From positions 23,673 through 87,672 of the forward strand of contig CAKSNY010000001.1 of the NCBI GenBank assembly GCA_934476455.1: a stretch of DNA of 64,000 nt. Reading direction: 5' to 3'. Positions within the stretch are counted from its first letter, which is position 1. Every line of letters starts with the position of its first letter. The notes beneath the pieces are model-generated. The model had not been told where the DNA came from. It ran no database searches and saw nothing but the letters and a program-made list of their open reading frames with translations. Made by a program: the position numbers and the translations under genes. This stretch comes from an uncultured Clostridia bacterium (GTDB taxonomy: Bacteria; Bacillota; Clostridia; UMGS1883). This document shows positions 1 to 64,000 of the stretch, in pieces.

Positions 1-159
1 GATACAAAAGAGCGGAAAAAATATGGAAGCACGTGCGCTTAGTGAGTACTACAACAAAAAAATAAGAATAAAACAAAAAATTTGATTTCAAGAAGCGGTC
101 CTGCTGTAACTGTTGTATGAATAAATAGCTGCCGATTTCTCAGAAAGAAGGGTGTTTTT

Positions 160-480
160 TTGAAGGTGGCGGAAGCCTATATACGTGTTTCTACTGAAGA
201 CCAGATTGAATTCAGTCCGGACAGTCAGTTAGAAAAAATAAAATTTTATGCAGAAAGAAATCAAATTTTGTTACCTGAAGACTTTATATTTTTAGACGAG
301 GGCATTGGCGGAAAAAATGCGGCTAAACGACCGGCATTTAATGAAATGACTGGTATTGCAAAACGTAAGCCAAAGCCGTTTGACGTTATCTTAGTTTGGA
401 AATACAGCCGATTTGCACGAACCGTGAAGACAGCGTTGTTTATAAATCAATGCTTTTCTCTTCCAAATGTATACCTGTAA
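160..480 (+). pseudogene. Truncated serine recombinase (resolvase-domain) N-terminal fragment
   Basis: The 106-aa ORF begins with a resolvase catalytic-serine motif (AYIRVSTEDQ ... SPDSQ ... DVILVWKYSRFAR). It then diverges and stops well short of a complete resolvase domain or a large serine recombinase. TTG start. Its 3' end overlaps the 3' end of the convergent AraC gene. Confidence 0.5.
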
Positions 481-1727
481 TCCCGCGGGGTGTAGCCCGT
501 AAGCGAGTGAAAGACGCGCGAAAAGCTGTTATATGAACCAAACCCAACCTTCTTTGCAACGTCGTTAATTTTATCGTTTGTGGAGGAGAGAAGCTCTTTT
601 GCTATTTTAATTCGGTATTCGCTGAGATATTGTGAAAATCCGATACCGTTGCTCTTTTTAAATACCGTTGAAATATACGGCGCCGACAACCCGAGCTTTT
701 TTGCAACAAGTGTAATCGTTACGGATGAATCGCTGTAATTCTTCCTGACAAAACCTATGATATATTTTTTGATTTGCTCGCTTTGGTCAAGCGAATAGTC
801 GGGGATAGCGGTAAAAAGAAAGGAATATAAGTTTATAATATACTCTTTCAAATATTCCGTGCGGTATTCATCCTCGATTATGCCCAGTGTATCTGTAATA
901 TCATAGCTTAAATCCGATTTTTTGCAGATTTTTACAAAGGTGTTTATAAGAAGAAGTATAAGGCGCTTCATTGACGAATTTGACAGGTTTTTATTGTTTG
1001 CAAATATATTTTCCAAAACATTTACGGCAAATGTTTTGTTTTTTATCTGCATACATTCAAGCATGGTGGTTTCAAGCTTGTCGGAAAGCTGTATATTTTC
1101 ATTTCCGGGCTGCTCCATAGAACCATATATATAGAGCGTATTGGAGCAAGCCCCGTATTTAACGGCGTTTTCCGCCAATGTGAGAGAGCTTGTAAGCTTG
1201 GCAAAGCAATCGCATATTTCGCCTATGCCTATTACTGAAAACAATCCATAGGTATCTCGCAGCCAGTCGTGAATTTCTATGGCAAATAAAAATAAATTTT
1301 CTTCCGTAAGAGTATCGGAATTTACAATCAGACAGTAGCTTTTATTGCCGTACGGAAAATAATTGACGGACAATGAAGTGTTTTTTTGTATAAACAAATT
1401 CAGGTATTCGTCCATATCTGTGGGAACAACTGTTTTTAAAACCAAAACGGAAAACATTTTATAAGAAAATCTTTTCTCCAGGGAAAGGTCAGCTTCAGAT
1501 GACTTGAAAAAGCGTATAAGCTTTTGTCTGAACTCATAATTTTCGTTATCCTGTTTTATTTCAAGCACCGCGTTTGAAAGGCGGTCAAGCGCGTTTTTGT
1601 TTTCGTACCGATAGGATCTGTCAGGAACCAGTTTTTGCAGAATCTTTTTTATCGGAGAAGAATTTTTCCAACTGAAATAATATCCCGACAAAACACCCAA
1701 AAACGTTATAATAAATAACATAAGCAC
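447..1727 (-). CDS. AraC-family transcriptional regulator, membrane-anchored (N-terminal TM helix, C-terminal HTH)
   Basis: The N-terminus (MLMLFIITFLGVLSGYYFSW) is hydrophobic. The C-terminus has the AraC double-HTH signature (VAKKLGLSAPYISTVFKK ... GFGSYNSFSRVFHSLTGYTPRDYR). Confidence 0.8.
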   Translation of the reverse strand: MLMLFIITFLGVLSGYYFSWKNSSPIKKILQKLVPDRSYRYENKNALDRLSNAVLEIKQDNENYEFRQKLIRFFKSSEADLSLEKRFSYKMFSVLVLKTVVPTDMDEYLNLFIQKNTSLSVNYFPYGNKSYCLIVNSDTLTEENLFLFAIEIHDWLRDTYGLFSVIGIGEICDCFAKLTSSLTLAENAVKYGACSNTLYIYGSMEQPGNENIQLSDKLETTMLECMQIKNKTFAVNVLENIFANNKNLSNSSMKRLILLLINTFVKICKKSDLSYDITDTLGIIEDEYRTEYLKEYIINLYSFLFTAIPDYSLDQSEQIKKYIIGFVRKNYSDSSVTITLVAKKLGLSAPYISTVFKKSNGIGFSQYLSEYRIKIAKELLSSTNDKINDVAKKVGFGSYNSFSRVFHSLTGYTPRDYRYTFGREKH

Positions 1728-1776
1728 GAATACAAATCGTAGATGCCGTAACTCCTTTAAGACAACGGATTTTGAT

Positions 1777-2229
1777 TCAACGAGAAGGTATGTTCCGTCT
1801 AAACGGTTTGAGCGTGCTTATACTGCCGGAATCTGTAAGTATATATTCAAGCGCGGGATTATATACAAAACAAAAATCAATTATGTTAATATGCCCTTTA
1901 AGGTTTGAAAGCGTTGTTGTAATTCCGACCTGGCTGTTTATCTTTTCAATTTCTTTTATGTAACCGTTACCGCTCATATTTTGGAACAGCGTGGTGCTTT
2001 CAAGAATGTTGTTTATTTGATTATCGATAATATACTGTGCATACAGAACGCTGTTTTCGTTAAGCTCTGTTTGTTTTGAAAGCATCGCATTGTAAGAATG
2101 TGAATAAAACAACGAAAAAAACAGTGCTGCAAGAGTAACAATGAACAAATAGCCGGTGAAAAATCTGAAGAACAGCCGGCTTTTATATAAGTGAACTATT
2201 TTTTTTATAATGCTGTTTATTAAATTCAT
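1777..2229 (-). CDS. Membrane protein with an N-terminal TM helix and a sensor-like extracytoplasmic segment; possibly the detached N-terminal portion of the downstream AraC sensor
   Basis: A TM helix (LFIVTLAALFFSLFY) is followed by a segment resembling the start of the periplasmic sensor region in the 777-aa AraC sensor at 42120..44453. It sits 50 bp upstream of the AraC gene in a different frame. Confidence 0.4.
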   Translation of the reverse strand: MNLINSIIKKIVHLYKSRLFFRFFTGYLFIVTLAALFFSLFYSHSYNAMLSKQTELNENSVLYAQYIIDNQINNILESTTLFQNMSGNGYIKEIEKINSQVGITTTLSNLKGHINIIDFCFVYNPALEYILTDSGSISTLKPFRRNIPSR

Positions 2230-2354
2230 AAAAACATACTCCCGTCAAACCTGTATACAACAATGCAACATGAGGGAAGATACCCGCCACACACAGTATA
2301 TCACATCAGAAAATTGCCGTCAACAAATGTGCAAAAGGAAATTTATTCCATGGC

Positions 2355-4898
2355 TTACTTAAGAATATCGTTCCAGCTTAAGGGCAGTGTGCCGATTGAA
2401 TTGTTTATGCTGCCGTCAAAATCAAGAATATAGGTTTTTACACGCGAGCCGTCATCAAGGTGAAGCCCCGTTTGGCAGCGGCCTATACAATCCACAATAT
2501 ACTTAGGCTGTGTTGCGGGTGCCTGTGCAAGGGCAGCGCTTGTATCATCAGAGGCATACTGAAAAGAAATATCCGTGTTTGATATTTCTGCAACGCAGCC
2601 GATGCTGATGCTGTAGGTATTGTGAACGTCTGCAACAATCGGACCGTTGCAGTTTTTATATTTTCCGCCCACGCGCAGAATTTTTATGGCGTCGTGCGCG
2701 GTTGAGGCGTTTTCGTTTTTCTGAGCGGTTGCACCCGAAAGCATATATACTCCGCAATCGTACGCTGTGCAGTTTATTTCTGCCGCAAGACTGTCGCAGG
2801 AGGAAGAATGATAATTAAATCCGTCCTTGGAAGGGTATGCGGCAATACAGTTAATAACATAGGCAGAGTATTTTCCGCTTACCTCAAACGTATTTGTTTT
2901 ACCTCTGTAAAATTTTGAATTAAATACGTAAAGTGAGGAAGCGGCATCCGCAAAATTAAGCTTGTAGCATCCGCCGAAAAAGCCGAGATTATTAAGAACA
3001 GTCATTTTGCCTGTATATCCGTCAAACTTTGCCATTGACCATTCGCGTAGCAAACGTATATTTTCAATGCTTTTATCGTCAAACGGATTAACATAATATT
3101 TGCTGTCATCAAAGAAAAATGAACCCGGTACAGCCTTGCAGCTTTCAATGTTTGCGGCAAGGGTGTAGGGATGTGGCATACCGTTCTTATCGGCAAAAGA
3201 AAAGTCAACCGGGAAAAGGTATTTTGTCGGGGATTCGGCAGTCGTGCAGGAATACAGCCCGTCTGAATAAGTAAAGCTGCAATCTGTCAGCTTTCCGAGC
3301 CAGGAAAAATTTGCGTCGCTTTTGCTTTGTATAAGAATGTTACTTTTTTTTGTATTTAATTCGGCAATAATGCTGTTTAAATCCTCGGTGTAAACATTGT
3401 CGCAAATATTAAGCACGCAACTTTCTATGCTGCTGTATGATTTAATGGAGTTGAGGCATTGTGCCGCCGAAACCCCCTTTGAGCTGTCAAGTGACAAATC
3501 AAATGAAAGCTGTGCCGTTCCGAAAACGTTTGCGGCTGTTACTTCCAATAAATTTTTCCCCGAAATGCTGTAGCATTTCGGGGAGTTTTTTACTATTTCA
3601 AACGGCAGCGAGGGAAAGTCGGAAGCAAGCGAAATAACCGCTTGCTTTGTCACCGTAGAAACATCGCTTTCCCCAAGCGGAGAGAGGGTGTCTGTTGTCC
3701 AGACAAACATTTTAAGCTTATATACGTTTTCACTGAGAGCAGTGCCTATCGTTTTATCGGCATAGTCCTTTGACGCACCGCTTGAAAGGGACAGTGATTC
3801 GGAATTTACCTTAACAAGCCTTCCGTCGGTATCGTAAAGTGCAAAGATAACCGCAGCATTGTCCGGGGAAGCCGTCCCGCTTCCGTTTTTAACCGACGCG
3901 GAATATGTAACCGTTCCGTTTTCAAGCTTACACGAGGTTATGTCTGCAAGAAAGCCGCTAAACGCATCAACGGATGTATTGGATGAAACGTGTTCGCCGA
4001 AACTTGAAGTTCCCTTTGCGTATACATTATATGTTTTTCCGGGCGTTAACGTGTTTGCCGAAGCTGTAAACGTTCCGTTTCCGTCGGACGTTCCGTCTGC
4101 AATAAGCGTATCGTCGTCTGCATTGTAAAAGGAAACGGATTTAAAAGCCCCGCCGACAAAATCTGCTGTAATCGCAGAAAGCTTTACACCTTCCTCTTTT
4201 GAATAGCTGCCTTGTACGGTAAATGTCTGCGGATAAGGAGCGGCAATGCTTCCGTTCGCATATAGCTCTATTTCATTTATGTATAACTGTTCATTCCTCG
4301 GTATGTAAAGCTTAAAGTCTTTACCGGTAACAGCGCTTGAAAGTGTAATAACAGTTCTTCTGAATTCGCCGCTTTTCTTATAGTCTACAGAGGACGCGGT
4401 AATTGCAGCTTCCGTAAAGTCGTTATCATTCCACCAAGAATTTGAAGAAGCAGCATATAAAAAGGAAGGTACGGAAGAATCCGAAAGCAGTCCATCCCCG
4501 TTGGATGCCTTTCTGGTCGTTATAACTATTTGCTTAACGGTTTTTTCTTCACTGAACTTAATTCTGAAAGAAGCTTTATTTCCCCCGCTTTTGCTTATTG
4601 AATGACAGTTGGAGGTGTTTATCAGACTGCCGTCAATTATGGCAGCATTTTCTGCTGGTGTTTCTGCTGAAGAGCTTGGCTGAATAAGCACACCGCACTT
4701 TACGTTTGTGCCGCCAACCGTCGGTGTTGTGGTTGTACGTGTAACTGCCGCACCGGTTAAAAGATTTTTGGCGGTGTCGTAGTCGGCTGTTTCTGCCGCG
4801 TTTGCGCAAATACCCGTTGTAAGTACAGCGGAAACGGCAAAAGCTGCGGACAAAAATACACAAGAAGCTTTTTTGAAAAATTTTAATGTAAATTCCAT
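2355..4898 (-). CDS. Secreted protein with N-terminal discoidin (F5/8 type C)-like domain; C-terminal region of unknown function
   Basis: Start moved to the internal ATG (MEFTLKFFKKASCVFLSAAFAVSA), which gives a signal peptide and is preceded by AAGGAG. The N-terminal ~180 aa are paralogous to the N-termini of the 9330, 18301 and 11678 proteins (DYDTAKNLLTGA ... ASFRIKFS ... VITTRK ... INEIELY). Confidence 0.6.
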   Translation of the reverse strand: MEFTLKFFKKASCVFLSAAFAVSAVLTTGICANAAETADYDTAKNLLTGAAVTRTTTTPTVGGTNVKCGVLIQPSSSAETPAENAAIIDGSLINTSNCHSISKSGGNKASFRIKFSEEKTVKQIVITTRKASNGDGLLSDSSVPSFLYAASSNSWWNDNDFTEAAITASSVDYKKSGEFRRTVITLSSAVTGKDFKLYIPRNEQLYINEIELYANGSIAAPYPQTFTVQGSYSKEEGVKLSAITADFVGGAFKSVSFYNADDDTLIADGTSDGNGTFTASANTLTPGKTYNVYAKGTSSFGEHVSSNTSVDAFSGFLADITSCKLENGTVTYSASVKNGSGTASPDNAAVIFALYDTDGRLVKVNSESLSLSSGASKDYADKTIGTALSENVYKLKMFVWTTDTLSPLGESDVSTVTKQAVISLASDFPSLPFEIVKNSPKCYSISGKNLLEVTAANVFGTAQLSFDLSLDSSKGVSAAQCLNSIKSYSSIESCVLNICDNVYTEDLNSIIAELNTKKSNILIQSKSDANFSWLGKLTDCSFTYSDGLYSCTTAESPTKYLFPVDFSFADKNGMPHPYTLAANIESCKAVPGSFFFDDSKYYVNPFDDKSIENIRLLREWSMAKFDGYTGKMTVLNNLGFFGGCYKLNFADAASSLYVFNSKFYRGKTNTFEVSGKYSAYVINCIAAYPSKDGFNYHSSSCDSLAAEINCTAYDCGVYMLSGATAQKNENASTAHDAIKILRVGGKYKNCNGPIVADVHNTYSISIGCVAEISNTDISFQYASDDTSAALAQAPATQPKYIVDCIGRCQTGLHLDDGSRVKTYILDFDGSINNSIGTLPLSWNDILK

Positions 4899-5050
4899 TT
4901 TAATTCTCCTTATTTTAAAATTGGTCTTTTTTGCAAGACGGCAATCTAAACCATATATAATGTAGCACAAACAATGCTTAAAAATAAAGGGACACTTTCT
5001 TGCTAAAAGGTAATTTGCAAAACAAAAAGGCAAAAAATAAAAAAATGGTG

Positions 5051-5089
5051 CAAAAATAAAAAAATGGTGCTTTTGGGATTGAGCTTTTA
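5051..5089. repeat. Tandem direct repeat (2 x ~19-20 bp, caaaaa(a)taaaaaaatggtg) in divergent intergenic region
   Basis: The repeat is read directly from the sequence. It lies between the divergently transcribed 2355..4898 and 5183..7843 genes. Confidence 0.6.
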
Positions 5090-5112
5090 ACCGTTTCTAA
5101 ATGTTTTGCTGA

Positions 5113-5141
5113 TTGAAAAACACAGTTCAAAATGATATATT
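5113..5141 (+). promoter_or_regulatory. Candidate sigma-A type promoter (TTGAAA - 17 bp - TATATT) for the beta-helix hydrolase gene
   Basis: The -35 and -10 hexamers with a 17-bp spacer lie ~45 bp upstream of the start codon. Confidence 0.3.
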
Positions 5142-5182
5142 AACACTGCAAGACGGCAAAGAAAATCGAACGGGAGGGAGAA

Positions 5183-7843
5183 ATGCCTATGAAATTGTAT
5201 GTATTCCGATTGAAGCGGCTTGCCGCATATGTAACTGCACTGGCTGCTGTGATTGGAATGTTAGGAGGGTTAAATGCAAAAGCAAGCGCGCCGAGCGGAG
5301 AGGTTACGGTATATCCGTTTGCCGTATGCGATGAAAAAAGCGAATTATTTTTTGTAAGGGCAAATGATAAAGAAGTAGGCGTTGTTCATTTTACCGATTA
5401 CCATTATGCACATTTTTCGTTTTCAGGGGCTGTTGATATAGAAGTAACGGCACCCGAAAAGATTGAAAAGGCAGATATCAGCCCGCACAGTGCGAATGTT
5501 AATTATACGGTTTCTGAAAACAAGCTTACCTTTACTGTTACAGGCGGAAAGGAAAAGCCCGATTATTACATTATAAGAATAAATGATCTGGAGCTTTTGA
5601 ATATCTTGTGCGATCCGCCGGAGGAAAACCGCCCGATGCCGCAGGGAAAAAATATTTATAACGTTACGGATGAACCGTACAATATGGATAACAGCGGTAA
5701 AGAAAACCTAACGCAGAAAATAAACACTTTGATTGAAGAAGTCGGAAAAAACGGGGGAGGGACTATATACTTTCCACCGGGTGTGTACAAAACAGCAGGC
5801 AGACTGTTGGTGAAATATGACAACATTCACATATATCTTTCGGGAGGCGCGGTTATAAAATGCTCCGAGGACAGGAAAGACTACGACAGCGTGGCATATA
5901 CGGATTTTGCCCTTGTTTTTGAAGATACTGCAAATTGCAGCCTGACAGGGCGGGGAACATTGGACGCGAGCGGAAGCTTCCTTTTTAATAAAACACCGAA
6001 TTCTGCCGACGGAAAATACCCCGAACGCAGGCAGGTATTTATTGCGTCACGCTGCAAAAACTTTTTGCTTGACGGAATTTTTGTAAAAGACGGCACAACA
6101 TGGACGGTGCAAACGTGGGATTGCGATGACGTTCTGATAAGAAATGTAAAAGTAATAGACTTAAAAGCGTCGGCAGGGTACATAGTGCAAAACGATGGAA
6201 TTGACATATGCGGTTCAAGAAACGTGCTTGTTGAAAAGTGCTTTGTTATGAATGTAGACGATGCTTTCTGTTCAAAATCCATAGGATCGGCAAGTGAGGT
6301 AAAAAACATTGTTGCGGCAAATAACGTTTTGTTCAGCAACTGTGCGGGGCTTAAGGTCGGAATGCAGTCATGGACGCGTATGTACGATGTATGGATGATT
6401 GATAACGATATTGTAGAGGCAAGCCGCGGCTTCGGTGTTGAGCAGCTGGCAGGCAATGCCGTGATGTATGACATCCACTTTATTAACAACAATGTTGAAA
6501 AAATTGTTGACTATGTTCCACCGGTATACAGCGCGGTTAAAGGCAGAAATATGGAGTTTAACACAACAACGGCATCACAGATTAAAATTGAAATTGTAAA
6601 CTGCAATTTTGAAGAAAACAAGCAAATAATATTTGATGCAAAAAATGCAAATATTATTTCCGATGTTAATTTTTCAAACGTTACGTTTGCCGGAAAGAAA
6701 GTGACAGATACATCGTTCTTTTCATTCACGAAGGACTGTCAGGAGTCTGTGAAAAATATATCTTTTGACGAAAAGGAAATATCGTACGTTATCGATTTTA
6801 ACGATACAAACGGACACTGGGCAAGAAACAGCATTGTTTCGGCTGCAAGAAAGGGAATTATACAAGGTGTCGGAAACAGCAATTTTGCGCCGGAGGAAGG
6901 TTTGACCCGTGCAGATTTTATAATATTGCTGCTGCGTGCTTTGCAGGTTTCGCCGGGTGAAGGTACATATTCTTATGATGACGTGGACAGTAATTCATAT
7001 TACGCAAAATTTGTAAGCTGCGCAAAAGAAACGGGCATAATAAAACAGGCGTCGGGCAATTTCAGACCGACAGAGACCGTGAGCCGTGAGGAAGCGGCAG
7101 AGTTTATAATGAATGCAGCCGACGCTTTTTATGCACAATACCAAGATGGAACGGAAAAAGAGCTTGAGCAGTTTATTGATAAGGATGAAATAGGAACAGA
7201 TTATGTTAAGATTTTAGCGAGTGCGGTTAAAAACAGTATTATTGTCGGGGACGGCGGATGTATATACCCAAAGGAGAAGCTTACCCGTGCAGAGGGCGCT
7301 ATAATACTGACCAGAGCAAGAAATTTAATAAACGCGGAATTTGCACGGCTTGCGGAGGAAGCGGTATTACCCGTTGTTGACGACAATGCTTTAATGGACG
7401 ACGAGCCGTACATTGCGGAATCTGTAGAAAAGGGCTTTTCATACACAACGCCCGAAGCGCTTATGAATACAAGCGGAGTTATTGCCGCACAGGACGGTGT
7501 TTTCAGCATAATTTGCGGAGGTAAGGGAAACGTATATTGGAATCCGTCTATCGATAAAAGCGGTAGGGTTGAAGTTATGGTATGGATTCCGGGAAATTCT
7601 TCGTCCGTGAAGCAAACTTACACGGTATGCTATAACAACAGAGCGACGCAAAAGATAATCGCGCCGTACGATTATGAAAAAAGCCAATGGGTAAGTCTTG
7701 GAGAATACACTTTCTCGGGACAGGGAAACGAATATTTGATGCTTTCGTGTCCCGGTAACGGCAAAAATTCGAGAATTGCAGAGACGAAATTTATTTTAAA
7801 GGACTACGGCGACGAGGAAATTCTGATAAAGCACTCACGATAA
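5183..7843 (+). CDS. Secreted right-handed beta-helix glycoside hydrolase/lyase (pectate-lyase superfamily, GH28-related) with C-terminal SLH domains
   Basis: A signal peptide is present. GGGTIYFPPGVY matches the N-terminal motif of the Pectate_lyase_3 family. NDGIDICGS and VDDAFCSKS are beta-helix catalytic-type motifs. The C-terminal half carries SLH-like repeats (ARNSIVSAARKGIIQG, SYYAKFVSCAKETGII ... TRAEGAIILTRA). Confidence 0.6.
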   Translation: MPMKLYVFRLKRLAAYVTALAAVIGMLGGLNAKASAPSGEVTVYPFAVCDEKSELFFVRANDKEVGVVHFTDYHYAHFSFSGAVDIEVTAPEKIEKADISPHSANVNYTVSENKLTFTVTGGKEKPDYYIIRINDLELLNILCDPPEENRPMPQGKNIYNVTDEPYNMDNSGKENLTQKINTLIEEVGKNGGGTIYFPPGVYKTAGRLLVKYDNIHIYLSGGAVIKCSEDRKDYDSVAYTDFALVFEDTANCSLTGRGTLDASGSFLFNKTPNSADGKYPERRQVFIASRCKNFLLDGIFVKDGTTWTVQTWDCDDVLIRNVKVIDLKASAGYIVQNDGIDICGSRNVLVEKCFVMNVDDAFCSKSIGSASEVKNIVAANNVLFSNCAGLKVGMQSWTRMYDVWMIDNDIVEASRGFGVEQLAGNAVMYDIHFINNNVEKIVDYVPPVYSAVKGRNMEFNTTTASQIKIEIVNCNFEENKQIIFDAKNANIISDVNFSNVTFAGKKVTDTSFFSFTKDCQESVKNISFDEKEISYVIDFNDTNGHWARNSIVSAARKGIIQGVGNSNFAPEEGLTRADFIILLLRALQVSPGEGTYSYDDVDSNSYYAKFVSCAKETGIIKQASGNFRPTETVSREEAAEFIMNAADAFYAQYQDGTEKELEQFIDKDEIGTDYVKILASAVKNSIIVGDGGCIYPKEKLTRAEGAIILTRARNLINAEFARLAEEAVLPVVDDNALMDDEPYIAESVEKGFSYTTPEALMNTSGVIAAQDGVFSIICGGKGNVYWNPSIDKSGRVEVMVWIPGNSSSVKQTYTVCYNNRATQKIIAPYDYEKSQWVSLGEYTFSGQGNEYLMLSCPGNGKNSRIAETKFILKDYGDEEILIKHSR

Positions 7844-7885
7844 AGGCGTATAAAATATAAACAGAGAGGCGGAAGCTAAAGAAAT

Positions 7886-9265
7886 ATGTGGATTTTATAT
7901 TTGCTTCTGACAATTGCATTTGTGCTGTTAGGGTATGAATATTTCAGGCAAAAGAAGATTTTGGCAGGCATTGAAAAAAGCCTTATGATAAATTGCAAAA
8001 AAGTTAAAACAAAGGATAAGGACCGTACCTTTGTTTTAACCGCGATTGAAAAAATGCTCCAAAATTGTAACAAGCTGGAGGAAAAAGCCCAAAAAGCCGA
8101 AAAATGCAATTTGTATTGCGAAGTTATGGACGCTGTATATAATGAAGCATCGGATGCTGAAGTATCAAAAAGAAATGATATGCAGATGTATGAGCATAGC
8201 GGCAAAAATTATATGGTGCTGATGCTCGGCAACTTAAGGCAACCGATGAAAGAGAGAAAGGATTTAACCGTAATTATAAGTAAAATTTTAAACCGCCGCC
8301 AAAAGAACGGAGAAATTTTTTTGGTAAACGACATATATATATGCGTTATATACTTTGACGAAGCAGATAAGGAAAACAATACAAAAGATGCTTACAATTT
8401 TGCAAATCATGTAATCAGATTATGTAAAAGATTATACGATTTCGATATTTTTGCAGCAATAGGCTCTGTAAAGAGAGATGCGAGTGAATTAAGGGAAGCC
8501 GTAAAAGAAGTAAAGAAAATATTTGATTACCACATAGTTCTCGGGACGGAATCCGTGTTAGACAGCGGAATTGTAGAAACCTATAATGGCGGCATTAAAA
8601 ACGGATACTACTATCCGTGCAGGGTTGATGCGGCAATTTCAAATTCTATAAAAAACGGCGACGTCACGGGTGCAATGGAAAAGATAGAAAAAATTACGGA
8701 AAGAAATTTCAGCGTCGAATCTTTAAGCCCGAAGGATGCCGAGCTGCTTTTCCTTAACATTCTTTTGTGTATAGACAGAAGCCTAAGAGAACTTAAAATA
8801 AATCTTTTGGACTTTGGCACTGTTAAAAATCGGCATATCGGCAGCAGCCCCGAACAATTTATGTGTTTTATAAATAATGTTTTATTGCAGGCTGAAACTG
8901 TTATAAAGCATGACAGGCAGCAGTCGGAAGCACTTTTTTATATCGAGGTTGAAGATTTTGTAAAAACGAATTTTTCGGATTGTACACTAAACATATCTTC
9001 AATTGCAGAGCATTTTAAAATATCGCCGACATATCTTTCAAAGGTATTTAAAGAACAAACGGGAAAACGCCTGTTTGATTATATAAGCGAATACAGAATA
9101 GAAGAGGCAAAAAAGCTTTTGAAAAAGGACAAGGCAACCGTTTTGGAGGTAATGAAAAAGGTAGGGTATTTTGACGCAAAAACATTTACCAGAAGCTTTA
9201 AAAATATTGTCGGAATTACGCCGGGAAAATACAAAAGCTTTGATGAAAAGGAATCGATTGAATAG
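7886..9265 (+). CDS. AraC-family transcriptional regulator, membrane-anchored
   Basis: The N-terminal TM helix is WILYLLLTIAFVLLGY. The C-terminal AraC HTH is IAEHFKISPTYLSKVFKEQTGK ... GYFDAKTFTRSFKNIVGITPGKYK. Confidence 0.8.
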   Translation: MWILYLLLTIAFVLLGYEYFRQKKILAGIEKSLMINCKKVKTKDKDRTFVLTAIEKMLQNCNKLEEKAQKAEKCNLYCEVMDAVYNEASDAEVSKRNDMQMYEHSGKNYMVLMLGNLRQPMKERKDLTVIISKILNRRQKNGEIFLVNDIYICVIYFDEADKENNTKDAYNFANHVIRLCKRLYDFDIFAAIGSVKRDASELREAVKEVKKIFDYHIVLGTESVLDSGIVETYNGGIKNGYYYPCRVDAAISNSIKNGDVTGAMEKIEKITERNFSVESLSPKDAELLFLNILLCIDRSLRELKINLLDFGTVKNRHIGSSPEQFMCFINNVLLQAETVIKHDRQQSEALFYIEVEDFVKTNFSDCTLNISSIAEHFKISPTYLSKVFKEQTGKRLFDYISEYRIEEAKKLLKKDKATVLEVMKKVGYFDAKTFTRSFKNIVGITPGKYKSFDEKESIE

Positions 9266-9329
9266 CGCTTTACTATACAGCACAGTTAGCTTATATACAG
9301 CTTGTACGCATCACGGGAGGGATTTTGTA

Positions 9330-11672
9330 ATGAAAAAGTTAAAAAGTAAGGTATATGGGTATTTTACGGCACTGTTTGTTTTTTGCGGCATATGTGTGTG
9401 TGTTATGCAAAATACGGCGAATGCGGCGCAGGATTACGATACAGCCAAAAATCTTTTAACAGGCGCGCAGATTGTCCGCAAAAATGCCGCTACACCAAAC
9501 GTTGACGGAGAAACGGTTAAATGCGGTATGCTTATTTCCCCGGGTTCTTCAACGGAAACAACAGCCGCAAACGCCGTTATAATTGACGGAAGCCTGACAA
9601 ACACGTCTAATTATCACACAATAAGCAAAAGCGAGGGGAACAAAGCTTCCTTCAGAATTAAATTCAGCGACGAGAAGAATGTAAAGCAAGTGGTTATAAC
9701 CACGCGCAAACAAAGTGACGGTACGGGCTTGCTTGACGATACGGTTTTACCAAGCTTTGGATATTCTTTGCAAAATGACAGTTGGTGGAGCGGATCGTTT
9801 ACATCTGTGCAGGTGACGGTTTCCTCGTATACATACACAGCGGGCAGCGAGTTTAAGAGAACGGTTATAGATTTGCAGCAAGCGTGCAAAGGAAAGGATT
9901 TTCTTCTTGAAATCCCGCGCGAAACATCAATGAATATAAACGAAATTGAAGTTTATGAGGACGAAAACATAGGCGGGCCGCTTCCGATATGCACAATAGA
10001 CGATACTTCGGAGCCGTCCGTTAACGGAAGAAATTACAAGGAGCTGTCAGCCTCGGCAGAGATGAACAGTCTTGTAAATATTCCCGTTAAAAAGGTAGAA
10101 TTTTTTGATAAAGACGGCAGCTTTATAGGCGAGGGAATAAAAAACGAAAATGACGGAAAATATCATTTTACGTGGAAGAATCTTGAATTTGAAACAGTAT
10201 ATTTTGTAAAAGCGATTGCAACCGATATGTCGGGTGCAGCAAGCGAAAGCAGTGAGATTGAATTCGAGCTTCAGCCCTTGCCCGAATCGGAACTGGCTGA
10301 GGCGATACGTGCTTTTGATACGATTGCGGATACGACCGAGGTTTCGCAAACGCTTGAACGGTATTCGGAAATTCTTGAAAATATCGGGTACAATATTGAG
10401 GAACATAACGCGCTTAATCCGGAGAAAAAGACGTATTTTGAGAATGCTGTTGTAAATTTTAACACAAACGGCGTGTACACCGCGGCGGAATTTTACAGGT
10501 TTACAAATGCATTAAAAACCTTTAATAATATGGCGGACCTTGCCTTTTGCGAGGATGACAATATTCTTGAAATATTGAAAGAAAATAAAGCTTTTTATGC
10601 AGTTGACACGGATGACAAGTATTTTTTTAGCTTTGATGAAAACGAGCAAAAAACCGTGCTTTCGGGCTTAAAACAATTCTTGCTTGATATTCCAACCCTT
10701 GTACCTGACGGTTTGAATGTCAAATTTAAAGAAATCTGTGCGCTTCAAAGCTTCGGCAGTACATATTGGGGAGAGTACTATGATTGGATAAAACATTTTA
10801 ATATTTGTTTGATGATTGATCTTTCCGATTATGAAAATACGCTTACAGAGGCAGAACAGGTAAAGGTTATGCAGGAAATGGCACATTTTAAAAATGCCGT
10901 TTCCGCAGAAATGATAAAGGCGGAGTTTGAAAGACTGGTTCAAAACGCAATAGACAGCAGAACCGATGAAAACCCGACGCCGATTGTAGATGTTAAAAAG
11001 CCGAGTGGAGGCGGCGGTGCCAAGTCCCCGACAACGGTAAAAATTGTTTCGGATAATTCCCGCGAAATCGAAAACAAAAACGATGTTCCCTCGGAAGGTG
11101 ATGAAGGCGGGCTGCCGTTTAAAGATATATCCGATGCTCGGTGGGCAGAGGAAGCTATTACATACTTGTATAAAAACGAAATAATCTCGGGCGTGTCGGA
11201 AGATATGTTTGAACCGCAAAGAAGCGTAACGCGTGAGGAATTTGTTAAAATTCTGCTTGGCATACTCGGCATAAAGCCGCAAAAAAGTGCAGAATTGATT
11301 TTTGCGGATTCTTCCCCGGAGGCATGGTATAACGATTATATATCAACAGCCAAGGAGATGGGAATTATAAACGGCGTGTCGGAAAACGAATTTGGTGTCG
11401 GTCAGTTCATTAGAAGGCAGGATATGGCGCTTATGCTGTATAACGGGATTAAAGACAAAATACGCACGGACGCAGAAAAAATAAATGTTTATTTTAATGA
11501 TGAAGCAGACATTAACGAATATGCCCTGTCGGCAGTTAAAGCGTTAAGCACCGCCGGTCTTTTTGAAGGAAACGAAAACGGATGCTTTTTGCCGCATAAG
11601 AGTGCTGCAAGAGCTGAGGCGGCAAAGGTATTATATGAAGCGGCATTGTTAATGAAAAATACGGGGGATTGA
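9330..11672 (+). CDS. Cell-surface protein: signal peptide, discoidin-like N-terminal domain, helical middle region, Gly-rich linker, 3x C-terminal SLH domains
   Basis: The start was trimmed to the ATG after GGGAGGG, which gives a signal peptide (MKKLKSKVYGYFTALFVFCGICVCV). The N-terminus is paralogous to the 2355..4898 protein. PSGGGGAKSP linker. The C-terminal SLH motifs are WAEEAITYLYKNEIISG, AWYNDYISTAKEMGIING and ALSAVKALSTAGLFEG. Confidence 0.7.
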   Translation: MKKLKSKVYGYFTALFVFCGICVCVMQNTANAAQDYDTAKNLLTGAQIVRKNAATPNVDGETVKCGMLISPGSSTETTAANAVIIDGSLTNTSNYHTISKSEGNKASFRIKFSDEKNVKQVVITTRKQSDGTGLLDDTVLPSFGYSLQNDSWWSGSFTSVQVTVSSYTYTAGSEFKRTVIDLQQACKGKDFLLEIPRETSMNINEIEVYEDENIGGPLPICTIDDTSEPSVNGRNYKELSASAEMNSLVNIPVKKVEFFDKDGSFIGEGIKNENDGKYHFTWKNLEFETVYFVKAIATDMSGAASESSEIEFELQPLPESELAEAIRAFDTIADTTEVSQTLERYSEILENIGYNIEEHNALNPEKKTYFENAVVNFNTNGVYTAAEFYRFTNALKTFNNMADLAFCEDDNILEILKENKAFYAVDTDDKYFFSFDENEQKTVLSGLKQFLLDIPTLVPDGLNVKFKEICALQSFGSTYWGEYYDWIKHFNICLMIDLSDYENTLTEAEQVKVMQEMAHFKNAVSAEMIKAEFERLVQNAIDSRTDENPTPIVDVKKPSGGGGAKSPTTVKIVSDNSREIENKNDVPSEGDEGGLPFKDISDARWAEEAITYLYKNEIISGVSEDMFEPQRSVTREEFVKILLGILGIKPQKSAELIFADSSPEAWYNDYISTAKEMGIINGVSENEFGVGQFIRRQDMALMLYNGIKDKIRTDAEKINVYFNDEADINEYALSAVKALSTAGLFEGNENGCFLPHKSAARAEAAKVLYEAALLMKNTGD

Positions 11673-11677
11673 TTGTG

Positions 11678-14600
11678 ATGAGAAAATTTATATGCAGTAT
11701 ATTACTATTTGCAATGCTTTTACCTCAGGCTTCGGTTGCCGTGTATGCAGAAACCGTAAATATCGAAAACGTTGCAATCGGGAAAAAAATACTGACAGAT
11801 GTTCCCAAAAGCGATGCCGAAAGCAATACGGAGGCAATGGTTGACGGAAAAATAATGGTAAACGGAGCCGGTGAAACGCGTTGGTACGTAAGAAAGAACT
11901 GTGCCGACGCATGGTTTAATATTTACCTGGGAAATGAAACAAAGCTGTACTATGCAATGGTGTATTCCGGAGCAAACAGCTCTCCGGCAGGCATAATAAC
12001 GGATTTTAAGCTTCAGTATCGCACGTCAAACGGTTGGGAAGACATTGACGGGGCAGACATTTCCGGAAATGAAAAAATGAAGCTGAAGGTCACCTTTAAG
12101 CAGCCTGTAACAACGGACGCCGTAAGGTTTGTTTCAAAGACAGCTTCAGAGTTCAGAATAAGAGAATTTGAACTGTACGGTGAGGTTGACTCAGTCATAG
12201 CCGCGTCAAAAAATAAAGGAAATGAAGAAGGTTTTGGAATACAATTTCAAAGGGATGTTTCGTTTTTAAGCGCGCTCGGAGTGCTGGACGACAACGCAGT
12301 AATGGATGAAAACGAATTTATTACACGCGGAAGATTTGCAGATATTGCAATGCGTGCATTAGGATACAGAGAGCTTGTATTTACAGAACAGGACGGTATA
12401 TATGAGGATGTTGATACTCAAAACCCCTATTACCAAAGTATAATGAATGCAAGAAAGCTTAATGCAATAAGCGGTGAACAAAAATATTTTTATCCGAACA
12501 AAATTATAAATGAAAACGAAATGTTGAAAATCATTATGTGCCTGATGGGCTACTCCGAATACGCCGAAATGAACGGCGGATATCCGACAGGGTACATAAG
12601 GGCTGCACGTACGGCGGAGGTTGATATCGTTTATGCAAGTGATGCCGACAACAACATAACAAACGGCGAAGCTGTAAGGTTTATTTGCGAAACGTTTGAC
12701 GGATACCCTATGTGTGAGGACGAATACAATAACGGCACAGTAAAAAATGTATCGGACCGTTCGGTATTTGAAAATGTTTATAACGGAAAAAAGGGCGAGG
12801 GTGTTGTAGAAGCAAATGAGGTTACATATTTATACCAAAAAAACTCCCGAGCGGCAAAGGGCGAGGTTATCATAAACGGTGAGCGGTATAAAAACGGCGG
12901 CACGGACGCCGCAGAGCTTTTAGGATTTTACGTCGATTATTATTCTGTAGAAAAGCAGGGAACGGATACGCTTGTATATGTATGCCCCGACAAAAAAAGA
13001 AATTCCGTGCTGACGCTGACATCTGAGGATATAGTGCCCGAAAGCTCAGGCATAAGGCAAATATCCTACCGTGAAAACAATAAAACAAAAGAGGCGAAGC
13101 TGTCAGACGCGCCGTATATTTTAATAAACGGAAAATTTGACGGAAGCTTTACAAAGCAGGATTTGGATTCCGAGACATTGTATATTTTGCTTGTGGATTG
13201 GGATAATGACGATATTTACGATTTTGCAAGCATATATAAATTTGGTACCTTTATTGTCGGCGGTGTTGACGAAAATGCCAAACGAATAAGAAGCCGTGAC
13301 GGTGAAAAAGCTATAGATTTGCTTAACGACGGGGATGAGCTGTACTACACAATAAAAAAATCGGGGCAAAGCGTGCCAATCGGTATTATCAAGGAGGATG
13401 ACGTTGTTTGTGCGGCTCTGTCCTCCGACGGGCGCGCTGCACAAATATTGGTTTCGGGGCGAAAAATAAGCGGCACCGTGGAGGCAACCGACGATGACGG
13501 AAATGTTGTTATCGGCGGAAACGAATACCCGGTATACACGGGCGTTAAAATAAATCTTAACGACAGCGGAACCTTTTATATTGACTCATTCGGAAAGATT
13601 GCAGGTTATGATACAACTTTATCTGCGGAAAAATACGGTTTGGTTCTGAATATTGCGGAGGTGGGAAGTAGTGTAAAGCCATGCGTACAGATTAAACTGT
13701 TAGATGAAAGCGGAGCTGTACAAACATACAATGCGGCAAAGAAATATAAGTTAAACAAGCAGAGAGAGAAATCGGAAAATATTATCGGAAACCCCGCATT
13801 TTTTGACAGCGGAAGCGTGCGAAATGATTTAATTCGCTATAATCTTAACCAAGAAGGCGAGATTAACGAAATAATCACTGTTACAGACAGAAGCACTGAC
13901 GCCGATAAGAGCAGTAACAGAGATATTTTGTCGCTTGACGTTAAGCTTGGAAAGGTAAAGTACAAATCACAGCTTTTATCGGTTTCTGGAAAAAACACCT
14001 ATGCCATCGATATAAACAGACCTATATTTTTTACAACAACCGACAGCGATATCAAGGCTTTGCAAATTGAAGAAAGTGTTTATTCGGGAAAAGCTTCGGA
14101 ATATTTATCGGATTACACAACAATAAACGGAACGGTATCTTTGTATGATATTGACGAATACGGACTTCCGGGGGCAGTTGTGGTTTATGATTATTCGCCT
14201 ACAATGATACCTACAACAAATCAGATTGCGGTTGTAAAAAAAGCGCTTGGCGGAACAAATGAAAACGGCGAAAACACAAAATTTTTGAAGCTGTTTAAAG
14301 AGGGCGCAGAGCTGCAAATTGAATTGCCGCAGTCCGCAAAGGTAATTACATCACTTGCTGCCGCAAAAAGAGAGGGAATGAACACAACATATTTCGGTGA
14401 GTATTACGTTCCCGAGTACGCCGATTATAATGCGGATGATTTAAAAGCGGGAGATATAATTTTGTACTCGCAGCAGAAAGGCAAAATTACGTATTGGCAA
14501 TACGTGTATAAAAACGGTGACACTGTAAGCAGGGTTATTCAGCAGACAGGCGGCGACAGCGGATATTATGCAAATCTTGAAACCATGTTCGTCAGGTTAA

Positions 14601-14824
14601 AGCAGCTGACGGGCAGCGTTATCACGTTTGTTGACGGCGGAGGAACGGAGTATAGCTACCTAAACGATAAAATAAGGGTAACAGTGTACGATTCCATGCA
14701 GAAGGATGTGTATCAGGGAACGATTGATGATATTATAAATGAGGTAAATAACAGCCCGAACATAAATAATTTATTTGTCAGGACGCAGGTAAAGGCTGTT
14801 AAAGACATTGTAATTTATAAATAA
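11678..14824 (+). CDS. Large secreted SLH-domain protein (discoidin-like N-terminal domain, SLH repeats, ~800-aa uncharacterised region)
   Basis: A signal peptide and an F5/8-type-C-like domain (RWYVRKNCADAWFNIYLG ... IREFELYG) come first. SLH-like repeats follow (FLSALGVLDDNAVMD, YQSIMNARKLNAISG). The remainder is paralogous across its full length to the 36697..39366 and 44450..47077 proteins (GYSEYAEMNGGYPTGYIRAA versus GYREYVSVKYGKYPNGYISAA, plus a conserved C-terminus). Confidence 0.6.
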   Translation: MRKFICSILLFAMLLPQASVAVYAETVNIENVAIGKKILTDVPKSDAESNTEAMVDGKIMVNGAGETRWYVRKNCADAWFNIYLGNETKLYYAMVYSGANSSPAGIITDFKLQYRTSNGWEDIDGADISGNEKMKLKVTFKQPVTTDAVRFVSKTASEFRIREFELYGEVDSVIAASKNKGNEEGFGIQFQRDVSFLSALGVLDDNAVMDENEFITRGRFADIAMRALGYRELVFTEQDGIYEDVDTQNPYYQSIMNARKLNAISGEQKYFYPNKIINENEMLKIIMCLMGYSEYAEMNGGYPTGYIRAARTAEVDIVYASDADNNITNGEAVRFICETFDGYPMCEDEYNNGTVKNVSDRSVFENVYNGKKGEGVVEANEVTYLYQKNSRAAKGEVIINGERYKNGGTDAAELLGFYVDYYSVEKQGTDTLVYVCPDKKRNSVLTLTSEDIVPESSGIRQISYRENNKTKEAKLSDAPYILINGKFDGSFTKQDLDSETLYILLVDWDNDDIYDFASIYKFGTFIVGGVDENAKRIRSRDGEKAIDLLNDGDELYYTIKKSGQSVPIGIIKEDDVVCAALSSDGRAAQILVSGRKISGTVEATDDDGNVVIGGNEYPVYTGVKINLNDSGTFYIDSFGKIAGYDTTLSAEKYGLVLNIAEVGSSVKPCVQIKLLDESGAVQTYNAAKKYKLNKQREKSENIIGNPAFFDSGSVRNDLIRYNLNQEGEINEIITVTDRSTDADKSSNRDILSLDVKLGKVKYKSQLLSVSGKNTYAIDINRPIFFTTTDSDIKALQIEESVYSGKASEYLSDYTTINGTVSLYDIDEYGLPGAVVVYDYSPTMIPTTNQIAVVKKALGGTNENGENTKFLKLFKEGAELQIELPQSAKVITSLAAAKREGMNTTYFGEYYVPEYADYNADDLKAGDIILYSQQKGKITYWQYVYKNGDTVSRVIQQTGGDSGYYANLETMFVRLKQLTGSVITFVDGGGTEYSYLNDKIRVTVYDSMQKDVYQGTIDDIINEVNNSPNINNLFVRTQVKAVKDIVIYK

Positions 14825-14843
14825 ATGGATGTGGGGTAGTAAT

Positions 14844-15791
14844 ATGAAAAAAACAACCGCAGCGGCGGTATGCAATTCAAAGAAAAAAAACAACTTTGTT
14901 AACAGGGTGAAAAACCAAAAGTATCTTCTTATTATGCTTGCACCGTGCCTTTTGTATTATATTTTATTCAGGTATATACCGATGTTCGGATTGGTGATTG
15001 CATTTAACAGATACAATTTTGCGGACGGTATATTCGGAAGCCCATGGGTCGGGCTGGATAATTTTTCACAGTTTATATTTGGCCCGTATTTTTGGCGGCT
15101 GATGAAAAATACTTTCCTGACAAGCTTTTATGATCTGTTGTTCGGATTTCCTGCGCCTATAATATTTGCACTTATGCTAAATGAGCTTGCGGGGAGAAAA
15201 TTCAAAAGATTGGTACAAACAGTAAGCTATCTTCCGCATTTTTTGTCGGCTGTCGTTGTTGTCGGTCTTATGAAGCAAATGCTTTCACCGACATCTGGTA
15301 TTGTAAATGCGGCAATATGTGCTTTGGGCGGCGAAAGCATAAACTTTTTTATGGAAAAAGGCTGGTTCAGATTTTTGTATGTTATATCGGGAATTTGGCA
15401 AAATTTCGGCTGGGGAGCAATTATCTATATAGCCGGAATTGCCGCCATTGACCCGGCTCTTTACGAGGCGGCGGAAATTGATGGGGCAAAAAGGTTTAAG
15501 AAAATGATACATATTACTATTCCGGGAATTGCACCGACAATGATTATTTTGTTGATTTTGCGTATGGGTACTTTGCTTGATGTAGGATATGAAAAAGTGC
15601 TGCTGATGTATAACCCGGGAATATATGAAACGGCGGACGTTATTTCCACATATGTATACCGAAACGGTATTCAGGAGGCAAATTACAGTTTTGGTACGGC
15701 TGTCGGGCTTATGAACTCTGTTATCGCAATGATTTTGATAATTGCATCCAACACAATAAGCAAGAGAGTATCGGAAACCAGCTTGTGGTAA
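14844..15791 (+). CDS. Carbohydrate ABC transporter permease (LplB/YesP-like)
   Basis: Multi-TM protein with a typical polysaccharide-ABC permease N-terminus (LLIMLAPCLLYYILFRYIPMFGLVIAFNRYNF) and an EAA-loop region (AAIDPALYEAAEIDGA). Confidence 0.85.
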   Translation: MKKTTAAAVCNSKKKNNFVNRVKNQKYLLIMLAPCLLYYILFRYIPMFGLVIAFNRYNFADGIFGSPWVGLDNFSQFIFGPYFWRLMKNTFLTSFYDLLFGFPAPIIFALMLNELAGRKFKRLVQTVSYLPHFLSAVVVVGLMKQMLSPTSGIVNAAICALGGESINFFMEKGWFRFLYVISGIWQNFGWGAIIYIAGIAAIDPALYEAAEIDGAKRFKKMIHITIPGIAPTMIILLILRMGTLLDVGYEKVLLMYNPGIYETADVISTYVYRNGIQEANYSFGTAVGLMNSVIAMILIIASNTISKRVSETSLW

Positions 15792-15819
15792 ACAGAATTA
15801 AAATATAGGAGGCAATTAT

Positions 15820-16701
15820 ATGCAAAAAAATAAAGAGCTATCAAGCAAGATATTTGATGCTTTTAACATTATAGGTATGTGTGTCATCATATTTATAACG
15901 CTGTACCCGATTATATATGAGCTTGCGATTTCCATGAGTTCGTCTAAGTATGTTCAGGCGAATATGGTTACGTTTCTTCCGAAGGGCATAAATATGGGGG
16001 CGTACAAAAAGGTATTTGCGGACAGAGGCTTTTGGATATCTTATAAAAATACCATTTTTTACACTGTATTCGGAACATTTATAAACATTTTTTTTACCTG
16101 TACATTGGCATTTTGCCTGTCAAGAAAAGAGCTTATAGGCAGAAAGCCCATAACGTTTCTTGTAATGATGACGATGTTTTTTAGCGGCGGTATTATACCG
16201 AATTTCCTTGTGGTAAAGTGGCTTGGGTTATATAACACCATTTGGGCAGTGGTGCTGCCGTATGCAATAAATACATACAATATGGTTATTGTCCGAACTT
16301 TTATGGTTTCAATACCGGAATCGCTTGTAGAAGCTGTAAGAATTGACGGAGGAAATGACTGGAATTTGTACAGCAGGGTAATACTGCCGTTATCAAAACC
16401 CGTTATTGCAACCGTAGGTTTGTTTTATGCCGTAAATCACTGGAACAGCTACTTCACACCTATGCTTTACTTAAACGAAAAATCGCTTCAGCCGCTTCAG
16501 GTAATATTAAAGGAAATGGTCGTAGACCAAAACCTGCAAAGCGTTGCGGCGGATTTGGCTGATATGGAACAATCCACACCAAACAGCGATATGCTTATAG
16601 CGGCTTCAATAATAATTTCACTGCTGCCGATTATATCGGTTTACCCGTTCCTTCAAAAATACTTTGTTAAGGGAATGATGATAGGTTCTGTTAAAGGATA
16701 A
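15820..16701 (+). CDS. Carbohydrate ABC transporter permease (LplC/YesQ-like)
   Basis: Multi-TM protein with the EAA motif EAVRIDGGNDWNLYSRVILPLSKP. Confidence 0.85.
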   Translation: MQKNKELSSKIFDAFNIIGMCVIIFITLYPIIYELAISMSSSKYVQANMVTFLPKGINMGAYKKVFADRGFWISYKNTIFYTVFGTFINIFFTCTLAFCLSRKELIGRKPITFLVMMTMFFSGGIIPNFLVVKWLGLYNTIWAVVLPYAINTYNMVIVRTFMVSIPESLVEAVRIDGGNDWNLYSRVILPLSKPVIATVGLFYAVNHWNSYFTPMLYLNEKSLQPLQVILKEMVVDQNLQSVAADLADMEQSTPNSDMLIAASIIISLLPIISVYPFLQKYFVKGMMIGSVKG

Positions 16702-16730
16702 AAATAAATAAAAGAAAGGAAGAATAATTT

Positions 16731-18308
16731 ATGAAAAAAACATTTAAGAAAGGGGCAGGGCTGGCGCTTGCAGTTTTAATGGCAGTTACAGCCGCAGGAT
16801 GCGGCAAAAAAAACGGCGAAGCGATGAAGCCTGACACCGATGAGCGTCTTGACATTGATTTTATGATTTCGGGACAAGGAACAGACGACAGCCATTTTGT
16901 GCTGAAAAAGACGTTGGATGAAAAATTTAATATTAACGCAAATTTTCTTATAAGTGCGTCAAGCGCGCATATTGATAAGCTTAAAATACTTATAACCTCC
17001 GACAGCCTTCCGGATATTGTGTCGCCGTTTCCGAACGATTTGGCAAAAAACTGCGGACCGCGCGGGGCTTTGGTTCCGCTTTCGGATTACCTTGACAAAA
17101 TGCCCAACTACAAAAAGTATTTAACGTCAAACGCTGAATCCTATGCTTCGCAAATGGCAAATGACGATAAGGTTTATGTTGCGGCACTGTACAGAGAGCA
17201 AAGCGATTGCAGATATGTTCCCATATTGCGGCGCGATTTGTTCGAGGAGCAGGGCATCGAAATTCCCAAAACATATAACGAGCTTTATACGGCACTCAAA
17301 AAAATAAAAGAAAAGCATCCCGAAATCATAGGCCTTGTTAATAAAGTACAAATGGCTTGCCTGTCGGATTACGGTATGAATTTTAATACAAGCAGCGAAA
17401 TGTTTTACAACAAAGAAAATGATAAATGGGAATACGGTCCGGTAAATAAGGGTTTTAAAGAAATGCTGACGTTCTTTAATAACCTTTGGAAAGAAGGCTT
17501 GATGGATCCCGAGTTCTTTACGGCTTCAACAAAGCAATGGGAGGAAAAAATCCTTTCAGGAAAAGCTGTATTTACATTGGGTTGGGTCAATGATTCGTAT
17601 GATTATAAGAAAACATATCTCGAGCTTCACCCGAATTCAAAATTTGACCTGTCTTTGACAGAGCCGATGACAACAGAATCGTATGATGTACCTGTTATAC
17701 AAACATCCGCACAAATTAACGATTACTGCGCGTACGGAATTTCGGCAAAATCTCCTGCGGCGGCACGTTTGTTAAAGGTTGTTGACTTTATGTATTCCGA
17801 CGAAGGCTCTACGCTTGCTCAATACGGTGTAGAGGGGAAGAACTTTACAACAACGGAAGACGGAAAAAAGAAGTATGCAGAGGATATTATGTGGGGATAT
17901 AATCCGAAAGGAACACATAATCCGCTGACTTATTACGGGCTGCGTTCCGACCATTTAATGCGTGTTGTGAAAGCGCAGGATTATGAAAAATATGCCGACA
18001 TTGAAATGGACGCTATCAATATGCGCCAAAAATATTGGGATAATAACTGGGGATACACTTCAAATAACGGTATAAAGCTGACATTTACAGAGGATCAGCA
18101 GGCAGAAATTGATAAAATAAAGAACAATTTAAGCACAATGGTAAATGAAGAAAGCATTAAGTTCATCGTGGGTGAAAGACCGATGTCGGAATTTGATTCC
18201 TTTATTGCACAGCTTGAAAAGCTTAATTACAAAAAGCTTGAGAATATATATTCGGAAGCATTCAAGCAGTATAAGGATCGTATTAAAATGATTAAGCTTT
18301 ATGACTAA
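16731..18308 (+). CDS. Extracellular solute-binding lipoprotein (family 1, LplA-like) of the sugar ABC transporter
   Basis: Signal peptide with lipobox (LMAVTAAGCGKK), ~520 aa, typical size and composition of Firmicute polysaccharide binding proteins. It is adjacent to the two permeases. Confidence 0.8.
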   Translation: MKKTFKKGAGLALAVLMAVTAAGCGKKNGEAMKPDTDERLDIDFMISGQGTDDSHFVLKKTLDEKFNINANFLISASSAHIDKLKILITSDSLPDIVSPFPNDLAKNCGPRGALVPLSDYLDKMPNYKKYLTSNAESYASQMANDDKVYVAALYREQSDCRYVPILRRDLFEEQGIEIPKTYNELYTALKKIKEKHPEIIGLVNKVQMACLSDYGMNFNTSSEMFYNKENDKWEYGPVNKGFKEMLTFFNNLWKEGLMDPEFFTASTKQWEEKILSGKAVFTLGWVNDSYDYKKTYLELHPNSKFDLSLTEPMTTESYDVPVIQTSAQINDYCAYGISAKSPAAARLLKVVDFMYSDEGSTLAQYGVEGKNFTTTEDGKKKYAEDIMWGYNPKGTHNPLTYYGLRSDHLMRVVKAQDYEKYADIEMDAINMRQKYWDNNWGYTSNNGIKLTFTEDQQAEIDKIKNNLSTMVNEESIKFIVGERPMSEFDSFIAQLEKLNYKKLENIYSEAFKQYKDRIKMIKLYD

Positions 18309-20301
18309 AAGCGGGAAAAATAAGGCTATGATAAGGGCTTTCCTTGTATCGATGCTTTCGGGAATATGTATATTAGCTTGCGGAGGCGTACACCACGCCT
18401 CCGCAGCTGACTATGAGTATGATAAAAATTTATTAAAGGATGCAACGGTTTTCGGTGACGGTATTGTAGAGGGTGAGGTGCGCTTGCCCGTTGTTACGCT
18501 GATTAACGGAGCGCCGGCAAATACACGATTATGCGAAGAAATTATTGTAGACGGAAATCTGTTTAATTCGGAGGATACTCCCAAATTCGGAACAAGCAGC
18601 AGCAATACCGACGGGGCAATAAGAATTAAGCTTAATAAAGCGGAAACTGTATCTGTTTTTGTTTTAACAACGCGCAAAGACAAAAACGGTTATGGAATTA
18701 TTACAGAGCCGGAAAAGCTTACGTTCGGGTACGGCAATAAAATAGGCGGCTACGGGTTAAACGGGTTTGCTGAAAGAAATATAACGGTAAAATCGCATAT
18801 GTACGGCAACTGGCAAAGAATTACACTGACGCTTGATACCCCTGTCACAGCCGAGGATATCTTAATCGGAGGTATAAAACGCGACCACGATATAAATATT
18901 GTGGAAACAGAGCTGTACAAGGCGGGAAGCGAGGGAAGCGTTTTTTCGTCGGTTTCCGTTGCGGCGCCAAGAAACGGAAAAACGTTTTCTGCCGGAACGA
19001 AAAAAATACGTGTTTGCGTAAGTGCATACGACGCTATCGGAGCTAAAATTAAAAGCGTGGATTTTTTCGGTGCAGACGGTCGGCTAACAGGCAATGCCGA
19101 ATACAATCCGAAAAACGAAATGTTTGAATATATAATGCGTGTTTCGGCGGGAAATTACGAAATATACGCAAGTGCTGCGGGAGAAAACAATATTAAATAT
19201 TTAACGGAAAAGATAAGCTTTTCTGTAGAATATGATGTAAAAATACGGGCAGACGGAAAAGCCCGCTTCAGCCCGAATGAGAGCGTAACCCTGACGGCGG
19301 CAGTGCAGGACAGATACAATACCGTTGCAAAGGTAAGCTTTGAGCATAACGGCGAAATGACGCGGAAAGTAACAGATTACTATGAACATAACGGATATAA
19401 ATATTATTCATTGACATTGAAAAATGATGATTGCCGTGCCGGGGGCTATATACCGTATGCGTATGACAGCTCTAATAATTTGATATGCGAAGCGCAATCG
19501 GTTTTTTATTATATTAAAGGGTACAGCAATGTTGCGTTTTCAAAAAACGTATCTGCCGTATATGAAGACAGAACTGAAGTAACCGACAGTATTAACAGCC
19601 GCGTTTCATCGCTCACCGACGGAAGAATTGACGCCTATGAAGGGAAAAACAGCTTTACGGCGTATACAACCGAAGGTGAGAGCATAATTTTTGAAATAAA
19701 CCTTGAAAATATTTTTGAAATTTCGGATATAATGATTTTTTGCGGTGAAACCGACAAAACAAAAATTGATAACCTGATCGGTATTGTTGATAATGCGGAG
19801 GTTTATTACCTTGAAGGAACGCAGTGGAAAAAAATAAGTGAGGTAACGGACAACAAAATCGGAAATTTAATCATACGTTTCACCAAAGCCGTAAGTACGG
19901 ATTTACTTAGAATAAAGGTTAGTGCGAAAAAGCAATTTACAATAAGAGAGGTAATGGTATTTTCACCGCTCCCCATAAGTATGGAGGTGTCGTCCGACAA
20001 CGAAAAATGCGATATCACTGTTATTAACAGCGGTATATTTGATGAAAAATGCAGTGTAATTATTTCAAAATACCGCGAAGGCAAGCTTTACGATGTCGGT
20101 ATAAATAATATTTTCGTTCGTTCGGCTTCACTTCTTAGCTCAACGTCGCAATGGGGAAATGACGCTTGCCTTGTTCCGGGTGAATACAGGATAAAAATTA
20201 CAAGAGAAGAATATGACTGCCTTAAAATATATGTTCTGAGAGATATTGAAACCTTAAAACCGATTGTTAAATCTCAAACGATAGTTTTCAAAGTATATTA
20301 A
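18301..20301 (+). CDS. Secreted protein with N-terminal discoidin-like domain (paralog of 2355/9330 N-termini), Ig-like repeats and a second C-terminal discoidin-like domain
   Basis: A signal peptide is present. The N-terminal module (DYEYDKNLLKDA ... GAIRIKLN ... VLTTRK ... VETELYK) is homologous to the other locus-1 discoidin modules. The C-terminal LLRIKVSAKKQFTIREVMVF has the F5/8 type C-like pattern. Confidence 0.55.
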   Translation: MTKSGKNKAMIRAFLVSMLSGICILACGGVHHASAADYEYDKNLLKDATVFGDGIVEGEVRLPVVTLINGAPANTRLCEEIIVDGNLFNSEDTPKFGTSSSNTDGAIRIKLNKAETVSVFVLTTRKDKNGYGIITEPEKLTFGYGNKIGGYGLNGFAERNITVKSHMYGNWQRITLTLDTPVTAEDILIGGIKRDHDINIVETELYKAGSEGSVFSSVSVAAPRNGKTFSAGTKKIRVCVSAYDAIGAKIKSVDFFGADGRLTGNAEYNPKNEMFEYIMRVSAGNYEIYASAAGENNIKYLTEKISFSVEYDVKIRADGKARFSPNESVTLTAAVQDRYNTVAKVSFEHNGEMTRKVTDYYEHNGYKYYSLTLKNDDCRAGGYIPYAYDSSNNLICEAQSVFYYIKGYSNVAFSKNVSAVYEDRTEVTDSINSRVSSLTDGRIDAYEGKNSFTAYTTEGESIIFEINLENIFEISDIMIFCGETDKTKIDNLIGIVDNAEVYYLEGTQWKKISEVTDNKIGNLIIRFTKAVSTDLLRIKVSAKKQFTIREVMVFSPLPISMEVSSDNEKCDITVINSGIFDEKCSVIISKYREGKLYDVGINNIFVRSASLLSSTSQWGNDACLVPGEYRIKITREEYDCLKIYVLRDIETLKPIVKSQTIVFKVY

Positions 20302-20314
20302 CGGGGTGAATTAA

Positions 20315-22804
20315 GTGAAAAAACATATGCTAAACGGCTTGTGGAAGGCGAGAGGATGTTCGCCGGAGGGAGATATAATTGAGTTTGACGCATCAGTTCC
20401 GGGATGTGTGCATACGGATTTAATAAAAAATAAAAAAATAGAAAATCCTTTGTTGTCGGACAATTCTTTAAAATGCCGTTGGATAGAAAGGTGGACGTGG
20501 ATATACGAAAGAGCTTTTACAATGAACAGCATACCGAAAAAATGCTTTATAGAGTTTGAAATGCTGGATGTATACTGCGATATATACCTAAACGGAAAAA
20601 AACTTGGATTTTGCGACGATATGTTTTACCCGCATATGTTTGATGTTTCCGACATTTTGGTTGAGGGTGAGAACAACATCAGGGTAATATTTTATTCTCC
20701 GGTATTGCTTGCCGAAAACAAGCCGAGGTTAAATGGTGCTTTTACGCGGGAGCGAATGTATACAAGAAGAATACAGTGTACCTACGGCTGGGATTGGGTA
20801 GACAGGTTTGTTACATCGGGAATTTGCGGAAATGTTGCAATAGTAATACCTGCAAGCTGTGAAACAGACGATATTTATGTTCAGACAGTCAGTATTGACA
20901 AATACAGCGCACAGGTGAAATTAGAAATTAAATTTTCTGGAGAATTTGACGGATGCTTTGGCGTTGTTGAAATTTTTTCTCCTGACAAAACCTTAATTTT
21001 TCATCGCAGAGTGCCGATAGCCGAAGAAAACGTGGCATTTACAGTTGATATAGAAAACCCAAAGCTGTGGTATCCTATAGGCTACGGGAAGCCAAATCTT
21101 TACAAAACGGCGGTAGCCGTGGAAACCGAAAACGGGAAAACCGTATCCTTTGCAGAAACGTCTTTCGGAATAAGAAAAATCAAGGTTTTGCAATCAGAGG
21201 ACGAAAAGGGAAGCAGCAACCATAAAAAATGCATGGAGCTGAAAAAAATATCTTATCTTTCGGGAAAATGTGAAAAAAATGATATGAATACACACTACTT
21301 TGGTTTTATTGTAATTGTCAACGATATTCCCGTAATGTGCAAGGGCGCAAATTGGGTTCCGTGCGAACCGTTTGTTTCGGAAGAAACCGAAGAAAAAATA
21401 AGTGCATTGTTAAAGCTTTCACACGATGCCGGGATGAATTTAATACGTGTTTGGGGCGGCGGCATTTTTGAAAGGGAGCATTTTTATAATGAATGTGACA
21501 GACTTGGAATAATGGTATGTCAGGATTTTCTTATGGCATGCGGAAGCTACCCCGAAAACGATGCGAAATTTTGCGAAAATATGAAAAAAGAGGCAGAATA
21601 TATAACTGTCAGACTGCGAAATCATCCAAGCCTTATTTGGTGGTCGGGCGATAACGAAAATGCAGCAGACAGCAGTGACAATATGACAAAATATCCGGGG
21701 CGGTACATTGTAAGAAAAATTATCGAACCGATTGTAAGAAAAAACGACTCGGGACGGTATTTTTTCCCTTCAAGTCCGTTCGGCGGTATTCCTTACGGGT
21801 CGGTAACGGCAGGCACAACGCATAACACAAAATTTCTTATTCCTAAATTTAAATATTTTATGGAAACCGATATGAGGGACTATCAACAAAGATTTTCGGA
21901 GGGATTGTCAAGATTTGGTGTTGAGGAGCCAATACTCGGAGCACCGTCGCTGTGCACGGTCGAAAAATTTATTACGGGAAAAAAGCTTGATAATAACAGC
22001 GAAGAAATATGGCGTTTTCACACAAAGAATAACGGTGACGCATTTAAAACATTTGAAATATATGACTGTATGATTGAAGGAGCACGGAAGCTTTTCGGCA
22101 AATTTACGGGGGTTTCGGATAAGCTTTTAAAAATGCAGTATCTTCAATACGAGTGGGTTAGGATATCAATGGAAAGCTACAGACGGAACAAATGGTTTTC
22201 ATCGGGAATACTTTACTGGATGTTAAACGATTGCTGGCCGGCATTCGGGTGGGCGTTAATTGATTACAACTGCATTCCGAAAGCGGGATGGTATGCCTTT
22301 AAGCGTTCCGCAAAGGGCGTAATCGCATCAATTTCCGAAAAAGACAATTATCTGCAAATACATATATGTAACGACAGTGCAGAGCCGAAAAAGGGGCAGC
22401 TTAAAATTTATCGTGTGAAAGATGATGTGAAAAAAGTTTCTGAGCTTGACTTTACACAGAAAGCAAACACATCGGAAATTGTATATAAGCTTGGTATTAC
22501 CGAGGATGATAAAAATGACGTATGGATTTGTGACGTAAACGGCAAAAGCATAAATGACAGAGCAATGTGGTTTTCCGCACGACCGCAGGACATTAAGTTT
22601 AAAAAGCCTAAAATCAGCATTTTGCGACAAACGGATGACAGCATCACCCTTGCAGCAAAAACATATGTGCATGCTGTCAGGCTTGAGGCGGAGGCTGTGT
22701 TTGACGACAATTATTTTACAATGCTTCCCGGCGAAGAAAGGACAATACATTTTAAAACCCAAGCAGACGAATGTACCGTAAAGGTAGATGCGTTGTATGT
22801 GTGA
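20315..22804 (+). CDS. GH2 family glycoside hydrolase, beta-mannosidase-like (intracellular)
   Basis: The N-terminus (VPGCVHTDLIKNKKIENP ... WIERWTWIYERAFT) matches the beta-mannosidase GH2 pattern. WWSGDNEN is a TIM-barrel motif. Size fits at 829 aa and there is no signal peptide. Confidence 0.7.
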   Translation: MKKHMLNGLWKARGCSPEGDIIEFDASVPGCVHTDLIKNKKIENPLLSDNSLKCRWIERWTWIYERAFTMNSIPKKCFIEFEMLDVYCDIYLNGKKLGFCDDMFYPHMFDVSDILVEGENNIRVIFYSPVLLAENKPRLNGAFTRERMYTRRIQCTYGWDWVDRFVTSGICGNVAIVIPASCETDDIYVQTVSIDKYSAQVKLEIKFSGEFDGCFGVVEIFSPDKTLIFHRRVPIAEENVAFTVDIENPKLWYPIGYGKPNLYKTAVAVETENGKTVSFAETSFGIRKIKVLQSEDEKGSSNHKKCMELKKISYLSGKCEKNDMNTHYFGFIVIVNDIPVMCKGANWVPCEPFVSEETEEKISALLKLSHDAGMNLIRVWGGGIFEREHFYNECDRLGIMVCQDFLMACGSYPENDAKFCENMKKEAEYITVRLRNHPSLIWWSGDNENAADSSDNMTKYPGRYIVRKIIEPIVRKNDSGRYFFPSSPFGGIPYGSVTAGTTHNTKFLIPKFKYFMETDMRDYQQRFSEGLSRFGVEEPILGAPSLCTVEKFITGKKLDNNSEEIWRFHTKNNGDAFKTFEIYDCMIEGARKLFGKFTGVSDKLLKMQYLQYEWVRISMESYRRNKWFSSGILYWMLNDCWPAFGWALIDYNCIPKAGWYAFKRSAKGVIASISEKDNYLQIHICNDSAEPKKGQLKIYRVKDDVKKVSELDFTQKANTSEIVYKLGITEDDKNDVWICDVNGKSINDRAMWFSARPQDIKFKKPKISILRQTDDSITLAAKTYVHAVRLEAEAVFDDNYFTMLPGEERTIHFKTQADECTVKVDALYV

Positions 22805-22837
22805 GATAAAAAACAGGAAAAATGAGGTGCTTAATAT

Positions 22838-24850
22838 ATGTGGTTTAAAAACAGCTTTCGCAGGCATTTATGTGATATGCATATAGATGATTGGAATGAA
22901 GAATTTTTGTCGAAATTTTCGCCTGAGGAATATTTGGAAAATCTAAAAAAAGCAAAAGTTAATAATGCTATGCTTTATTTTCAGTCACATGTCGGGCTTT
23001 GTTATTATCCGACCAAATCGGGGAAAATACATAATGCATTTGTCGGACGTGAGGATATGATGAAGCGGCTTGCACATATGTGCCGAAAAAACAACATAGC
23101 AGTAACAGGGTATTACAGCCTTGTATATAACAATTGGGCGTACAATGCACATCCGGAGTGGAGGATACGTTCAGACGAGGACGAAATAAAGCTTGATTTT
23201 GCATCTGAAAAAGTAAGCCGTTACGGTCGGTGCTGTCCCAACAATCCCGGATATAGGAGGTTTGTGTCAGTGCAGCTGAAAGAAATAGCCGATTATTTTG
23301 AATTTGACGGTATGTTTTTTGATATGCTTTTTTGGCCGAAGCTTTGTGTGTGTGAATACTGCCGCGCACGTTTTAAAAACGAAACGGGCTGCGACCTTCC
23401 CAAAGCCGTGGACGAATGGGACAACCCCATGTGGCTGTTGCATCTTCGGAAACGCCGCGAATGGATGGGAGATTTTGCACAATCGGTATCGGATGAAATG
23501 AAAAGCTATGCACCGGGAATAAGCGTTGAGCATAATGTCGCAAATGCGGTTGTGCCGCAGCCCAAGCTTGCATGTGCGGAGGAAGTAATAAATGCGTGTG
23601 ATTATGCCGGCGGCGATCTTTACGGAGGTTTGCTCAGACAATCATTTGCGTGCAAATTCTACAGAAATATAACTAAAAATCAACCGTTTGAATATATGTT
23701 TTCGCGCTGCGAACCAAATCTTACAAAACATACCGTTACGAAATCACTTGCGGCAACCGAAAGTTCGAATTTTCTTACGTTAGCACACCATGGGGCTACG
23801 CTTGTTATAGATGCAATAGATCCTGTGGGAACACTTGATAAACGTGTATATGAAAGAGTGGGAGCAGCGTTTGAAAAATCAATCCCGTATGAAAAATATA
23901 TTAAGGGAGAAATGATAGAGGATGTTGGTATATACTACACCCTTAAAAGCAAATTTAATGCGCATGGAGAACAATACACCAATTTCACTGGCGCAACAAA
24001 CACTGTTAAACTGATGATAAACAATAATATATGCTGTGGTGTTACCGGCGGGTATCACGATATAAATACGTACAACCTCTTGATTGCGCCTTGCCTTACA
24101 GAGGAGGATAGGTACGATTACGACAGAATTGAAACCTATGTTCAAAACGGAGGAAATTTGTATATAAGCGGCGGTGATTGTTTAGGACTTATAAAAAAGT
24201 TTTTTGGTGCAGAAATTACCAAAAGAACGCGGGAGACTGTGGTTTACATAGCGCCAACTGCCAGGGCTGAAAAGTCATTCGGATGGTTTAACGGTGATTA
24301 TCCGCTGCATTTTGACGCAGCCGCACCGGTTGCAAAAGGAATTGACACGGAATGTGTGCTTGCAGCGCTCACGCTTCCGTATACACCGCAGGATACAGAC
24401 AAATTTGCTTCAATACATTCAAATCCGCCGGGGATAAAGACGGATATTCCCGCAGTTGCATTAAAAAAATACGGAAAGGGAAAAGTGCTTTGGTCTGCCC
24501 TTCCAATTGAAAGCATGGAAAAACCGTACCAATATGGGAAAGTTTTTTTGTCTTTATTACGCGAATTTTTAGACTTGGAGCAAACAATATCTTCAAGCGC
24601 GCCGCAGGATGTTGAAATAGTAGCATTTAAAGACGAAGGCGAAATAACGGTTTCATCCGTACAACTGTGCGAGGGCGAGGCGGCGCACAAGGTAGAAATG
24701 TTTGATATATCTGTAAAGACTGATAAAATGCCGAAAAGGGTTTTGAAACTTCCTAATGAAACGGAATGTAAATTTAAATATGAGAACGGAACGATTACGC
24801 TGAAAACAGATGATTTAAACATATTCGATATGAAGAAAATAATACTATAA
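22838..24850 (+). CDS. Putative glycoside hydrolase (GHL6-like TIM-barrel N-terminal domain + beta-galactosidase-trimerisation/GATase1-like domain)
   Basis: The N-terminal region HLCDMHIDDW ... NAMLYFQSHVG ... MFFDMLFWP resembles hypothetical-glycosyl-hydrolase-6 type proteins. The middle region ETYVQNGGNLYISGGDCLG is a GH42-domain-2-like fold. The assignment rests on recalled family features only. Confidence 0.4.
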   Translation: MWFKNSFRRHLCDMHIDDWNEEFLSKFSPEEYLENLKKAKVNNAMLYFQSHVGLCYYPTKSGKIHNAFVGREDMMKRLAHMCRKNNIAVTGYYSLVYNNWAYNAHPEWRIRSDEDEIKLDFASEKVSRYGRCCPNNPGYRRFVSVQLKEIADYFEFDGMFFDMLFWPKLCVCEYCRARFKNETGCDLPKAVDEWDNPMWLLHLRKRREWMGDFAQSVSDEMKSYAPGISVEHNVANAVVPQPKLACAEEVINACDYAGGDLYGGLLRQSFACKFYRNITKNQPFEYMFSRCEPNLTKHTVTKSLAATESSNFLTLAHHGATLVIDAIDPVGTLDKRVYERVGAAFEKSIPYEKYIKGEMIEDVGIYYTLKSKFNAHGEQYTNFTGATNTVKLMINNNICCGVTGGYHDINTYNLLIAPCLTEEDRYDYDRIETYVQNGGNLYISGGDCLGLIKKFFGAEITKRTRETVVYIAPTARAEKSFGWFNGDYPLHFDAAAPVAKGIDTECVLAALTLPYTPQDTDKFASIHSNPPGIKTDIPAVALKKYGKGKVLWSALPIESMEKPYQYGKVFLSLLREFLDLEQTISSSAPQDVEIVAFKDEGEITVSSVQLCEGEAAHKVEMFDISVKTDKMPKRVLKLPNETECKFKYENGTITLKTDDLNIFDMKKIIL

Positions 24851-24868
24851 AAGGGAGGAAGAATTTTT

Positions 24869-26068
24869 ATGTCAACAGCAAAAAAATTACTTGAAGAGGG
24901 CGGCGGTATATACCGCCTTGCACCCACATGGGTGCCGAGGGCGTTTTGCCGCCCGGCAAAAAGAATAAAACTGCATCCCGACGACTATTACGTTTTGGGA
25001 CAGCAAAGAGGAGGAATCGATGAAAGATGGTTTTCATCAACAACACACGCAGATAACGGACCGCAAACGCCTGAGGACGAGGGTCTTAGCTACATAGTGT
25101 CAAAGGACGGCAGCGAAAAGGTTTTGCTGCGTGATGCGGTTAAGGAGCTTGGCGCAGAGGTCGTAGGTGAAAGCATATGGAACAAATATCATAAATGGCC
25201 TATGTTTTCAAAATTCTTTGATAACCTCGGACCGCTTCCGCATCATATACATCACCGCGAGCAGCACGCAAGGCGTGTGGGCGAGGCAGGAAAGCCCGAG
25301 ATGTATTTTTTTCCGTCACAGGTAAATAACTATGAGGGTGAATTCGGATATACGTTTTTCGGATTGAAGCCCGAAACCACAAAGGAACAGGTTAAAAAAT
25401 GCCTTGAGAACTTTACCAAGGGCGACAACCACCTTCTTGACCTGTCGCAGGCGTATAAAATAACGCTTGATACAGGCTGGGACGTTCCTCCGGGGGTGCT
25501 GCACGCTCCGGCAAGCCTCTGCACCTATGAGCCGCAGTTTGCAAGCGACGTATACGCTATGTATCAATCGGTTTTATACGGCGGACACTGTGTTTCGGAG
25601 GATTTGCTGTGGAAAAACTGCCCCGAGGAGGAAATAGGCAATTTCGACTATCTTGTAGAGGTAATAGACTGGGATAAGAACGTAGACCCGAAATTCAGCG
25701 AAAACAGGTTTATGGCGCCAAAGGTAACAGCACAAAACGATGACTACACAGAGGAATGGATTTGCTATAGGTGCGAAACCGTTTGCGCGAAAAGGCTTAC
25801 GGTAAACCCGGGAAAGACTGCCGTTATAAAGGATAAAGCCGCATACGGAATGATTCTTTTACAGGGTAAAGGAAAAATGGGTGCCTGGGATATAGAAACA
25901 CCTACGCTTATACGCTACGGCGAGCTTACAAATGACGAGTTTTTTGTTACTGAAAAAGCTGCAAACGGCGGGGTTAAGATTATAAACACGTCAAAAACGG
26001 AGCCCATTGTAATGCTTAAGCATTTTGCGGAAAACCCCGAGCTTTCCGAGGTGCTGTGCAATGAATAA
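24869..26068 (+). CDS. Cupin-fold sugar isomerase, phosphomannose-isomerase type I-like
   Basis: KRIKLHPDDYYV matches the conserved IKVHPDD motif of type I PMI (such as B. subtilis ManA). His/Glu-rich metal-binding candidates (HHIHHREQH) are present. The architecture is atypical because the motif sits close to the N-terminus. Confidence 0.45.
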   Translation: MSTAKKLLEEGGGIYRLAPTWVPRAFCRPAKRIKLHPDDYYVLGQQRGGIDERWFSSTTHADNGPQTPEDEGLSYIVSKDGSEKVLLRDAVKELGAEVVGESIWNKYHKWPMFSKFFDNLGPLPHHIHHREQHARRVGEAGKPEMYFFPSQVNNYEGEFGYTFFGLKPETTKEQVKKCLENFTKGDNHLLDLSQAYKITLDTGWDVPPGVLHAPASLCTYEPQFASDVYAMYQSVLYGGHCVSEDLLWKNCPEEEIGNFDYLVEVIDWDKNVDPKFSENRFMAPKVTAQNDDYTEEWICYRCETVCAKRLTVNPGKTAVIKDKAAYGMILLQGKGKMGAWDIETPTLIRYGELTNDEFFVTEKAANGGVKIINTSKTEPIVMLKHFAENPELSEVLCNE

Positions 26069-27026
26069 ATATATAGGGCATCCCTCACAGCTGTGCGGCG
26101 TGCGGGAGATGCGCCTTACGGGCGGAAAGGCGGACGGTATGCGTGTGCTTGAGGTATACAATGCGTCAAAGCTGAGATTTACCGTTTCGCTTGACCGCGG
26201 CGGAGATATACCGTATTTGTTTTTCAGTTCAAAGTCAATGGCATATATCGCCCCGTGCGGTATGGTTTCACCGCAGTTTTACGATAAAGAGGGGACAGGC
26301 TTTTTAAAATCGTTTACGGCGGGATTTCTTACAACCTGCGGGCTTACCGCAGCGGGGAATCCGTGCAGCGATAACGGAGAGCAGCTGCCGCTTCACGGTA
26401 CGGTTTCGCATACGCCGTGTGAAAAGCATTCGTATGATATTGATGATGAAAATATAACCGTAAAGATAAAGGTGCGTGATGCGTCTTTGTTTTCACATAA
26501 GCTTATGCTTGAGAGAACGTATATCTGCGGTGTAAACCGCGACAGACTTGTAATAAAGGATAAAATATCAAATATCGGCAGTGAGGAAACACCGTATATG
26601 ATTTTATATCATTGTAATTTCGGCTATCCGCTGCTTTGCGAAAATGCTGTATTGGAAATAAACTCAAGCAAAATAACGCCGAGAAATGAGCACGCAAAAA
26701 AAGATTTAGGGGCGTGGAACAAGCTTGTAAAACCACAAAAGGGGTTTGTTGAACAGTGCTACTATCACGAATTTACTAAAAAGCCGCATATATCTCTTAC
26801 AAATTCCGAGATAGGCGTAAAAATGACAATGACATATTCAAAAGAAAGCCTGAACTGCTTTACACAGTGGAAAATGCTTGGCGAGTACGAATATGTGACA
26901 GGACTTGAACCGGGAAATTGCCTTCCCGACGGGCGGGATATTATGCGGAAAAAGGGTATGCTGAAATTTTTGCAGCCGGCTATGTCGGCGGAAAATCGAT
27001 TGTGTTTTGAATTTGAGAATATATAG
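26061..27026 (+). CDS. Aldose 1-epimerase (galactose mutarotase)-like family protein
   Basis: About 320 aa with a beta-sandwich-like composition and an LPLHGTVSH motif reminiscent of the mutarotase-family HG motif. Its ATG overlaps the upstream stop (ATGAATAA), so the two genes are translationally coupled. Confidence 0.35.
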   Translation: MNKYIGHPSQLCGVREMRLTGGKADGMRVLEVYNASKLRFTVSLDRGGDIPYLFFSSKSMAYIAPCGMVSPQFYDKEGTGFLKSFTAGFLTTCGLTAAGNPCSDNGEQLPLHGTVSHTPCEKHSYDIDDENITVKIKVRDASLFSHKLMLERTYICGVNRDRLVIKDKISNIGSEETPYMILYHCNFGYPLLCENAVLEINSSKITPRNEHAKKDLGAWNKLVKPQKGFVEQCYYHEFTKKPHISLTNSEIGVKMTMTYSKESLNCFTQWKMLGEYEYVTGLEPGNCLPDGRDIMRKKGMLKFLQPAMSAENRLCFEFENI

Positions 27027-27087
27027 AGCCTATAAAAAGGTTGGGATGAAATTTATTATTTCGTTCCAACCTTTTTATAGGCTCTAT
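27023..27087 (+). terminator. Perfect 22-bp inverted repeat (atagagcctataaaaaggttgg / ccaacctttttataggctctat) starting at the stop codon of the upstream gene; likely terminator or protein-binding palindrome
   Basis: Read directly from the sequence. The arms are 27023..27044 and 27066..27087 with a 21-nt loop. It marks the end of locus 1. Confidence 0.5.
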
Positions 27088-27201
27088 CATATATGTAGGA
27101 ACGTGCAGCCGGCAATGCCGAGAAAATTTTACTAAAGCAATTAAACAGGCATTTTTCTTAAACTTGTCATAAAAATAAAGCGAAAGTCTTAATTCTGTCA
27201 A

Positions 27202-27230
27202 TTGAAATATTGTAATTATGGGATTAAAAT
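27202..27230 (+). promoter_or_regulatory. Candidate sigma-A promoter (TTGAAA - 17 bp - TAAAAT) upstream of locus 2
   Basis: Hexamers with a 17-bp spacing ~60 bp upstream of the 27293 start codon. Confidence 0.3.
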
Positions 27231-27292
27231 TATTTTGTAAGTGCCATATAGATGCGGCACTGAAAAGAAAGCAATTATTGAGGAGGATTATT

Positions 27293-28768
27293 ATGTTAAA
27301 TGGAAAGAAAACAGGTATGCTGCTGTGTATCGTAACCATTCTTTGCATATGCTTGCAAATGGTTGTTTCAGCTGCGTCGGATGCTGTCAGTGAGAGTTTA
27401 ACACTTACCGAAACGACAGTCGGATACAGTTTGGAAGGAACGGTATCATCCGATGAGGTAGGTTCCGTGCAGCTTGTAGCAGCGGTATATGACGGGACAA
27501 CAAATGCACTGCGCACAGTAAAGCCGATAGAGGCAAGCTTTACCAACAACAGCGCGAAAATTTCTGCATCAATTACATGTACCCCAGAGGCAAATGATAA
27601 AATAAAGCTGTTTATTTTAGACACTTTTAAAAATTTAAAACCTCTTGCACAGGTATCGGAAAAAAAGATTCAGACAGAGAACGAGGTTAAGACTGTATGT
27701 AAGGCGAACGGTGTCGTTCTTTCATGGGATAAGATAGACGGTGTACAAAGCTACGAAATTTACAGAGATAATGTAAAAATTGCAACCGTAGAAGATACTA
27801 CATATAACGATATTTATTTCGAAACAATTGAACAGATGCTTGGAGAGACTTTGGGTATGGCAGACGGAATTACAACGGAGAACATTTCCGAAAGCCACAG
27901 CTATTATGTTGTTGCGGGAAAGTATAAGAGTAAGAGTGCAGAAGCTAAAGCAAGCACAGAAAAAATTCGCTATTTCTCTCTCAGCGGTGTGACAGATGCA
28001 ATGACCAAGGCAGTTGAGGATATAACCAAAAATGCAAAGGCAAATAGGATTACGATTGAAGCTCAAAATTATAAGAATACAAGCGGAAGCTGGGTTATGG
28101 ACGGTAGATTAAAAGCGGTTGAAAAATACAGCGCGCTTACAGAGTTAACAACGGATACAAAAGACAGTGCTAACGAAATTAAAACGCAATATGGAATAAC
28201 GAGCAATGCAGGTTGGGATAACGCTACACCTCTTGCACCGGTTATAGAAGAGTATAAAGGCAAACAAGCATTTCGTCTTGTTACACTTAAGAATTATATG
28301 GATAAGACATCAAGTGATAGCTACAATCCGGGTTATGCGGCTGTAGGATTTAAGGTGGATTTGTTTGAAGGCGAGACAGAGAGCGAAACAAGATATACCT
28401 GCCTTGTCAACGCTGATTTGAAGCCGTTGACGACCAGCTATAAGATTACAACGGTATTTCCCGTAGGAACTGTGGTAAATGGGAGTTTTGGAAATCTAAA
28501 AGTTGTTACGGATAATGCCGCAAGCACAGTTAAAACCCAAACAGAGACAGTAGGATTCCATGTAAAAGAGAATGACACCAGAGATTATGCGACCTATATT
28601 TATGATATTACCACAAAACTGGGTGCGAACAGTAAATTTAATGTAAATGCGTATTCGCCCAAAAAAGCTAACTACACATATTTAAAAGACCAGACAAATA
28701 TAACGGGTGATAATGGTTCCGTTCACAGTATCGCGTTAGTTCCGGCAGAGGACTTTTTAAGAAGATAA
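27293..28768 (+). CDS. Secreted hypothetical protein with fibronectin type III-like domain
   Basis: Start moved to the ATG after GAGGAGG, giving a signal peptide (MLLCIVTILCICLQMVVSAAS). The FN3-like segment is GVVLSWDKIDGVQSYEIYRDNVKIATVEDTTYND. No catalytic motifs were recognised. Confidence 0.5.
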   Translation: MLNGKKTGMLLCIVTILCICLQMVVSAASDAVSESLTLTETTVGYSLEGTVSSDEVGSVQLVAAVYDGTTNALRTVKPIEASFTNNSAKISASITCTPEANDKIKLFILDTFKNLKPLAQVSEKKIQTENEVKTVCKANGVVLSWDKIDGVQSYEIYRDNVKIATVEDTTYNDIYFETIEQMLGETLGMADGITTENISESHSYYVVAGKYKSKSAEAKASTEKIRYFSLSGVTDAMTKAVEDITKNAKANRITIEAQNYKNTSGSWVMDGRLKAVEKYSALTELTTDTKDSANEIKTQYGITSNAGWDNATPLAPVIEEYKGKQAFRLVTLKNYMDKTSSDSYNPGYAAVGFKVDLFEGETESETRYTCLVNADLKPLTTSYKITTVFPVGTVVNGSFGNLKVVTDNAASTVKTQTETVGFHVKENDTRDYATYIYDITTKLGANSKFNVNAYSPKKANYTYLKDQTNITGDNGSVHSIALVPAEDFLRR

Positions 28769-28804
28769 AAACATTGACATTACGACCGATGTGTTGAGAG
28801 GGGA

Positions 28805-31450
28805 ATGAATGTGAAAAAAGGAAAAAAAATAATGATTATGTTATTGTCGGTTGTATTGTTTGTGAACTTTTCGGGTGTGCAGCTGTATGCCGATGCTGCA
28901 TATCCCGAAAAGTACGCATATTTGTTAAACAGCGCACCCGACAGCGCATATGCAATTATAGGTAAAAAAACCGATCAGCATTATTGCAAATTTATTGACG
29001 GTCGGGAAAGTGGAATAACAGACAGCAATAATATACTTTATTCCGCCGATACTGAGATTGACGGAATCGATGCAAGGTATTTTAATGTAAACAATTATTT
29101 GTGCATAGCTTATGATAGCGGTTTCTACGGCAAGGATGACCACAGTTTTCTGTTTTCGGTTGTTTATTATGATTACGGACCGGGACAGGGAAAATTTTAT
29201 CTTGACTATTACAGTACAAACGGAAGCATAAATCGTGTAACAATGATAAAGCCGGGAAAGGTTCAGGGATGGTTTGCAAACACCGTTTGCGTCGATGATA
29301 TAGATATGACAAAAACCTTTGCCGAGGGCGGAAATATAAGAATAATTACAAGTGGAAAAAATGCATTCAAAAAGGTGGAAACAGCAAATCTCTCACGCCT
29401 GCGGTTAAACAAGCAAAGCGCGCAGCTAAGCTGTCTCGGGTCAACAAGGGTAGATGTAATGCAGCAGCTGGGCTTTTTACAAAACTTTGAAAAGTCAAAT
29501 ATGGGCAAAGACTGCACTAAACGGGAAGCATGGATAATGCTTTCAAAAATATGCGGTGAAGATTATAAAAGTATTCCGGATAAATATGATGATTCTGCCA
29601 TAACTCAGGGCGAGCTTTTAAAGTTATATATGGACAAGCTGGGGATGTATTTCTCAACGGACGCTATCAGTGCTGCTGAAACCGTGCAGCTTATTTCGTT
29701 ATCTGAACTTTTTTTGTCTGAAAACAGCCCCGCGAGTGAATATAATCTTATAAATCTTACATATAGGGCGCTTTTCTTTAAATCCGAGGGGAAAAAATCG
29801 CTTGCGGCTGTGCTTATTGAAAGAGACTTTTTCCCGAGCAGTGTTATAAAAGAAGTGTCGGATCAGCTGTTTGTTTCGGAATATTACAGCGTCCCGCGAA
29901 AATGCCGGTCCGAAAAAATAGAAGATCAAGAGACAGGGCGAACATATTATTATATGAATATGTTCGGGGAACCGGCATTGCGGCCGTATCTTACCCTTCA
30001 ATCGTGGATGGAAGATGGAACAGGTTTTTTGGTAGGTACAAAAACAAACGGTATTTACAATTTGTTTTTGTACAATATAGAGAACGAAACAGTTACATTC
30101 ATAGATACTGATTTGGAAACCTACGGTAATGACCACATAGACGCATGCGTTGGGACAGATAATAAAATTTACTATGTAAAGCGTACAAACGGACACAACA
30201 GCATATGGTGTGCCGAAACAGAAAAATACACAAAAACATTGCTTATAGATATTCCGGATATGGTTAAGGTAGGCGGTATATCTCTTACAAACGACTGTAA
30301 TTATATTGGTTTTGATTATTCCGAACCATACACACCCGACAAACCGTATCCCGAAAATTCAAAGCTTGGCGCACGTCTGAACATACGTACGGGTGAATGG
30401 AAAATATTTGCACACAAATGGAGTTTTTCAAACATTCTAAACCATACGCAAATAAACCCAAAATATCCGAATCTGCTGTTCTTTTGTCATGAGATTGCAG
30501 GCTCAACGGGATATCAGGGAATCCTGGATGACAGACTGTGGACTGTGGATCTGGATAGCGGAAAACAGCAATGCGTATTTATACAAGGGCAGGATTGCGG
30601 GGAAACAATAATTCAGCCAACACATGAAACGTGGTCAAATGACGGTGAAAAGCTGTATTTTGTTTACTGTTCTGGTCTGGGGAACGGGTTGTATGCGCTC
30701 GACAAGGACGGTCGTCATAGGCAATTTTATTTAAATCCATACGGTTATTCATATTCGCACTGCTTTGGAAGCGGGGATAATAAGTATCTTGTTGCAGACG
30801 GACGGTTTATAACCGTTGTAAATACACAGACACATCAGGCATACAAAATTGCACGTTGGTTTAAAAATGCTTTTAATGATCATCCGTACCATCCGCACCC
30901 TCATGTTGCACGTAATTTTTACAAAACCAATTGGGGGGCTGTTCACAATGATGTTTTGGGTGTAATGTGGTATGATTTTTCGGAGATAGATGAAAATGAG
31001 ACGGCTGTAGGCGGATTTAAACGTCTTAATGATACTGCAAGATATGTAAGCTACAGTGATTTGGATTGTAAAGTAGAAGCTGTGAAAAAGGATGGAATTG
31101 ACTGCATCAAAGTCTCAGGCGGAAATTCTCTTTATATTGATGTCGATGAAAATATAGTTGACGCAGTCGACGCTTCGGCGGAAATAGAGTTTGAATATTA
31201 TGATTACGGATATTCGCCCGTAATTCTTACCTACACGCGTGGTTTTAAAAGCAATGAAGATTATTGGAAGACCGGTAACGGTCAGCTTGTTGTTGAAAGA
31301 AACAACACAAAAAAATGGGAAAAAGCGAAGCTGTATATTGACAGCGGAAATTTTGAGAACATAGGAAAGTATTCGACGGATTTTAAAATCGGCGGATTAA
31401 ATTCAGAGGTATATATAAAAGATGTTAAAGTTAGAAGGAGTGTAAAGTGA
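28805..31450 (+). CDS. Secreted multidomain protein: terminal 'YYDYG' beta-sandwich-like modules flanking a central beta-propeller resembling oligogalacturonate lyase (PL22)
   Basis: A signal peptide is present. The central region (LFFCHEIAGSTGYQGILDDRLWTVDLDSGKQ ... WSNDGEKLYFV) resembles the Ogl/PL22 propeller, including its LLFCHEG-type motif. The modules near both the N-terminus (FSVVYYDYGPGQGKF) and the C-terminus (IEFEYYDYGYSPVILTY) are similar to each other. Confidence 0.5.
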   Translation: MNVKKGKKIMIMLLSVVLFVNFSGVQLYADAAYPEKYAYLLNSAPDSAYAIIGKKTDQHYCKFIDGRESGITDSNNILYSADTEIDGIDARYFNVNNYLCIAYDSGFYGKDDHSFLFSVVYYDYGPGQGKFYLDYYSTNGSINRVTMIKPGKVQGWFANTVCVDDIDMTKTFAEGGNIRIITSGKNAFKKVETANLSRLRLNKQSAQLSCLGSTRVDVMQQLGFLQNFEKSNMGKDCTKREAWIMLSKICGEDYKSIPDKYDDSAITQGELLKLYMDKLGMYFSTDAISAAETVQLISLSELFLSENSPASEYNLINLTYRALFFKSEGKKSLAAVLIERDFFPSSVIKEVSDQLFVSEYYSVPRKCRSEKIEDQETGRTYYYMNMFGEPALRPYLTLQSWMEDGTGFLVGTKTNGIYNLFLYNIENETVTFIDTDLETYGNDHIDACVGTDNKIYYVKRTNGHNSIWCAETEKYTKTLLIDIPDMVKVGGISLTNDCNYIGFDYSEPYTPDKPYPENSKLGARLNIRTGEWKIFAHKWSFSNILNHTQINPKYPNLLFFCHEIAGSTGYQGILDDRLWTVDLDSGKQQCVFIQGQDCGETIIQPTHETWSNDGEKLYFVYCSGLGNGLYALDKDGRHRQFYLNPYGYSYSHCFGSGDNKYLVADGRFITVVNTQTHQAYKIARWFKNAFNDHPYHPHPHVARNFYKTNWGAVHNDVLGVMWYDFSEIDENETAVGGFKRLNDTARYVSYSDLDCKVEAVKKDGIDCIKVSGGNSLYIDVDENIVDAVDASAEIEFEYYDYGYSPVILTYTRGFKSNEDYWKTGNGQLVVERNNTKKWEKAKLYIDSGNFENIGKYSTDFKIGGLNSEVYIKDVKVRRSVK

Positions 31451-33009
31451 TGAAAAGGAAAAGAATATTATGCATATGTCTTGCGTCTTTCATGCTTTTT
31501 GTTTGCGGCTGCAACAAAAAACAGGCAACGCATTCAGTATCAAATTTGAAAAAAGGAGAGATTAGCTATCCGATAGACACCACGGAAAAGCTTACTTATT
31601 GGAGAATTCTCCCTTCAAATATTTCCGCTGATGTTTCAAATTTGGGCGAAACGGAATTTGCAAAAAACCTTAAAGAGGCTACAGGAATTGAGGTAGAATA
31701 CATACATCCCGCACAAGGGCAGGAAAACGCAATAAATTTGCTTTTGGCATCCGATGATTTGCCTGATATCATACAAACAGATTGGATAATGCAGTCGCCG
31801 ACAAGCTGTATTGAGCAGCAGCTTATATTAAAGCTTAACGACTATGTAAAAGATTATGCGCCGAACTTTGCAAATTTCCTTAAAGAAAATCAAGACCTTG
31901 CAAAGCAGGTTGTTGATGATGAGGGGAATTACTACTCGTTTCCGTTTATAAGAAATGACAAAACGCTCTACTCAAGCAGGGGAATTATAGTGCGCAGTGA
32001 TTTGTTTGATGAACTTGGACTGCAAATTCCGGAAACGATAGAGGAATGGGACAGAGCATTAGAAGCTGTAAAGAAAAAGTGCAAGACGCCCTTCGCAACG
32101 AATACGGCAGGTTTTATCGCTTTTATGGGTGGATTTGACGCTTTTAACAGTTTGTATTTAAAAGACAATAAAGTGCATTTCGGAGCTATAGAAGAAAATT
32201 ATAAAAAATATATAGCAAAACTTCACGAATGGTATGAAAAGGGATACATTGATAAAAACTACGCAATTGCAGATCAAAAGATGATGGATTCGGCTATGCT
32301 TAATGGCGAATCCGCAATAACTGTAGGGTCGGGCGGTTCTACAATGGGTTCATACCTTTCTGCAAAGCCTAATGATAAATACAGTCTCAGTGCTGCAAAA
32401 TTTCCGTCCGTTAAAAAGGGCGTAAATTCGAAATTCAGTGTAAGCTCTACGAGATATTCAAATACCGGAGCGGCTGTTTCAACAAACTGTAAACACCCGG
32501 AGCTTGCGGTGCGTTTTCTTGATTTTGGTTACAGCGAAAAAGGTGCACTTTTCTATAATTTTGGGAAAGAAGGCGAAAGCTATAATATGATAAACGATTA
32601 CCCTACGTATAAGCCCGAGCTTCTTTCACCGAAAAACGGCAAGTCTGCCGCACAAATGCTTACGCTTAATTGCTTGGGTCCGGTTGACGGTCCGTTTTTA
32701 CAGGATAAGAGATATTTAGAGCAGTACTATACAAATGATAGCCAAAAGAAAGCGGTTGAAAGGTGGGCTGAAACAGATTGGCAGGATTATCGATTGCCCG
32801 CGCTTACATTGACGGCAGAGGAAACAGAAGAATACAACTCGATTATGAGTGAAATAAACATTTATCTGGATGAAATGCTGAACAATATGATTATAGGAAA
32901 GGTTTCCGTAGATAAATTTAATGACTATGTCAAGACTGCGAAGACAATGGGTATTGAAAGAGCAATAAAAATACAACAGGATGCGTATGACAGGTATCTT
33001 AAGAGATAA
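31447..33009 (+). CDS. Extracellular solute-binding lipoprotein (family 1, LplA-like)
   Basis: Signal peptide with lipobox (FMLFVCGCNKK). At 520 aa it is a paralog of the 16731..18308 binding protein and sits adjacent to two permeases. Confidence 0.8.
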   Translation: MMKRKRILCICLASFMLFVCGCNKKQATHSVSNLKKGEISYPIDTTEKLTYWRILPSNISADVSNLGETEFAKNLKEATGIEVEYIHPAQGQENAINLLLASDDLPDIIQTDWIMQSPTSCIEQQLILKLNDYVKDYAPNFANFLKENQDLAKQVVDDEGNYYSFPFIRNDKTLYSSRGIIVRSDLFDELGLQIPETIEEWDRALEAVKKKCKTPFATNTAGFIAFMGGFDAFNSLYLKDNKVHFGAIEENYKKYIAKLHEWYEKGYIDKNYAIADQKMMDSAMLNGESAITVGSGGSTMGSYLSAKPNDKYSLSAAKFPSVKKGVNSKFSVSSTRYSNTGAAVSTNCKHPELAVRFLDFGYSEKGALFYNFGKEGESYNMINDYPTYKPELLSPKNGKSAAQMLTLNCLGPVDGPFLQDKRYLEQYYTNDSQKKAVERWAETDWQDYRLPALTLTAEETEEYNSIMSEINIYLDEMLNNMIIGKVSVDKFNDYVKTAKTMGIERAIKIQQDAYDRYLKR

Positions 33010-33074
33010 ATTAGTGCCGGGCTTAATCAACGGAAAATGACTTTCCGGATATTGACCGAGAGGAGCAACAACAA

Positions 33075-34016
33075 ATGTCATCAATGCAAAAGAAATTATA
33101 CAAAGAATCATTTTGGGAGAGAGCGAAAAAGGATATAAAAAAGAACAAGGTTTTGTATTTGCTTGTATTATTACCGCTTGCATATTATATAGTATTTCAA
33201 TATGTGCCGATGTATGGGATAGTTATAGCATTTAAGCGATATATTCCTGCTCTTGGCATAAATGACAGTCCGTGGGTAGGATTCAGTCACTTCAAAAAGT
33301 TCTTTGAAAGCGTATATTTTTGGCGAATTTTGAAAAATACTTTCCGAATAAGCTTTTTCAGTATTATGTTCGGATTTCCCGCACCGATACTGCTTGCATT
33401 GCTTATAAACGAATTGTCGAATAAGTATTTTGTAAAAAGCGTGCAAACCATAACATACCTTCCGCATTTTGTTTCTATGGTTGTTATATGCGGCATAATA
33501 AAAAGCTTTACCGGAACAAACGGAATAATAACAAACATATTATCGTATTTTACGCATGATACTACTTCTGTGCTCATGCACCCGGAATATTTTACGGCGG
33601 TATATGTGTTATCAAATATATGGCAAGGGATAGGCTGGGGCTCAATAATCTATTTTGCCGCGCTGACAAATATCAATTCGGAATTGTATGAAGCGTGCGA
33701 AATAGACGGCGGCGGCAGACTACGCCAGGCAATCCATGTAACCATCCCGGGAATTTTGCCGACAATCATAATAATGCTTATTATGCGTGTGGGCAGTATA
33801 CTTAATGTAGGCTATGAGAAAATAATTTTGCTTTACAATCCGCTTACATATAAAACGGCGGATGTTATATCAACGTATGTTTACAGAAAAGGTCTTTTGG
33901 AAAACAACTACAGTTACGCAACGGCGGTAGGATTGTTTAATTCTGTTGTAAACGTTATCTTTTTGTGCCTTTGCAATAGGTTTTGCAGAAAGGTTTCAGA
34001 TACAAGCTTATGGTGA
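33075..34016 (+). CDS. Carbohydrate ABC transporter permease (LplB-like)
   Basis: Paralog of the 14844..15791 permease (LLVLLPLAYYIVFQYVPMYGIVIAFKRY, plus an EAA-loop region ACEIDGGGRLRQ). Confidence 0.85.
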   Translation: MSSMQKKLYKESFWERAKKDIKKNKVLYLLVLLPLAYYIVFQYVPMYGIVIAFKRYIPALGINDSPWVGFSHFKKFFESVYFWRILKNTFRISFFSIMFGFPAPILLALLINELSNKYFVKSVQTITYLPHFVSMVVICGIIKSFTGTNGIITNILSYFTHDTTSVLMHPEYFTAVYVLSNIWQGIGWGSIIYFAALTNINSELYEACEIDGGGRLRQAIHVTIPGILPTIIIMLIMRVGSILNVGYEKIILLYNPLTYKTADVISTYVYRKGLLENNYSYATAVGLFNSVVNVIFLCLCNRFCRKVSDTSLW

Positions 34017-34045
34017 CCTACCGATGCTCAGAGGAGAGAGAATAT

Positions 34046-34924
34046 ATGAAAAAATTAACTTTATCGCGCAAGGCGTTCCTTGTTTTTGATGTGACACTGC
34101 TGGCGCTTTTGATTGCAGTGTGCGCATATCCTCTTATCTATGTGCTGTTTGCTTCATTCAGCGACTCGAATTTACTTATCAAGCACAGCGGATTTTTGTT
34201 AAAACCGCTTGGGTTTAACATTATGTCATACAAGGCAGTGTTCAGCAACCCGATGATAGGAAAGGGATATTTAAACACCCTGTTTATACTGGTGGTAGGT
34301 GTAGCTATAAATATTATGATGACATCACTGGCAGCATATTTCCTTTCAAGGAGAAATGTTATGTTTAAAGCTCCCATTATGGCAATAATGCTTTTTACAA
34401 TGTATTTTTCCGGCGGTATTATTCCCAGCTATATTACAATTAAAAATTTGGGCTTGTACGATTCGCTATGGTCGCTTATTCTTCCCGTTTCAATCAGTAC
34501 ATATAACCTTATAATTATGCGTACATCTTTCCAGGGGATACCTGCAAGCCTTGAGGAAGCGGCATATCTTGACGGTGCAGGTCATTTAACAATAATACGT
34601 TATGTTATTTTGCCGCTTTCAAAGGCGATAATTGCCGTAATGGTATTATATTACGGTGTGGAATATTGGAACTCGTGGTTTAACGCAAGTATATATCTAA
34701 ACGACAGAAGCAAATATCCTTTGCAGCTTGTGTTAAGAGAAATATTACTGCAAAATGATATTTCAAATATGGCGGGCGGAGCTGAGGCAGGCGATGTGTA
34801 CAGTGTTGCCGAAAGTATTAAATATGCAGTAATCGTTGTTGCAACCTTTCCTATTTTATGTTTATATCCGTATTTGCAAAAATACTTTGTAAAGGGTGTA
34901 ATGATAGGCTCTTTGAAAGGATGA
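34046..34924 (+). CDS. Carbohydrate ABC transporter permease (LplC-like)
   Basis: Start trimmed to the ATG after GAGGAGAG. EAA motif EAAYLDGAGHLTIIRYVILPLSKA. Paralog of the 15820..16701 permease. Confidence 0.85.
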   Translation: MKKLTLSRKAFLVFDVTLLALLIAVCAYPLIYVLFASFSDSNLLIKHSGFLLKPLGFNIMSYKAVFSNPMIGKGYLNTLFILVVGVAINIMMTSLAAYFLSRRNVMFKAPIMAIMLFTMYFSGGIIPSYITIKNLGLYDSLWSLILPVSISTYNLIIMRTSFQGIPASLEEAAYLDGAGHLTIIRYVILPLSKAIIAVMVLYYGVEYWNSWFNASIYLNDRSKYPLQLVLREILLQNDISNMAGGAEAGDVYSVAESIKYAVIVVATFPILCLYPYLQKYFVKGVMIGSLKG

Positions 34925-34929
34925 TTTAT

Positions 34930-36675
34930 ATGTTGGCAAGTTGCTATTGCACTATAAGGAAATACATTCTGAAGAAAACGATATGCGGTGCGGTTGCTTT
35001 GCTTTTAGGAATTGCTTCCGTTATATCAAATGAAATTACCGCTGCAGCAGCGGTTTTGGATGCAGAATGGTCTGCTGATTATACTGATATGAAGCTGATA
35101 ATAAATGTGAATACATCCGCTCCATACATACAACAGATAACTGCAGTAATGTATCCTGCCGATATTACGGTGCCGACGTTTAATGACTATTCACGTGTCT
35201 GTGAAATTACGACAAATAAAAGCGGTAACAAAATAATTTTCGGAATTTATGACGACTTAAACGCTCCTGACGGGAAATACAAAATTGAACTGCGCGGGAA
35301 CGGATATATGGCAGAGCAATGTAAAAAAGACCTTGAGGTATATGTAATCTGTCCAAACAGAATAAAAGGTGCGGGAGGTCTTTTGGAAAGAGCAAATACG
35401 GAAAATTCATCGAACGGAATAAACGCGCTTATCGGAGAATTAAAAGATGGCCTTTTATTAACCGAGGAATCGGATAATGAAAGAAAAGAAATACGGGCAC
35501 AGGTGTTTGTCAATATCAGAAGCGACGACTTTAACGGCGCGTTTAAAAACCTCGATAATGTTAGGGAAGCCTGGCTCATTTCGGATATTTTGACGCATTT
35601 TAATGAAAGCTCGGCTTCAAAAGATTCTATAAAAGCAAAGATTGAACAGAATGCAGCCTTGCTGGATACAGATATTAACGACGCAGAGTACGATAAGTAT
35701 TCTGATGCGGTTTATTCAAGTATTTATACATTCAGAAATAATTATTGCAATAAAGGCATAAGATCATACACATTGTTAAAAAAATCTATAAAAGAGTTTT
35801 TGGCTCTTGCAATAATAAATGATTCCGATTTAGAGAACGGAAATTTAAAAAGCAACATAGAAACCTATTATAAAGACTTAGGCATACCCGAAGAATTATA
35901 TGCGCGTTATTCAAAGCTTGACAAATCAAACAAAGAGCTTGTTTTAAAACAGCTTTATCATAAAGACTTTGCAGATGGTACGGTTTTGCAAAAAGTATTC
36001 GGTGATGCAGTGGAGTATGTAGAAAAACAAGGTAATAAAAGTGATAATTCGGATAGCGGAAAATCATGGTCAGGCGGCGGTGGCGGTAGCTACAGCATTG
36101 CTTCGCCGAAGAATAACGAAATAAACACTGATGAATTTAGGTTTAATGATTGTCCTGAAACGCATTGGGCGTACAGTTATATAAAAAAACTGTGTAATAA
36201 AAATATTTTGTCGGGCTATGGGGACGGCAGCTTTTTACCGGAAAAAAATGTGAGTCGGGAAGAATTTGTGAAAATGATTATTTCCGCTGTCGGATTGTAC
36301 GACAAAGGTGCGGAATGTGAGTTTGCGGATGTTTCGAAAAGCAGCTGGAGCTACAGATATATTGCTTCTGCGCGTAATGCAGAGATCATTAACGGAATGA
36401 ATGATAATATATTCGGGGCGCAAAGCTTTGTAACACGTGAGGATGCCGCCGTTATCGCAAGTAGAGTTTTGAAAAGATTCGGTATAGATGCAGACGGTAT
36501 CGGAATTGTGTTTTCAGACGAAAATCTGATAAAGGATTACGCAAAGGAATGTGTTAATTCTCTCTCTGCGATGGGAATAATAACCGGTTATGAAGACGGA
36601 GGCTTTTATCCTCAGGGGAATCTTACCCGTGCACAGGCAGCAAAGATAATTTGTGAGATATGCCGCTATGTATAA
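34930..36675 (+). CDS. Cell-surface protein with N-terminal uncharacterised domain, helical region, Gly-rich linker and 3x C-terminal SLH domains
   Basis: Signal/TM segment ICGAVALLLGIASVI. WSGGGGGSYS linker. The SLH motifs are WAYSYIKKLCNKNILSGYGDGSF, WSYRYIASARNAEIINGM and YAKECVNSLSAMGIITGYEDGGF. The C-terminal half has the same architecture as the 9330..11672 protein. Confidence 0.7.
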   Translation: MLASCYCTIRKYILKKTICGAVALLLGIASVISNEITAAAAVLDAEWSADYTDMKLIINVNTSAPYIQQITAVMYPADITVPTFNDYSRVCEITTNKSGNKIIFGIYDDLNAPDGKYKIELRGNGYMAEQCKKDLEVYVICPNRIKGAGGLLERANTENSSNGINALIGELKDGLLLTEESDNERKEIRAQVFVNIRSDDFNGAFKNLDNVREAWLISDILTHFNESSASKDSIKAKIEQNAALLDTDINDAEYDKYSDAVYSSIYTFRNNYCNKGIRSYTLLKKSIKEFLALAIINDSDLENGNLKSNIETYYKDLGIPEELYARYSKLDKSNKELVLKQLYHKDFADGTVLQKVFGDAVEYVEKQGNKSDNSDSGKSWSGGGGGSYSIASPKNNEINTDEFRFNDCPETHWAYSYIKKLCNKNILSGYGDGSFLPEKNVSREEFVKMIISAVGLYDKGAECEFADVSKSSWSYRYIASARNAEIINGMNDNIFGAQSFVTREDAAVIASRVLKRFGIDADGIGIVFSDENLIKDYAKECVNSLSAMGIITGYEDGGFYPQGNLTRAQAAKIICEICRYV

Positions 36676-36696
36676 AATGGGGGAGGGCTAAATATA

Positions 36697-39366
36697 TTGA
36701 GAAAGATATATATTTGTTTTGCCGTAGTGGCGGTGTCGGTTTTACTGACGCTTTGCAATATTACGGGATATGCAAGCAGCACCGATACAACATATGACGA
36801 AAGCCTTTCTGCGCTTAACGCCATGGGGGTTTTAAACCTTCCGGATTCGGAAGGGGATAATCAAAATATTACACGTGCACAGTTTGCCGCAAATATTTTT
36901 AACATTGCGGGATATGAAAAGGTAAATCATCCGGCGGCGGATATACCGTTTTCGGATGTAAGTGTCGATTATGTGTATAAAGACGAGATATGCACACTTT
37001 ATGATTTGAAAATTATAAACGGTACGGAAAACGGATTCTTTTCACCCGAAGAACCTATAACATATGTACAGGCAGTTAAGCTTGCGGCAGACATACTTGG
37101 GTACAGAGAATATGTAAGCGTAAAATACGGAAAGTATCCAAACGGGTATATATCAGCCGCCTATGATTTAAAGCTGACAGACGGGATAAAATCTCCTGTA
37201 ACAGATATACCGTTAAACTTAAAGGATGCAGTTCGTTTTTTGTATAATACCGCGTGTTCTTTCGTTTCGGAGGGAGAGGAATATAAAACGAACGGAGGTA
37301 TAACATACGCAAAAGACAACAGAATGCTCATAACAAAGGGACATAATATTTATTACGGTGAAGGAGTTTTAAAAAGTAACGGGGTATGTGCGCTTACCGG
37401 TGTGACGCTGAAAAAGGGTCATACAGAAATAAACAATGAGGAATATATGATAGGAAAATGTGACGTTTTAAGCCTTCTCGGAAGCAAGGTAAAATATTTT
37501 TACAGAGAGGAAAAAGGCGGAAACGTTCTTTTGTGGGCGTCGGAGCATAAAAGCAACAAAACGCTGACAATAAACAGCCGTGACCTTATAACAGACGATA
37601 CCGATTACAGCGCGGAAAAAATAATATATTATGACAAAAACAAAAGAACAGCTGCCGAAATATCCCCGTTTGCAAGCATTGTTTATAACAATAAGCTGAG
37701 AAATATCACATGTGTTATAAAACCCGTTTCGGGTACTGTGAAACTTACGGATTCTGATGGGGACGGAAGATGGGAGACTGTGACCGTAAACGAATTTAAA
37801 AATATTTTTATTACAGGGATTTTGCCGAATGAAAAGGTAATTGCAGATAAATTCGGAAATACGGTTTGCCTTAATGATTATAAGAACGTAACGATAGTTA
37901 AAGAAGGCAGAAAGATAAACATAGAGGAAGTTCCGACGCGGGTTATTGCGTCATACACAGAGGATGAAGAAAAAGAAAGCATATATGTATATATATGCGA
38001 TGAAGGGGAGCTTGGCACTCTTGAAGCTGTAGGTGAGGAAAACGGAAAAAATATATACACATTCTCCGGAAAAGAAAAGAGAATTTCATACAGTTATTCG
38101 AAGATTATATCTGATGGAATTTATCCTGCGTGTGAACTGAAAATAGGGGAAAATTATAAATATTATACGGATATTTCGGGCGATATTGCCGAACTTGAAA
38201 ATCGCAACGACGGGAAAATCAGATACGCATATCTGATTGACGCGGCAAAAGATAATAAGGCAACGGCAAAAAGCTATGCTGCACTTGTAAAGCTTTTGCT
38301 TGACAATGGAGATATAATTATTGCAAAGGCAGAAAAAAACATAAAGATAAACAATGTTTCCGGTTTTACGGGTGAAGATCTACTGAATTGCCCATTTATT
38401 TCGGAAGGCGGGAAAATAAAACAGCAGGTTGTAAAAATTGCGTTTGGGCACGATGATAAGGTACTGGAGATACAGTTTGCGGAAGACAATACAAATTCTG
38501 AATATGGGTATAATTCAAATGTTTTTTCACTTGATTTCAGCTGTAATCAGATAGGTGAGCCAAGTTATTATTACGGTTCGAAGATCGACGCTTTTGCCGT
38601 TGACGGAAATGCAAAATATTTTGTTGCCGATGGCACAATCTGTTTTGTAAAATATTCTGATTCTCTGCAAGATGAGCCATATGCCGTAACAAGTGCATTA
38701 AATTTCGCGGACAAGGGTAGATATAATGTTGAGCTGTATGATTGCAACGAAAAAATGGAAATAGCTGCAATGAGTACGGTCAGAACACTTGGCGGCGTTG
38801 AAAACGCAATATTTGTTGTAGACAACGTGCGTTATGTTTTGGGTGAAAACGGAGAGAATTTAAAACAAGTAAGCGGCTACAAAAATGGAAATTATTTAAC
38901 GTATACAGAACTTTACGAAGATATAATTCCCGATGGACTGCAACGCGGAGATGCAATTAAGATAGGGATGTACAACGGAAAAATAAGCAGCTTTAAACAG
39001 ATTTGCAGCCTGAGACAGTATCCGGAAGCCTTTATAGAAGCGGACTCTGTCAGAGAGGATGGATTGCTTTTCGGACAATTATACTCTGTGGGAATTAACA
39101 ATATTGTTACCGTAGTTCCTGATTCCGAAAAGGCGGTATACGGAAAACTTGTATCGTCATCATTGGCTGAAATATGGGCAAATCCGGTGTATATTACGAT
39201 ATATAATTGTGCGGACGACACAATTTCAAAGGGAGAACTGAGAGATATTTTGCCCGCCGGCGGACCTGATAATAACGGCGATTTGCCCGCAGACGGCAGA
39301 AAAATAATGGCATTGCTTAATAAAACAAAAGGTTATGCGCGTGATATAGTTGTAGTGTATTATTAA
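36697..39366 (+). CDS. Large secreted SLH-domain protein (N-terminal SLH-like repeats + ~700-aa uncharacterised region); paralog of 44450..47077 and 11678..14824
   Basis: TTG start after GGGGGAGGG. A signal peptide is present. The N-terminal SLH-like repeats are LSALNAMGVLNLPDSEG and YKDEICTLYDLKIINGTENGFF. The conserved C-terminus ends RDIVVVYY. Confidence 0.6.
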   Translation: MRKIYICFAVVAVSVLLTLCNITGYASSTDTTYDESLSALNAMGVLNLPDSEGDNQNITRAQFAANIFNIAGYEKVNHPAADIPFSDVSVDYVYKDEICTLYDLKIINGTENGFFSPEEPITYVQAVKLAADILGYREYVSVKYGKYPNGYISAAYDLKLTDGIKSPVTDIPLNLKDAVRFLYNTACSFVSEGEEYKTNGGITYAKDNRMLITKGHNIYYGEGVLKSNGVCALTGVTLKKGHTEINNEEYMIGKCDVLSLLGSKVKYFYREEKGGNVLLWASEHKSNKTLTINSRDLITDDTDYSAEKIIYYDKNKRTAAEISPFASIVYNNKLRNITCVIKPVSGTVKLTDSDGDGRWETVTVNEFKNIFITGILPNEKVIADKFGNTVCLNDYKNVTIVKEGRKINIEEVPTRVIASYTEDEEKESIYVYICDEGELGTLEAVGEENGKNIYTFSGKEKRISYSYSKIISDGIYPACELKIGENYKYYTDISGDIAELENRNDGKIRYAYLIDAAKDNKATAKSYAALVKLLLDNGDIIIAKAEKNIKINNVSGFTGEDLLNCPFISEGGKIKQQVVKIAFGHDDKVLEIQFAEDNTNSEYGYNSNVFSLDFSCNQIGEPSYYYGSKIDAFAVDGNAKYFVADGTICFVKYSDSLQDEPYAVTSALNFADKGRYNVELYDCNEKMEIAAMSTVRTLGGVENAIFVVDNVRYVLGENGENLKQVSGYKNGNYLTYTELYEDIIPDGLQRGDAIKIGMYNGKISSFKQICSLRQYPEAFIEADSVREDGLLFGQLYSVGINNIVTVVPDSEKAVYGKLVSSSLAEIWANPVYITIYNCADDTISKGELRDILPAGGPDNNGDLPADGRKIMALLNKTKGYARDIVVVYY
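36742..37703 (+). repeat. Copy A of a ~962-bp near-identical direct repeat (copy B at 44507..45468)
   Basis: Nucleotide comparison gives a constant offset of 7765 bp across the repeat, with only two substitutions seen on spot checks. It encodes the identical N-terminal ~320 aa of the paralogs, and the six-frame track shows identical antisense ORFs at 37076..37312 and 44841..45077. Confidence 0.85.
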
Positions 39367-39383
39367 GAAAGCAGGTAACAAAT

Positions 39384-42077
39384 ATGAGAAAAGCACAACG
39401 ATTTTTATGTATATTTTTTATAATCGGTATGTTTACAGTGCTATTTAACGGCAATACTGCTCAATCGGTATATGATGCGGAATGGAAGAGCATTTATGTA
39501 CAGGATTTTTCGTCAGAGGTAAACCTCGATAAAACGGAGAATACATCGTTTTTTTCGGTAAAAACAGACGGCAGTTTAAATGTAAGCTCGCACAGCATCT
39601 GTCAATTTGCCGTTAACAGTGAAAACCTGTCATCCGGTGAGAATTGTATAGGTATAAGTGTTGCATACCCTAATGCACGTATAACAAGGCTGCCGCAGCC
39701 GCTTGAATTTGAAGGTATTATGTATGAATATACCGGAAGCGGAAACAATACACACTTCATTGAGGAAATAGATGGTAAAAAGGCACTTAAGCTGTTTACA
39801 TACATCAATGCCGGCAAATACGGAACATCAGATGACAAAAGTGTGGTTCTTAGAACAAATTCTCCGAGACTTAGTGTTGAAGACGGTCATTTTACAAGTG
39901 AAGATAATTCTGTAACGGTCGAGATTGAATGTTACAGTACAGCTCAAAACGATGAAGACAACTGTTTACGTATTTACTATCCTAATACGCAAGGAGTTAC
40001 AAAAGCGTATACAATAACGCAGCAGAAAATGCGCGAAAAAGGAGACGGATGGGTTAAATTCGTAATAAACTTAACAGATGTAGATCTGACAAAAAAGCTT
40101 GGAGAGGGAAACACGTTTAAGATTTTAGAGGACAATTATTCGAGCAATGTAAATTATATTCACAGTTTTAAAGTTTATAAAACACCCGATACATCTGCGG
40201 ATGACGTTTCATTTACGGAGAATGACAAGTCGGTATCATTAAGCTTCGGTGACCGGGCGGTAGTTGGAAATGTGCGGGCTAAGTTTGACGTTCTTATTCC
40301 GAGCGGGGACACTGTGTCAAACACAATACCGTTTAACACGGGAAGTAATGCAATAAGAGCCGGTCTTCTGGATAAAAATAAAAATGCAGCACTTCTTTTT
40401 GAGATCAATCTTAACGACAATCGCACAGAAGCTGACAGCGGACGAATATATGTACTTTACGGCGACGGTGACGGTGCAGAAAATAAAAGACTGATTTATA
40501 CCGGAAACTTATACGGCAGGACGCTATCCTTTTCGGCAGAAACAAATCGAGAAGAAAAAACATTTTCAGCGAAAATTTTTGACAGCGGTGAAGAGCTTTT
40601 CTCGGGAGAAGATTTTACAGGTGGACTGCTTAATTCAAATTCGTATGAGGATATACAGTACTTCACCGTTATACAAAGCGGGTTGTCACACGCGGTTATG
40701 TGTGCAGCAGATAATATTTCAATAGAAGCACAGCAAATAATGGATTATAGTTATTGTGCTGAGGACTGTGCTGCCATTGAGAAGCTTATGCCTAAAAGTG
40801 GAGCGGATGTAACAGAAAATATTCAGCTTCCTACTATTGGTGAGATTCACCAAAGCAGTATAACATGGGAAAGCAGCAACACAAATGCGGCAGAAATAGT
40901 GAACGGCAGTCTATTGCTGCTAAAGCGAAATGAAAAAAATGAAAATGTAACAATTAAGGCAACTGTTGTCTGCGGGTGCGCTGTTTTAACAAGGGAGTTT
41001 GATTATTGCATTTTAGGTGTTGGAAAAATATATTCCGATATTACAGCGGATATTAAAAAATCTGTTTCAGAGTCTTTGGCGGAGAACGGCACTATTACCG
41101 CAAGTCTGAAATTTAACAACTATAAAATAACCGGACGAATTACGTTTGCGGCAGTCGTGTCCAATAAAATCACGGGAGAAAAAGTCGGAACATATACCGA
41201 TGTAAAAAATATTTCAACGACTTATCAGGATAACAGTTTTTGTATAGAAAATATAGTAAAGGGAGAAAATGACGATATAGAATATTATTTATGGGATGAA
41301 AACAATGTGTCTCTGAGAAATAATGCTCCTACGGATATAGAAAATATTTTGTGCACAGCGAAAGCAAAGGCTGTTCATTTGTCCTGGGAGCAAAGCTATG
41401 ATGATAATGAAGCAACTGTATATGAAATATATCGTAACGGAGTATTTATTAAAGAAACGGAAGAGTGTTCATATATAGATAAAAGCGTAAAGCAAGATAC
41501 AAATTATAATTATGAGGTAAAGGTAAGAGATACCAATAGGAATTCTGCAAACGGCGCTGTTCTATCAGCAAAAACGAAAAAAATGCTTTCGTGGAATGAA
41601 GGGACACAAGACGGTGTTGAAACCGTAGCTGTAACAGACCCTGAACGTGCGGCGTACAGCATAAAGACAACAGTTTCAGACAGTAACGAAAACACCTCAA
41701 CTTGTATGTGCGCGCCGCCCTCCAAACGATCCGGCGGCGGGGCGTATGCCATATTCTTCAAAGCTCCGAAAATAGGTAATGCAAATGATATTGCCGTTGA
41801 AGTAACATATTTAGACACTGATGGGTATCTTAATATGTCATATACCGAAATACGCCCTGATGGTGCATTGGAAAGTACATCGTACAATAAAAATGTGCGC
41901 CTTGTAAATTCTATGACAAATACGCGTACGTGGAAAACAATTACATATGTTTTGCATGGCGCACAATTCAGGCAATCAACGAATATGTCTTTGGCGGATA
42001 TTGGATTCAGTGCGGGTGCAGACAAGTATCTTTATATTAAAAAAATTGCTGTTATTGCGGAAGAAGATTATGAATGA
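39384..42077 (+). CDS. Secreted hypothetical protein with FN3-like domain and N-/C-terminal 'YYDYG'-type modules
   Basis: A signal peptide is present. FN3-like segment AVHLSWEQSYDDNEATVYEIYRNGVFIKETEECSYIDK. The C-terminal module (IAVEVTYLDTDGYLNMSYTE ... YLYIKKIAV) resembles the terminal modules of the 28805..31450 protein. Confidence 0.5.
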   Translation: MRKAQRFLCIFFIIGMFTVLFNGNTAQSVYDAEWKSIYVQDFSSEVNLDKTENTSFFSVKTDGSLNVSSHSICQFAVNSENLSSGENCIGISVAYPNARITRLPQPLEFEGIMYEYTGSGNNTHFIEEIDGKKALKLFTYINAGKYGTSDDKSVVLRTNSPRLSVEDGHFTSEDNSVTVEIECYSTAQNDEDNCLRIYYPNTQGVTKAYTITQQKMREKGDGWVKFVINLTDVDLTKKLGEGNTFKILEDNYSSNVNYIHSFKVYKTPDTSADDVSFTENDKSVSLSFGDRAVVGNVRAKFDVLIPSGDTVSNTIPFNTGSNAIRAGLLDKNKNAALLFEINLNDNRTEADSGRIYVLYGDGDGAENKRLIYTGNLYGRTLSFSAETNREEKTFSAKIFDSGEELFSGEDFTGGLLNSNSYEDIQYFTVIQSGLSHAVMCAADNISIEAQQIMDYSYCAEDCAAIEKLMPKSGADVTENIQLPTIGEIHQSSITWESSNTNAAEIVNGSLLLLKRNEKNENVTIKATVVCGCAVLTREFDYCILGVGKIYSDITADIKKSVSESLAENGTITASLKFNNYKITGRITFAAVVSNKITGEKVGTYTDVKNISTTYQDNSFCIENIVKGENDDIEYYLWDENNVSLRNNAPTDIENILCTAKAKAVHLSWEQSYDDNEATVYEIYRNGVFIKETEECSYIDKSVKQDTNYNYEVKVRDTNRNSANGAVLSAKTKKMLSWNEGTQDGVETVAVTDPERAAYSIKTTVSDSNENTSTCMCAPPSKRSGGGAYAIFFKAPKIGNANDIAVEVTYLDTDGYLNMSYTEIRPDGALESTSYNKNVRLVNSMTNTRTWKTITYVLHGAQFRQSTNMSLADIGFSAGADKYLYIKKIAVIAEEDYE

Positions 42078-42119
42078 ATGGACGATAATTATAATTTAAC
42101 CATGTTGATAAAGTGAGGA

Positions 42120-44453
42120 TTGCACCTAATGAAGAGAACGAAAATTAAAGAATTTTTTTCAAGCGACTTTTTCGGAACGATAATGGTTACGTTTTTTTCA
42201 ATATTTGCTATTCCAATGTTATCCGGTATAATTGCGCTTCATTTTGACGAAAACGCAATAAAGAAAGAGCTTGCGGAATCTGATAAAATAATGGTTACAA
42301 CCGTGCAGCAGCATATTGAAAGGCAGCTTGCAACAATTACATCAGCGGCGACCTCTGTTTCACACGATGCAAAAATAAGAGAAATTTCCGAAACGACAGG
42401 AAATGACCCGTACGAAACGGAAGTTTTAAGCAAAACCAATCAGCTGGCAAAATCATTATCCAAATATTTGGAGGTAGAAAAAAGCATAGACAATGTATAT
42501 GTTGTTTTTGGAAAAAAGGGAATTGTCGTTTCGCCTACAATGGTTGAAACAAACGAAAGCTTTTTTGAAAAATACTATAGAGAATCCGATTTTTTATTAA
42601 GTAAGTGGAATAGCATTTTAAACAGAAAATCTTACGGACAGTATTCAATAGTTTATGAAAATGAAAAAAAATATATTGATTTTTATTTTAGCAACTCCCT
42701 GATTTCAAAAAGAAATAATTCGGGTGAAACAATAGTTGTCAGAATTTCGGAAGCAGAATTCGGTAATTATGTATCCAAATTTCATTCCTTTACGGATAAG
42801 CAAATTTGTGTAATTGATAAAAACAACGATGTTGTACTGAATTATGGTGACCGCATATTAAAAAATTACAATTATGATAGCTACAACTCGATTATGAAAG
42901 CAGAAAAAACGGATGATTTTACGTATACAATGGCAAAATCGGGAAGCAACAACTGGAAGTATGTGTTGTCGACAAGCGATAAATATATTCAAAAAAAGGT
43001 ATATTACAATAGAATGTTGGTAATTGTAAATGTTCTGATTTATTTAATTGCTGCCATTATAGTTGTAAGTATATATATGGTAAAAAACTATATTCCGTTA
43101 AGAAGGATAATCAGTAAAGCAGACGGATGCAGTGCAAACAGTTATGATGCTCTTGAAAAAGTTGTATCGGAATATAATTGGTACAAGACATATGCACTGC
43201 GGTATAAAAGGCAGTATAACAAGGTGCAGACAGAGCAGTTTTTCTACAATATTGTTTCGTTTAACAGAAATCCGAAGGAAATTAAAAAGATAGCAGAACA
43301 TCTCAAAATAAGTCTTGTGTCGGATATGTTTACAGTCATACTGATAGACATATGTGATTATGAAAAATTATTTGAAGATGACGAAATTGACGAGGCTGAG
43401 CGCGTGGCGAGTGCGGAGTTAATAGTCAGAAATATTTTTGGTGAGCTTCTTTCTTCCATAGGCGTAGCATATTTCCTTTTGAAAGATGACAAGCAAATTT
43501 GTATACTGAATTTAAAAAATGAGGAAAACTGGAAACAGCGCGTGGCGGAAATTTTGCATAACGGTAAGGATGTAATCCAAGAACATTTTGAAATACCAGT
43601 GACAGTTTGCATAAGCAGATTGTCAGAAGGCTTGGAAAACCTGCGTAATGCCTACGTTGAAACTGTTGAAACCAATATGAAGCATTGGCTTGCCGTTGAT
43701 AACGAGATTGTGTTCTGCGAGCCTGTATCTGCAATTCATAATAAAACATATTACGATTGTTCAGATGCTGAAAAAATTCTTTCCTTTATAAAAAAAGGAG
43801 AAAAGGCACGCGGTATTGAACAAATGAAAAATACAATCAGGCGCTGTGCGAGTGACTCTGACTACGGAGAAGGAAAGGCAAAGATGTTTTCCGTGAAATT
43901 GATTGACGGTATTTATGATTATATATCCGAAGAAATAGAACCCGACAATAGGTTTTATGCAATTGTAAATCGGGTTTTATTGTTTAAATCATATGATGGT
44001 TATATTGCAGCGTTAGAGGAAATCATCAGATATGCGTGCAATATTCAGAATTTGAACAGTGTAGGCAGTATCTCAAAAACCGAGAAAGTATCGGCTGAAA
44101 ATATGGTTGAAACTATAAAGTCGTATATTTCCGCAGAGTATACTGACAGTACACTGAGCTTAACACGTATTGGTGAATATATGGGTATTACACCGTATTA
44201 TGTTTCACATACCTTCAAAAAGGTAACAGGTGAAAATCTTTCAGATTATATAAGTCGCTTCCGTATTGAGAAGTCAAAGGATGTTATATGTAACAATGAT
44301 AGAATTTCATCTGCACGTCTTGCGGAAATGGTCGGTTTTGGCAGCGAACGTACTTTTATACGGATGTTCAATAAATTCGAGAATGTTTCGGTAGGGCAAT
44401 ATAAGGCAATGCTTAGGAAAGATGATTATATTGAGAAAGGAAAGCAACAATGA
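42120..44453 (+). CDS. Transmembrane sensor AraC-family regulator (TM1 - extracytoplasmic sensor domain - TM2 - cytoplasmic domain - AraC HTH)
   Basis: Two hydrophobic helices (FGTIMVTFFSIFAIPMLSGIIAL and MLVIVNVLIYLIAAIIVVSIYMV) flank a ~260-aa extracytoplasmic segment. The C-terminal AraC HTH is LTRIGEYMGITPYYVSHTFKK ... GFGSERTFIRMFNKFENVSVGQYK. Confidence 0.8.
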   Translation: MHLMKRTKIKEFFSSDFFGTIMVTFFSIFAIPMLSGIIALHFDENAIKKELAESDKIMVTTVQQHIERQLATITSAATSVSHDAKIREISETTGNDPYETEVLSKTNQLAKSLSKYLEVEKSIDNVYVVFGKKGIVVSPTMVETNESFFEKYYRESDFLLSKWNSILNRKSYGQYSIVYENEKKYIDFYFSNSLISKRNNSGETIVVRISEAEFGNYVSKFHSFTDKQICVIDKNNDVVLNYGDRILKNYNYDSYNSIMKAEKTDDFTYTMAKSGSNNWKYVLSTSDKYIQKKVYYNRMLVIVNVLIYLIAAIIVVSIYMVKNYIPLRRIISKADGCSANSYDALEKVVSEYNWYKTYALRYKRQYNKVQTEQFFYNIVSFNRNPKEIKKIAEHLKISLVSDMFTVILIDICDYEKLFEDDEIDEAERVASAELIVRNIFGELLSSIGVAYFLLKDDKQICILNLKNEENWKQRVAEILHNGKDVIQEHFEIPVTVCISRLSEGLENLRNAYVETVETNMKHWLAVDNEIVFCEPVSAIHNKTYYDCSDAEKILSFIKKGEKARGIEQMKNTIRRCASDSDYGEGKAKMFSVKLIDGIYDYISEEIEPDNRFYAIVNRVLLFKSYDGYIAALEEIIRYACNIQNLNSVGSISKTEKVSAENMVETIKSYISAEYTDSTLSLTRIGEYMGITPYYVSHTFKKVTGENLSDYISRFRIEKSKDVICNNDRISSARLAEMVGFGSERTFIRMFNKFENVSVGQYKAMLRKDDYIEKGKQQ

Positions 44454-47077
44454 TAATCTCTAAAAAACAAAGACATCATTTATACGCTGCGGTAACGGTT
44501 ATTTTATTACTGACGCTTTGCAATATTACGGGATATGCAAGCAGCACCGATACAACATATGACGAAAGCCTTTCTGCGCTTAACGCCATGGGGGTTTTAA
44601 ACCTTCCGGATTCGGAAGGGGATAATCAAAATATTACACGTGCACAGTTTGCCGCAAATATTTTTAACATTGCGGGATATGAAAAGGTAAATCATCCGGC
44701 GGCGGATATACCGTTTTCGGATGTAAGTGTCGATTATGTGTATAAAGACGAGATATGCACACTTTATGATTTGAAAATTATAAACGGTACGGAAAACGGA
44801 TTCTTTTCACCCGAAGAACCTATAACATATGTACAGGCAGTTAAGCTTGCGGCAGACATACTTGGGTACAGAGAATATGTAAGCGTAAAATACGGAAAGT
44901 ATCCAAACGGGTATATATCAGCCGCCTATGATTTAAAGCTGACAGACGGGATAAAATCTCCTGTAACAGATATACCGTTAAACTTAAAGGATGCAGTTCG
45001 TTTTTTGTATAATACCGCGTGTTCTTTCGTTTCGGAGGGAGAGGAATATAAAACGAACGGAGGTATAACATACGCAAAAGACAACAGAATGCTCATAACA
45101 AAGGGACATAATATTTATTACGGTGAAGGAGTTTTAAAAAGTAACGGGGTATGTGCGCTTACCGGTGTGACGCTGAAAAAGGGTCATACAGAAATAAACA
45201 ATGAGGAATATATGATAGGAAAATGTGACGTTTTAAGCCTTCTCGGAAGCAAGGTAAAATATTTTTACAGAGAGGAAAAAGGCGGAAACGTTCTTTTGTG
45301 GGCGTCGGAGCATAAAAGCAACAAAACGCTGACAATAAACAGCCGTGACCTTATAACAGACGATACCGATTACAGCGCGGAAAAAATAATATATTATGAC
45401 AAAAACAAAAGAACGGCTGCCGAAATATCTCCGTTTGCAAGCATTGTTTATAACAATAAGCTGAGAAACAGTTCTCAAATAAAACCAAAGACAGGAAATA
45501 TAAAGCTTGTTGATAACAACAATGACGGAAGCTACGACACGGTAGTTGTTACTGAATTTAAAAATATGTTTGTTGTCAGCGTTTCGCAAAAAGGAAATTT
45601 CATATCAGACAGTTATAACCATAGCTTAAATCTTGATGATTACAATAATATATATATTTATGAAAATGGCGTACAGATATACCTTGATGATATAGGCAGT
45701 AAACGAATAATTTCATATGTAACAGATGCTGAAAAGGAAAATTTGTATATTTACGTATGCAAAAAGGGGGTGGAGGCAACCTTAGATGCTATCGGTGAAA
45801 AAAGTGGAAAAACAGTATACGAATTTAACGGAAAAGAACTTTATATGTCAGAGGAATATTTAAGTATCGGCGAAAATAATTACAACACAGTATTGCCAAA
45901 GGTGGGTGTAAGGTACTTGTACTATACAGATATTGCCGGAGATATTGCGGAAATAACGGAGGTATCCGGTAATATTTTGGAATATGCTTATTTGATAAAC
46001 GCTGCAAAGGATTCAAGACCGCTTGCAAAAGACAATTCGGCAGCGCTAAGGCTGCTTATGACAGACGGTAATATTATAACAGCATATACCGCAAAAGATA
46101 TTATTATTGACGGCGTAGGAAAAAAGAACGGCAGTGATATTCTTTCGGACAACAGGCTAAACACAGCAGCAGGCTTTAACGAACAGGTCATTAAGGTGCG
46201 CTTTACAAGCAGCGGAGAGTTAAAGGAAATCTGTTTTCCGGAAAATTGTAAATCGGAATACGGGTACGATGTAAAAAATTTTACAACTGATTTTGACGGT
46301 ACTGCAACATTTACGACAAATCGTCAGATTTACACATTTAACTATAAGTACAGCATATATCCGAACACAATTATTTTTGCAAGGTATGATAATATAAATG
46401 TAGATGAACCATACGCTGTTATTGATTACAATGCTCTCAAAGGAATAAAAAGGGCAAGGTTATACGATTGTGATAAAACCCTTTCGCCTTCGGTTGTTGC
46501 GGTTGAGCTGAACGGAGAAGTATACAGCGAAAATATGATTTTGGTTGACAATATAAAATACGAACAACAACAAGACGGTAATTTTTATAAAAAAATATAT
46601 GGTTACAGTTACGGAAAACCGTACGACTGTGTTGAGTATTACGAGGGTGTTATACCTAACGACTTAAAGCGCGGAGATGTTGTACGTGCTGCGCTTTTGG
46701 AACGAAGGGTTGTAAAAATTGAAAAAATAGTAAGCTTAAGTGAACCTCCCGCTCCGCGGCTGGACAATCTTGCAAGCAGCAATTTTTCAATAATTGTCGG
46801 GGAACTGTATGCTATAAGCGAACATGGAATAGTTACATTAAACCCCATAAATACGGCAAGCAGATTGACAACGTCTGCATATTCGTCTCAAACGAGCGGT
46901 CAACTGCAGATTTATGATACGGTAAATGATATAATACGCCCCGCTTTGTTTACAGAAATTATGCCGATTACACTGCCCTATTCGGACGGAACGCTTTGTC
47001 AAAACAACGGCAGTTTATGGGTTGTATTGTATAGAAAATATGAACATTTGAGAGATGCCATTGCGGTTTATTATTAA
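44450..47077 (+). CDS. Large secreted SLH-domain protein; paralog of 36697..39366 (N-terminal 320 aa identical), with a divergent C-terminal region
   Basis: See the repeat feature. The C-terminus ends RDAIAVYY, as in the paralogs. Confidence 0.6.
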   Translation: MIISKKQRHHLYAAVTVILLLTLCNITGYASSTDTTYDESLSALNAMGVLNLPDSEGDNQNITRAQFAANIFNIAGYEKVNHPAADIPFSDVSVDYVYKDEICTLYDLKIINGTENGFFSPEEPITYVQAVKLAADILGYREYVSVKYGKYPNGYISAAYDLKLTDGIKSPVTDIPLNLKDAVRFLYNTACSFVSEGEEYKTNGGITYAKDNRMLITKGHNIYYGEGVLKSNGVCALTGVTLKKGHTEINNEEYMIGKCDVLSLLGSKVKYFYREEKGGNVLLWASEHKSNKTLTINSRDLITDDTDYSAEKIIYYDKNKRTAAEISPFASIVYNNKLRNSSQIKPKTGNIKLVDNNNDGSYDTVVVTEFKNMFVVSVSQKGNFISDSYNHSLNLDDYNNIYIYENGVQIYLDDIGSKRIISYVTDAEKENLYIYVCKKGVEATLDAIGEKSGKTVYEFNGKELYMSEEYLSIGENNYNTVLPKVGVRYLYYTDIAGDIAEITEVSGNILEYAYLINAAKDSRPLAKDNSAALRLLMTDGNIITAYTAKDIIIDGVGKKNGSDILSDNRLNTAAGFNEQVIKVRFTSSGELKEICFPENCKSEYGYDVKNFTTDFDGTATFTTNRQIYTFNYKYSIYPNTIIFARYDNINVDEPYAVIDYNALKGIKRARLYDCDKTLSPSVVAVELNGEVYSENMILVDNIKYEQQQDGNFYKKIYGYSYGKPYDCVEYYEGVIPNDLKRGDVVRAALLERRVVKIEKIVSLSEPPAPRLDNLASSNFSIIVGELYAISEHGIVTLNPINTASRLTTSAYSSQTSGQLQIYDTVNDIIRPALFTEIMPITLPYSDGTLCQNNGSLWVVLYRKYEHLRDAIAVYY
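44507..45468 (+). repeat. Copy B of the ~962-bp direct repeat
   Basis: See copy A. Confidence 0.85.
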
Positions 47078-47108
47078 ACTGTATTAGAATGTGCGGAAAG
47101 GAAAAGAA

Positions 47109-48656
47109 ATGAAATACATATTTAAAATGGAAGAACACGAGCTCTGGTGGGGAGGTACTTCCACTGACGGGATTATTTCCCCGTTTGATAAATCTACGGT
47201 ATTAAAACACGATTTTAGGGTTTTGGCAGATAATCAATCAATGCCTATGTATATTTCAAATATGGGAAGATGTATTTGGTCTGAAGAACCGTTTGAGGTA
47301 AGCTTTTTAAGCGGTGAAATTAAGATTATAGGAAAAGACGTAATAATTGAAAAATTCGGAAATACATTAAGAGATGCATATACGGGTGCGTCAAAAAAAT
47401 ATTTTCCTCAAAAGGGTGAAAAATTACCGGAGAAGTTTTTTACAACGCCGCAATACAACACATGGATGCAGCTTGTATACGACCAAAGCCAAAAAGGTGT
47501 AATGGATTACGCAAAAAATATTATAAAGAACGGATTTGCCCCCGGAATTTTAATTATAGACGAGGGCTGGCAAAAAGATTACGGAAAGTGGCAGTTTGAT
47601 GAAATAAAATTCCCGGAACCAAAAAAAATGATTGATGAACTCCACGCTATGGGCTTTACTGTTATGCTGTGGGTTGTACCTTTTGTGGGAACGGACGGAA
47701 AAGATTATGCCATGCGTGTATTTAAGGGACTTTCACCCGATAAATACCAACAAAACTTTTTGCGAAATGAAAATGGGAAACCTTTAATAACAGAATGGTG
47801 GAACGGTTACAGTTCTATTTTAGATTTCACAAATGAATATGACAAAGAATATTTAGATTCACAGCTGCAATCGCTTATTGATGAATTTTCTATAGACGGC
47901 TTTAAATTTGACGGGGGATGTCTTGCCAGCTATTGTGATACACGTGCTGTAAACGGTCCGATTAACAAGATGTACACACCTGCGCAAAGAAATATAGCAT
48001 GGAATGAGTTCGGGCTTAAGTACAGTTATCATGAATATAAAGATACTTTTAAGGGCGGTGGGAAAAGGTGCATTCAAAGACTATTTGATAAATTTCACAG
48101 TTGGGACAACAACGGACTTAATACGCTTATCCCGAATGCTTTGTCAGCCGGGTTAATGGGCTATCCTTTTATATGCCCTGATATGATAGGCGGGGGCGAA
48201 TGGACTATTCGTGAAAATAATCAGAGGGTAGATATGGAGCTTTTTGTACGAATGGCGCAATGCAGCGCACTTTTCCCGATGATGCAGTTTTCTTGGGCGC
48301 CTTGGGAAGCTGTGGATAAACAGCATTTAAAGTATATAAAGGATGCACACGACCTTCATATAAGATTTGCGGATAGATTCAGAGCATTGGTTGAACAGTG
48401 CTATAAAGATAACGAGCCTGTTTTAAGAAGCCTTGAATACAATTATCCGCATTGCGGATTTGAAAGGGTGAAAGATATGTTTATGCTGGGAAATGATATC
48501 TTAGCCGCACCTGTTATCGTAAAAGGGCAAAAGGTTAGAAAGGTAACGCTTCCGCAAGGAAAATGGAAAGGTTTTAACGGAATTGAATATTATGGCAATA
48601 AAACATATGAAATACCGGTAACACTTGCAGATACAGTTTATTTCACCAAAATGTGA
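47109..48656 (+). CDS. GH31 family glycoside hydrolase (short form; alpha-glucosidase/alpha-xylosidase/alpha-galactosidase-like)
   Basis: IDGFKFDGG matches the GH31 nucleophile region (compare YicI VDCFKTDFGE). IIDEGWQ is also characteristic. No signal peptide. Start chosen at the ATG after GGAAAGGAAAAG. Confidence 0.6.
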   Translation: MKYIFKMEEHELWWGGTSTDGIISPFDKSTVLKHDFRVLADNQSMPMYISNMGRCIWSEEPFEVSFLSGEIKIIGKDVIIEKFGNTLRDAYTGASKKYFPQKGEKLPEKFFTTPQYNTWMQLVYDQSQKGVMDYAKNIIKNGFAPGILIIDEGWQKDYGKWQFDEIKFPEPKKMIDELHAMGFTVMLWVVPFVGTDGKDYAMRVFKGLSPDKYQQNFLRNENGKPLITEWWNGYSSILDFTNEYDKEYLDSQLQSLIDEFSIDGFKFDGGCLASYCDTRAVNGPINKMYTPAQRNIAWNEFGLKYSYHEYKDTFKGGGKRCIQRLFDKFHSWDNNGLNTLIPNALSAGLMGYPFICPDMIGGGEWTIRENNQRVDMELFVRMAQCSALFPMMQFSWAPWEAVDKQHLKYIKDAHDLHIRFADRFRALVEQCYKDNEPVLRSLEYNYPHCGFERVKDMFMLGNDILAAPVIVKGQKVRKVTLPQGKWKGFNGIEYYGNKTYEIPVTLADTVYFTKM

Positions 48657-48734
48657 TATGAAATACCACGGTGAAAATATAAGGCAGAAAATAAAAAAAG
48701 ATATTTTAATATGCAGACAGAAAGGCTGAAAATA

Positions 48735-49829
48735 ATGAATACATACAAGAGTGCTCTTGAATATGCAAAAATGTGCTGTGATACAATTATGCGCAAATTC
48801 CCTGCAAAGGAGCTTCCGCCCAAAGGAAGATTTCATTACCACGCGGGGGTGTTTTTGTCCGGTATGGAAAGATGCTTCCTTCTAAATGGAATGGAAAAAT
48901 ATAATGAATATATAAAGGCTTTCATAGACGAGTTTGTTGATAATAACGGAAAACTTAACAATGCTAATTTGGAAAAATTAGACGATATGCAGCCTTGTAA
49001 TTTGATGTTCCGCTACTGTAACCGGGATGACAGATATAACAAAGTGCTTGACAGTGTTGTGCCGCGCCTGCTTACATGGAAAACAAATAAGTACGGCGGA
49101 TTTTGGCACATGGGAGATACACCTGATCAAATGTGGCTTGACAGCCTTTATATGGGCGGTCCGTTAGCTGTCAGATATGGACTTTCGAGGGGTAAGCGCG
49201 AATATATAGAACTAATTCATAAGCAAATGGAACTTATGTTTAAAAATATGCGTAATAAAAAAACAGGGCTTTTGTACCATGCGTGGGATTGCAGTAAAAA
49301 AGAATTATGGGCAAATCATGAAAACGGTTGTTCGGGCTTTTTCTGGGGCAGAGCAATTGGATGGGTAATTGTTGCAACAGCAGATATTGCCGAATATCTC
49401 GGAGACGACGTTCTCGCACGAAGCTTTATGGATCGTGCGGTCGAACTTACTATGGCAGTTTTAAAATATCAGGATCCAAAAAGCAATTTATGGTTTCAGG
49501 TTGTGGACAAGGGAGATGATCCTGATAATTGGACGGAAACATCGTGTTCGTGCCTTTTCTTATACGGTTTGTGTAAACTGATAAGAATGGGAGCTATTGA
49601 CAATAAGTATATAGAAAGAGCAGAAAAAGCTTTTCACGGAATTATAAAAGAAAAAACGTATGAAGAAAACGGAAATTTTATTGTAAAGGACATATGTATA
49701 GGAACCGGCGTCGGAGATTATAAACACTATATAGAGCGTCCAACGGTTGAAAATGATTTGCACGGAACAGGGGCATTTACACTTATGTGTACGGAATATG
49801 AAAAAATGCAGCGTAAGTGGGAGAAATAA
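48735..49829 (+). CDS. GH105/GH88 family unsaturated rhamnogalacturonyl/glucuronyl hydrolase (YteR/YesR-like)
   Basis: QMWLDSLYMGGP matches the catalytic Asp region of the YteR family. The (alpha/alpha)6-type composition and the ~365-aa size fit. Confidence 0.7.
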   Translation: MNTYKSALEYAKMCCDTIMRKFPAKELPPKGRFHYHAGVFLSGMERCFLLNGMEKYNEYIKAFIDEFVDNNGKLNNANLEKLDDMQPCNLMFRYCNRDDRYNKVLDSVVPRLLTWKTNKYGGFWHMGDTPDQMWLDSLYMGGPLAVRYGLSRGKREYIELIHKQMELMFKNMRNKKTGLLYHAWDCSKKELWANHENGCSGFFWGRAIGWVIVATADIAEYLGDDVLARSFMDRAVELTMAVLKYQDPKSNLWFQVVDKGDDPDNWTETSCSCLFLYGLCKLIRMGAIDNKYIERAEKAFHGIIKEKTYEENGNFIVKDICIGTGVGDYKHYIERPTVENDLHGTGAFTLMCTEYEKMQRKWEK

Positions 49830-49849
49830 CAAAGTAAGGAGATGTTAAA

Positions 49850-51250
49850 ATGAAAAAAACAGAGGTAACGTTTGCGCTGTTTTTCGGAAACCGCGGGTTT
49901 TTCCCCGGCGAGGTTATAGCAAGCGCGCGTAAGGAAATGATCGCCGCCGTTACAAAAAACGGTTTTGACTATATCTGTATGGACGAAAGCCTTACCCGCT
50001 ACGGCGCTGTTGAAACACGCGCCGAGGGGAAAAAATATGCGGCTTTTCTTGAAGAAAACAGGGGCAAGTTCGACGGTATAATTTTGTGTATGCCCAATTT
50101 TTCCGATGAAAACGGAGCAGCAGAGGCGCTTAAGGGGATAGATGTACCCGTGCTTGTGCAGGCATATCCCGACGAGCTCGGAAAAATGGATTTTGCACAA
50201 AGGCGCGATACCGTCTGCGGAAAGTTTGCAATGTGCCATGTACTTCGTCAGTGCAAAATAAATTTTACATTAACAAAGAAAATGGCAGTATCGCCGTCTG
50301 ATGAAGCATTCTCGGAGGATTTAAAGCGCTTTGGTGCAATCTGCCGTATTGTAAAGGGAATGAAAAGCTTCAGCATAGGCGCTATGGGTGCAAGAACAAC
50401 AGCCTTTAAAACCGTAAGGGCAGACGAAACCGCACTTCAGGGAAAAGGCATTACGGTTGAAACAATAGACCTTTCGTATATATTCGACTTAATGGAAAAG
50501 GTCGAAGCAAAGCAGCTTGAAGAAAAGAAAGAATATTACAGGGGCGTTGCGTCCTTTGGCAGTTATCCGGAGGAAAAGCTTACAAATATAGCAAGGCTCG
50601 GAGCAGTGTTTGACAATCTTATAGAGGAATACGGTTTAAATGCCGTTGCCGTAAGATGCTGGGATGAATTTGTAACGCAGTACAATATAGCGCCGTGCCT
50701 TGTATTAAGCGATCTCAACGAGAAAGGCATACCTGCGGCGTGCGAGCTTGACGTAAACAATGCTGTTATGATGTATGCGCTGTGCCTTGCCTCGCAGGAG
50801 CCTGTAATGCTGCTTGACGTAAACAATAACTACGGTACATCGGAAACAAAGAATATAATGTTCCACTGCTCTGCGGTTCCGTCGTCATTTTTTAAAGAAA
50901 AGCCGTATATTTCCGAGCATTTGATGTTTAAGAAAAGCTACGGCGAAGGAACGGGCGTGGGTATTCTTAACGGAAAAATTAAAAGCGGGAAGGTAACCGT
51001 CGGAACAATTAAAACAGAGGACGGCAAAATCAGCGGTTTTACCACAGACGGAAAGCTGACCGATGACGAATTTGATAAGGAATTTTTCGGCACGGGTATT
51101 GTGTTTGAAAACAAAAACCTTGAAGGAATATTTAAGTTTATGTGCGAAAACGGCTATAAGCACCATGTTGCAATAGCAAAGGGCGAATGGTCAGACAGTG
51201 TGAAAGAGGCGCTTGAAAAATACCTCGGATATAATATAGATATACTGTAA
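49850..51250 (+). CDS. L-fucose/L-arabinose isomerase family protein (FucI/AraA-like, ~466 aa)
   Basis: The overall pattern fits the short FucI-related isomerases (COG2407-type). The N-terminal Rossmann-like region is FALFFGNRGFFPGE. No signal peptide. Confidence 0.55.
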   Translation: MKKTEVTFALFFGNRGFFPGEVIASARKEMIAAVTKNGFDYICMDESLTRYGAVETRAEGKKYAAFLEENRGKFDGIILCMPNFSDENGAAEALKGIDVPVLVQAYPDELGKMDFAQRRDTVCGKFAMCHVLRQCKINFTLTKKMAVSPSDEAFSEDLKRFGAICRIVKGMKSFSIGAMGARTTAFKTVRADETALQGKGITVETIDLSYIFDLMEKVEAKQLEEKKEYYRGVASFGSYPEEKLTNIARLGAVFDNLIEEYGLNAVAVRCWDEFVTQYNIAPCLVLSDLNEKGIPAACELDVNNAVMMYALCLASQEPVMLLDVNNNYGTSETKNIMFHCSAVPSSFFKEKPYISEHLMFKKSYGEGTGVGILNGKIKSGKVTVGTIKTEDGKISGFTTDGKLTDDEFDKEFFGTGIVFENKNLEGIFKFMCENGYKHHVAIAKGEWSDSVKEALEKYLGYNIDIL

Positions 51251-51260
51251 AATGGAGGAA

Positions 51261-52157
51261 ATGAAAGTGAATAAGCTTGGCATTTTTATGAATTTTTGGG
51301 AAAAGAACTGGGATGCAGACCACGCAAAGTATATAAAAAAGGCAAAGGCTATAGGGTTTGACGTTTTGGAATTTCAGGCGCAGCCGCTGCTTGAAATGTC
51401 GGATGAAAAAATACGCTCTTTAAAAGCGCTTGCCGATGAAACAGGTATTGAGCTTACATACAGCCTCGGACTGGATCGGGCGTACGATGTTTCATCTCTT
51501 GACGAAACGGTAAGACTTGGCGGGGTTAAATATCTGCAAAACATAATAAAGAAGATGTATGTCGGCGGGGGAACGCTGCTTTCCGGCGTAAGCTATGCAG
51601 GGTGGGGAACACCCGACAATTTTAACGGCGACAAACGCCCGTATTGGGAACAAAGCGTAAAAAGTATGCGCGAGATAATAAAAACAGCCCAGGAGTGCGG
51701 CGTTACCTATTGTGTGGAAGCGGTAAACCGTTTTGAAACGTGCCTTATAAACACAGCGGAGGAAGCGCTTAAATATACAGAAGAAATAGACAGCCCGAAC
51801 ATTGGGGTGCTGCTTGACACGTATCATATGAATATAGAGGAAAATAACATAGGCGATGCAATAAGGCTGGTCGGAAAAAGGCTGACAAGCTTTCACACAG
51901 GGGAAAACAACCGCACGGCACCGGGCAGGGGACATATAAACTGGGACGAAATATTTAAAGCGCTTGCCGATATTGAATATAAAGGGAGAATAATATCCGA
52001 GCCTTTTGTAACGGAAGGCGGAGAGGTAGGGCGCGATATACATGTGTACCGCAATCTTGTAGAAAACCCGTGCGAGGGAACCATCGATAACGAGGCAAGA
52101 TTCCTTTTGAATTTTGAAAAGAAAATGCTTGAAAAATATATGTGCATAAATATATAA
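51261..52157 (+). CDS. Ketose 3-epimerase (D-psicose/D-tagatose 3-epimerase family; xylose-isomerase-like TIM barrel)
   Basis: FHTGENNRTAPGRGHINWDEIFKALADIEYKGRIISEPF closely matches the DPEase/DTEase signature (FHTGECNRRVPGKGRMPW ... IMEPF). Start chosen at the ATG after GGAGGA. Confidence 0.7.
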   Translation: MKVNKLGIFMNFWEKNWDADHAKYIKKAKAIGFDVLEFQAQPLLEMSDEKIRSLKALADETGIELTYSLGLDRAYDVSSLDETVRLGGVKYLQNIIKKMYVGGGTLLSGVSYAGWGTPDNFNGDKRPYWEQSVKSMREIIKTAQECGVTYCVEAVNRFETCLINTAEEALKYTEEIDSPNIGVLLDTYHMNIEENNIGDAIRLVGKRLTSFHTGENNRTAPGRGHINWDEIFKALADIEYKGRIISEPFVTEGGEVGRDIHVYRNLVENPCEGTIDNEARFLLNFEKKMLEKYMCINI

Positions 52158-52182
52158 TGAAAAAATGAAAGGAAACGAAGAA

Positions 52183-54375
52183 ATGATTGTATATGACGGC
52201 AGTACAAATATTTTTCACATTGCAACAAAAAACACCTCATACATAATGCGCCTTAAATGCGGCAGCATACTTGAGCATCTGTATTACGGAAAGCGCCTTC
52301 AAAATATCGACGGGATAGAGCTTTTCCCCGATGATGAAATAAAGAATTTTGCAGCGGTTGACTGTAGAGTGGGCGCGGATGGTGCGCGCCTTTCAACAGA
52401 GTGTATAATGCAGGAGTACGCTTTTTTCGGAAGTGCGGATTTGCGCAAGCCGTCGTTTCACGCACAGTATAAAGACGGCAGCAGAATTACAAAAATGAAA
52501 TATGCGGGGCATAAAATTTACAGCGGCAAAAATGCGCTTTGCGGCTTGCCCTCGACATGCGAAGGAGAGGATAAAAACGTTCAAACGCTTGAAATCACTC
52601 TTTTTGACGAGCTTACAGGGCTGAAGCTTATTCTTTTGTATTCCGCATTTGAAGAAAAGGACGCAATTGTAAGAAGTGTTCGTGCGGAGAACAGCGGAAA
52701 CAGCCCGATAGACATTAAAGAAATAATGAGTATGAGTATTGATATGGCGGACGATGGGTATGATTTTTTGCACCTTCCCGGTTCGTGGGCAAGGGAACGC
52801 CATATAGAAAGAAAGCCGCTTATAAGCGGAACAATGAAAATTGAAAGCCGCCGCGGCAGCAGCTCGCATCATCACAGCCCGTTTTTTGCACTTGCAAAGA
52901 AAGAAGCGACGGAATACAGCGGCGATGTTTACGGATTCAGCTTTGTTTACAGCGGAAACTTTGAAGCGGGGATAGAAAAAGACACATACAATACAATCCG
53001 TGCTTTTATGGGGATAAACTCGTTTGACTTTAGCTGGCGCCTTGAAAGCGGAGAGGCGTTTACCGCACCCGAGGTTGTTATGATATATTCCGAAAACGGA
53101 TTAACGGATATGTCGCAAAGATTTCACAATCTTTATAAAAAGAACCTGGCGCGCGGGAAGTGGCGCGACAAAGAGCGCCCGATTCTTATAAACAACTGGG
53201 AGGCAACGTATTTTGACTTTGACGAGGAAAAAATACTTCAAATTGCAAAAAAAGCAAAGAGCGTAGGGATAGAGCTTATGGTGCTTGACGACGGCTGGTT
53301 TGGGAAAAGGAACAGCGACAATTGCTCCCTAGGTGACTGGACGGAAAACCGCGAAAAGCTGCCGCACGGCATAGACGGTCTTGCAGAGGAGATTGAAAAG
53401 CTTGGAATGAAGTTCGGGCTGTGGTTTGAGCCTGAAATGGTTTCGCCCGACAGTGACCTTTACAGGGCGCACCCCGACTGGTGCCTGCACGTTGAAAACC
53501 GCGAAAAAAGCTTGGGGCGAAACCAGCTTATACTTGATTTATCGCGGGAGGACGTGTGCGGGTATGTGGTATCGTTTCTTACGGATATTCTTAAAAGGGC
53601 AAAAATATCGTACGTAAAGTGGGATATGAACAGAAATATGACAGAGGTCGGCTCTGCGCTTCTGCCGCCGCAAAAACAGGCAGAGGTTTCGCACCGCTAT
53701 ATGCTTGGGCTGTACAAAATCCTTGAAACAATCACAAAGGAATTTCCGGACGTTCTTTTCGAGGGGTGCAGCGGCGGCGGCGGAAGGTTTGATGCGGGAA
53801 TGATGCACTACTTTAATCAGTACTGGACAAGCGACGATACAGATGGGGTTGAGCGCATATACATACAGTACGGCACAAGCATTGTTATGCCGCCCACCTT
53901 TATGGGAGCGCATATATCCGATGTTCCCAATCATCAGACGCAGCGTGTAACGCCGATGAAGCTTAGGGCAGACGCTTCATTGTGCGGGCAGTTTGGCTAT
54001 GAGCTTGACATAACAAAAATGAGTGATGACGAATTAGAAGAGGTTAAAAAGCAGATAGAATTTTATAAGTCCGTACGCGATGTAATACACAACGGCGATA
54101 TGTACCGTCTTGCTTCGCCGTTTGAAGAAAGCCGCGCCGCGTGGGAGTTTGTATCGGAGGATAAACAAACGGCTGTTTTGTGCAGTTATATTATAAAAAA
54201 GCTGCCCGGAATGAAGCACGGAAGAATTAAAATGCGCGGGCTTAAAGAAAACGCCCTTTACCGCATAAGGGGAACGGAGCATACCTTCGGCGGCAGTGTT
54301 TTGATGAATTACGGCATAAGGGCAAAGGAAGAAAAGGATTATGACAGCGAAATTTTGGTTTTTGATATGATATAA
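52183..54375 (+). CDS. GH36 alpha-galactosidase
   Basis: The N-terminus MIVYDGSTNIFHIATKNTSYIM is typical for AgaA/MelA. The GH36 catalytic motifs KWDMNR and CSGGGGRFD are present. ~730 aa. Confidence 0.85.
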   Translation: MIVYDGSTNIFHIATKNTSYIMRLKCGSILEHLYYGKRLQNIDGIELFPDDEIKNFAAVDCRVGADGARLSTECIMQEYAFFGSADLRKPSFHAQYKDGSRITKMKYAGHKIYSGKNALCGLPSTCEGEDKNVQTLEITLFDELTGLKLILLYSAFEEKDAIVRSVRAENSGNSPIDIKEIMSMSIDMADDGYDFLHLPGSWARERHIERKPLISGTMKIESRRGSSSHHHSPFFALAKKEATEYSGDVYGFSFVYSGNFEAGIEKDTYNTIRAFMGINSFDFSWRLESGEAFTAPEVVMIYSENGLTDMSQRFHNLYKKNLARGKWRDKERPILINNWEATYFDFDEEKILQIAKKAKSVGIELMVLDDGWFGKRNSDNCSLGDWTENREKLPHGIDGLAEEIEKLGMKFGLWFEPEMVSPDSDLYRAHPDWCLHVENREKSLGRNQLILDLSREDVCGYVVSFLTDILKRAKISYVKWDMNRNMTEVGSALLPPQKQAEVSHRYMLGLYKILETITKEFPDVLFEGCSGGGGRFDAGMMHYFNQYWTSDDTDGVERIYIQYGTSIVMPPTFMGAHISDVPNHQTQRVTPMKLRADASLCGQFGYELDITKMSDDELEEVKKQIEFYKSVRDVIHNGDMYRLASPFEESRAAWEFVSEDKQTAVLCSYIIKKLPGMKHGRIKMRGLKENALYRIRGTEHTFGGSVLMNYGIRAKEEKDYDSEILVFDMI

Positions 54376-54405
54376 TCAAAAACCTATGTAAAAAAATGGA
54401 ATTGG

Positions 54406-54446
54406 TGCGGCAGCTTAAGCTGCCGCATTAGTTTTTGCCTTTTTAC
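54406..54446 (+). terminator. Rho-independent terminator (tgcggcagc-ttaa-gctgccgca + T-rich tail) ending the glycosidase/isomerase operon
   Basis: A 9-bp GC-rich stem and tetraloop followed by ttagtttttgcctttttac, 30 bp after the GH36 stop codon. Confidence 0.7.
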
Positions 54447-54735
54447 TCTTGTATCTAAACATATGTAATATTCTTTTTCTGAATCGTTCAAAATTGCGGT
54501 ATCCGTAAGCATTTCGCTTTAACACTTTTATCTTGTTGTTGCGTTCTTCAGTAAATCCGTTTGCCTATTTTAAGGCTTTGAAATCCGAACAGAATATAAC
54601 AGCTAAAACTGTAACACTTAATCAATGTGAAATATGCGTTGTTAATCACAACAACGTACGCGTGTTTTTTAATTTTAAAACAAAGTATAAATCTGCCTTT
54701 TTTGTAGTATATTTTTATGAGGAAAGGGGATTTAT

Positions 54736-55818
54736 ATGCGAAAAGTTATTCCGTTGTTTATTATTATAATGAATGTGCTTTCCGTAAGCACATTTGCGAT
54801 AAGCGCCAAAAGTGCGGTTCTGATTGACAGTGCAAGCGGCAGGGTGCTTTTTGAGAAAAATAAGGATGAAAGACTGCCTATGGCAAGCACTACAAAAATA
54901 ATGACGGGGCTTTTGGCATGTGAAAGTAAAAAACTTTCCGAAACTGTAACCGTAAGCCCTGTAGCGGAAGGAACGGAAGGGTCGTCTATTTGGCTTAAAG
55001 CGGGTGAAAAGCTTACGCTTGAAGAATTGTGCTATGGGCTTATGCTTAAAAGCGGAAACGACGCCGCCGTTGCGATAGCGCAGTATTTGTGCGGAAGTGA
55101 GGATGCGTTTGCGCTTGTTATGAACAAGCGTGCGCGTGCGGCAGGTGCAAATAACACGTGCTTTAAAAATCCGAGCGGACTTGACGCGGAGGGACATTTT
55201 ACAACGGCATATGACCTTGCAATGATTAGTAAAAGCGCAATGCAAAATGCCGCTTTCAGAAAAATTGCAGGAACGAAAAACAAAACAATCCCGTGGGAGG
55301 ATTCCGAATGGGACAGAGCGCTTAAAAACCACAACAAGCTTCTATGGCTTTATGAGGGGTGCAACGGCATTAAAACAGGGTTTACCAAAAAAAGCGGAAG
55401 ATGTCTTGTATCTTCGGCGGCGAGGGATAATACAGAGCTTATTGCGGTTACCCTTAACGCGCCCGACGACTGGAACGACCATAAGGCAATGCTTGACGAG
55501 GGGTTTAAAAATTACAGTACAAGAATTATTTATATTAAGGGCGAAAAGGTGACAAAATATGTTTATGACAAAAAAAGGTCAAAAAGAGTTTTGTTAGTGT
55601 CCGAAAACGGGTTTTCAATAGCTGTTAAAAGCGGTGAAACGATAAGCGAAAAAATAGAATATTTGCCGAAAAAACCGCCGCTTAAAAAAGGCGAAACGGG
55701 TGCGATAGTTCACATATATGTAAACGGAAACGAAATATGCACCACGCCGCTGGTGTACAAAAATAATATAGTAACAAAGGATAAGGAGAAAGGGTTTATA
55801 AAAAAGCTTTTCGGTTAA
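54736..55818 (+). CDS. dac: D-alanyl-D-alanine carboxypeptidase (serine-type, PBP5/DacF-like)
   Basis: A signal peptide is present. The SxxK motif is MASTTKIMT, the SxN motif is KSGNDAA and the KTG motif is GIKTGFT. Confidence 0.85.
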   Translation: MRKVIPLFIIIMNVLSVSTFAISAKSAVLIDSASGRVLFEKNKDERLPMASTTKIMTGLLACESKKLSETVTVSPVAEGTEGSSIWLKAGEKLTLEELCYGLMLKSGNDAAVAIAQYLCGSEDAFALVMNKRARAAGANNTCFKNPSGLDAEGHFTTAYDLAMISKSAMQNAAFRKIAGTKNKTIPWEDSEWDRALKNHNKLLWLYEGCNGIKTGFTKKSGRCLVSSAARDNTELIAVTLNAPDDWNDHKAMLDEGFKNYSTRIIYIKGEKVTKYVYDKKRSKRVLLVSENGFSIAVKSGETISEKIEYLPKKPPLKKGETGAIVHIYVNGNEICTTPLVYKNNIVTKDKEKGFIKKLFG

Positions 55819-55830
55819 TCGGCACAGGTA

Positions 55831-55859
55831 TTGACAATAAAGAAACGATTTGCTATAAT
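55831..55859 (+). promoter_or_regulatory. Consensus sigma-A promoter (TTGACA - 17 bp - TATAAT) for trkAH, followed by a ~90-nt leader
   Basis: Perfect -35 and -10 hexamers with a 17-bp spacer, read directly from the sequence. Confidence 0.55.
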
Positions 55860-55951
55860 ACAGGCGGACTTAAGAATATGTACTCGTATATCGGCACATA
55901 TGCTTATGTAACGAATAATCCGAAAACAAATGTAAAATCGAGGGACAGACA

Positions 55952-57310
55952 ATGAATATTATTATAGTAGGCTGCGGTAAAATCGGACAAAAGCTTGTTG
56001 AGGAGTTAAGCTCTGAGGAACATGATATTACCGCGGTCGATTTGCGCCCGGGCGTAATTCGGGATCTTACCGGAAAATACGACGTTATGGGGGTAACCGG
56101 AAACGGCGCCGTGATAGACGTTTTGGAGGAGGCAGGCGTTACGGATGCAGACATTCTTATTGCCGTAACGGGGTCTGACGAGATAAACCTTCTCACGTGC
56201 CTTATAGCGAGAAAGGCGGGCGGCTGCCGCACGATAGCACGCGTGCGAAATCCGGAATACAGCAAGGAAATAAGCATATTTAAAGAAGATTTGGGTCTTG
56301 CAATGATTATAAACCCCGAGCTTACAGCGGCAAACGAAATAGCAAGGATATTAAGATTTCCCTCTGCAATACAGATAGATACGTTTGCAAAGGGCAGGGT
56401 TGAAATACTAAAGTTCAGAATACCCGAGGGCAGCATTTTGGACCAGCTGAAAATTGTAGATGTGGGGCGCAATCTGAAATGCGACGTTTTAATATGCGGG
56501 GTAGAGCGCGGAAACGACGCCTTTATTCCCGACGGAAGCTTTGAACTTCGCGCGGGGGATTTTGTGAGCATAGTTGCCTCTATAAAAAACGGGCAGTTTT
56601 TCTTTAAAAAGATAGGGATAAAGTCCGGCAGTGTAAAAGACGCGATGATTGTAGGCGGCGGAGCTACGGGATATTATCTTGCACATAAGCTTTTGCAGAC
56701 GGGAATAGCCGTAAAAATAATAGATAACAGTGCGGCGCGCTGTGACGAACTGTGCAGACTTTTGCCGCGCGCAACAGTTATAAACGGCGACGGAACAGAT
56801 GCGTCTGTTCTTATTGAAGAAGGTGTTGAAAATGCGGGCGCGGTTGTTGCACTTACGGGCATTGACGAAGAAAACATTCTTTTATCGCTTTTTGCAAAGA
56901 GCAGGTCAAATGAAAACGCCAAAGTTGTTACAAAGCTTAACCGCATTTCATATGACGAGGTAATAAGTGCGCTTAACCTTGACACAATAATTTATCCGAA
57001 AAATATTACGGCAGAATACATTGTACGTTTTGTGCGTGCAAAAAATAACTCCGTGGGCGATATAGAAACAATGCACTTTATTCTTGACGGTAAGGCGGAA
57101 GCGCTGGAATTCAGGGTTAATAAGGCATGCTCACTTACGGATATTCCGCTTGAAAAACTGAAGCTTAGGAAGAACATTCTTCTTGCATGTATCAACAGAA
57201 ACGGAAATATCATAATTCCGCGCGGACATGATGTGATAAAGATTGGCGATACCGTGATAATAGTAACAACAAATACCGGAATACAGCAGATTTCCGACAT
57301 CGTTGAGTAA
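55952..57310 (+). CDS. trkA: Trk potassium uptake system NAD-binding protein TrkA (two RCK domains)
   Basis: MNIIIVGCGKIGQKL and a second IVGGGATGYYLA Rossmann motif give a duplicated RCK architecture of ~450 aa. Confidence 0.85.
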   Translation: MNIIIVGCGKIGQKLVEELSSEEHDITAVDLRPGVIRDLTGKYDVMGVTGNGAVIDVLEEAGVTDADILIAVTGSDEINLLTCLIARKAGGCRTIARVRNPEYSKEISIFKEDLGLAMIINPELTAANEIARILRFPSAIQIDTFAKGRVEILKFRIPEGSILDQLKIVDVGRNLKCDVLICGVERGNDAFIPDGSFELRAGDFVSIVASIKNGQFFFKKIGIKSGSVKDAMIVGGGATGYYLAHKLLQTGIAVKIIDNSAARCDELCRLLPRATVINGDGTDASVLIEEGVENAGAVVALTGIDEENILLSLFAKSRSNENAKVVTKLNRISYDEVISALNLDTIIYPKNITAEYIVRFVRAKNNSVGDIETMHFILDGKAEALEFRVNKACSLTDIPLEKLKLRKNILLACINRNGNIIIPRGHDVIKIGDTVIIVTTNTGIQQISDIVE

Positions 57311-57322
57311 GGAAGTGCCGAT

Positions 57323-58759
57323 ATGAACTACAGGGTTATCTCTCATACACTCGGTTGGGTGGCGATTGTTGAGGCGGCGTGTATGGCGCTTCCGCTTATT
57401 TGTGCGGCAATTTACGGCGAAGCTTGCATAAAAAGCTTTGCGATTTGTATTTTGCTGTGCCTTGCGGTGGGATTTTTGCTTACGCGCGGAAAAATCGTGC
57501 GCCGCGAAATGTATGCGCGTGACGGTTTTGTAACGGTTGCGGCAAGCTGGATTATGATAAGCATATTGGGGGCGATGCCGTTTATGCTTATTTTAAAGGA
57601 CTTTGCATTTGCGGACGCTCTTTTTGAAACGGTGTCGGGCTTTACGACAACAGGTGCGTCAATATTAAACGATGTGGAGGCGCTTCCGAAATCGCTTTTG
57701 TTTTGGCGAAGCTTTACACACTGGATAGGCGGAATGGGCGTGCTTGTATTTTTGGTAGCACTGCTGCCGCTTTCGGGGGGTACGAATATGTACCTTATTA
57801 AGGCGGAAAGCCCGGGTCCATCCGTAAGCAAGCTTGTACCGAAGGTTCGTTCAACCGCAAAAATACTTTATCTTATTTATATTTTTATGACGGCAGTGCA
57901 GATTATACTGCTGCTTATAGGCGGAATGAAGCCGTTTGACGCTCTGACGCTTTCTTTCGGTACGGCAGGTACCGGCGGATTTGGTATTAAAAATTCAAGC
58001 ATTGCGGATTATTCTACGTATTCGCAGTGGGTAATAACAATATTTATGATATTGTTCGGTATTGATTTTTCGGTTTACCACAGCCTTTTTATACGCAGAT
58101 TTTCGTCTGCCATCCGTTCGGAGGAGGTGCGGGTGTATCTTCTTACAATAGCGGCGGCAACGGCTGTTATTATGTATAATTGCCGCGGCCTTTTTGAAGG
58201 CTTTTTCGACGCACTGCGCCACAGCGCATTTCAGGTGGCGTCTGTTATCACTACTACGGGGTACTCTACCGCTGATTTTGACAAATGGCCCGAGCTTTCA
58301 AAAACAGTGCTGCTTTTGCTTATGTTTATAGGTGCATGTGCGGGAAGCACGGGCGGCGGTATAAAGGTTTCCCGCGTGATTGTTATGTTTAAAAGCATAG
58401 TGAAAGAGGTAAAGATTGCGGCACACCCCAAAAGTACGCACAAGCTTCAGCTGAGCGGCAGACCTGTAGAACACGAAACGCAGCGTTCGATAAATGTATT
58501 TTTTGCCGCATATATAGTAATTTATGTTGTATCGCTGCTTGTTATAAGCATTGATAATTTCGATTTTACAACAAATTTTTCCGCCGTTGTTGCAACGTTT
58601 AACAATATAGGACCGGGATTTTCCAAGGTTGGACCGACTATGAACTTTTCTGCGTACAGCACGCTTTCTAAAGTTGTTTTAACATTTGATATGCTTGCAG
58701 GCAGACTGGAAATTTTCCCGCTTTTGGTGTTCTTTGCACCATACACATGGAAAAAATAA
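57323..58759 (+). CDS. trkH: Trk/Ktr family potassium transporter membrane subunit (TrkH)
   Basis: Polytopic membrane protein with selectivity-filter-like motifs (GFTTTGASI, GTAGTGGFG). It lies immediately downstream of trkA. Confidence 0.85.
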   Translation: MNYRVISHTLGWVAIVEAACMALPLICAAIYGEACIKSFAICILLCLAVGFLLTRGKIVRREMYARDGFVTVAASWIMISILGAMPFMLILKDFAFADALFETVSGFTTTGASILNDVEALPKSLLFWRSFTHWIGGMGVLVFLVALLPLSGGTNMYLIKAESPGPSVSKLVPKVRSTAKILYLIYIFMTAVQIILLLIGGMKPFDALTLSFGTAGTGGFGIKNSSIADYSTYSQWVITIFMILFGIDFSVYHSLFIRRFSSAIRSEEVRVYLLTIAAATAVIMYNCRGLFEGFFDALRHSAFQVASVITTTGYSTADFDKWPELSKTVLLLLMFIGACAGSTGGGIKVSRVIVMFKSIVKEVKIAAHPKSTHKLQLSGRPVEHETQRSINVFFAAYIVIYVVSLLVISIDNFDFTTNFSAVVATFNNIGPGFSKVGPTMNFSAYSTLSKVVLTFDMLAGRLEIFPLLVFFAPYTWKK

Positions 58760-58878
58760 AAATAGGGGCATGCAGCAAAACAGTGCAGCCCCACAAGCAG
58801 ATAATTATAAAAATTTTTTAAATATGCATAATTGTGATAGAAAAACGCACATTGCGGTGATACAATCAAGCCGGACAG

Positions 58879-59682
58879 TTAAACAGAGTTTCTGTATTTA
58901 AGGGGTGATATTCCGTAGCAGCCCGTAAACAGCTTGCCAAAATATGAAAAGCTTGAAAATCCCGTTTGAAGTGCTATTTCAGAAATCGAAAGGCGGGTGC
59001 TTTTTATAAGCTCCGCCGCTTTTTTTATGCGGAGATTGTTGGTAAATTCTACAACGGTGTAACCGGTAGCTGCCTTGAAAAGCCGAGTCAGGCGGCTTAC
59101 AGATATTCCGCAATGAACGGATATGTCGGACAGGGAAAATTTTTCACTGTAGTGTGCGTTTATGTAGGAAACAACGTCGGTAATTTCGGGCGGACAACTG
59201 TTCACAGCCACCGCCGAGCTTTTGCACAGTCTGTAAAATTCAATAAAGACCTTTGTTACAAGTGAGGATAACGCCTCGTCGCGAAGGGGATTTTCCGTTT
59301 CACATTCGCGGCATATTTCGCCTAACAGAAAGCGAAATATGTGCTGCGTTTGTGCGTCGGGCAAAAAGCAGCCGCCGCCGCAAAAGGCAGACGCAATTTG
59401 CGGAAAGCTTTTTTCGAGAATTGATTTTTTTATGCAGATTACAAAGCGCGTATGCGGGGCGTTGCAGTCGGAAAAGGAGCGGTGCATTGTTTCGCCGTCA
59501 ACAAAAGCGAGAGAGCCGCCGGAAAGCGGGTAGACCTTGTCGTTTATGTAAAACAGGCGCGAGCCGCCTGTAAGAAAGTACAGCTCGTATTCATTGTGAA
59601 AATGCGGTTTGTGCATATTAAATTGGGTGGGCGCTTTGCTGTTGTACAAAATGCGCACACCGTTATGAATATATGTTCTCAC
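58879..59682 (-). CDS. AraC-family transcriptional regulator (cupin-type N-terminal domain + HTH), soluble
   Basis: Start trimmed to the GTG after GAGGTG (VRTYIHNGVRI ...). The cupin-like region is PHFHNEYELYFLTGG. The C-terminal HTH is SDISVHCGISVSRLTRLFK ... GFSSFSYFGKLFTGCYGISPLKYR. It is transcribed divergently from the 59770 gene. Confidence 0.8.
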   Translation of the reverse strand: MRTYIHNGVRILYNSKAPTQFNMHKPHFHNEYELYFLTGGSRLFYINDKVYPLSGGSLAFVDGETMHRSFSDCNAPHTRFVICIKKSILEKSFPQIASAFCGGGCFLPDAQTQHIFRFLLGEICRECETENPLRDEALSSLVTKVFIEFYRLCKSSAVAVNSCPPEITDVVSYINAHYSEKFSLSDISVHCGISVSRLTRLFKAATGYTVVEFTNNLRIKKAAELIKSTRLSISEIALQTGFSSFSYFGKLFTGCYGISPLKYRNSV

Positions 59683-59769
59683 AATAAACACCTCACATTC
59701 TTTAGAAATGGTAACACAAATAATATAAATAGTCAAGCATCAGAAATTTACTGTAAGGAGAGTAGGATT

Positions 59770-60540
59770 ATGGAAAATGTGTTTTTAGGAACAATTGCAT
59801 TGGAAAAAAACCGCTGGGCAGAGGGCAGAATACCGACAATAAAAGCGAGCGACTACGTAAAAAGAGCGCTCGACAGCGGCTTTGCGGGTATGGAGCTGTG
59901 GGAAAACCATTATCTGCTTGCGGATGGTGCGGAAAAGAAAAAGCTTTGCGATAGCGGCGCGGTTCGTATTTTTAACAGCTATTTATCGCTTAAGGAAGGG
60001 CTTACAGATAATTTAAAAAGCGTTGCGGAAGCAGTGCGTGCGCTCGGTGCGGATTTTATTAAGTATAATTATTCCCTGCGCGATTTTGACTCTGAGCCGG
60101 GATATACAAGAAAGGACTATGAAGAACAAACCGACACGCTTTTGCGCTTTGCAGAGCTTTTGCCCGCAAATGTAAAGCTTTTATGCGAATGTCATGCAAA
60201 TACACTTATGGAAAAGCCGGAAATTGCGGGAGAGGTATTTAAACACCTTGACGAAAGGTTTGGCGCAATTATACACCTTTCGGCAGAGCGTACGCTTGCG
60301 GAAGGATGTTTCAGATGCTACGGCAAACGCATATGCCATATACATACAGCGTACAGAAGCAAAGAAAAAAGGTTTGAGCTTTTGGAAAGTGCGGATGCGC
60401 TTTTGCGCGGAAATATGCAGTATTTTAAAAAATGCGGATTTTGCGGCAGCGCAACCGTAGAGTTTACAAAGGAGGACGGCGGTGCTGAGGCAGCGTATGA
60501 AAATGCACTGAAAGATATGAGATATATCAAAAGTTTATAA
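59770..60540 (+). CDS. Sugar phosphate isomerase/epimerase-like (xylose-isomerase-like TIM barrel) protein
   Basis: Start at the ATG after AAGGAGAG. ~256 aa with composition and spacing of acidic and His residues (ELWENHY, CECHANT, IHLSAE) suggestive of the TIM-barrel AP-endonuclease-2/isomerase superfamily. Weak assignment. Confidence 0.35.
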   Translation: MENVFLGTIALEKNRWAEGRIPTIKASDYVKRALDSGFAGMELWENHYLLADGAEKKKLCDSGAVRIFNSYLSLKEGLTDNLKSVAEAVRALGADFIKYNYSLRDFDSEPGYTRKDYEEQTDTLLRFAELLPANVKLLCECHANTLMEKPEIAGEVFKHLDERFGAIIHLSAERTLAEGCFRCYGKRICHIHTAYRSKEKRFELLESADALLRGNMQYFKKCGFCGSATVEFTKEDGGAEAAYENALKDMRYIKSL

Positions 60541-60547
60541 TTAAAGC

Positions 60548-60590
60548 GGGGATGTAAAAAAGCAAACGGGCTTTTTAACATCCCGTTTTG
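60548..60590 (+). terminator. Hairpin (cggggatgtaaaaaagc / gctttttaacatcccg) + T-rich tail downstream of 59770..60540
   Basis: Imperfect ~16-bp inverted repeat followed by ttttgttt. Confidence 0.45.
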
Positions 60591-61027
60591 TTTGAGGGGA
60601 TAGGAAAAAAGCTCCAGAACGGACAAACTGAATCCGAAGATGTATATAACAGGGCATCCCGAAAACCAAAGGTTTTTGGGAAAAAGGAGAAACAGCGTAA
60701 TGAGTGAACAGCAAATTGAAATTTGCTGCGAACGATACATCGCTGATTTCGACGCCCGAGAGATGAAGTTTGTTCGTAGCAAAAAGCTTATAAATACTGA
60801 AAAATCGAATATAATGAGATTTTTCTACCAAAATCGAGTTTTTAAACTGTTTTGCAGTTACAAATCTTTAATTATAATTGCTTTTTGCGTTCTGGGCTTT
60901 TTAACATCCCCGTTTCTTAGCAGATAATTATAAAATATATATATTTGGGCGAAATTATGATAGAAAATAGAAAAATCCGATGTTAAAATTATTGTAAATA
61001 ATATGCGGAAGAGGAGCTGATAATGGC

Positions 61028-62374
61028 ATGGCGGATGAATTTAAGGTCTTTAACTACAAAACCGAGGAACAAATTCTTGAAAAAATGAAGGAGCTTTCAA
61101 TAGATATTCCTTTTGAAAGTGATGTTTCAATTTTAAAACAAGGTATATCTATAGGTAAAAAAAATCTGAAAAACCGTATGCTGGTAAATCCGATGGAGGG
61201 GTGCGATTCTAACCCCGACGGGTCGCCGACAGAGTTTGTGTATCGCAGATACGAGAGGTTTGCCAAAGGCGGCAGCGCCCTTTTGTGGGTGGAGGCATGC
61301 GCCGTGTGCAGGGAGGGGCGCGCAAATCCGCGGCAGATGCATATAAACAGCGAAAATGTGCAGGAATTTAAAAAGCTTGTCGGACATATAAAAAAATGTG
61401 CCGATAATGACGTGTACACAGTTTTGCAGCTTACACATTCGGGAAGATATGCAAAGCCGGGTGAGGGTATGCCGGCTGTTATAGCATACCATAACGAACA
61501 TCTTGACAGATTTTTGCCGGAAAACGTTCACGTAATTACAGATGAAGAGGTACAAGCACTTGAGAACAAATATGCGGAAGCGGCGGTTTTGGCAAAAGAA
61601 GCAGGGTTTGACGCAGTAGATATTAAATGCTGCCACCGCTACCTTTTAAGTGAATTTTTGTCGGCATACAAGAGAGAGGGGCGCTACGGCGGCAGCTTTG
61701 AGAACAGAACGCGCATTCTGTTTAATATTATAAAAAAAGTTAAGGAAAAAACGGATATAGATATTGTTGTAAGGCTCGGCGCATATGACGAAATACCGTA
61801 TCCGGACGGGTTCGGTGCAGATAAAGAGGATTTTCACCGTGTAGATTTAACCGAAACAAAAATTATTGCAAAAACACTTTACGGGCTTGGCGTAAAGCTT
61901 ATAAATGTTACAGGCGGCAACCCGTATTATAATCCCCATGTAAACAGACCCTATGATGCCGGTCCTTATATACCCAAAAATAACCAGATTAATTACATAT
62001 ACAAGCTGTTTAACGCCGCCCGCGAAATAAAGGCAGAGGTTCCGGAGATAACGGTATCTGCAAGCGGCTTTACATGGCTTCGCGAATTTGCCGCAAATTT
62101 TGCCGCCGGATGTATAAAAGAAGGCTGGTTTGATATGGCAGGCTTTGGCAGGCAGGCATTTGCATATCCCGATTTTGCAAAGGATATTATACAAAACGGC
62201 AAAATGGACAGAAAAAAATGTTGCGCTGCGTGCAGCAAGTGCACCGTAATGATGCGCGACAAAAACGTTGCGGGCTGCGCAGTGCGTGACAGCGAGGTGT
62301 ACCTTCCGATATACAAAAAGGGCAGGGAGGGTAAACCAAGCGCCACAAGTACACAAATAAGGGAAAGCTTATAA
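61028..62374 (+). CDS. NADH:flavin oxidoreductase (Old Yellow Enzyme family) with C-terminal Cys-rich segment
   Basis: The order of motifs matches the OYE family (RMLVNPMEG ... ALLWVEACAV ... QLTHSGRY). The C-terminal CCAACSKCTVMMRDKNVAGCAV segment is Cys-rich. Confidence 0.55.
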   Translation: MADEFKVFNYKTEEQILEKMKELSIDIPFESDVSILKQGISIGKKNLKNRMLVNPMEGCDSNPDGSPTEFVYRRYERFAKGGSALLWVEACAVCREGRANPRQMHINSENVQEFKKLVGHIKKCADNDVYTVLQLTHSGRYAKPGEGMPAVIAYHNEHLDRFLPENVHVITDEEVQALENKYAEAAVLAKEAGFDAVDIKCCHRYLLSEFLSAYKREGRYGGSFENRTRILFNIIKKVKEKTDIDIVVRLGAYDEIPYPDGFGADKEDFHRVDLTETKIIAKTLYGLGVKLINVTGGNPYYNPHVNRPYDAGPYIPKNNQINYIYKLFNAAREIKAEVPEITVSASGFTWLREFAANFAAGCIKEGWFDMAGFGRQAFAYPDFAKDIIQNGKMDRKKCCAACSKCTVMMRDKNVAGCAVRDSEVYLPIYKKGREGKPSATSTQIRESL

Positions 62375-62386
62375 GGAGGAGAAAAA

Positions 62387-63118
62387 ATGAAAACGGCAGT
62401 TATAACAGGTGGTATCGGCGGTATCGGATATGCGATAAGTACGGCACTTTCAAAAAGCGGGTTTAAAACGGTAATATTTGATGTGGCGGATGAAGAAAAG
62501 GCAGCGGAAAAAACGGCACAGTTAAACGAATGTGTATATGTTCGCGGGGATCTTTCAAAGGCAGAGGACAGAGAAGGGCTTGTTTGCCGCGCGGGAAATA
62601 TAGACTTGCTTGTAAACTGCGCCGGCGTTGCCCCGCGCGTTCGGGCAGATATATTAGAGGTTACGGAGGAGGATTTTGACTTTGTAACAAATATAAATAT
62701 TAAGGGAACATTTTTCCTTACGCAGCTTGCCGCAAAAAATATGATTGAAAATAAGACGTGCGGAAGGATTGTAAATATATCTTCCATGAGCGCATATACT
62801 TCTTCCGTAAACCGTCCGCAGTACTGTATATCGAAGGCAGGCGTAAGTATGATAACAAAGCTTTACGCCGACAAGCTGGCAGAATACGGAATAGGGGTGT
62901 ATGAAATACGCCCGGGTATTATAAAAACCGATATGACCAAAACGGTTGAAGGTAAATACGACCGCCTTATAAACGACGAAGGAATTTTGCCGATAAAGCG
63001 CTGGGGCTATCCGGAGGATATTGCAAAAGCTGTTGACGCGATAGCTTTGGGGGCGCTTCCGTACAGCACGGGCGAGGTAATAAACGTAGACGGCGGATTT
63101 CATCTCAGAAGACTGTAG
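62387..63118 (+). CDS. SDR family NAD(P)-dependent oxidoreductase
   Basis: The TGGIGGIGYAI cofactor motif, NISS and the catalytic Y-x3-K (YCISKAG) are present. 243 aa. Confidence 0.8.
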   Translation: MKTAVITGGIGGIGYAISTALSKSGFKTVIFDVADEEKAAEKTAQLNECVYVRGDLSKAEDREGLVCRAGNIDLLVNCAGVAPRVRADILEVTEEDFDFVTNINIKGTFFLTQLAAKNMIENKTCGRIVNISSMSAYTSSVNRPQYCISKAGVSMITKLYADKLAEYGIGVYEIRPGIIKTDMTKTVEGKYDRLINDEGILPIKRWGYPEDIAKAVDAIALGALPYSTGEVINVDGGFHLRRL

Positions 63119-63126
63119 GTAGTGCT

Positions 63127-64000
63127 ATGAAAAAAGATATTTTAAAAATAAACAATAAAGAGGTAGAGGCGTACTGCTTTAATACCGTAATTGTAGGCAG
63201 CGGCGCGGCGGCGTTCGGTGCGGCAGACAGACTGTTTGGTTTCGGACAAGAGGATATTGCAATTGTAACGGAGGATATAAACAGCGGAACAAGCAGAAAC
63301 GCCGGGTCCGACAAACAAACGTATTATAAGCTTTCGCTTTGCGGTGGTGAGGACGACAGTGTGTATAAAATGGCGCAAAATCTTTTTGACGGCGGCGCGG
63401 CAGACGGCGACAACGCCCTGTGCGAGGCAGCGCTTTCGGCACAAAGCTTTTACAGGCTGGCGGAAATAGGCGTTCCTTTTCCGTGCAACAGGTACGGGGA
63501 ATATGTGGGCTATAAAACAGACCACGACCCAAGAAAGCGCGCAACCTCTGCCGGACCGCTCACGTCAAAAATGATGACAGAGACGCTTGAAAGGGAAGTA
63601 ATAAAAAAACAAATTCCGATTTTTTCAAAGCATACTGTTATAAGGATTCTTGAAGAGGAAAAAAAGGCAAAGGGGCTGCTTTGTCTTAAAACGGAAAACA
63701 GCGAAAAAGAAAGTGCCGAATATGTTTTGTTCTTTGCCGTAAACATTATATATGCAACGGGCGGTCCTGCGGGCATATACCGTGACAGCGTTTATCCCAA
63801 AGGGCACCACGGTGCACACGGGTGCGCACTTGAAGCCGGTGTAAAGGCACAAAACCTTACAGAATGGCAGTACGGTATTGCATCAACCAAATTCAGATGG
63901 AATTTATCGGGAACATATCAGCAGGTAATACCCGCGTATATTTCCACCGACGAAAACGGCGGCAACGCGCGCGAATTTTTGGATGAGTACTTTGAAAGCG
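63127..64000 (+). CDS. FAD-dependent oxidoreductase (fumarate reductase/succinate dehydrogenase flavoprotein-like), 3'-partial at window edge
   Basis: The ORF is open to the end of the window. It has an N-terminal dinucleotide-binding motif (VIVGSGAAAFGAA) and HHGAHGCALEAG. Confidence 0.5.
   Translation, partial: MKKDILKINNKEVEAYCFNTVIVGSGAAAFGAADRLFGFGQEDIAIVTEDINSGTSRNAGSDKQTYYKLSLCGGEDDSVYKMAQNLFDGGAADGDNALCEAALSAQSFYRLAEIGVPFPCNRYGEYVGYKTDHDPRKRATSAGPLTSKMMTETLEREVIKKQIPIFSKHTVIRILEEEKKAKGLLCLKTENSEKESAEYVLFFAVNIIYATGGPAGIYRDSVYPKGHHGAHGCALEAGVKAQNLTEWQYGIASTKFRWNLSGTYQQVIPAYISTDENGGNAREFLDEYFES

Follow-up and report, generated by a model that had tools for sequence, protein, structure and literature searches.

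Shared predicted wall-anchor module of two tandem surface-protein paralogs in an uncultured gut Clostridia bacterium, probably homogenized by domain-limited gene conversion

In the surface-layer genes of Campylobacter fetus (sap) and Lactobacillus acidophilus (slpA/slpB), a conserved segment encoding the anchoring portion of the protein serves as substrate for homologous recombination, with reversible inversion occurring around a single promoter and the silent cassettes being promoterless. For Geobacillus stearothermophilus, Egelseer is said to have described in 2001 how the products of sbsC and sbsD share identical N-terminal stretches of ~310 residues that bind the secondary cell-wall polymer, how the remainder of each protein is very different, and how the two are exchanged by DNA rearrangement. 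In that organism, expression is confined to one gene at any time, and copies found on the chromosome and on a megaplasmid take part in the rearrangement. For S-layer variation involving sbsC/sbsD as well as sbsA/sbsB, the studies of Egelseer et al. (2001) and Scholz et al. (2001) are cited in PMC3919590 and PMC2943079. The concerted evolution of paralogs in prokaryotes has been surveyed in general terms (PMC6053082), and conversion limited to a single domain has been described for mtrA-1 and mtrA-2, two paralogs found in one operon of methanogens (PMC4632066).

The locus considered here lies in a 64-kb window (i.e., the whole stretch of DNA that was analyzed) from an uncultured human-gut bacterium and includes two surface-protein genes, termed A and B. 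As with mtrA-1/mtrA-2, these are paralogs apparently belonging to the same operon, in which one domain is homogenized and the rest differs, with copies within a genome being closer to each other than are orthologs. Unlike mtrA-1/mtrA-2, the present case concerns one species-level group of strains represented by short-read metagenome assemblies, and the homogenized portion is not a catalytic domain but a predicted surface anchor. Like SbsC and SbsD, as those proteins are reported, A and B are alternative surface proteins with an identical N-terminal anchor and a different remainder; unlike the situation in G. stearothermophilus, A and B are both complete, are adjacent and are probably co-transcribed. 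In contrast to sap and slpA/slpB, the repeats here are direct, each gene carries translation signals of its own, and deletion is the only possible outcome of recombination. The favored reading, to which a probability of roughly 0.7 is assigned, is that domain-limited gene conversion has acted between old tandem paralogs, such that the module evolved in concert, with deletion by crossover as a by-product. This is most likely gene evolution of an ordinary, known kind, and would offer a clean case of domain-limited homogenization, in which a predicted wall anchor is kept constant while the exposed parts of a rare surface-protein family diverge.

Gene A (36697..39366, plus strand) begins with TTG and encodes an SLH-type surface protein of 889 residues, while its paralog, gene B (44450..47077, plus strand), encodes 875 residues. 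The original prediction of a direct repeat of >99% identity bracketed by diverged sequence proved correct to the base. In an in-register comparison, copy A (36742..37703, plus strand) and copy B (44507..45468, plus strand) were equal at 960 of 962 bases (99.8%), with a spacing of 7,765 bp. The copies correspond to codons 16–335 of gene A and codons 20–339 of gene B, and are in direct orientation, on the same strand as both genes. The copies are distinguished only by synonymous changes at 37650 and 37665 (909 and 924 in repeat numbering), and the protein sequence they encode is the same. Outside of the repeat, in-register identity was only 14–56% per 50-bp block, and codon-aware alignment revealed a cliff from 100% to ~50% nucleotide identity at both edges, with third codon positions being 25–45% identical. 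Identity over 962 bp is beyond the reach of chance. A repeat scan of the 64-kb window revealed no other large near-identical repeat, no inverted copy of this one and no inverted repeats. A mobile element or composite transposon was considered and rejected, since the repeat consists wholly of in-frame SLH-protein coding sequence and neither a transposase nor inverted repeats were found; a Pfam scan of the window ORFs likewise detected no recombinase or transposase families. The GC content of the repeat (39.3%, as compared to 36.7–38.4% in the unique parts) and its GC3 (37.8%, as compared to ~34%) differ from those of the surroundings by too little to interpret.

The repeat makes up the 5' third of both genes and encodes the hydrophobic core and cleavage region of the signal peptide, a three-motif SLH anchor and the first beta domain. 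Pfam recognized one SLH motif, at residues 84–123 of the gene A product (34.9 bits; cut-off 20.8), and, with regard to binding of pyruvylated secondary cell-wall polymer, the first SLH motif contains the sequence ITRAQF, which resembles the TRAE motif of SLH proteins. In the AlphaFold model, residues 30–186 are helical, and a Foldseek search with this portion matched the SLH domains of Bacillus anthracis Sap and P. alvei SpaA (PDB 3pyw, 6bt4 and 6cwc) with a probability of 1.0 and target-normalized TM-scores of 0.69–0.85. According to the model, the shared N-terminal module is predicted to fold as a three-motif SLH trefoil and to act as cell-wall anchor, as at the N-termini of Sap and SpaA, from which it nonetheless differs in sharing only 18–19% sequence identity. 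The 700-residue beta-rich remainder did not convincingly resemble any solved structure.

Gene A is preceded by a ribosome-binding site (GGGGAGGG, at 36680–36687), while the ATG of gene B overlaps the stop codon of the preceding gene, D (ATGA), and follows AAGGAAAG. A and B both appear to be expressed, as each is equipped with a separate start codon, ribosome-binding site and signal peptide. No convincing terminator was found between these genes, which, on the basis of the DNA, are probably co-transcribed. No silent cassette was detected at the locus, nor was an arrangement of a single expression site served by promoterless cassettes.

Between the repeat copies lies a unique segment of 6,803 bp (37704..44506, plus strand), forming a loop in the assembly graph, that contains the 3' two-thirds of gene A together with genes C and D. 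As originally predicted, this segment holds a secreted protein and an AraC-type sensor. Gene C (39384..42077, plus strand) encodes an 897-residue secreted protein with a signal peptide, an aBig_2 domain and a weak RGI-lyase beta-sheet domain, while gene D (42120..44453, plus strand) encodes a membrane-spanning AraC-type regulator with HTH_18 and GGDEF_2-like domains; public gene calls place the start of D at 42129, giving 774 residues. Directly before A is a gene for a further SLH-domain protein, with three C-terminal SLH motifs (34858..36675, plus strand), that looks to be in the same operon as A and is itself preceded by genes encoding a sugar-binding protein and two permeases (31447–34924). 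Downstream are genes for GH31 and GH88 glycoside hydrolases (47091..49829, plus strand).

A and B are colinear homologs along their full lengths, with the C-terminal 536 residues of B being 34.5% identical to A. The pair hence comprises segments with discordant histories, the module being 99.8% identical and the rest showing 34.5% amino-acid identity, with third codon positions being saturated on both sides of the module. Single-copy relatives from two other organisms (P0003 and L095) share 39–43% identity with the module and 38–40% identity with either C-terminal part. Because these outgroups are equidistant in both parts, the module is not slow-evolving, and the identity of A and B within it reflects recent homogenization rather than conservation. 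Strong purifying selection was accordingly rejected as the cause, given that, relative to the outgroups, the module has diverged at the same pace as the rest and that synonymous sites are identical as well. To judge from these distances, the A/B split would date back about as far as that from the P0003 and L095 relatives. A related species, represented by L011, carries a single A-like gene, and a search with a three-sequence alignment for a second species with paired paralogs found none, the only return being a short JGI contig on which one such gene was present.

The comparison took in seven further assemblies of the locus. All appear to be short-read assemblies, bearing contig names in the style of metaSPAdes, MEGAHIT or Logan, and several probably go back to one and the same read set, assembled more than once (27,482 vs. 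27,504 bp; 176,542 vs. 176,587 bp), such that independent genomes are fewer than contigs. Across seven full loci, the repeat contains 24 variable sites. Between strains, as many as 15 of the 962 positions vary, while A and B within each of the seven genomes differ at 0–2; paralogs within a genome are thus more alike than are orthologs between genomes, with short-read collapse of the repeat interior forcing part of this likeness. Two haplotype groups, at least eight well-separated sites apart, were distinguished, and both copies of any genome always belong to the same group. The cross-strain comparison originally proposed revealed strain haplotypes shared by both copies, along with two contigs in a fusion configuration (see below). 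The groups are consistent across three and six assemblies, and none of the nine is a mosaic. As random collapse of copy-specific variants would generate mosaics, such consistency speaks against collapse alone, and, in these unphased assemblies, each of the two groups is homogenized, which would imply at least two conversion events.

All phased differences between A and B in any genome fall within the frayed 3' edge of the repeat (37637..37703, plus strand), namely, its last 67 bases (repeat positions 896–962): positions 909 and 924 in the window, and 896 and 936 in assembly L005. Unique sequence is no further than one k-mer or read length away from this edge, which is the sole part that can be phased in short-read assemblies. 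At position 936, copy B of L005 carries the allele of the other haplotype group, in agreement with the closeness of its own downstream flank to that group; here, a conversion tract looks to have ended short of the edge. In the interior of the 962 bp, which short-read assemblies do not phase, the identity given is accordingly an upper bound. Among assemblies whose flanks are identical, the repeat sequence itself differs (5/885 vs. 0/11,303; p = 2e-6), which suggests that a few copy-specific variants are hidden by collapse. A MEGAHIT loop contig enters copy A by ~305 bases and ends beside variable site 798, and this, together with the disagreements between flank-identical assemblies, indicates some such hidden variants. 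The true identity of the copies is probably at least ~99.2%, rather than 99.8–100%. As a result of collapse, the likeness of the copies may be overstated, and strains seem more variable than they are.

It is very improbable that the arrangement as a whole is an artefact of metagenome assembly, with strains or loci being mixed and the 5' part of one gene wrongly pasted onto the other. Repeats exceeding the insert size are indeed error-prone, and the repeat in the window is identical to that in a metagenome scaffold (ERZ28614144 scaffold_137) carrying the exact A and B proteins. Still, the same architecture was found in metaSPAdes-named, MEGAHIT, third-pipeline and Logan contigs, two phased differences separate the window copies, and both ORFs are uninterrupted and align colinearly with their homologs. 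Moreover, a Logan k = 31 contig (L092, from SRR29134189) of 6,863 bp, i.e., 6,803 + 2 × 30, maps to window positions 37674–44536, ending exactly 30 bases (k-1) inside each copy, as expected for de Bruijn branching at repeat edges. Because the Logan loop contigs end in this manner inside both copies, both junction types are present in the raw reads. With several pipelines and read-level junctions in agreement, a pure assembly artefact was rejected. The repeat is, however, a real assembly hazard, as had been anticipated, with Logan and MEGAHIT contigs breaking at or inside it.

The identity of the modules might instead stem from a single recent event ancestral to these strains, in which 962 bp from the 5' part of one paralog were copied over the other, or in which a gene was duplicated and its 3' part then replaced, with no later conversion and with the identity seen since being due to collapse. 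A lone event of this type would also yield edges with no gradual decay of identity beyond them, and the hidden copy-specific variants, like the single A-like gene of the L011 species, which points to a lineage-specific arrangement, are in keeping with it. Both copies, however, carry the haplotype of each group, with no mosaics in nine assemblies, arguing for at least one conversion per lineage after divergence, and the phased differences are limited to the 3' edge. At ~50% flank identity, such replacement would moreover have called for two illegitimate joints, in frame and at exactly homologous codons. As such, a single replacement is considered unlikely, and recent gene conversion, one of the two origins first put forward, is the best reading of a homogenized 5' part joined to a diverged remainder.

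Under gene conversion, the repeat would represent the wall-anchor module shared by a pair of old tandem paralogs within a Gram-positive glycan-utilization operon. Homologous (RecA-type) conversion would repeatedly overwrite one copy with the other, 7.8 kb away on the same strand, such that the module evolves in concert and the C-terminal two-thirds diverge freely. Because conversion tracts must begin and finish in homologous DNA, they would be confined to the module, giving sharp edges and few differences at the 3' edge. The cell surface would thereby carry one kind of anchor bearing two distinct C-terminal parts, and there may be a selective reason for keeping the anchors identical. Were a crossover between the direct repeats to occur instead of conversion, 7,765 bp would be lost and an in-frame hybrid of A 5' and B 3' generated, removing the C-terminal part of A, secreted protein C and regulator D.

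Precisely such a configuration was found in two contigs, L003 (source assembly ERZ27287099) and L004 (ERZ4560255), which are colinear with the window save for an exact 7,765-bp deletion joining A 5' to B 3'. The 6,803-bp loop and one repeat copy are absent from both, and the GH31 and GH88 genes directly follow the hybrid gene. The corresponding 871-residue proteins (P0025 and P0026) comprise the first 15 residues of A, the shared module and the C-terminal part of B. Given a coverage of 2.6x and flanks nearly identical to those of L005, which contains the full locus and whose sample name carries the same number (2273), L004 is probably the result of a loop skipped in assembly. L003, assembled with MEGAHIT, may be a true deletion. 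MEGAHIT contigs represent unbranched paths, and L094, which has a neighboring ERZ accession and the same k141 naming and is apparently from the same series as L003, breaks inside the repeat with the loop present; together, these points suggest that most cells of the species in the L003 sample lack the loop. The predicted fusion of the paralogs was therefore seen in exact form, with L004 probably being a misassembly and L003 alone arguing for a real deletion.

The two fusion contigs, originating from different samples and assemblers, and the seemingly loop-less majority in the L003 sample raise the idea of a population-level recombination switch, in which frequent, selected deletion in the gut exchanges the C-terminal part of A for that of B under the signals of A and drops C and D, with S-layer variation in G. 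stearothermophilus, as cited in PMC3919590, offering a precedent. With L004 discounted for its coverage and its match to L005, and with no reciprocal product (B 5' joined to A 3') in the 20 members listed for the two protein clusters, such a switch seems quite unlikely. Its loss of DNA would be irreversible and no invertible orientation, recombinase or silent cassette was found. Nothing, indeed, points to a programmed mechanism of surface-protein variation, as had been suggested: the repeats are direct, the change is one-way, no recombinase was detected among the scanned ORFs, and both genes are complete. Reversible rearrangement is likewise at odds with direct repeats and the lack of a recombinase among those ORFs. 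It is also doubtful that, as L003 could be taken to mean, RecA-mediated deletion has become dominant in some gut hosts as a natural one-way switch. If so, the hybrid would replace A, the AraC-type sensor and the secreted protein would be lost, and display and regulation of the operon would change in one step. If real in some hosts, deletion would be an easy way for strains to come to differ in their surface proteins and in the regulation of a glycan-utilization locus. For short-read metagenomics, the locus represents a trap, as the repeat breaks contigs and can give rise to chimeric fusion genes that end up in protein databases, as with P0025 and P0026.

The family to which A and B belong is rare and uncharacterized, with only ~13 related protein clusters among 5.8 billion sequences and no homologs of protein A in a scan of GTDB species representatives. 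The species is absent from those representatives and falls, to a rough placement, within Clostridia: for the GH36 gene, the best matches in GTDB representatives were at only 57–64% identity, in metagenome-assembled genomes of uncultured Clostridia, Ruminococcus and Ructibacterium.

A self-comparison of the window with a shift of 7,765 bp showed positions 36742-37703 and 44507-45468 to be identical at 960 of 962 sites, the two mismatches lying at 37650 and 37665. The coordinates of this direct repeat put forward in the original prediction thus proved exact, and the nucleotide identity is over 99%, as stated there. In register, identity falls to background level beyond both edges. Codon-aware alignment of the two genes containing the repeat, A (36697-39366, encoding 889 aa) and B (44450-47077, encoding 875 aa), both ORFs on the same strand, revealed an abrupt drop in nucleotide identity, from 100% to about 50%; past the edges, only 25-45% of third codon positions agree. 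As had been proposed, the flanking paralogous sequence has therefore diverged, with the C-terminal 536-554 residues of the two proteins sharing 34.5% identity; the first 15-19 codons of A and B also differ. A repeat scan revealed no second large near-identical repeat in the 64-kb window.

The repeat lies wholly within the two ORFs, corresponding to codons 16-335 of A and 20-339 of B, and Pfam detects an SLH motif in both proteins. Residues 30-186 form a helical region in the AlphaFold model predicted for A (mean pLDDT 77.5). Foldseek paired this region, with a probability of 1.0 and target-normalised TM-scores of 0.69-0.85, with SLH trefoils from Sap of B. anthracis (3pyw, 6bt4) and from SpaA of P. 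alvei (6cwc and others); for the all-beta remainder that comes next, there was no convincing structural match. On this evidence, the repeat encodes the core of the signal peptide, the cell-wall anchor and the first beta domain.

An ORF and domain scan bore out the expected content of the segment between the two copies, namely, gene C (39384-42077), encoding a secreted protein with an aBig_2 domain, and gene D (42120-44453), encoding a membrane AraC-type regulator. Because A and B each possess a ribosome-binding site, the stop codon of D overlaps the start codon of B (ATGA, 44450-44453) and no convincing terminator separating the genes was found, A and B are probably co-expressed. The ATGA overlap also suggests that translation of surface-protein gene B may be coupled to that of regulator gene D.

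The possibility that the repeat is a pasted-in artefact was ruled out by the read-level branching signature of Logan contigs. One such contig (L092, from SRR29134189), mapping to positions 37674-44536, is 6,863 bp long, i.e., the 6,803-bp unique loop between the copies (37704-44506) plus twice 30 bases, and so ends exactly k-1 = 30 bases within each copy, as expected if the read-level graph branches at both repeat edges. Gene C was also found on two more Logan contigs, of 6,863 and 6,872 bp. Such branching likewise confirms that the repeat is, as anticipated, an assembly hazard. The exact A and B proteins are encoded on scaffold_137 of ENA metagenome ERZ28614144, where the repeat copies are those of the window.

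The comparison of the locus across strains proposed with the original prediction was performed with seven further full loci (contigs L005-L010 and L093). The repeat contains 24 variable sites falling into two clear haplotype groups, and strains differ from one another at up to 15 sites. By contrast, copies A and B within a single genome show 0-2 differences, which are confined to repeat positions 896-936, although identity in the interior is partly forced by assembly. Strain-specific changes common to both proteins of one contig include G53R, F68L, A81E, D82N and L104M. At position 936, copy B of L005 carries the allele of the other haplotype group, matching its downstream flank, which is the pattern that a conversion tract ending short of the edge would leave. 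In the SLH-motif stretch at 36853-37036 (repeat nucleotides 112-295; residues 53-114 of A, with the counterpart in B), seven of the eight sites varying among strains change the amino acid (G53R, F68L, P79S, A81E, D82N, L104M and F114L). Outside this stretch, strain variation is mostly synonymous, the split over the whole repeat being about 12:12. Diversifying selection acting on the anchor, or variation brought in from elsewhere, may account for these changes.

The compared assemblies all appear to be derived from short reads. In a de Bruijn graph, two near-identical copies become one node that is traversed twice, such that interior differences are merged and a variant can be assigned to its copy only if unique sequence lies no further away than roughly one k-mer or read length. 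The observed A/B differences are located in exactly this zone. Contigs L008 and L010 differ at 5 of 885 interior sites but at none of 11,303 flank sites (p=2e-6); the corresponding values are 3/885 and 1/4,500 for L004 and L005, and 3/885 and 5/11,303 for L006 and L007. Across L008, L009 and L010, there are zero differences over 11.3 kb of flanks, yet 1-5 within the 962-bp repeat, likely because copy-specific variants were merged differently in each assembly. MEGAHIT contig L094 reaches into copy A by some 305 bases; its first 141-mer, placed from coordinates rather than from the sequence of that end, would end beside variable site 798. Contigs of nearly equal size (27,482 and 27,504 bp; 176,542 and 176,587 bp) and the sequence identity of L093 and L005 reveal that certain assemblies were built from shared reads. 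Together, these observations indicate that some copy-specific variants are hidden by collapse, and that collapsed repeats are unsafe for reading strain variation. Random merging of copy-specific variants could not, however, have produced the two haplotype groups, which are consistent over at least seven separated sites in nine assemblies. The conclusion that both copies carry common strain-specific alleles was thus kept, with true within-genome identity probably being about 99.2-99.8%.

That the module, i.e., the region encoded by the repeat, is simply unusually conserved was rejected upon considering two relatives from other organisms, P0003 on L011 and a gene on L095, neither of which has a second copy on its recovered contig. 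These relatives share 39-43% identity with the module and 38-40% with either C-terminal part and are, as such, about equally distant from both; A and B are therefore old paralogs. At 4341-15832 of L011 (Logan SRR14399411), a sugar-binding protein, P0003, homologs of C and D and two permeases are encoded in that order; no second SLH paralog is found at this locus, and gene order and copy number differ from those of the window. The near-identity of the module, synonymous sites included, must reflect recent homogenization, in line with the gene conversion or duplication originally suggested. Conversion is the best explanation: homologous gene conversion would act on the two paralogs, which have the same orientation and are probably co-expressed, and would drive concerted evolution limited to this domain. 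This would resemble the domain-limited conversion described between mtrA-1 and mtrA-2, paralogs of one operon (PMC4632066); a broader survey of prokaryotic concerted evolution is also available (PMC6053082).

As a by-product, an occasional crossover between the repeats would delete the intervening segment. The protein clusters contained nine full-length A variants, seven B variants and, within the B cluster, two 871-aa hybrids (P0025 and P0026) comprising the first 15 residues of A, the module and the C-terminal part of B; the reciprocal hybrid, with the 5' end of B fused to the 3' end of A, was not seen among the 20 cluster members. Correspondingly, contigs L003 (MEGAHIT, ERZ27287099) and L004 are colinear with the window save for an exact 7,765-bp deletion. 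The predicted fusion of the paralogs by deletion is thus represented among contigs, although the case for a real deletion differs between the two. L004 bears a metaSPAdes-style name and has a coverage of 2.56x, and its flanks differ at one site in 4,500 bp from those of L005, a contig with the full locus whose library bears the same sample number (2273); the simplest reading is that the loop was skipped at low coverage. L003 represents a distinct strain. MEGAHIT contigs are normally unbranched paths. L094, which apparently belongs to that series of assemblies as well, retains the loop and is broken within the repeat; this contrast suggests that the loop was absent or rare in the L003 sample. 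Short-read metagenome assemblies therefore call for caution, since fusion proteins may be chimeric and repeat copies may look more identical or more variable than they are.

No support emerged for a programmed form of the surface-protein variation originally envisaged: the two copies are in direct orientation, silent cassettes are absent, and the window ORFs that were scanned include no member of a recombinase family. In the S-layer variation of Geobacillus stearothermophilus, sbsC and sbsD reportedly have an identical N-terminal anchoring part. A/B resembles this system and the C. fetus sap locus in architecture only; the silent cassettes and reversible rearrangement that define such systems were not found here. 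The A/B repeat is genuine, and a known process accounts for it well.

The A/B family is very small, with about 13 related clusters, all unnamed, among 5.8 billion sequences, and no relative of protein A was found among the GTDB species representatives searched; the best matches of the GH36 gene among such representatives (57-64% identity) are from uncultured Clostridia. Several sample names of the compared contigs indicate Hadza gut metagenomes. The neighborhood is a Gram-positive glycan-utilization region, with genes encoding a sugar-binding protein, two permeases, GH31, GH88, GH36 and GH2 enzymes and further SLH-anchored proteins, one with a GH28 domain. A third, more distant paralog of A and B (11669-14824, + strand; 1,051 aa, 24-27% identity) carries an extra F5/8 type C domain and belongs to a second transporter cluster (with 14829-18308). 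Identity between the permeases of this cluster and those at 33075-34924 is 40-52%. Two related glycan-utilization modules are thus present in the window, in which only A and B form a homogenized pair.

A 281-nt inverted repeat (4452-4732 and 9487-9767; 70% complementarity) corresponds to the 5' parts of divergent paralogs 2355-5033(-) and 9171-11672(+), whose proteins are 48% identical over about 290 aa and which are not homogenized. The gap between a DUF4432/aldose-epimerase gene (26025-27026) and the next gene (27218-28768) contains another inverted repeat (27023-27087), whose 30-nt arms are 93% complementary and 5 nt apart; it could be a terminator or regulatory hairpin. Finally, two AT-rich 71-nt stretches outside long ORFs, 72% alike, precede 58879-59736(-)/59452-60540(+) (58796-58866) and 61028-62374(+) (60919-60989), and could be related promoter or operator regions.

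Follow-up and report, generated by a model that had tools for sequence, protein, structure and literature searches.

A predicted AraA/FucI-fold isomerase and a ketose 3-epimerase as a portable gene cassette of uncultured gut Clostridia

Described isomerases, 3-epimerases and their combinations

The use of an aldose isomerase together with a D-tagatose 3-epimerase, sometimes followed by a stereospecific kinase, is familiar from in-vitro 'Izumoring' one-pot schemes, and published schemes lead from galactose through tagatose to sorbose, from arabinose through ribulose to xylulose and from fucose through fuculose to 6-deoxy-sorbose. The enzymes involved have been artificially combined from different organisms. 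In the DNA analysed here (the window, a stretch of 64,000 nucleotides from an uncultured Clostridia bacterium), the same two reaction types are predicted, in the same order, for two adjacent genes encoding an isomerase (ISO) and an epimerase (EPI), which instead constitute a natural pair, located in one operon and conserved in many genomes. No published description of a pairing between an isomerase and a ketose 3-epimerase, of its substrate or of its role in an operon was found by literature search.

The L-arabinose isomerases (AraA), which isomerise both L-arabinose and D-galactose, provide the closest structural comparison for ISO. The modelled protein has the same three-domain fold as the enzymes from E. 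coli (2AJT), G. kaustophilus (4R1O) and T. maritima (7CWV), with TM values of 0.80-0.83, and probably the same metal-enediol aldose-ketose chemistry. Nonetheless, the identity is only about 13%, with neither a match to the Pfam Arabinose_Isome model nor similarity at the HMM level; the second acid of ISO is an Asp, as in FucI, and the gene does not occur in araBAD operons. SftI/SqvD is, like ISO, a short isomerase carrying PF02952 only, and in the sulfo-EMP2 pathway the partners of SqvD are a kinase, a class II aldolase (PF01116) and a helper for ring opening or mutarotation (PMC9594981). Relatives of ISO are likewise found beside a kinase and a PF01116 aldolase. Unlike ISO, however, SftI/SqvD is not paired with a 3-epimerase, and scans of the window ORFs revealed no sulfolactaldehyde (SLA) reductase, transaldolase or exporter. 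The fucIKA and rhaABD operons share a three-step logic with sister loci of the window, where ISO is accompanied by an aldolase and a PfkB or FGGY kinase. The aldolases differ, FucA and RhaD being PF00596 enzymes of 3R stereochemistry and the sister-locus enzyme an FBA/TBP class II aldolase (PF01116) of 3S stereochemistry; in the window, the epimerase stands in place of both kinase and aldolase.

EPI shares the TIM barrel, the four metal ligands and the O1-O3 binders of the D-psicose and D-tagatose 3-epimerases from C. cellulolyticum (3VNI), A. tumefaciens (2HK0) and P. cichorii (2QUL). To our knowledge, the native role of the characterised ketose 3-epimerases is essentially unknown. D-psicose 3-epimerases (DPEases) of the C. 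cellulolyticum type are not linked to ISO, whereas the EPI subclade is genomically locked to it. Characterised DPEases were considered as cassette members and rejected, as a relative with 90% identity to the C. cellulolyticum enzyme adjoins a FAD protein and not ISO. The N-terminus of the C. minuta DTE, known from a published primer, is also missing from the ISO-linked EPI set.

The gene pair and its neighbours in the window

ISO (49850-51250, plus strand, 466 aa) and EPI (51267-52157, plus strand, within a maximal ORF starting at 51252) are part of the gene order GH31, GH105, ISO, EPI, GH36, with all genes on the plus strand and intergenic gaps of 1-54 bp. The pair is co-transcribed with the upstream GH31 and GH105 genes and the downstream GH36 gene, an arrangement already given by the first-pass annotation and in agreement with the Pfam and PDB matches. 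The GH31 protein (47091-48656, plus strand) carries the Pfam GH31 domains and is of the short alpha-galactosidase type, matching the 'GH31 alpha-galactosidase' structures 8J50-8J53 with 401-409 bits as against 177 bits for MYORG. The GH105 gene (48711-49829, plus strand) codes for a YteR-type unsaturated rhamnogalacturonyl hydrolase (PF07470, 305.9 bits; B. subtilis YteR 1NC5, 316 bits) and stops 20 bp before the ISO start, while the GH36 alpha-galactosidase gene (52165-54375, plus strand; Melibiase 548.6 bits together with the GH36 N and C domains) begins 7 bp past the end of EPI. The long plus-strand gene array ends 3' of GH36 at an intrinsic terminator (54398-54435, plus strand) with a 17-bp stem, including 7 G-C pairs, and a T-rich tail.

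Further genes of the window may be related to the pair. A DUF4432 protein similar to aldose 1-epimerases (26025-27026, plus strand; PF14486 289.9 bits and a weak Aldose_epim match) is a possible mutarotase for the ISO substrate, homologues of it adjoining ISO in locus L025 and lying 3' of ISO-EPI in L052. An ABC importer with one substrate-binding protein and two permeases (31447-34924, plus strand; Pfam SBP_bac_1 and BPD_transp_1) possibly supplies oligosaccharides, and homologues with 47-65% identity are found directly upstream of a PocR regulator and ISO-EPI in L018. A GH28 protein was detected in the window locus, as was a GH151-like protein, a putative fucosidase, at 22838-24850. Among the approximately 38 window ORFs scanned, about ten of which have no Pfam match at all, none matched a family of sugar kinases or aldolases, and no KduI/KduD-like protein was found beyond one generic FabG-like SDR (62387-63118), the sole SDR in the window, 10 kb from the pair; the first-pass annotation had likewise seen no such partners.

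ISO is predicted to be a full-length protein of the AraA/FucI fold belonging to a remote, uncharacterised branch, with more than 5441 homologue clusters. Its sole Pfam match is Fucose_iso_C (58.3 bits against a cut-off of 29.3, residues 337-464), and neither the N-terminal FucI domain models nor the AraA Arabinose_Isome model in Pfam matched at E<=1e-3. Searches of PDB sequences with the single sequence and with a family profile also gave no match. The AlphaFold2 model (pLDDT 91.6, pTM 0.92) aligned in Foldseek over its whole length with L-arabinose isomerases (TM 0.80-0.83, E ~1e-24, probability 1.00) and more weakly with FucI/D-arabinose isomerase (TM ~0.73, E ~1e-16), which supports the initial description of a FucI/AraA-like isomerase over assignment to a non-isomerase family. 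The nearest characterised relative by sequence is the sulfoquinovose isomerase SftI/SqvD, far under the orthologue cut-off (NCBIfam SftI, 110.8 bits against 700, E 7e-32, residues 65-453). A sulfoglycolytic SftI orthologue was rejected on this score and on the window GH31, which is of the alpha-galactosidase type and not a sulfoquinovosidase. E299, D301, D323, H339, H438 and H439 are invariant in the family alignment, and a putative acid/acid/His/His arrangement has AraA-like spacing (E299/D323/H339/H438-439 versus E306/E333/H350/H450). This tentative mapping of catalytic residues rests on residue spacing and on an hhalign comparison with AraA that gave the same register at a non-significant E=0.33, with an approximate AraA sequence.

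EPI is predicted to be a ketose 3-epimerase with all catalytic residues kept, its substrate being suggested by context. It scores 133.8 bits against PF01261 and 383.8 bits, with a cut-off of 300, against the NCBIfam equivalog NF051856 'D-psicose 3-epimerase' (protein 7-293, profile 1-287 of 287), and among solved structures the C. cellulolyticum DPEase 3VNI is closest to it (2e-75). The signature motif SFHTGENNRTAPGRGHINWDEIF, on which the initial identification had been based, is present. Reassignment to an inosose dehydratase or AP endonuclease found no support, with 23.5 bits for the IolE model and no match to the AP endonuclease model in the profile search; the IolO model gave 127.4 bits. 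The metal ligands with the catalytic Glu pair, E156, D189, H215 and E250, correspond to E150, D183, H209 and E244 of the C. cellulolyticum (Cc) enzyme, and the O1-O3 binders E162, H192 and R221 to E156, H186 and R215, all seven residues being invariant in 54/54 ISO-linked homologues. The pocket residues F12/W20/S71/V113/W118/F252 are also invariant in these homologues and differ from the DPEase (Cc Y6, W14, G65, A107, W112, F246) at three of six positions (Y6F, G65S, A107V), a pattern which we take to be nearer to the P. cichorii D-tagatose 3-epimerase. The difference concerns specificity; membership of the family is unaffected by it. The ISO-linked EPI proteins form a distinct subclade with invariant F/S/L/V at Cc positions 6/65/66/107 and the N-terminus MNKLGIFMNFWEKNW. 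The ORFs originally called for ISO and EPI were recovered on the plus strand at 49850-51250 and 51252-52157, with the EPI start revised to a likely GTG at 51267, preceded by GGAGGA at 51254-51259; starts at 51252 and 51261 are both improbable. Initiation at 51267 gives the N-terminus MNKLGIF common to EPI homologues.

Conservation of the pair and its alternative wiring

The pair was compared across 75 evaluable loci of Clostridia living in gut or rumen, with 83 loci used for counting homologues of the window neighbours. EPI lies directly 3' of ISO in 54/75 loci (72%) at ISO identities of 56-86%, the median gap being about 21 bp and the spacing tight, often near-overlapping, and a reverse search starting with EPI recovers the linkage. 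Many of these loci are two-gene operons. In 33 loci a PocR-AraC regulator is located divergently upstream of the cassette, and 10 loci have a LacI regulator. ISO-EPI is thus an autonomous portable cassette of uncultured gut Clostridia, often with its own regulator, and not, as had been suggested, a feature of a GH31-GH105-GH36 operon, homologues of the window GH105 and GH31 being found near it in 0/83 loci. It probably acts on a plant-derived sugar in two steps. Co-location of the enzymes for different substrates, for example two sugars entering one shared ketose pool without sequential action, would fit the freely reversible EPI reactions and the loci that work with an aldolase and without EPI; the tight spacing, the 72% co-conservation across this range of ISO identity and the linkage seen from either gene leave it a very slim chance.

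The absence of recurrent GH105 partners also bears on uronates. Processing of the GH105 product 4-deoxy-L-threo-5-hexosulose-uronate (DKI), as proposed initially, or of another uronate, with ISO in place of KduI/UxaC, was considered for the pair, which adjoins GH105 and has GH28 in the window; enzymes of the DTE family can take keto-uronates, EPI has its 127-bit IolO match, the sister-locus kinase scores best on IolC and CitMHS anion transporters occur in L040. However, the GH105/DKI idea has no comparative support because homologues of the window GH105 adjoin the cassette in 0/83 loci, and GH105/GH88 co-occurrence is absent from these loci. The free-ketose epimerase model gives EPI 383.8 bits (cut-off 300), far above the 127.4 bits of the IolO model, DKII reaches KDG without C3 epimerisation, and there is no KduD in the window, where the only SDR is the distant FabG-like one. 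This possibility is regarded as scarcely credible.

A second wiring was observed in 15/75 loci, where a class II ketose-bisphosphate aldolase lies 3' of ISO in place of EPI, followed by a PfkB kinase in 10/15. The aldolase passes TIGR00167 (244.8 versus a cut-off of 215.6), and the sister-locus kinase scores highest on the IolC model. No EPI was detected in these 15 loci at E<0.01 within 10 kb. Other arrangements are PfkB-aldolase-DUF4432-ISO-PfkB (L025), ISO-EPI-aldolase (L002/L003) and ISO-EPI...PfkB (L040), and distant ISO relatives of 49% and 42% identity immediately precede an F_bP_aldolase gene, an FGGY kinase being next or nearby. The aldolase-type loci are nested inside EPI-type clades of ISO, and the proteins from the two types differ in one discriminating alignment column, with 106 columns at least 97% conserved in both and no active-site differences, so that ISO is predicted to function identically in both wirings. 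An unphosphorylated route, as first proposed for a window that has no kinase or aldolase, is weakened by the 15/75 loci with an aldolase after ISO, 10 of them with PfkB, and because ISO adjoins an aldolase and a PfkB/FGGY kinase in sister loci and relatives, the route is not phosphate-free in general. An operon continuing with kinase and aldolase is thus nearly realised in sister genomes, though not in that of the window.

Class II FBA/TBP aldolases of the PF01116 type make or cleave only 3S ketose phosphates, and this stereochemistry bears on which sugar enters the cassette. An L-fucose-configured aldose (L-fucose, L-galactose or D-arabinose) could be converted into a (3R,4R) ketose and by EPI into (3S,4R) 6-deoxy-L-sorbose, L-sorbose or D-xylulose, followed by phosphorylation and an FBA-type class II aldolase or by the pentose phosphate pathway, a non-orthologous replacement of FucI/FucK/FucA. 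EPI would in this case make the 3S configuration that class II FBA needs by established DHAP-aldolase stereochemistry, as in the ISO-EPI-aldolase order of L002/L003 and ISO-EPI...PfkB of L040, and erythro to threo ketose epimerisation is thermodynamically downhill. The sole Pfam match of ISO is to a fucose-isomerase C domain, a GH151-like putative fucosidase occurs in the window, a GH141-like gene adjoins ISO in L096 and propanediol regulons are known to have regulators of the PocR type. On the other hand, the 15 loci with ISO-aldolase(-PfkB) and no EPI within 10 kb retain the same ISO active site, and the proposal is weakened because a 3R ketose would not be cleavable there. Fucosidases of families GH29 and GH95 do not belong to the frequent cassette neighbours, the 25 most frequent families around aldolase-type loci include no BMC or glycyl-radical genes, and the ISO fold is closer to AraA than to FucI. 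An L-fucose-type substrate is therefore considered unlikely, though with a real chance.

L-Rhamnose, released with unsaturated GalA by a YteR-type GH105 such as that 20 bp upstream of ISO (established enzymology), would pass through L-rhamnulose (3R,4S) and EPI to 6-deoxy-L-psicose (3S,4S) and a tagatose-bisphosphate-type aldolase. GH28 in the locus, the PocR regulators and a 3R to 3S conversion fitting the class II aldolase agree with this. Nonetheless, the threo to erythro epimerisation is uphill, the EPI-less aldolase loci raise the same objection as for L-fucose, and GH105, GH78 and GH106 do not recur, being absent from the lists of top neighbour families, with the window GH105 homologue in 0/83 loci; the route is highly improbable.

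Proposed route and its meaning

The best reading of the cassette, with a probability of roughly 0.38, is a conversion of D-galactose or L-arabinose, both galacto-configured aldoses, through D-tagatose/L-ribulose to D-sorbose/L-xylulose, the substrate being suggested by context. A galacto-type substrate is favoured because the pair is flanked by the alpha-galactosidase-type GH31 and by GH36, GH36 or GH36-like enzymes are its commonest glycosidase partner and AraA is the best fold match. The commonest glycosidases among 164 co-oriented neighbours are GH36/GH36-like enzymes (7 Pfam matches; an 11-locus family), GH51, GH2, GH127 and GH4. The galactose to tagatose to sorbose route offered initially as an example is the best fit to the flanking alpha-galactosidases.

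Neighbouring glycosidases would release free aldose in the cytoplasm for ISO and EPI to act upon. ISO, as a Mn-type enzyme of the AraA/FucI fold, would turn D-galactose or L-arabinose into D-tagatose or L-ribulose (3S,4S); its fold and conserved residues are seen, and they suggest this chemistry. Flow from aldose to ketose is suggested because a mutarotase-like DUF4432 adjoins ISO. In aldolase-type loci the (3S,4S) ketose would be phosphorylated and could then be cleaved. In the window, EPI, whose family and residues are likewise seen, would invert C3 through a metal-bound enediolate, giving D-sorbose or L-xylulose (3R,4S) and possibly drawing the unfavourable isomerisation forward. This product would have the C3/C4 stereochemistry of rhamnulose-type kinase and aldolase systems and might pass to such enzymes coded elsewhere in the genome, which an RG-I degrader like this organism should have; neither the window nor the compared loci showed a kinase and aldolase of this type. 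We know of no mainstream use of D-sorbose or L-xylulose by anaerobes. Given the Leloir and AraBAD routes, which are usual in gut Clostridia, the proposed route would be redundant.

Some observations stand against the galacto-type reading. The profile score of EPI is that of a D-psicose 3-epimerase equivalog, the ISO-EPI-aldolase order of L002 suits a 3R to 3S conversion better than the proposed 3S to 3R, and the GH151-like gene at 22838-24850, the GH141-like gene in L096 and the Fucose_iso_C match point toward L-fucose. The equivalog score, above its curated cut-off, has also been weighed for a rare-hexose route, in which D-allose or D-altrose would be isomerised to D-psicose (allulose) and epimerised to D-fructose, with exogenous allulose able to enter directly at EPI. 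Since fructose requires no downstream genes of its own, the many two-gene operons would be accounted for; L086 has the order ISO-EPI-RpiB, and the LacI-RpiB-SIS-ABC-PfkB operon that contains a Petroclostridium DPEase resembles one for allose/psicose use. However, allose, altrose and psicose are scarce in herbivore and human guts, where the cassette is very common, the EPI pocket is invariantly unlike that of characterised DPEases (Y6F, G65S, A107V), DPEases of the characterised type (90% identity to the enzyme from C. cellulolyticum) do not adjoin ISO, and psicose phosphates are 3R and so unfit for the class II aldolase of sister loci. This route is quite improbable.

Taking the galacto-type reading further, the cassette could represent a natural 'Izumoring' shunt not described before, from D-galactose/L-arabinose to (3R,4S) D-sorbose/L-xylulose and on to a rhamnulose-type kinase and aldolase, or else serve catabolism of a dietary or microbial sugar unrecognised as a gut substrate; this extended claim is rather unlikely.

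Ketose 3-epimerases are mainstays of industrial allulose and tagatose chemistry, and an EPI subclade locked to ISO in thousands of sequences from Clostridia of gut and rumen provides a concrete, testable context for their native function. The ISO subfamily enlarges the AraA/FucI/SqvD superfamily and could yield new biocatalysts. A recent survey of gut allulose use took in only AlsE and judged such use to be rare (PMC12216980), a picture of allulose fate in the gut that a widespread free-ketose epimerase would alter. The cassette suggests a missing step in the use of pectin, arabinogalactan or alpha-galactoside sugars by uncultured fibre degraders. If the natural shunt proves true, it would constitute a route apart from the Leloir and AraBAD pathways and would give the ketose 3-epimerase family its first physiological role in gut anaerobes.

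The isomerase-epimerase pair and its surroundings

A first-pass annotation, made from the sequence alone, had described two sugar-converting enzymes inside an operon of glycoside hydrolases, and both open reading frames were found where it had placed them: a putative aldose-ketose isomerase of AraA/FucI fold (ISO; 49850-51250, plus strand, 466 aa) and a ketose 3-epimerase (EPI; 51252-52157, plus strand) bearing the motif FHTGENNR...PGRGHINW that it had singled out. The pair belongs to a tight plus-strand run, which begins with a GH31 gene (47091-48656), continues with a YteR-type GH105 gene (48711-49829) located before ISO and ends with a GH36 gene (52165-54375) directly after EPI. The successive intergenic gaps are 54, 20, 1 and 7 bp, and a strong terminator at 54398-54435 closes the run, past which unrelated genes encode a PBP5-type carboxypeptidase, TrkA and TrkH. 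The true start of EPI is probably the GTG at 51267, the annotated one lying too far upstream; GGAGGA occurs at 51254-51259, and initiation at 51267 gives the N-terminus MNKLGIF, common to 54 homologues, together with the 296-aa product called in metagenomes. With this start, the ISO-EPI gap becomes 16 bp. A promoter-like site within the 3' end of EPI (52129-52158; TTGAAA, an 18-nt spacer and TATAAT, with 11 of 12 consensus matches) may constitute an internal promoter before GH36.

Upstream of this run, approximately 45 kb of glycan-utilisation genes occupy the same strand, among them a GH28 bearing SLH domains, regulators of AraC type, two ABC importers, a GH2, a GH151-like protein, DUF4432 and several SLH proteins of about 880 aa with no catalytic Pfam domain. 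Three paralogues of about 880-1050 aa (11669-14824, 36697-39366 and 44450-47077) carry SLH or F5/8 domains and no catalytic Pfam domain, and relatives of these occur near ISO-EPI in four loci from other genomes or metagenomes (L010, L020, L073 and L075); they may be glycan-active enzymes of a kind not yet recognised. The GH31 matches the short type of MYORG and the GH31 alpha-galactosidases (8J50-8J53, about 405 bits) and is not an alpha-glucosidase, alpha-xylosidase or sulfoquinovosidase. Considered with the GH28, the YteR-type GH105 and the GH36, it suggests alpha-galactosylated rhamnogalacturonan as the target of the locus. The pair had also been reported to lack the usual catabolic partners, which held for the window: sugar kinase and aldolase families gave no match among the scanned ORFs, about ten of which have no Pfam match of any kind, and in place of a KduI/KduD partner the sole KduD candidate is a generic FabG-like SDR 10 kb away.

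Identity of the two enzymes

Sequence comparison places EPI securely among the ketose 3-epimerases. On the NCBIfam equivalog 'D-psicose 3-epimerase' (cut-off 300) it reaches 383.8 bits, while rival models, namely IolO (127), IolE (23.5), hydroxypyruvate isomerase and UlaE/SgbU, score far lower, which bears out the original family call and leaves a reassignment to inosose dehydratase without footing. The Clostridium cellulolyticum enzyme 3VNI aligns with it end to end (2e-75), and the four metal/catalytic residues and three O1-O3 binders are intact, being invariant in all 54 ISO-linked homologues. The C4-C6 pocket departs invariantly from the DPEase pattern (Y6F, G65S, H66L, A107V) and presumably resembles that of the broad-specificity D-tagatose 3-epimerase more closely. 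EPI adds a new member to a known family, within a distinct subclade, and differs from the characterised DPEases of C. cellulolyticum type in that these sit outside the ISO cassette. A DPEase of the industrially characterised type, 90% identical to that of C. cellulolyticum (L084), is not linked to ISO, coming after a FAD-binding oxidoreductase and near a two-component system and ABC permeases. In Petroclostridium sp. X23 (CP124862.1), a DPEase homologue is the last gene of a LacI-RpiB-SIS-ABC(ribose/allose type)-PfkB operon, apparently one for allose/psicose utilisation; in another locus (L086), ISO-EPI is followed by an RpiB-family gene.

For ISO, the only Pfam match is Fucose_iso_C, and no solved structure similar in sequence was detected, even with a 50-sequence profile. 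Its confident AlphaFold2 model (pLDDT 91.6) superposes over the full length on L-arabinose isomerases (TM 0.80-0.83, about 13% identity), whereas its overlap with FucI and D-arabinose isomerase is less complete (TM about 0.73). Residues E299, D323, H339 and H438/H439, all invariant, share the spacing of the AraA set E306/E333/H350/H450, onto which they would map as catalytic residues; hhalign against an approximate AraA sequence gave the same register, non-significantly. Among characterised enzymes, the closest in sequence is the sulfoquinovose isomerase SftI/SqvD (E 7e-32, residues 65-453), but with 110.8 bits ISO falls below the cut-off of 700 and is no orthologue of it. SqvD, a short enzyme of PF02952, acts together with a kinase, a class II aldolase of PF01116 and a helper resembling a mutarotase (PMC9594981). 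The ISO clade is compact yet very abundant, with more than 5441 clusters (90% identity) at E<=1e-10 and only a handful of full-length representatives above 35% identity to ISO in a library clustered at 50%, and it is an uncharacterised branch of the AraA/FucI/SqvD superfamily. In another sample of the window's species (L093:8567-9984), ISO was called in two pieces of 82 and 386 aa with EPI and the flanks intact, either a frameshift/nonsense variant or an assembly error.

A portable cassette

Around ISO homologues of 56-86% identity, 83 loci were collected, almost all of them from uncultured Clostridia in the gut or rumen of goat, sheep, yak, rabbit, mouse and Hadza humans and one (L030) from the closed chromosome CP091722.1; 75 of the 83 have enough downstream sequence. 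Isolates of Faecalimonas, Borkfalkia and Christensenellaceae also carry homologues. EPI immediately follows ISO in 54 of the 75 (median gap about 21 bp) and lies within 3 kb in two more, and the reciprocal search from EPI homologues leads back to ISO. Of the two, EPI is better conserved (median identity 75%, as against 60% for ISO). Independent functions for the two genes are highly improbable given this tight linkage; they appear, from sequence and arrangement, to be co-transcribed and co-conserved enzymes with intact machinery for aldose-ketose isomerisation and ketose C3 epimerisation. A divergent upstream regulator is present in many loci (PocR-AraC in 33, LacI in 10), and 21 are bare two-gene operons. 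A route from allose, altrose or psicose to fructose would fit such bare operons and the equivalog call; these sugars are, however, scarce, and the EPI pocket is unlike that of DPEases, making this route improbable.

Homologues of the window's GH105 and GH31 adjoin the cassette in none of the 83 loci, and the window's arrangement recurs in the same species only (19 contigs from several samples). In a relative whose ISO is 77% identical, a bare cassette adjoins TrkH/TrkA, the window's own chromosomal neighbourhood. G+C content is 0.44-0.46 across ISO-EPI-GH36 (50000-54000) as against 0.34-0.40 across the genes upstream (42000-50000), consistent with a separate history of the cassette. ISO-EPI is thus a portable cassette that, in this lineage, has come to lie within a large glycan locus. 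The suggestion that the pair processes DKI, the GH105 product, or another uronate consequently has nothing behind it in the comparative data and also conflicts with the scores of EPI on the family models, so that it can be considered very remote. L-rhamnose, to which the adjoining YteR-type GH105 might point, does not fit the comparative data either and is quite improbable.

The glycosidases that recur among the 164 co-oriented neighbours are GH36/GH36-like (7 Pfam hits and a family found in 11 loci that is a distant relative of T. maritima GalA), GH51 and GH127, both arabinofuranosidases, GH2, GH4, GH31 and GH16, accompanied by ABC importers, DUF4432 and DUF4867 helpers and several phosphoesterases. 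In eight loci (L010, L016, L020, L021, L035, L071, L098 and L099), a block of metallophosphoesterase, GH2 (with DUF4982), PHP phosphoesterase and, in many cases, GH51 adjoins the PocR regulator and ISO-EPI; HAD phosphatases and, in L040, a GDPD are also found near the cassette. Such genes hint that the glycan source is phosphorylated or phosphodiester-linked. An approximately 800-aa family with no Pfam match occurs in tandem directly upstream of ISO-EPI (L087:2373-9987, L060 and L050), adjoining GH51 and ABC permeases. One locus is rearranged (L096:9001-16612), with EPI, a PocR regulator on the opposite strand and ISO followed by MarR and a 1224-aa GH141-like protein; GH141 includes alpha-L-fucosidases.

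Alternative wiring and the proposed route

In 15 of the 75 loci, a class II aldolase (PF01116, above the TIGR00167 ketose-bisphosphate aldolase cut-off) takes the place of EPI after ISO, with a PfkB kinase next in 10, so that the same isomerase is alternatively wired to a kinase and aldolase. No EPI-like gene was found within 10 kb in these aldolase-type loci, which are nested among the EPI-type clades. Mixed orders also occur: ISO-EPI-aldolase (L002/L003), ISO-EPI...PfkB (L040) and PfkB-aldolase-DUF4432-ISO-PfkB (L025). Distant ISO relatives (49% and 42% identity) have F_bP_aldolase directly downstream and an FGGY kinase after it or nearby. A single ISO alignment column separates the two types, 106 columns being at least 97% conserved in both, and the ketose formed by ISO is very likely the same in either wiring.

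The weaker core claim, that of two successive steps on a single free sugar, appears probable; the substrate and direction of flow are what we infer from the surroundings. Mutarotase-like partners and glycosidase neighbours speak for a free aldose as input. 3S ketose phosphates are the only ones that DHAP-dependent class II aldolases of the FBA/TBP family make or cleave, so ISO would produce a 3S ketose provided that the aldolase-type operons are self-contained, which is suggested by their compactness, a regulator of their own and deeper conservation. A galacto-configured aldose is favoured by the two flanking alpha-galactosidase-type genes, the GH36, GH51, GH127 and GH2 neighbours elsewhere and the AraA-like fold. 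ISO would then convert D-galactose to D-tagatose, or L-arabinose to L-ribulose; the ketose may be phosphorylated and cleaved, or possibly 4-epimerised, in aldolase-type loci, and would be epimerised to D-sorbose or L-xylulose in EPI-type loci. The product would be (3R,4S)-configured, which is what rhamnulose kinase and aldolase systems use, and erythro to threo epimerisation of this kind is thermodynamically downhill. To our knowledge, D-sorbose and L-xylulose have no mainstream fate in anaerobes, which is the main weakness of this galacto-type reading, and no downstream enzymes for them were seen, which also counts against it; it is held tentatively, at a probability of roughly 0.38. An L-fucose-type substrate would accord with the Pfam name of ISO, the ISO-EPI-aldolase order, the GH151-like and GH141-like neighbours and the PocR regulators, but would leave the EPI-less aldolase operons unexplained, and seems rather unlikely.

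Artificial schemes joining an isomerase to an epimerase are used for rare-sugar production. ISO-EPI mirrors this enzyme combination, but as a natural conserved operon, a pairing of which a targeted full-text literature search found no description. The cassette offers a solid lead, open to testing, both on what ketose 3-epimerases do natively and on how uncultured fibre degraders use sugars.
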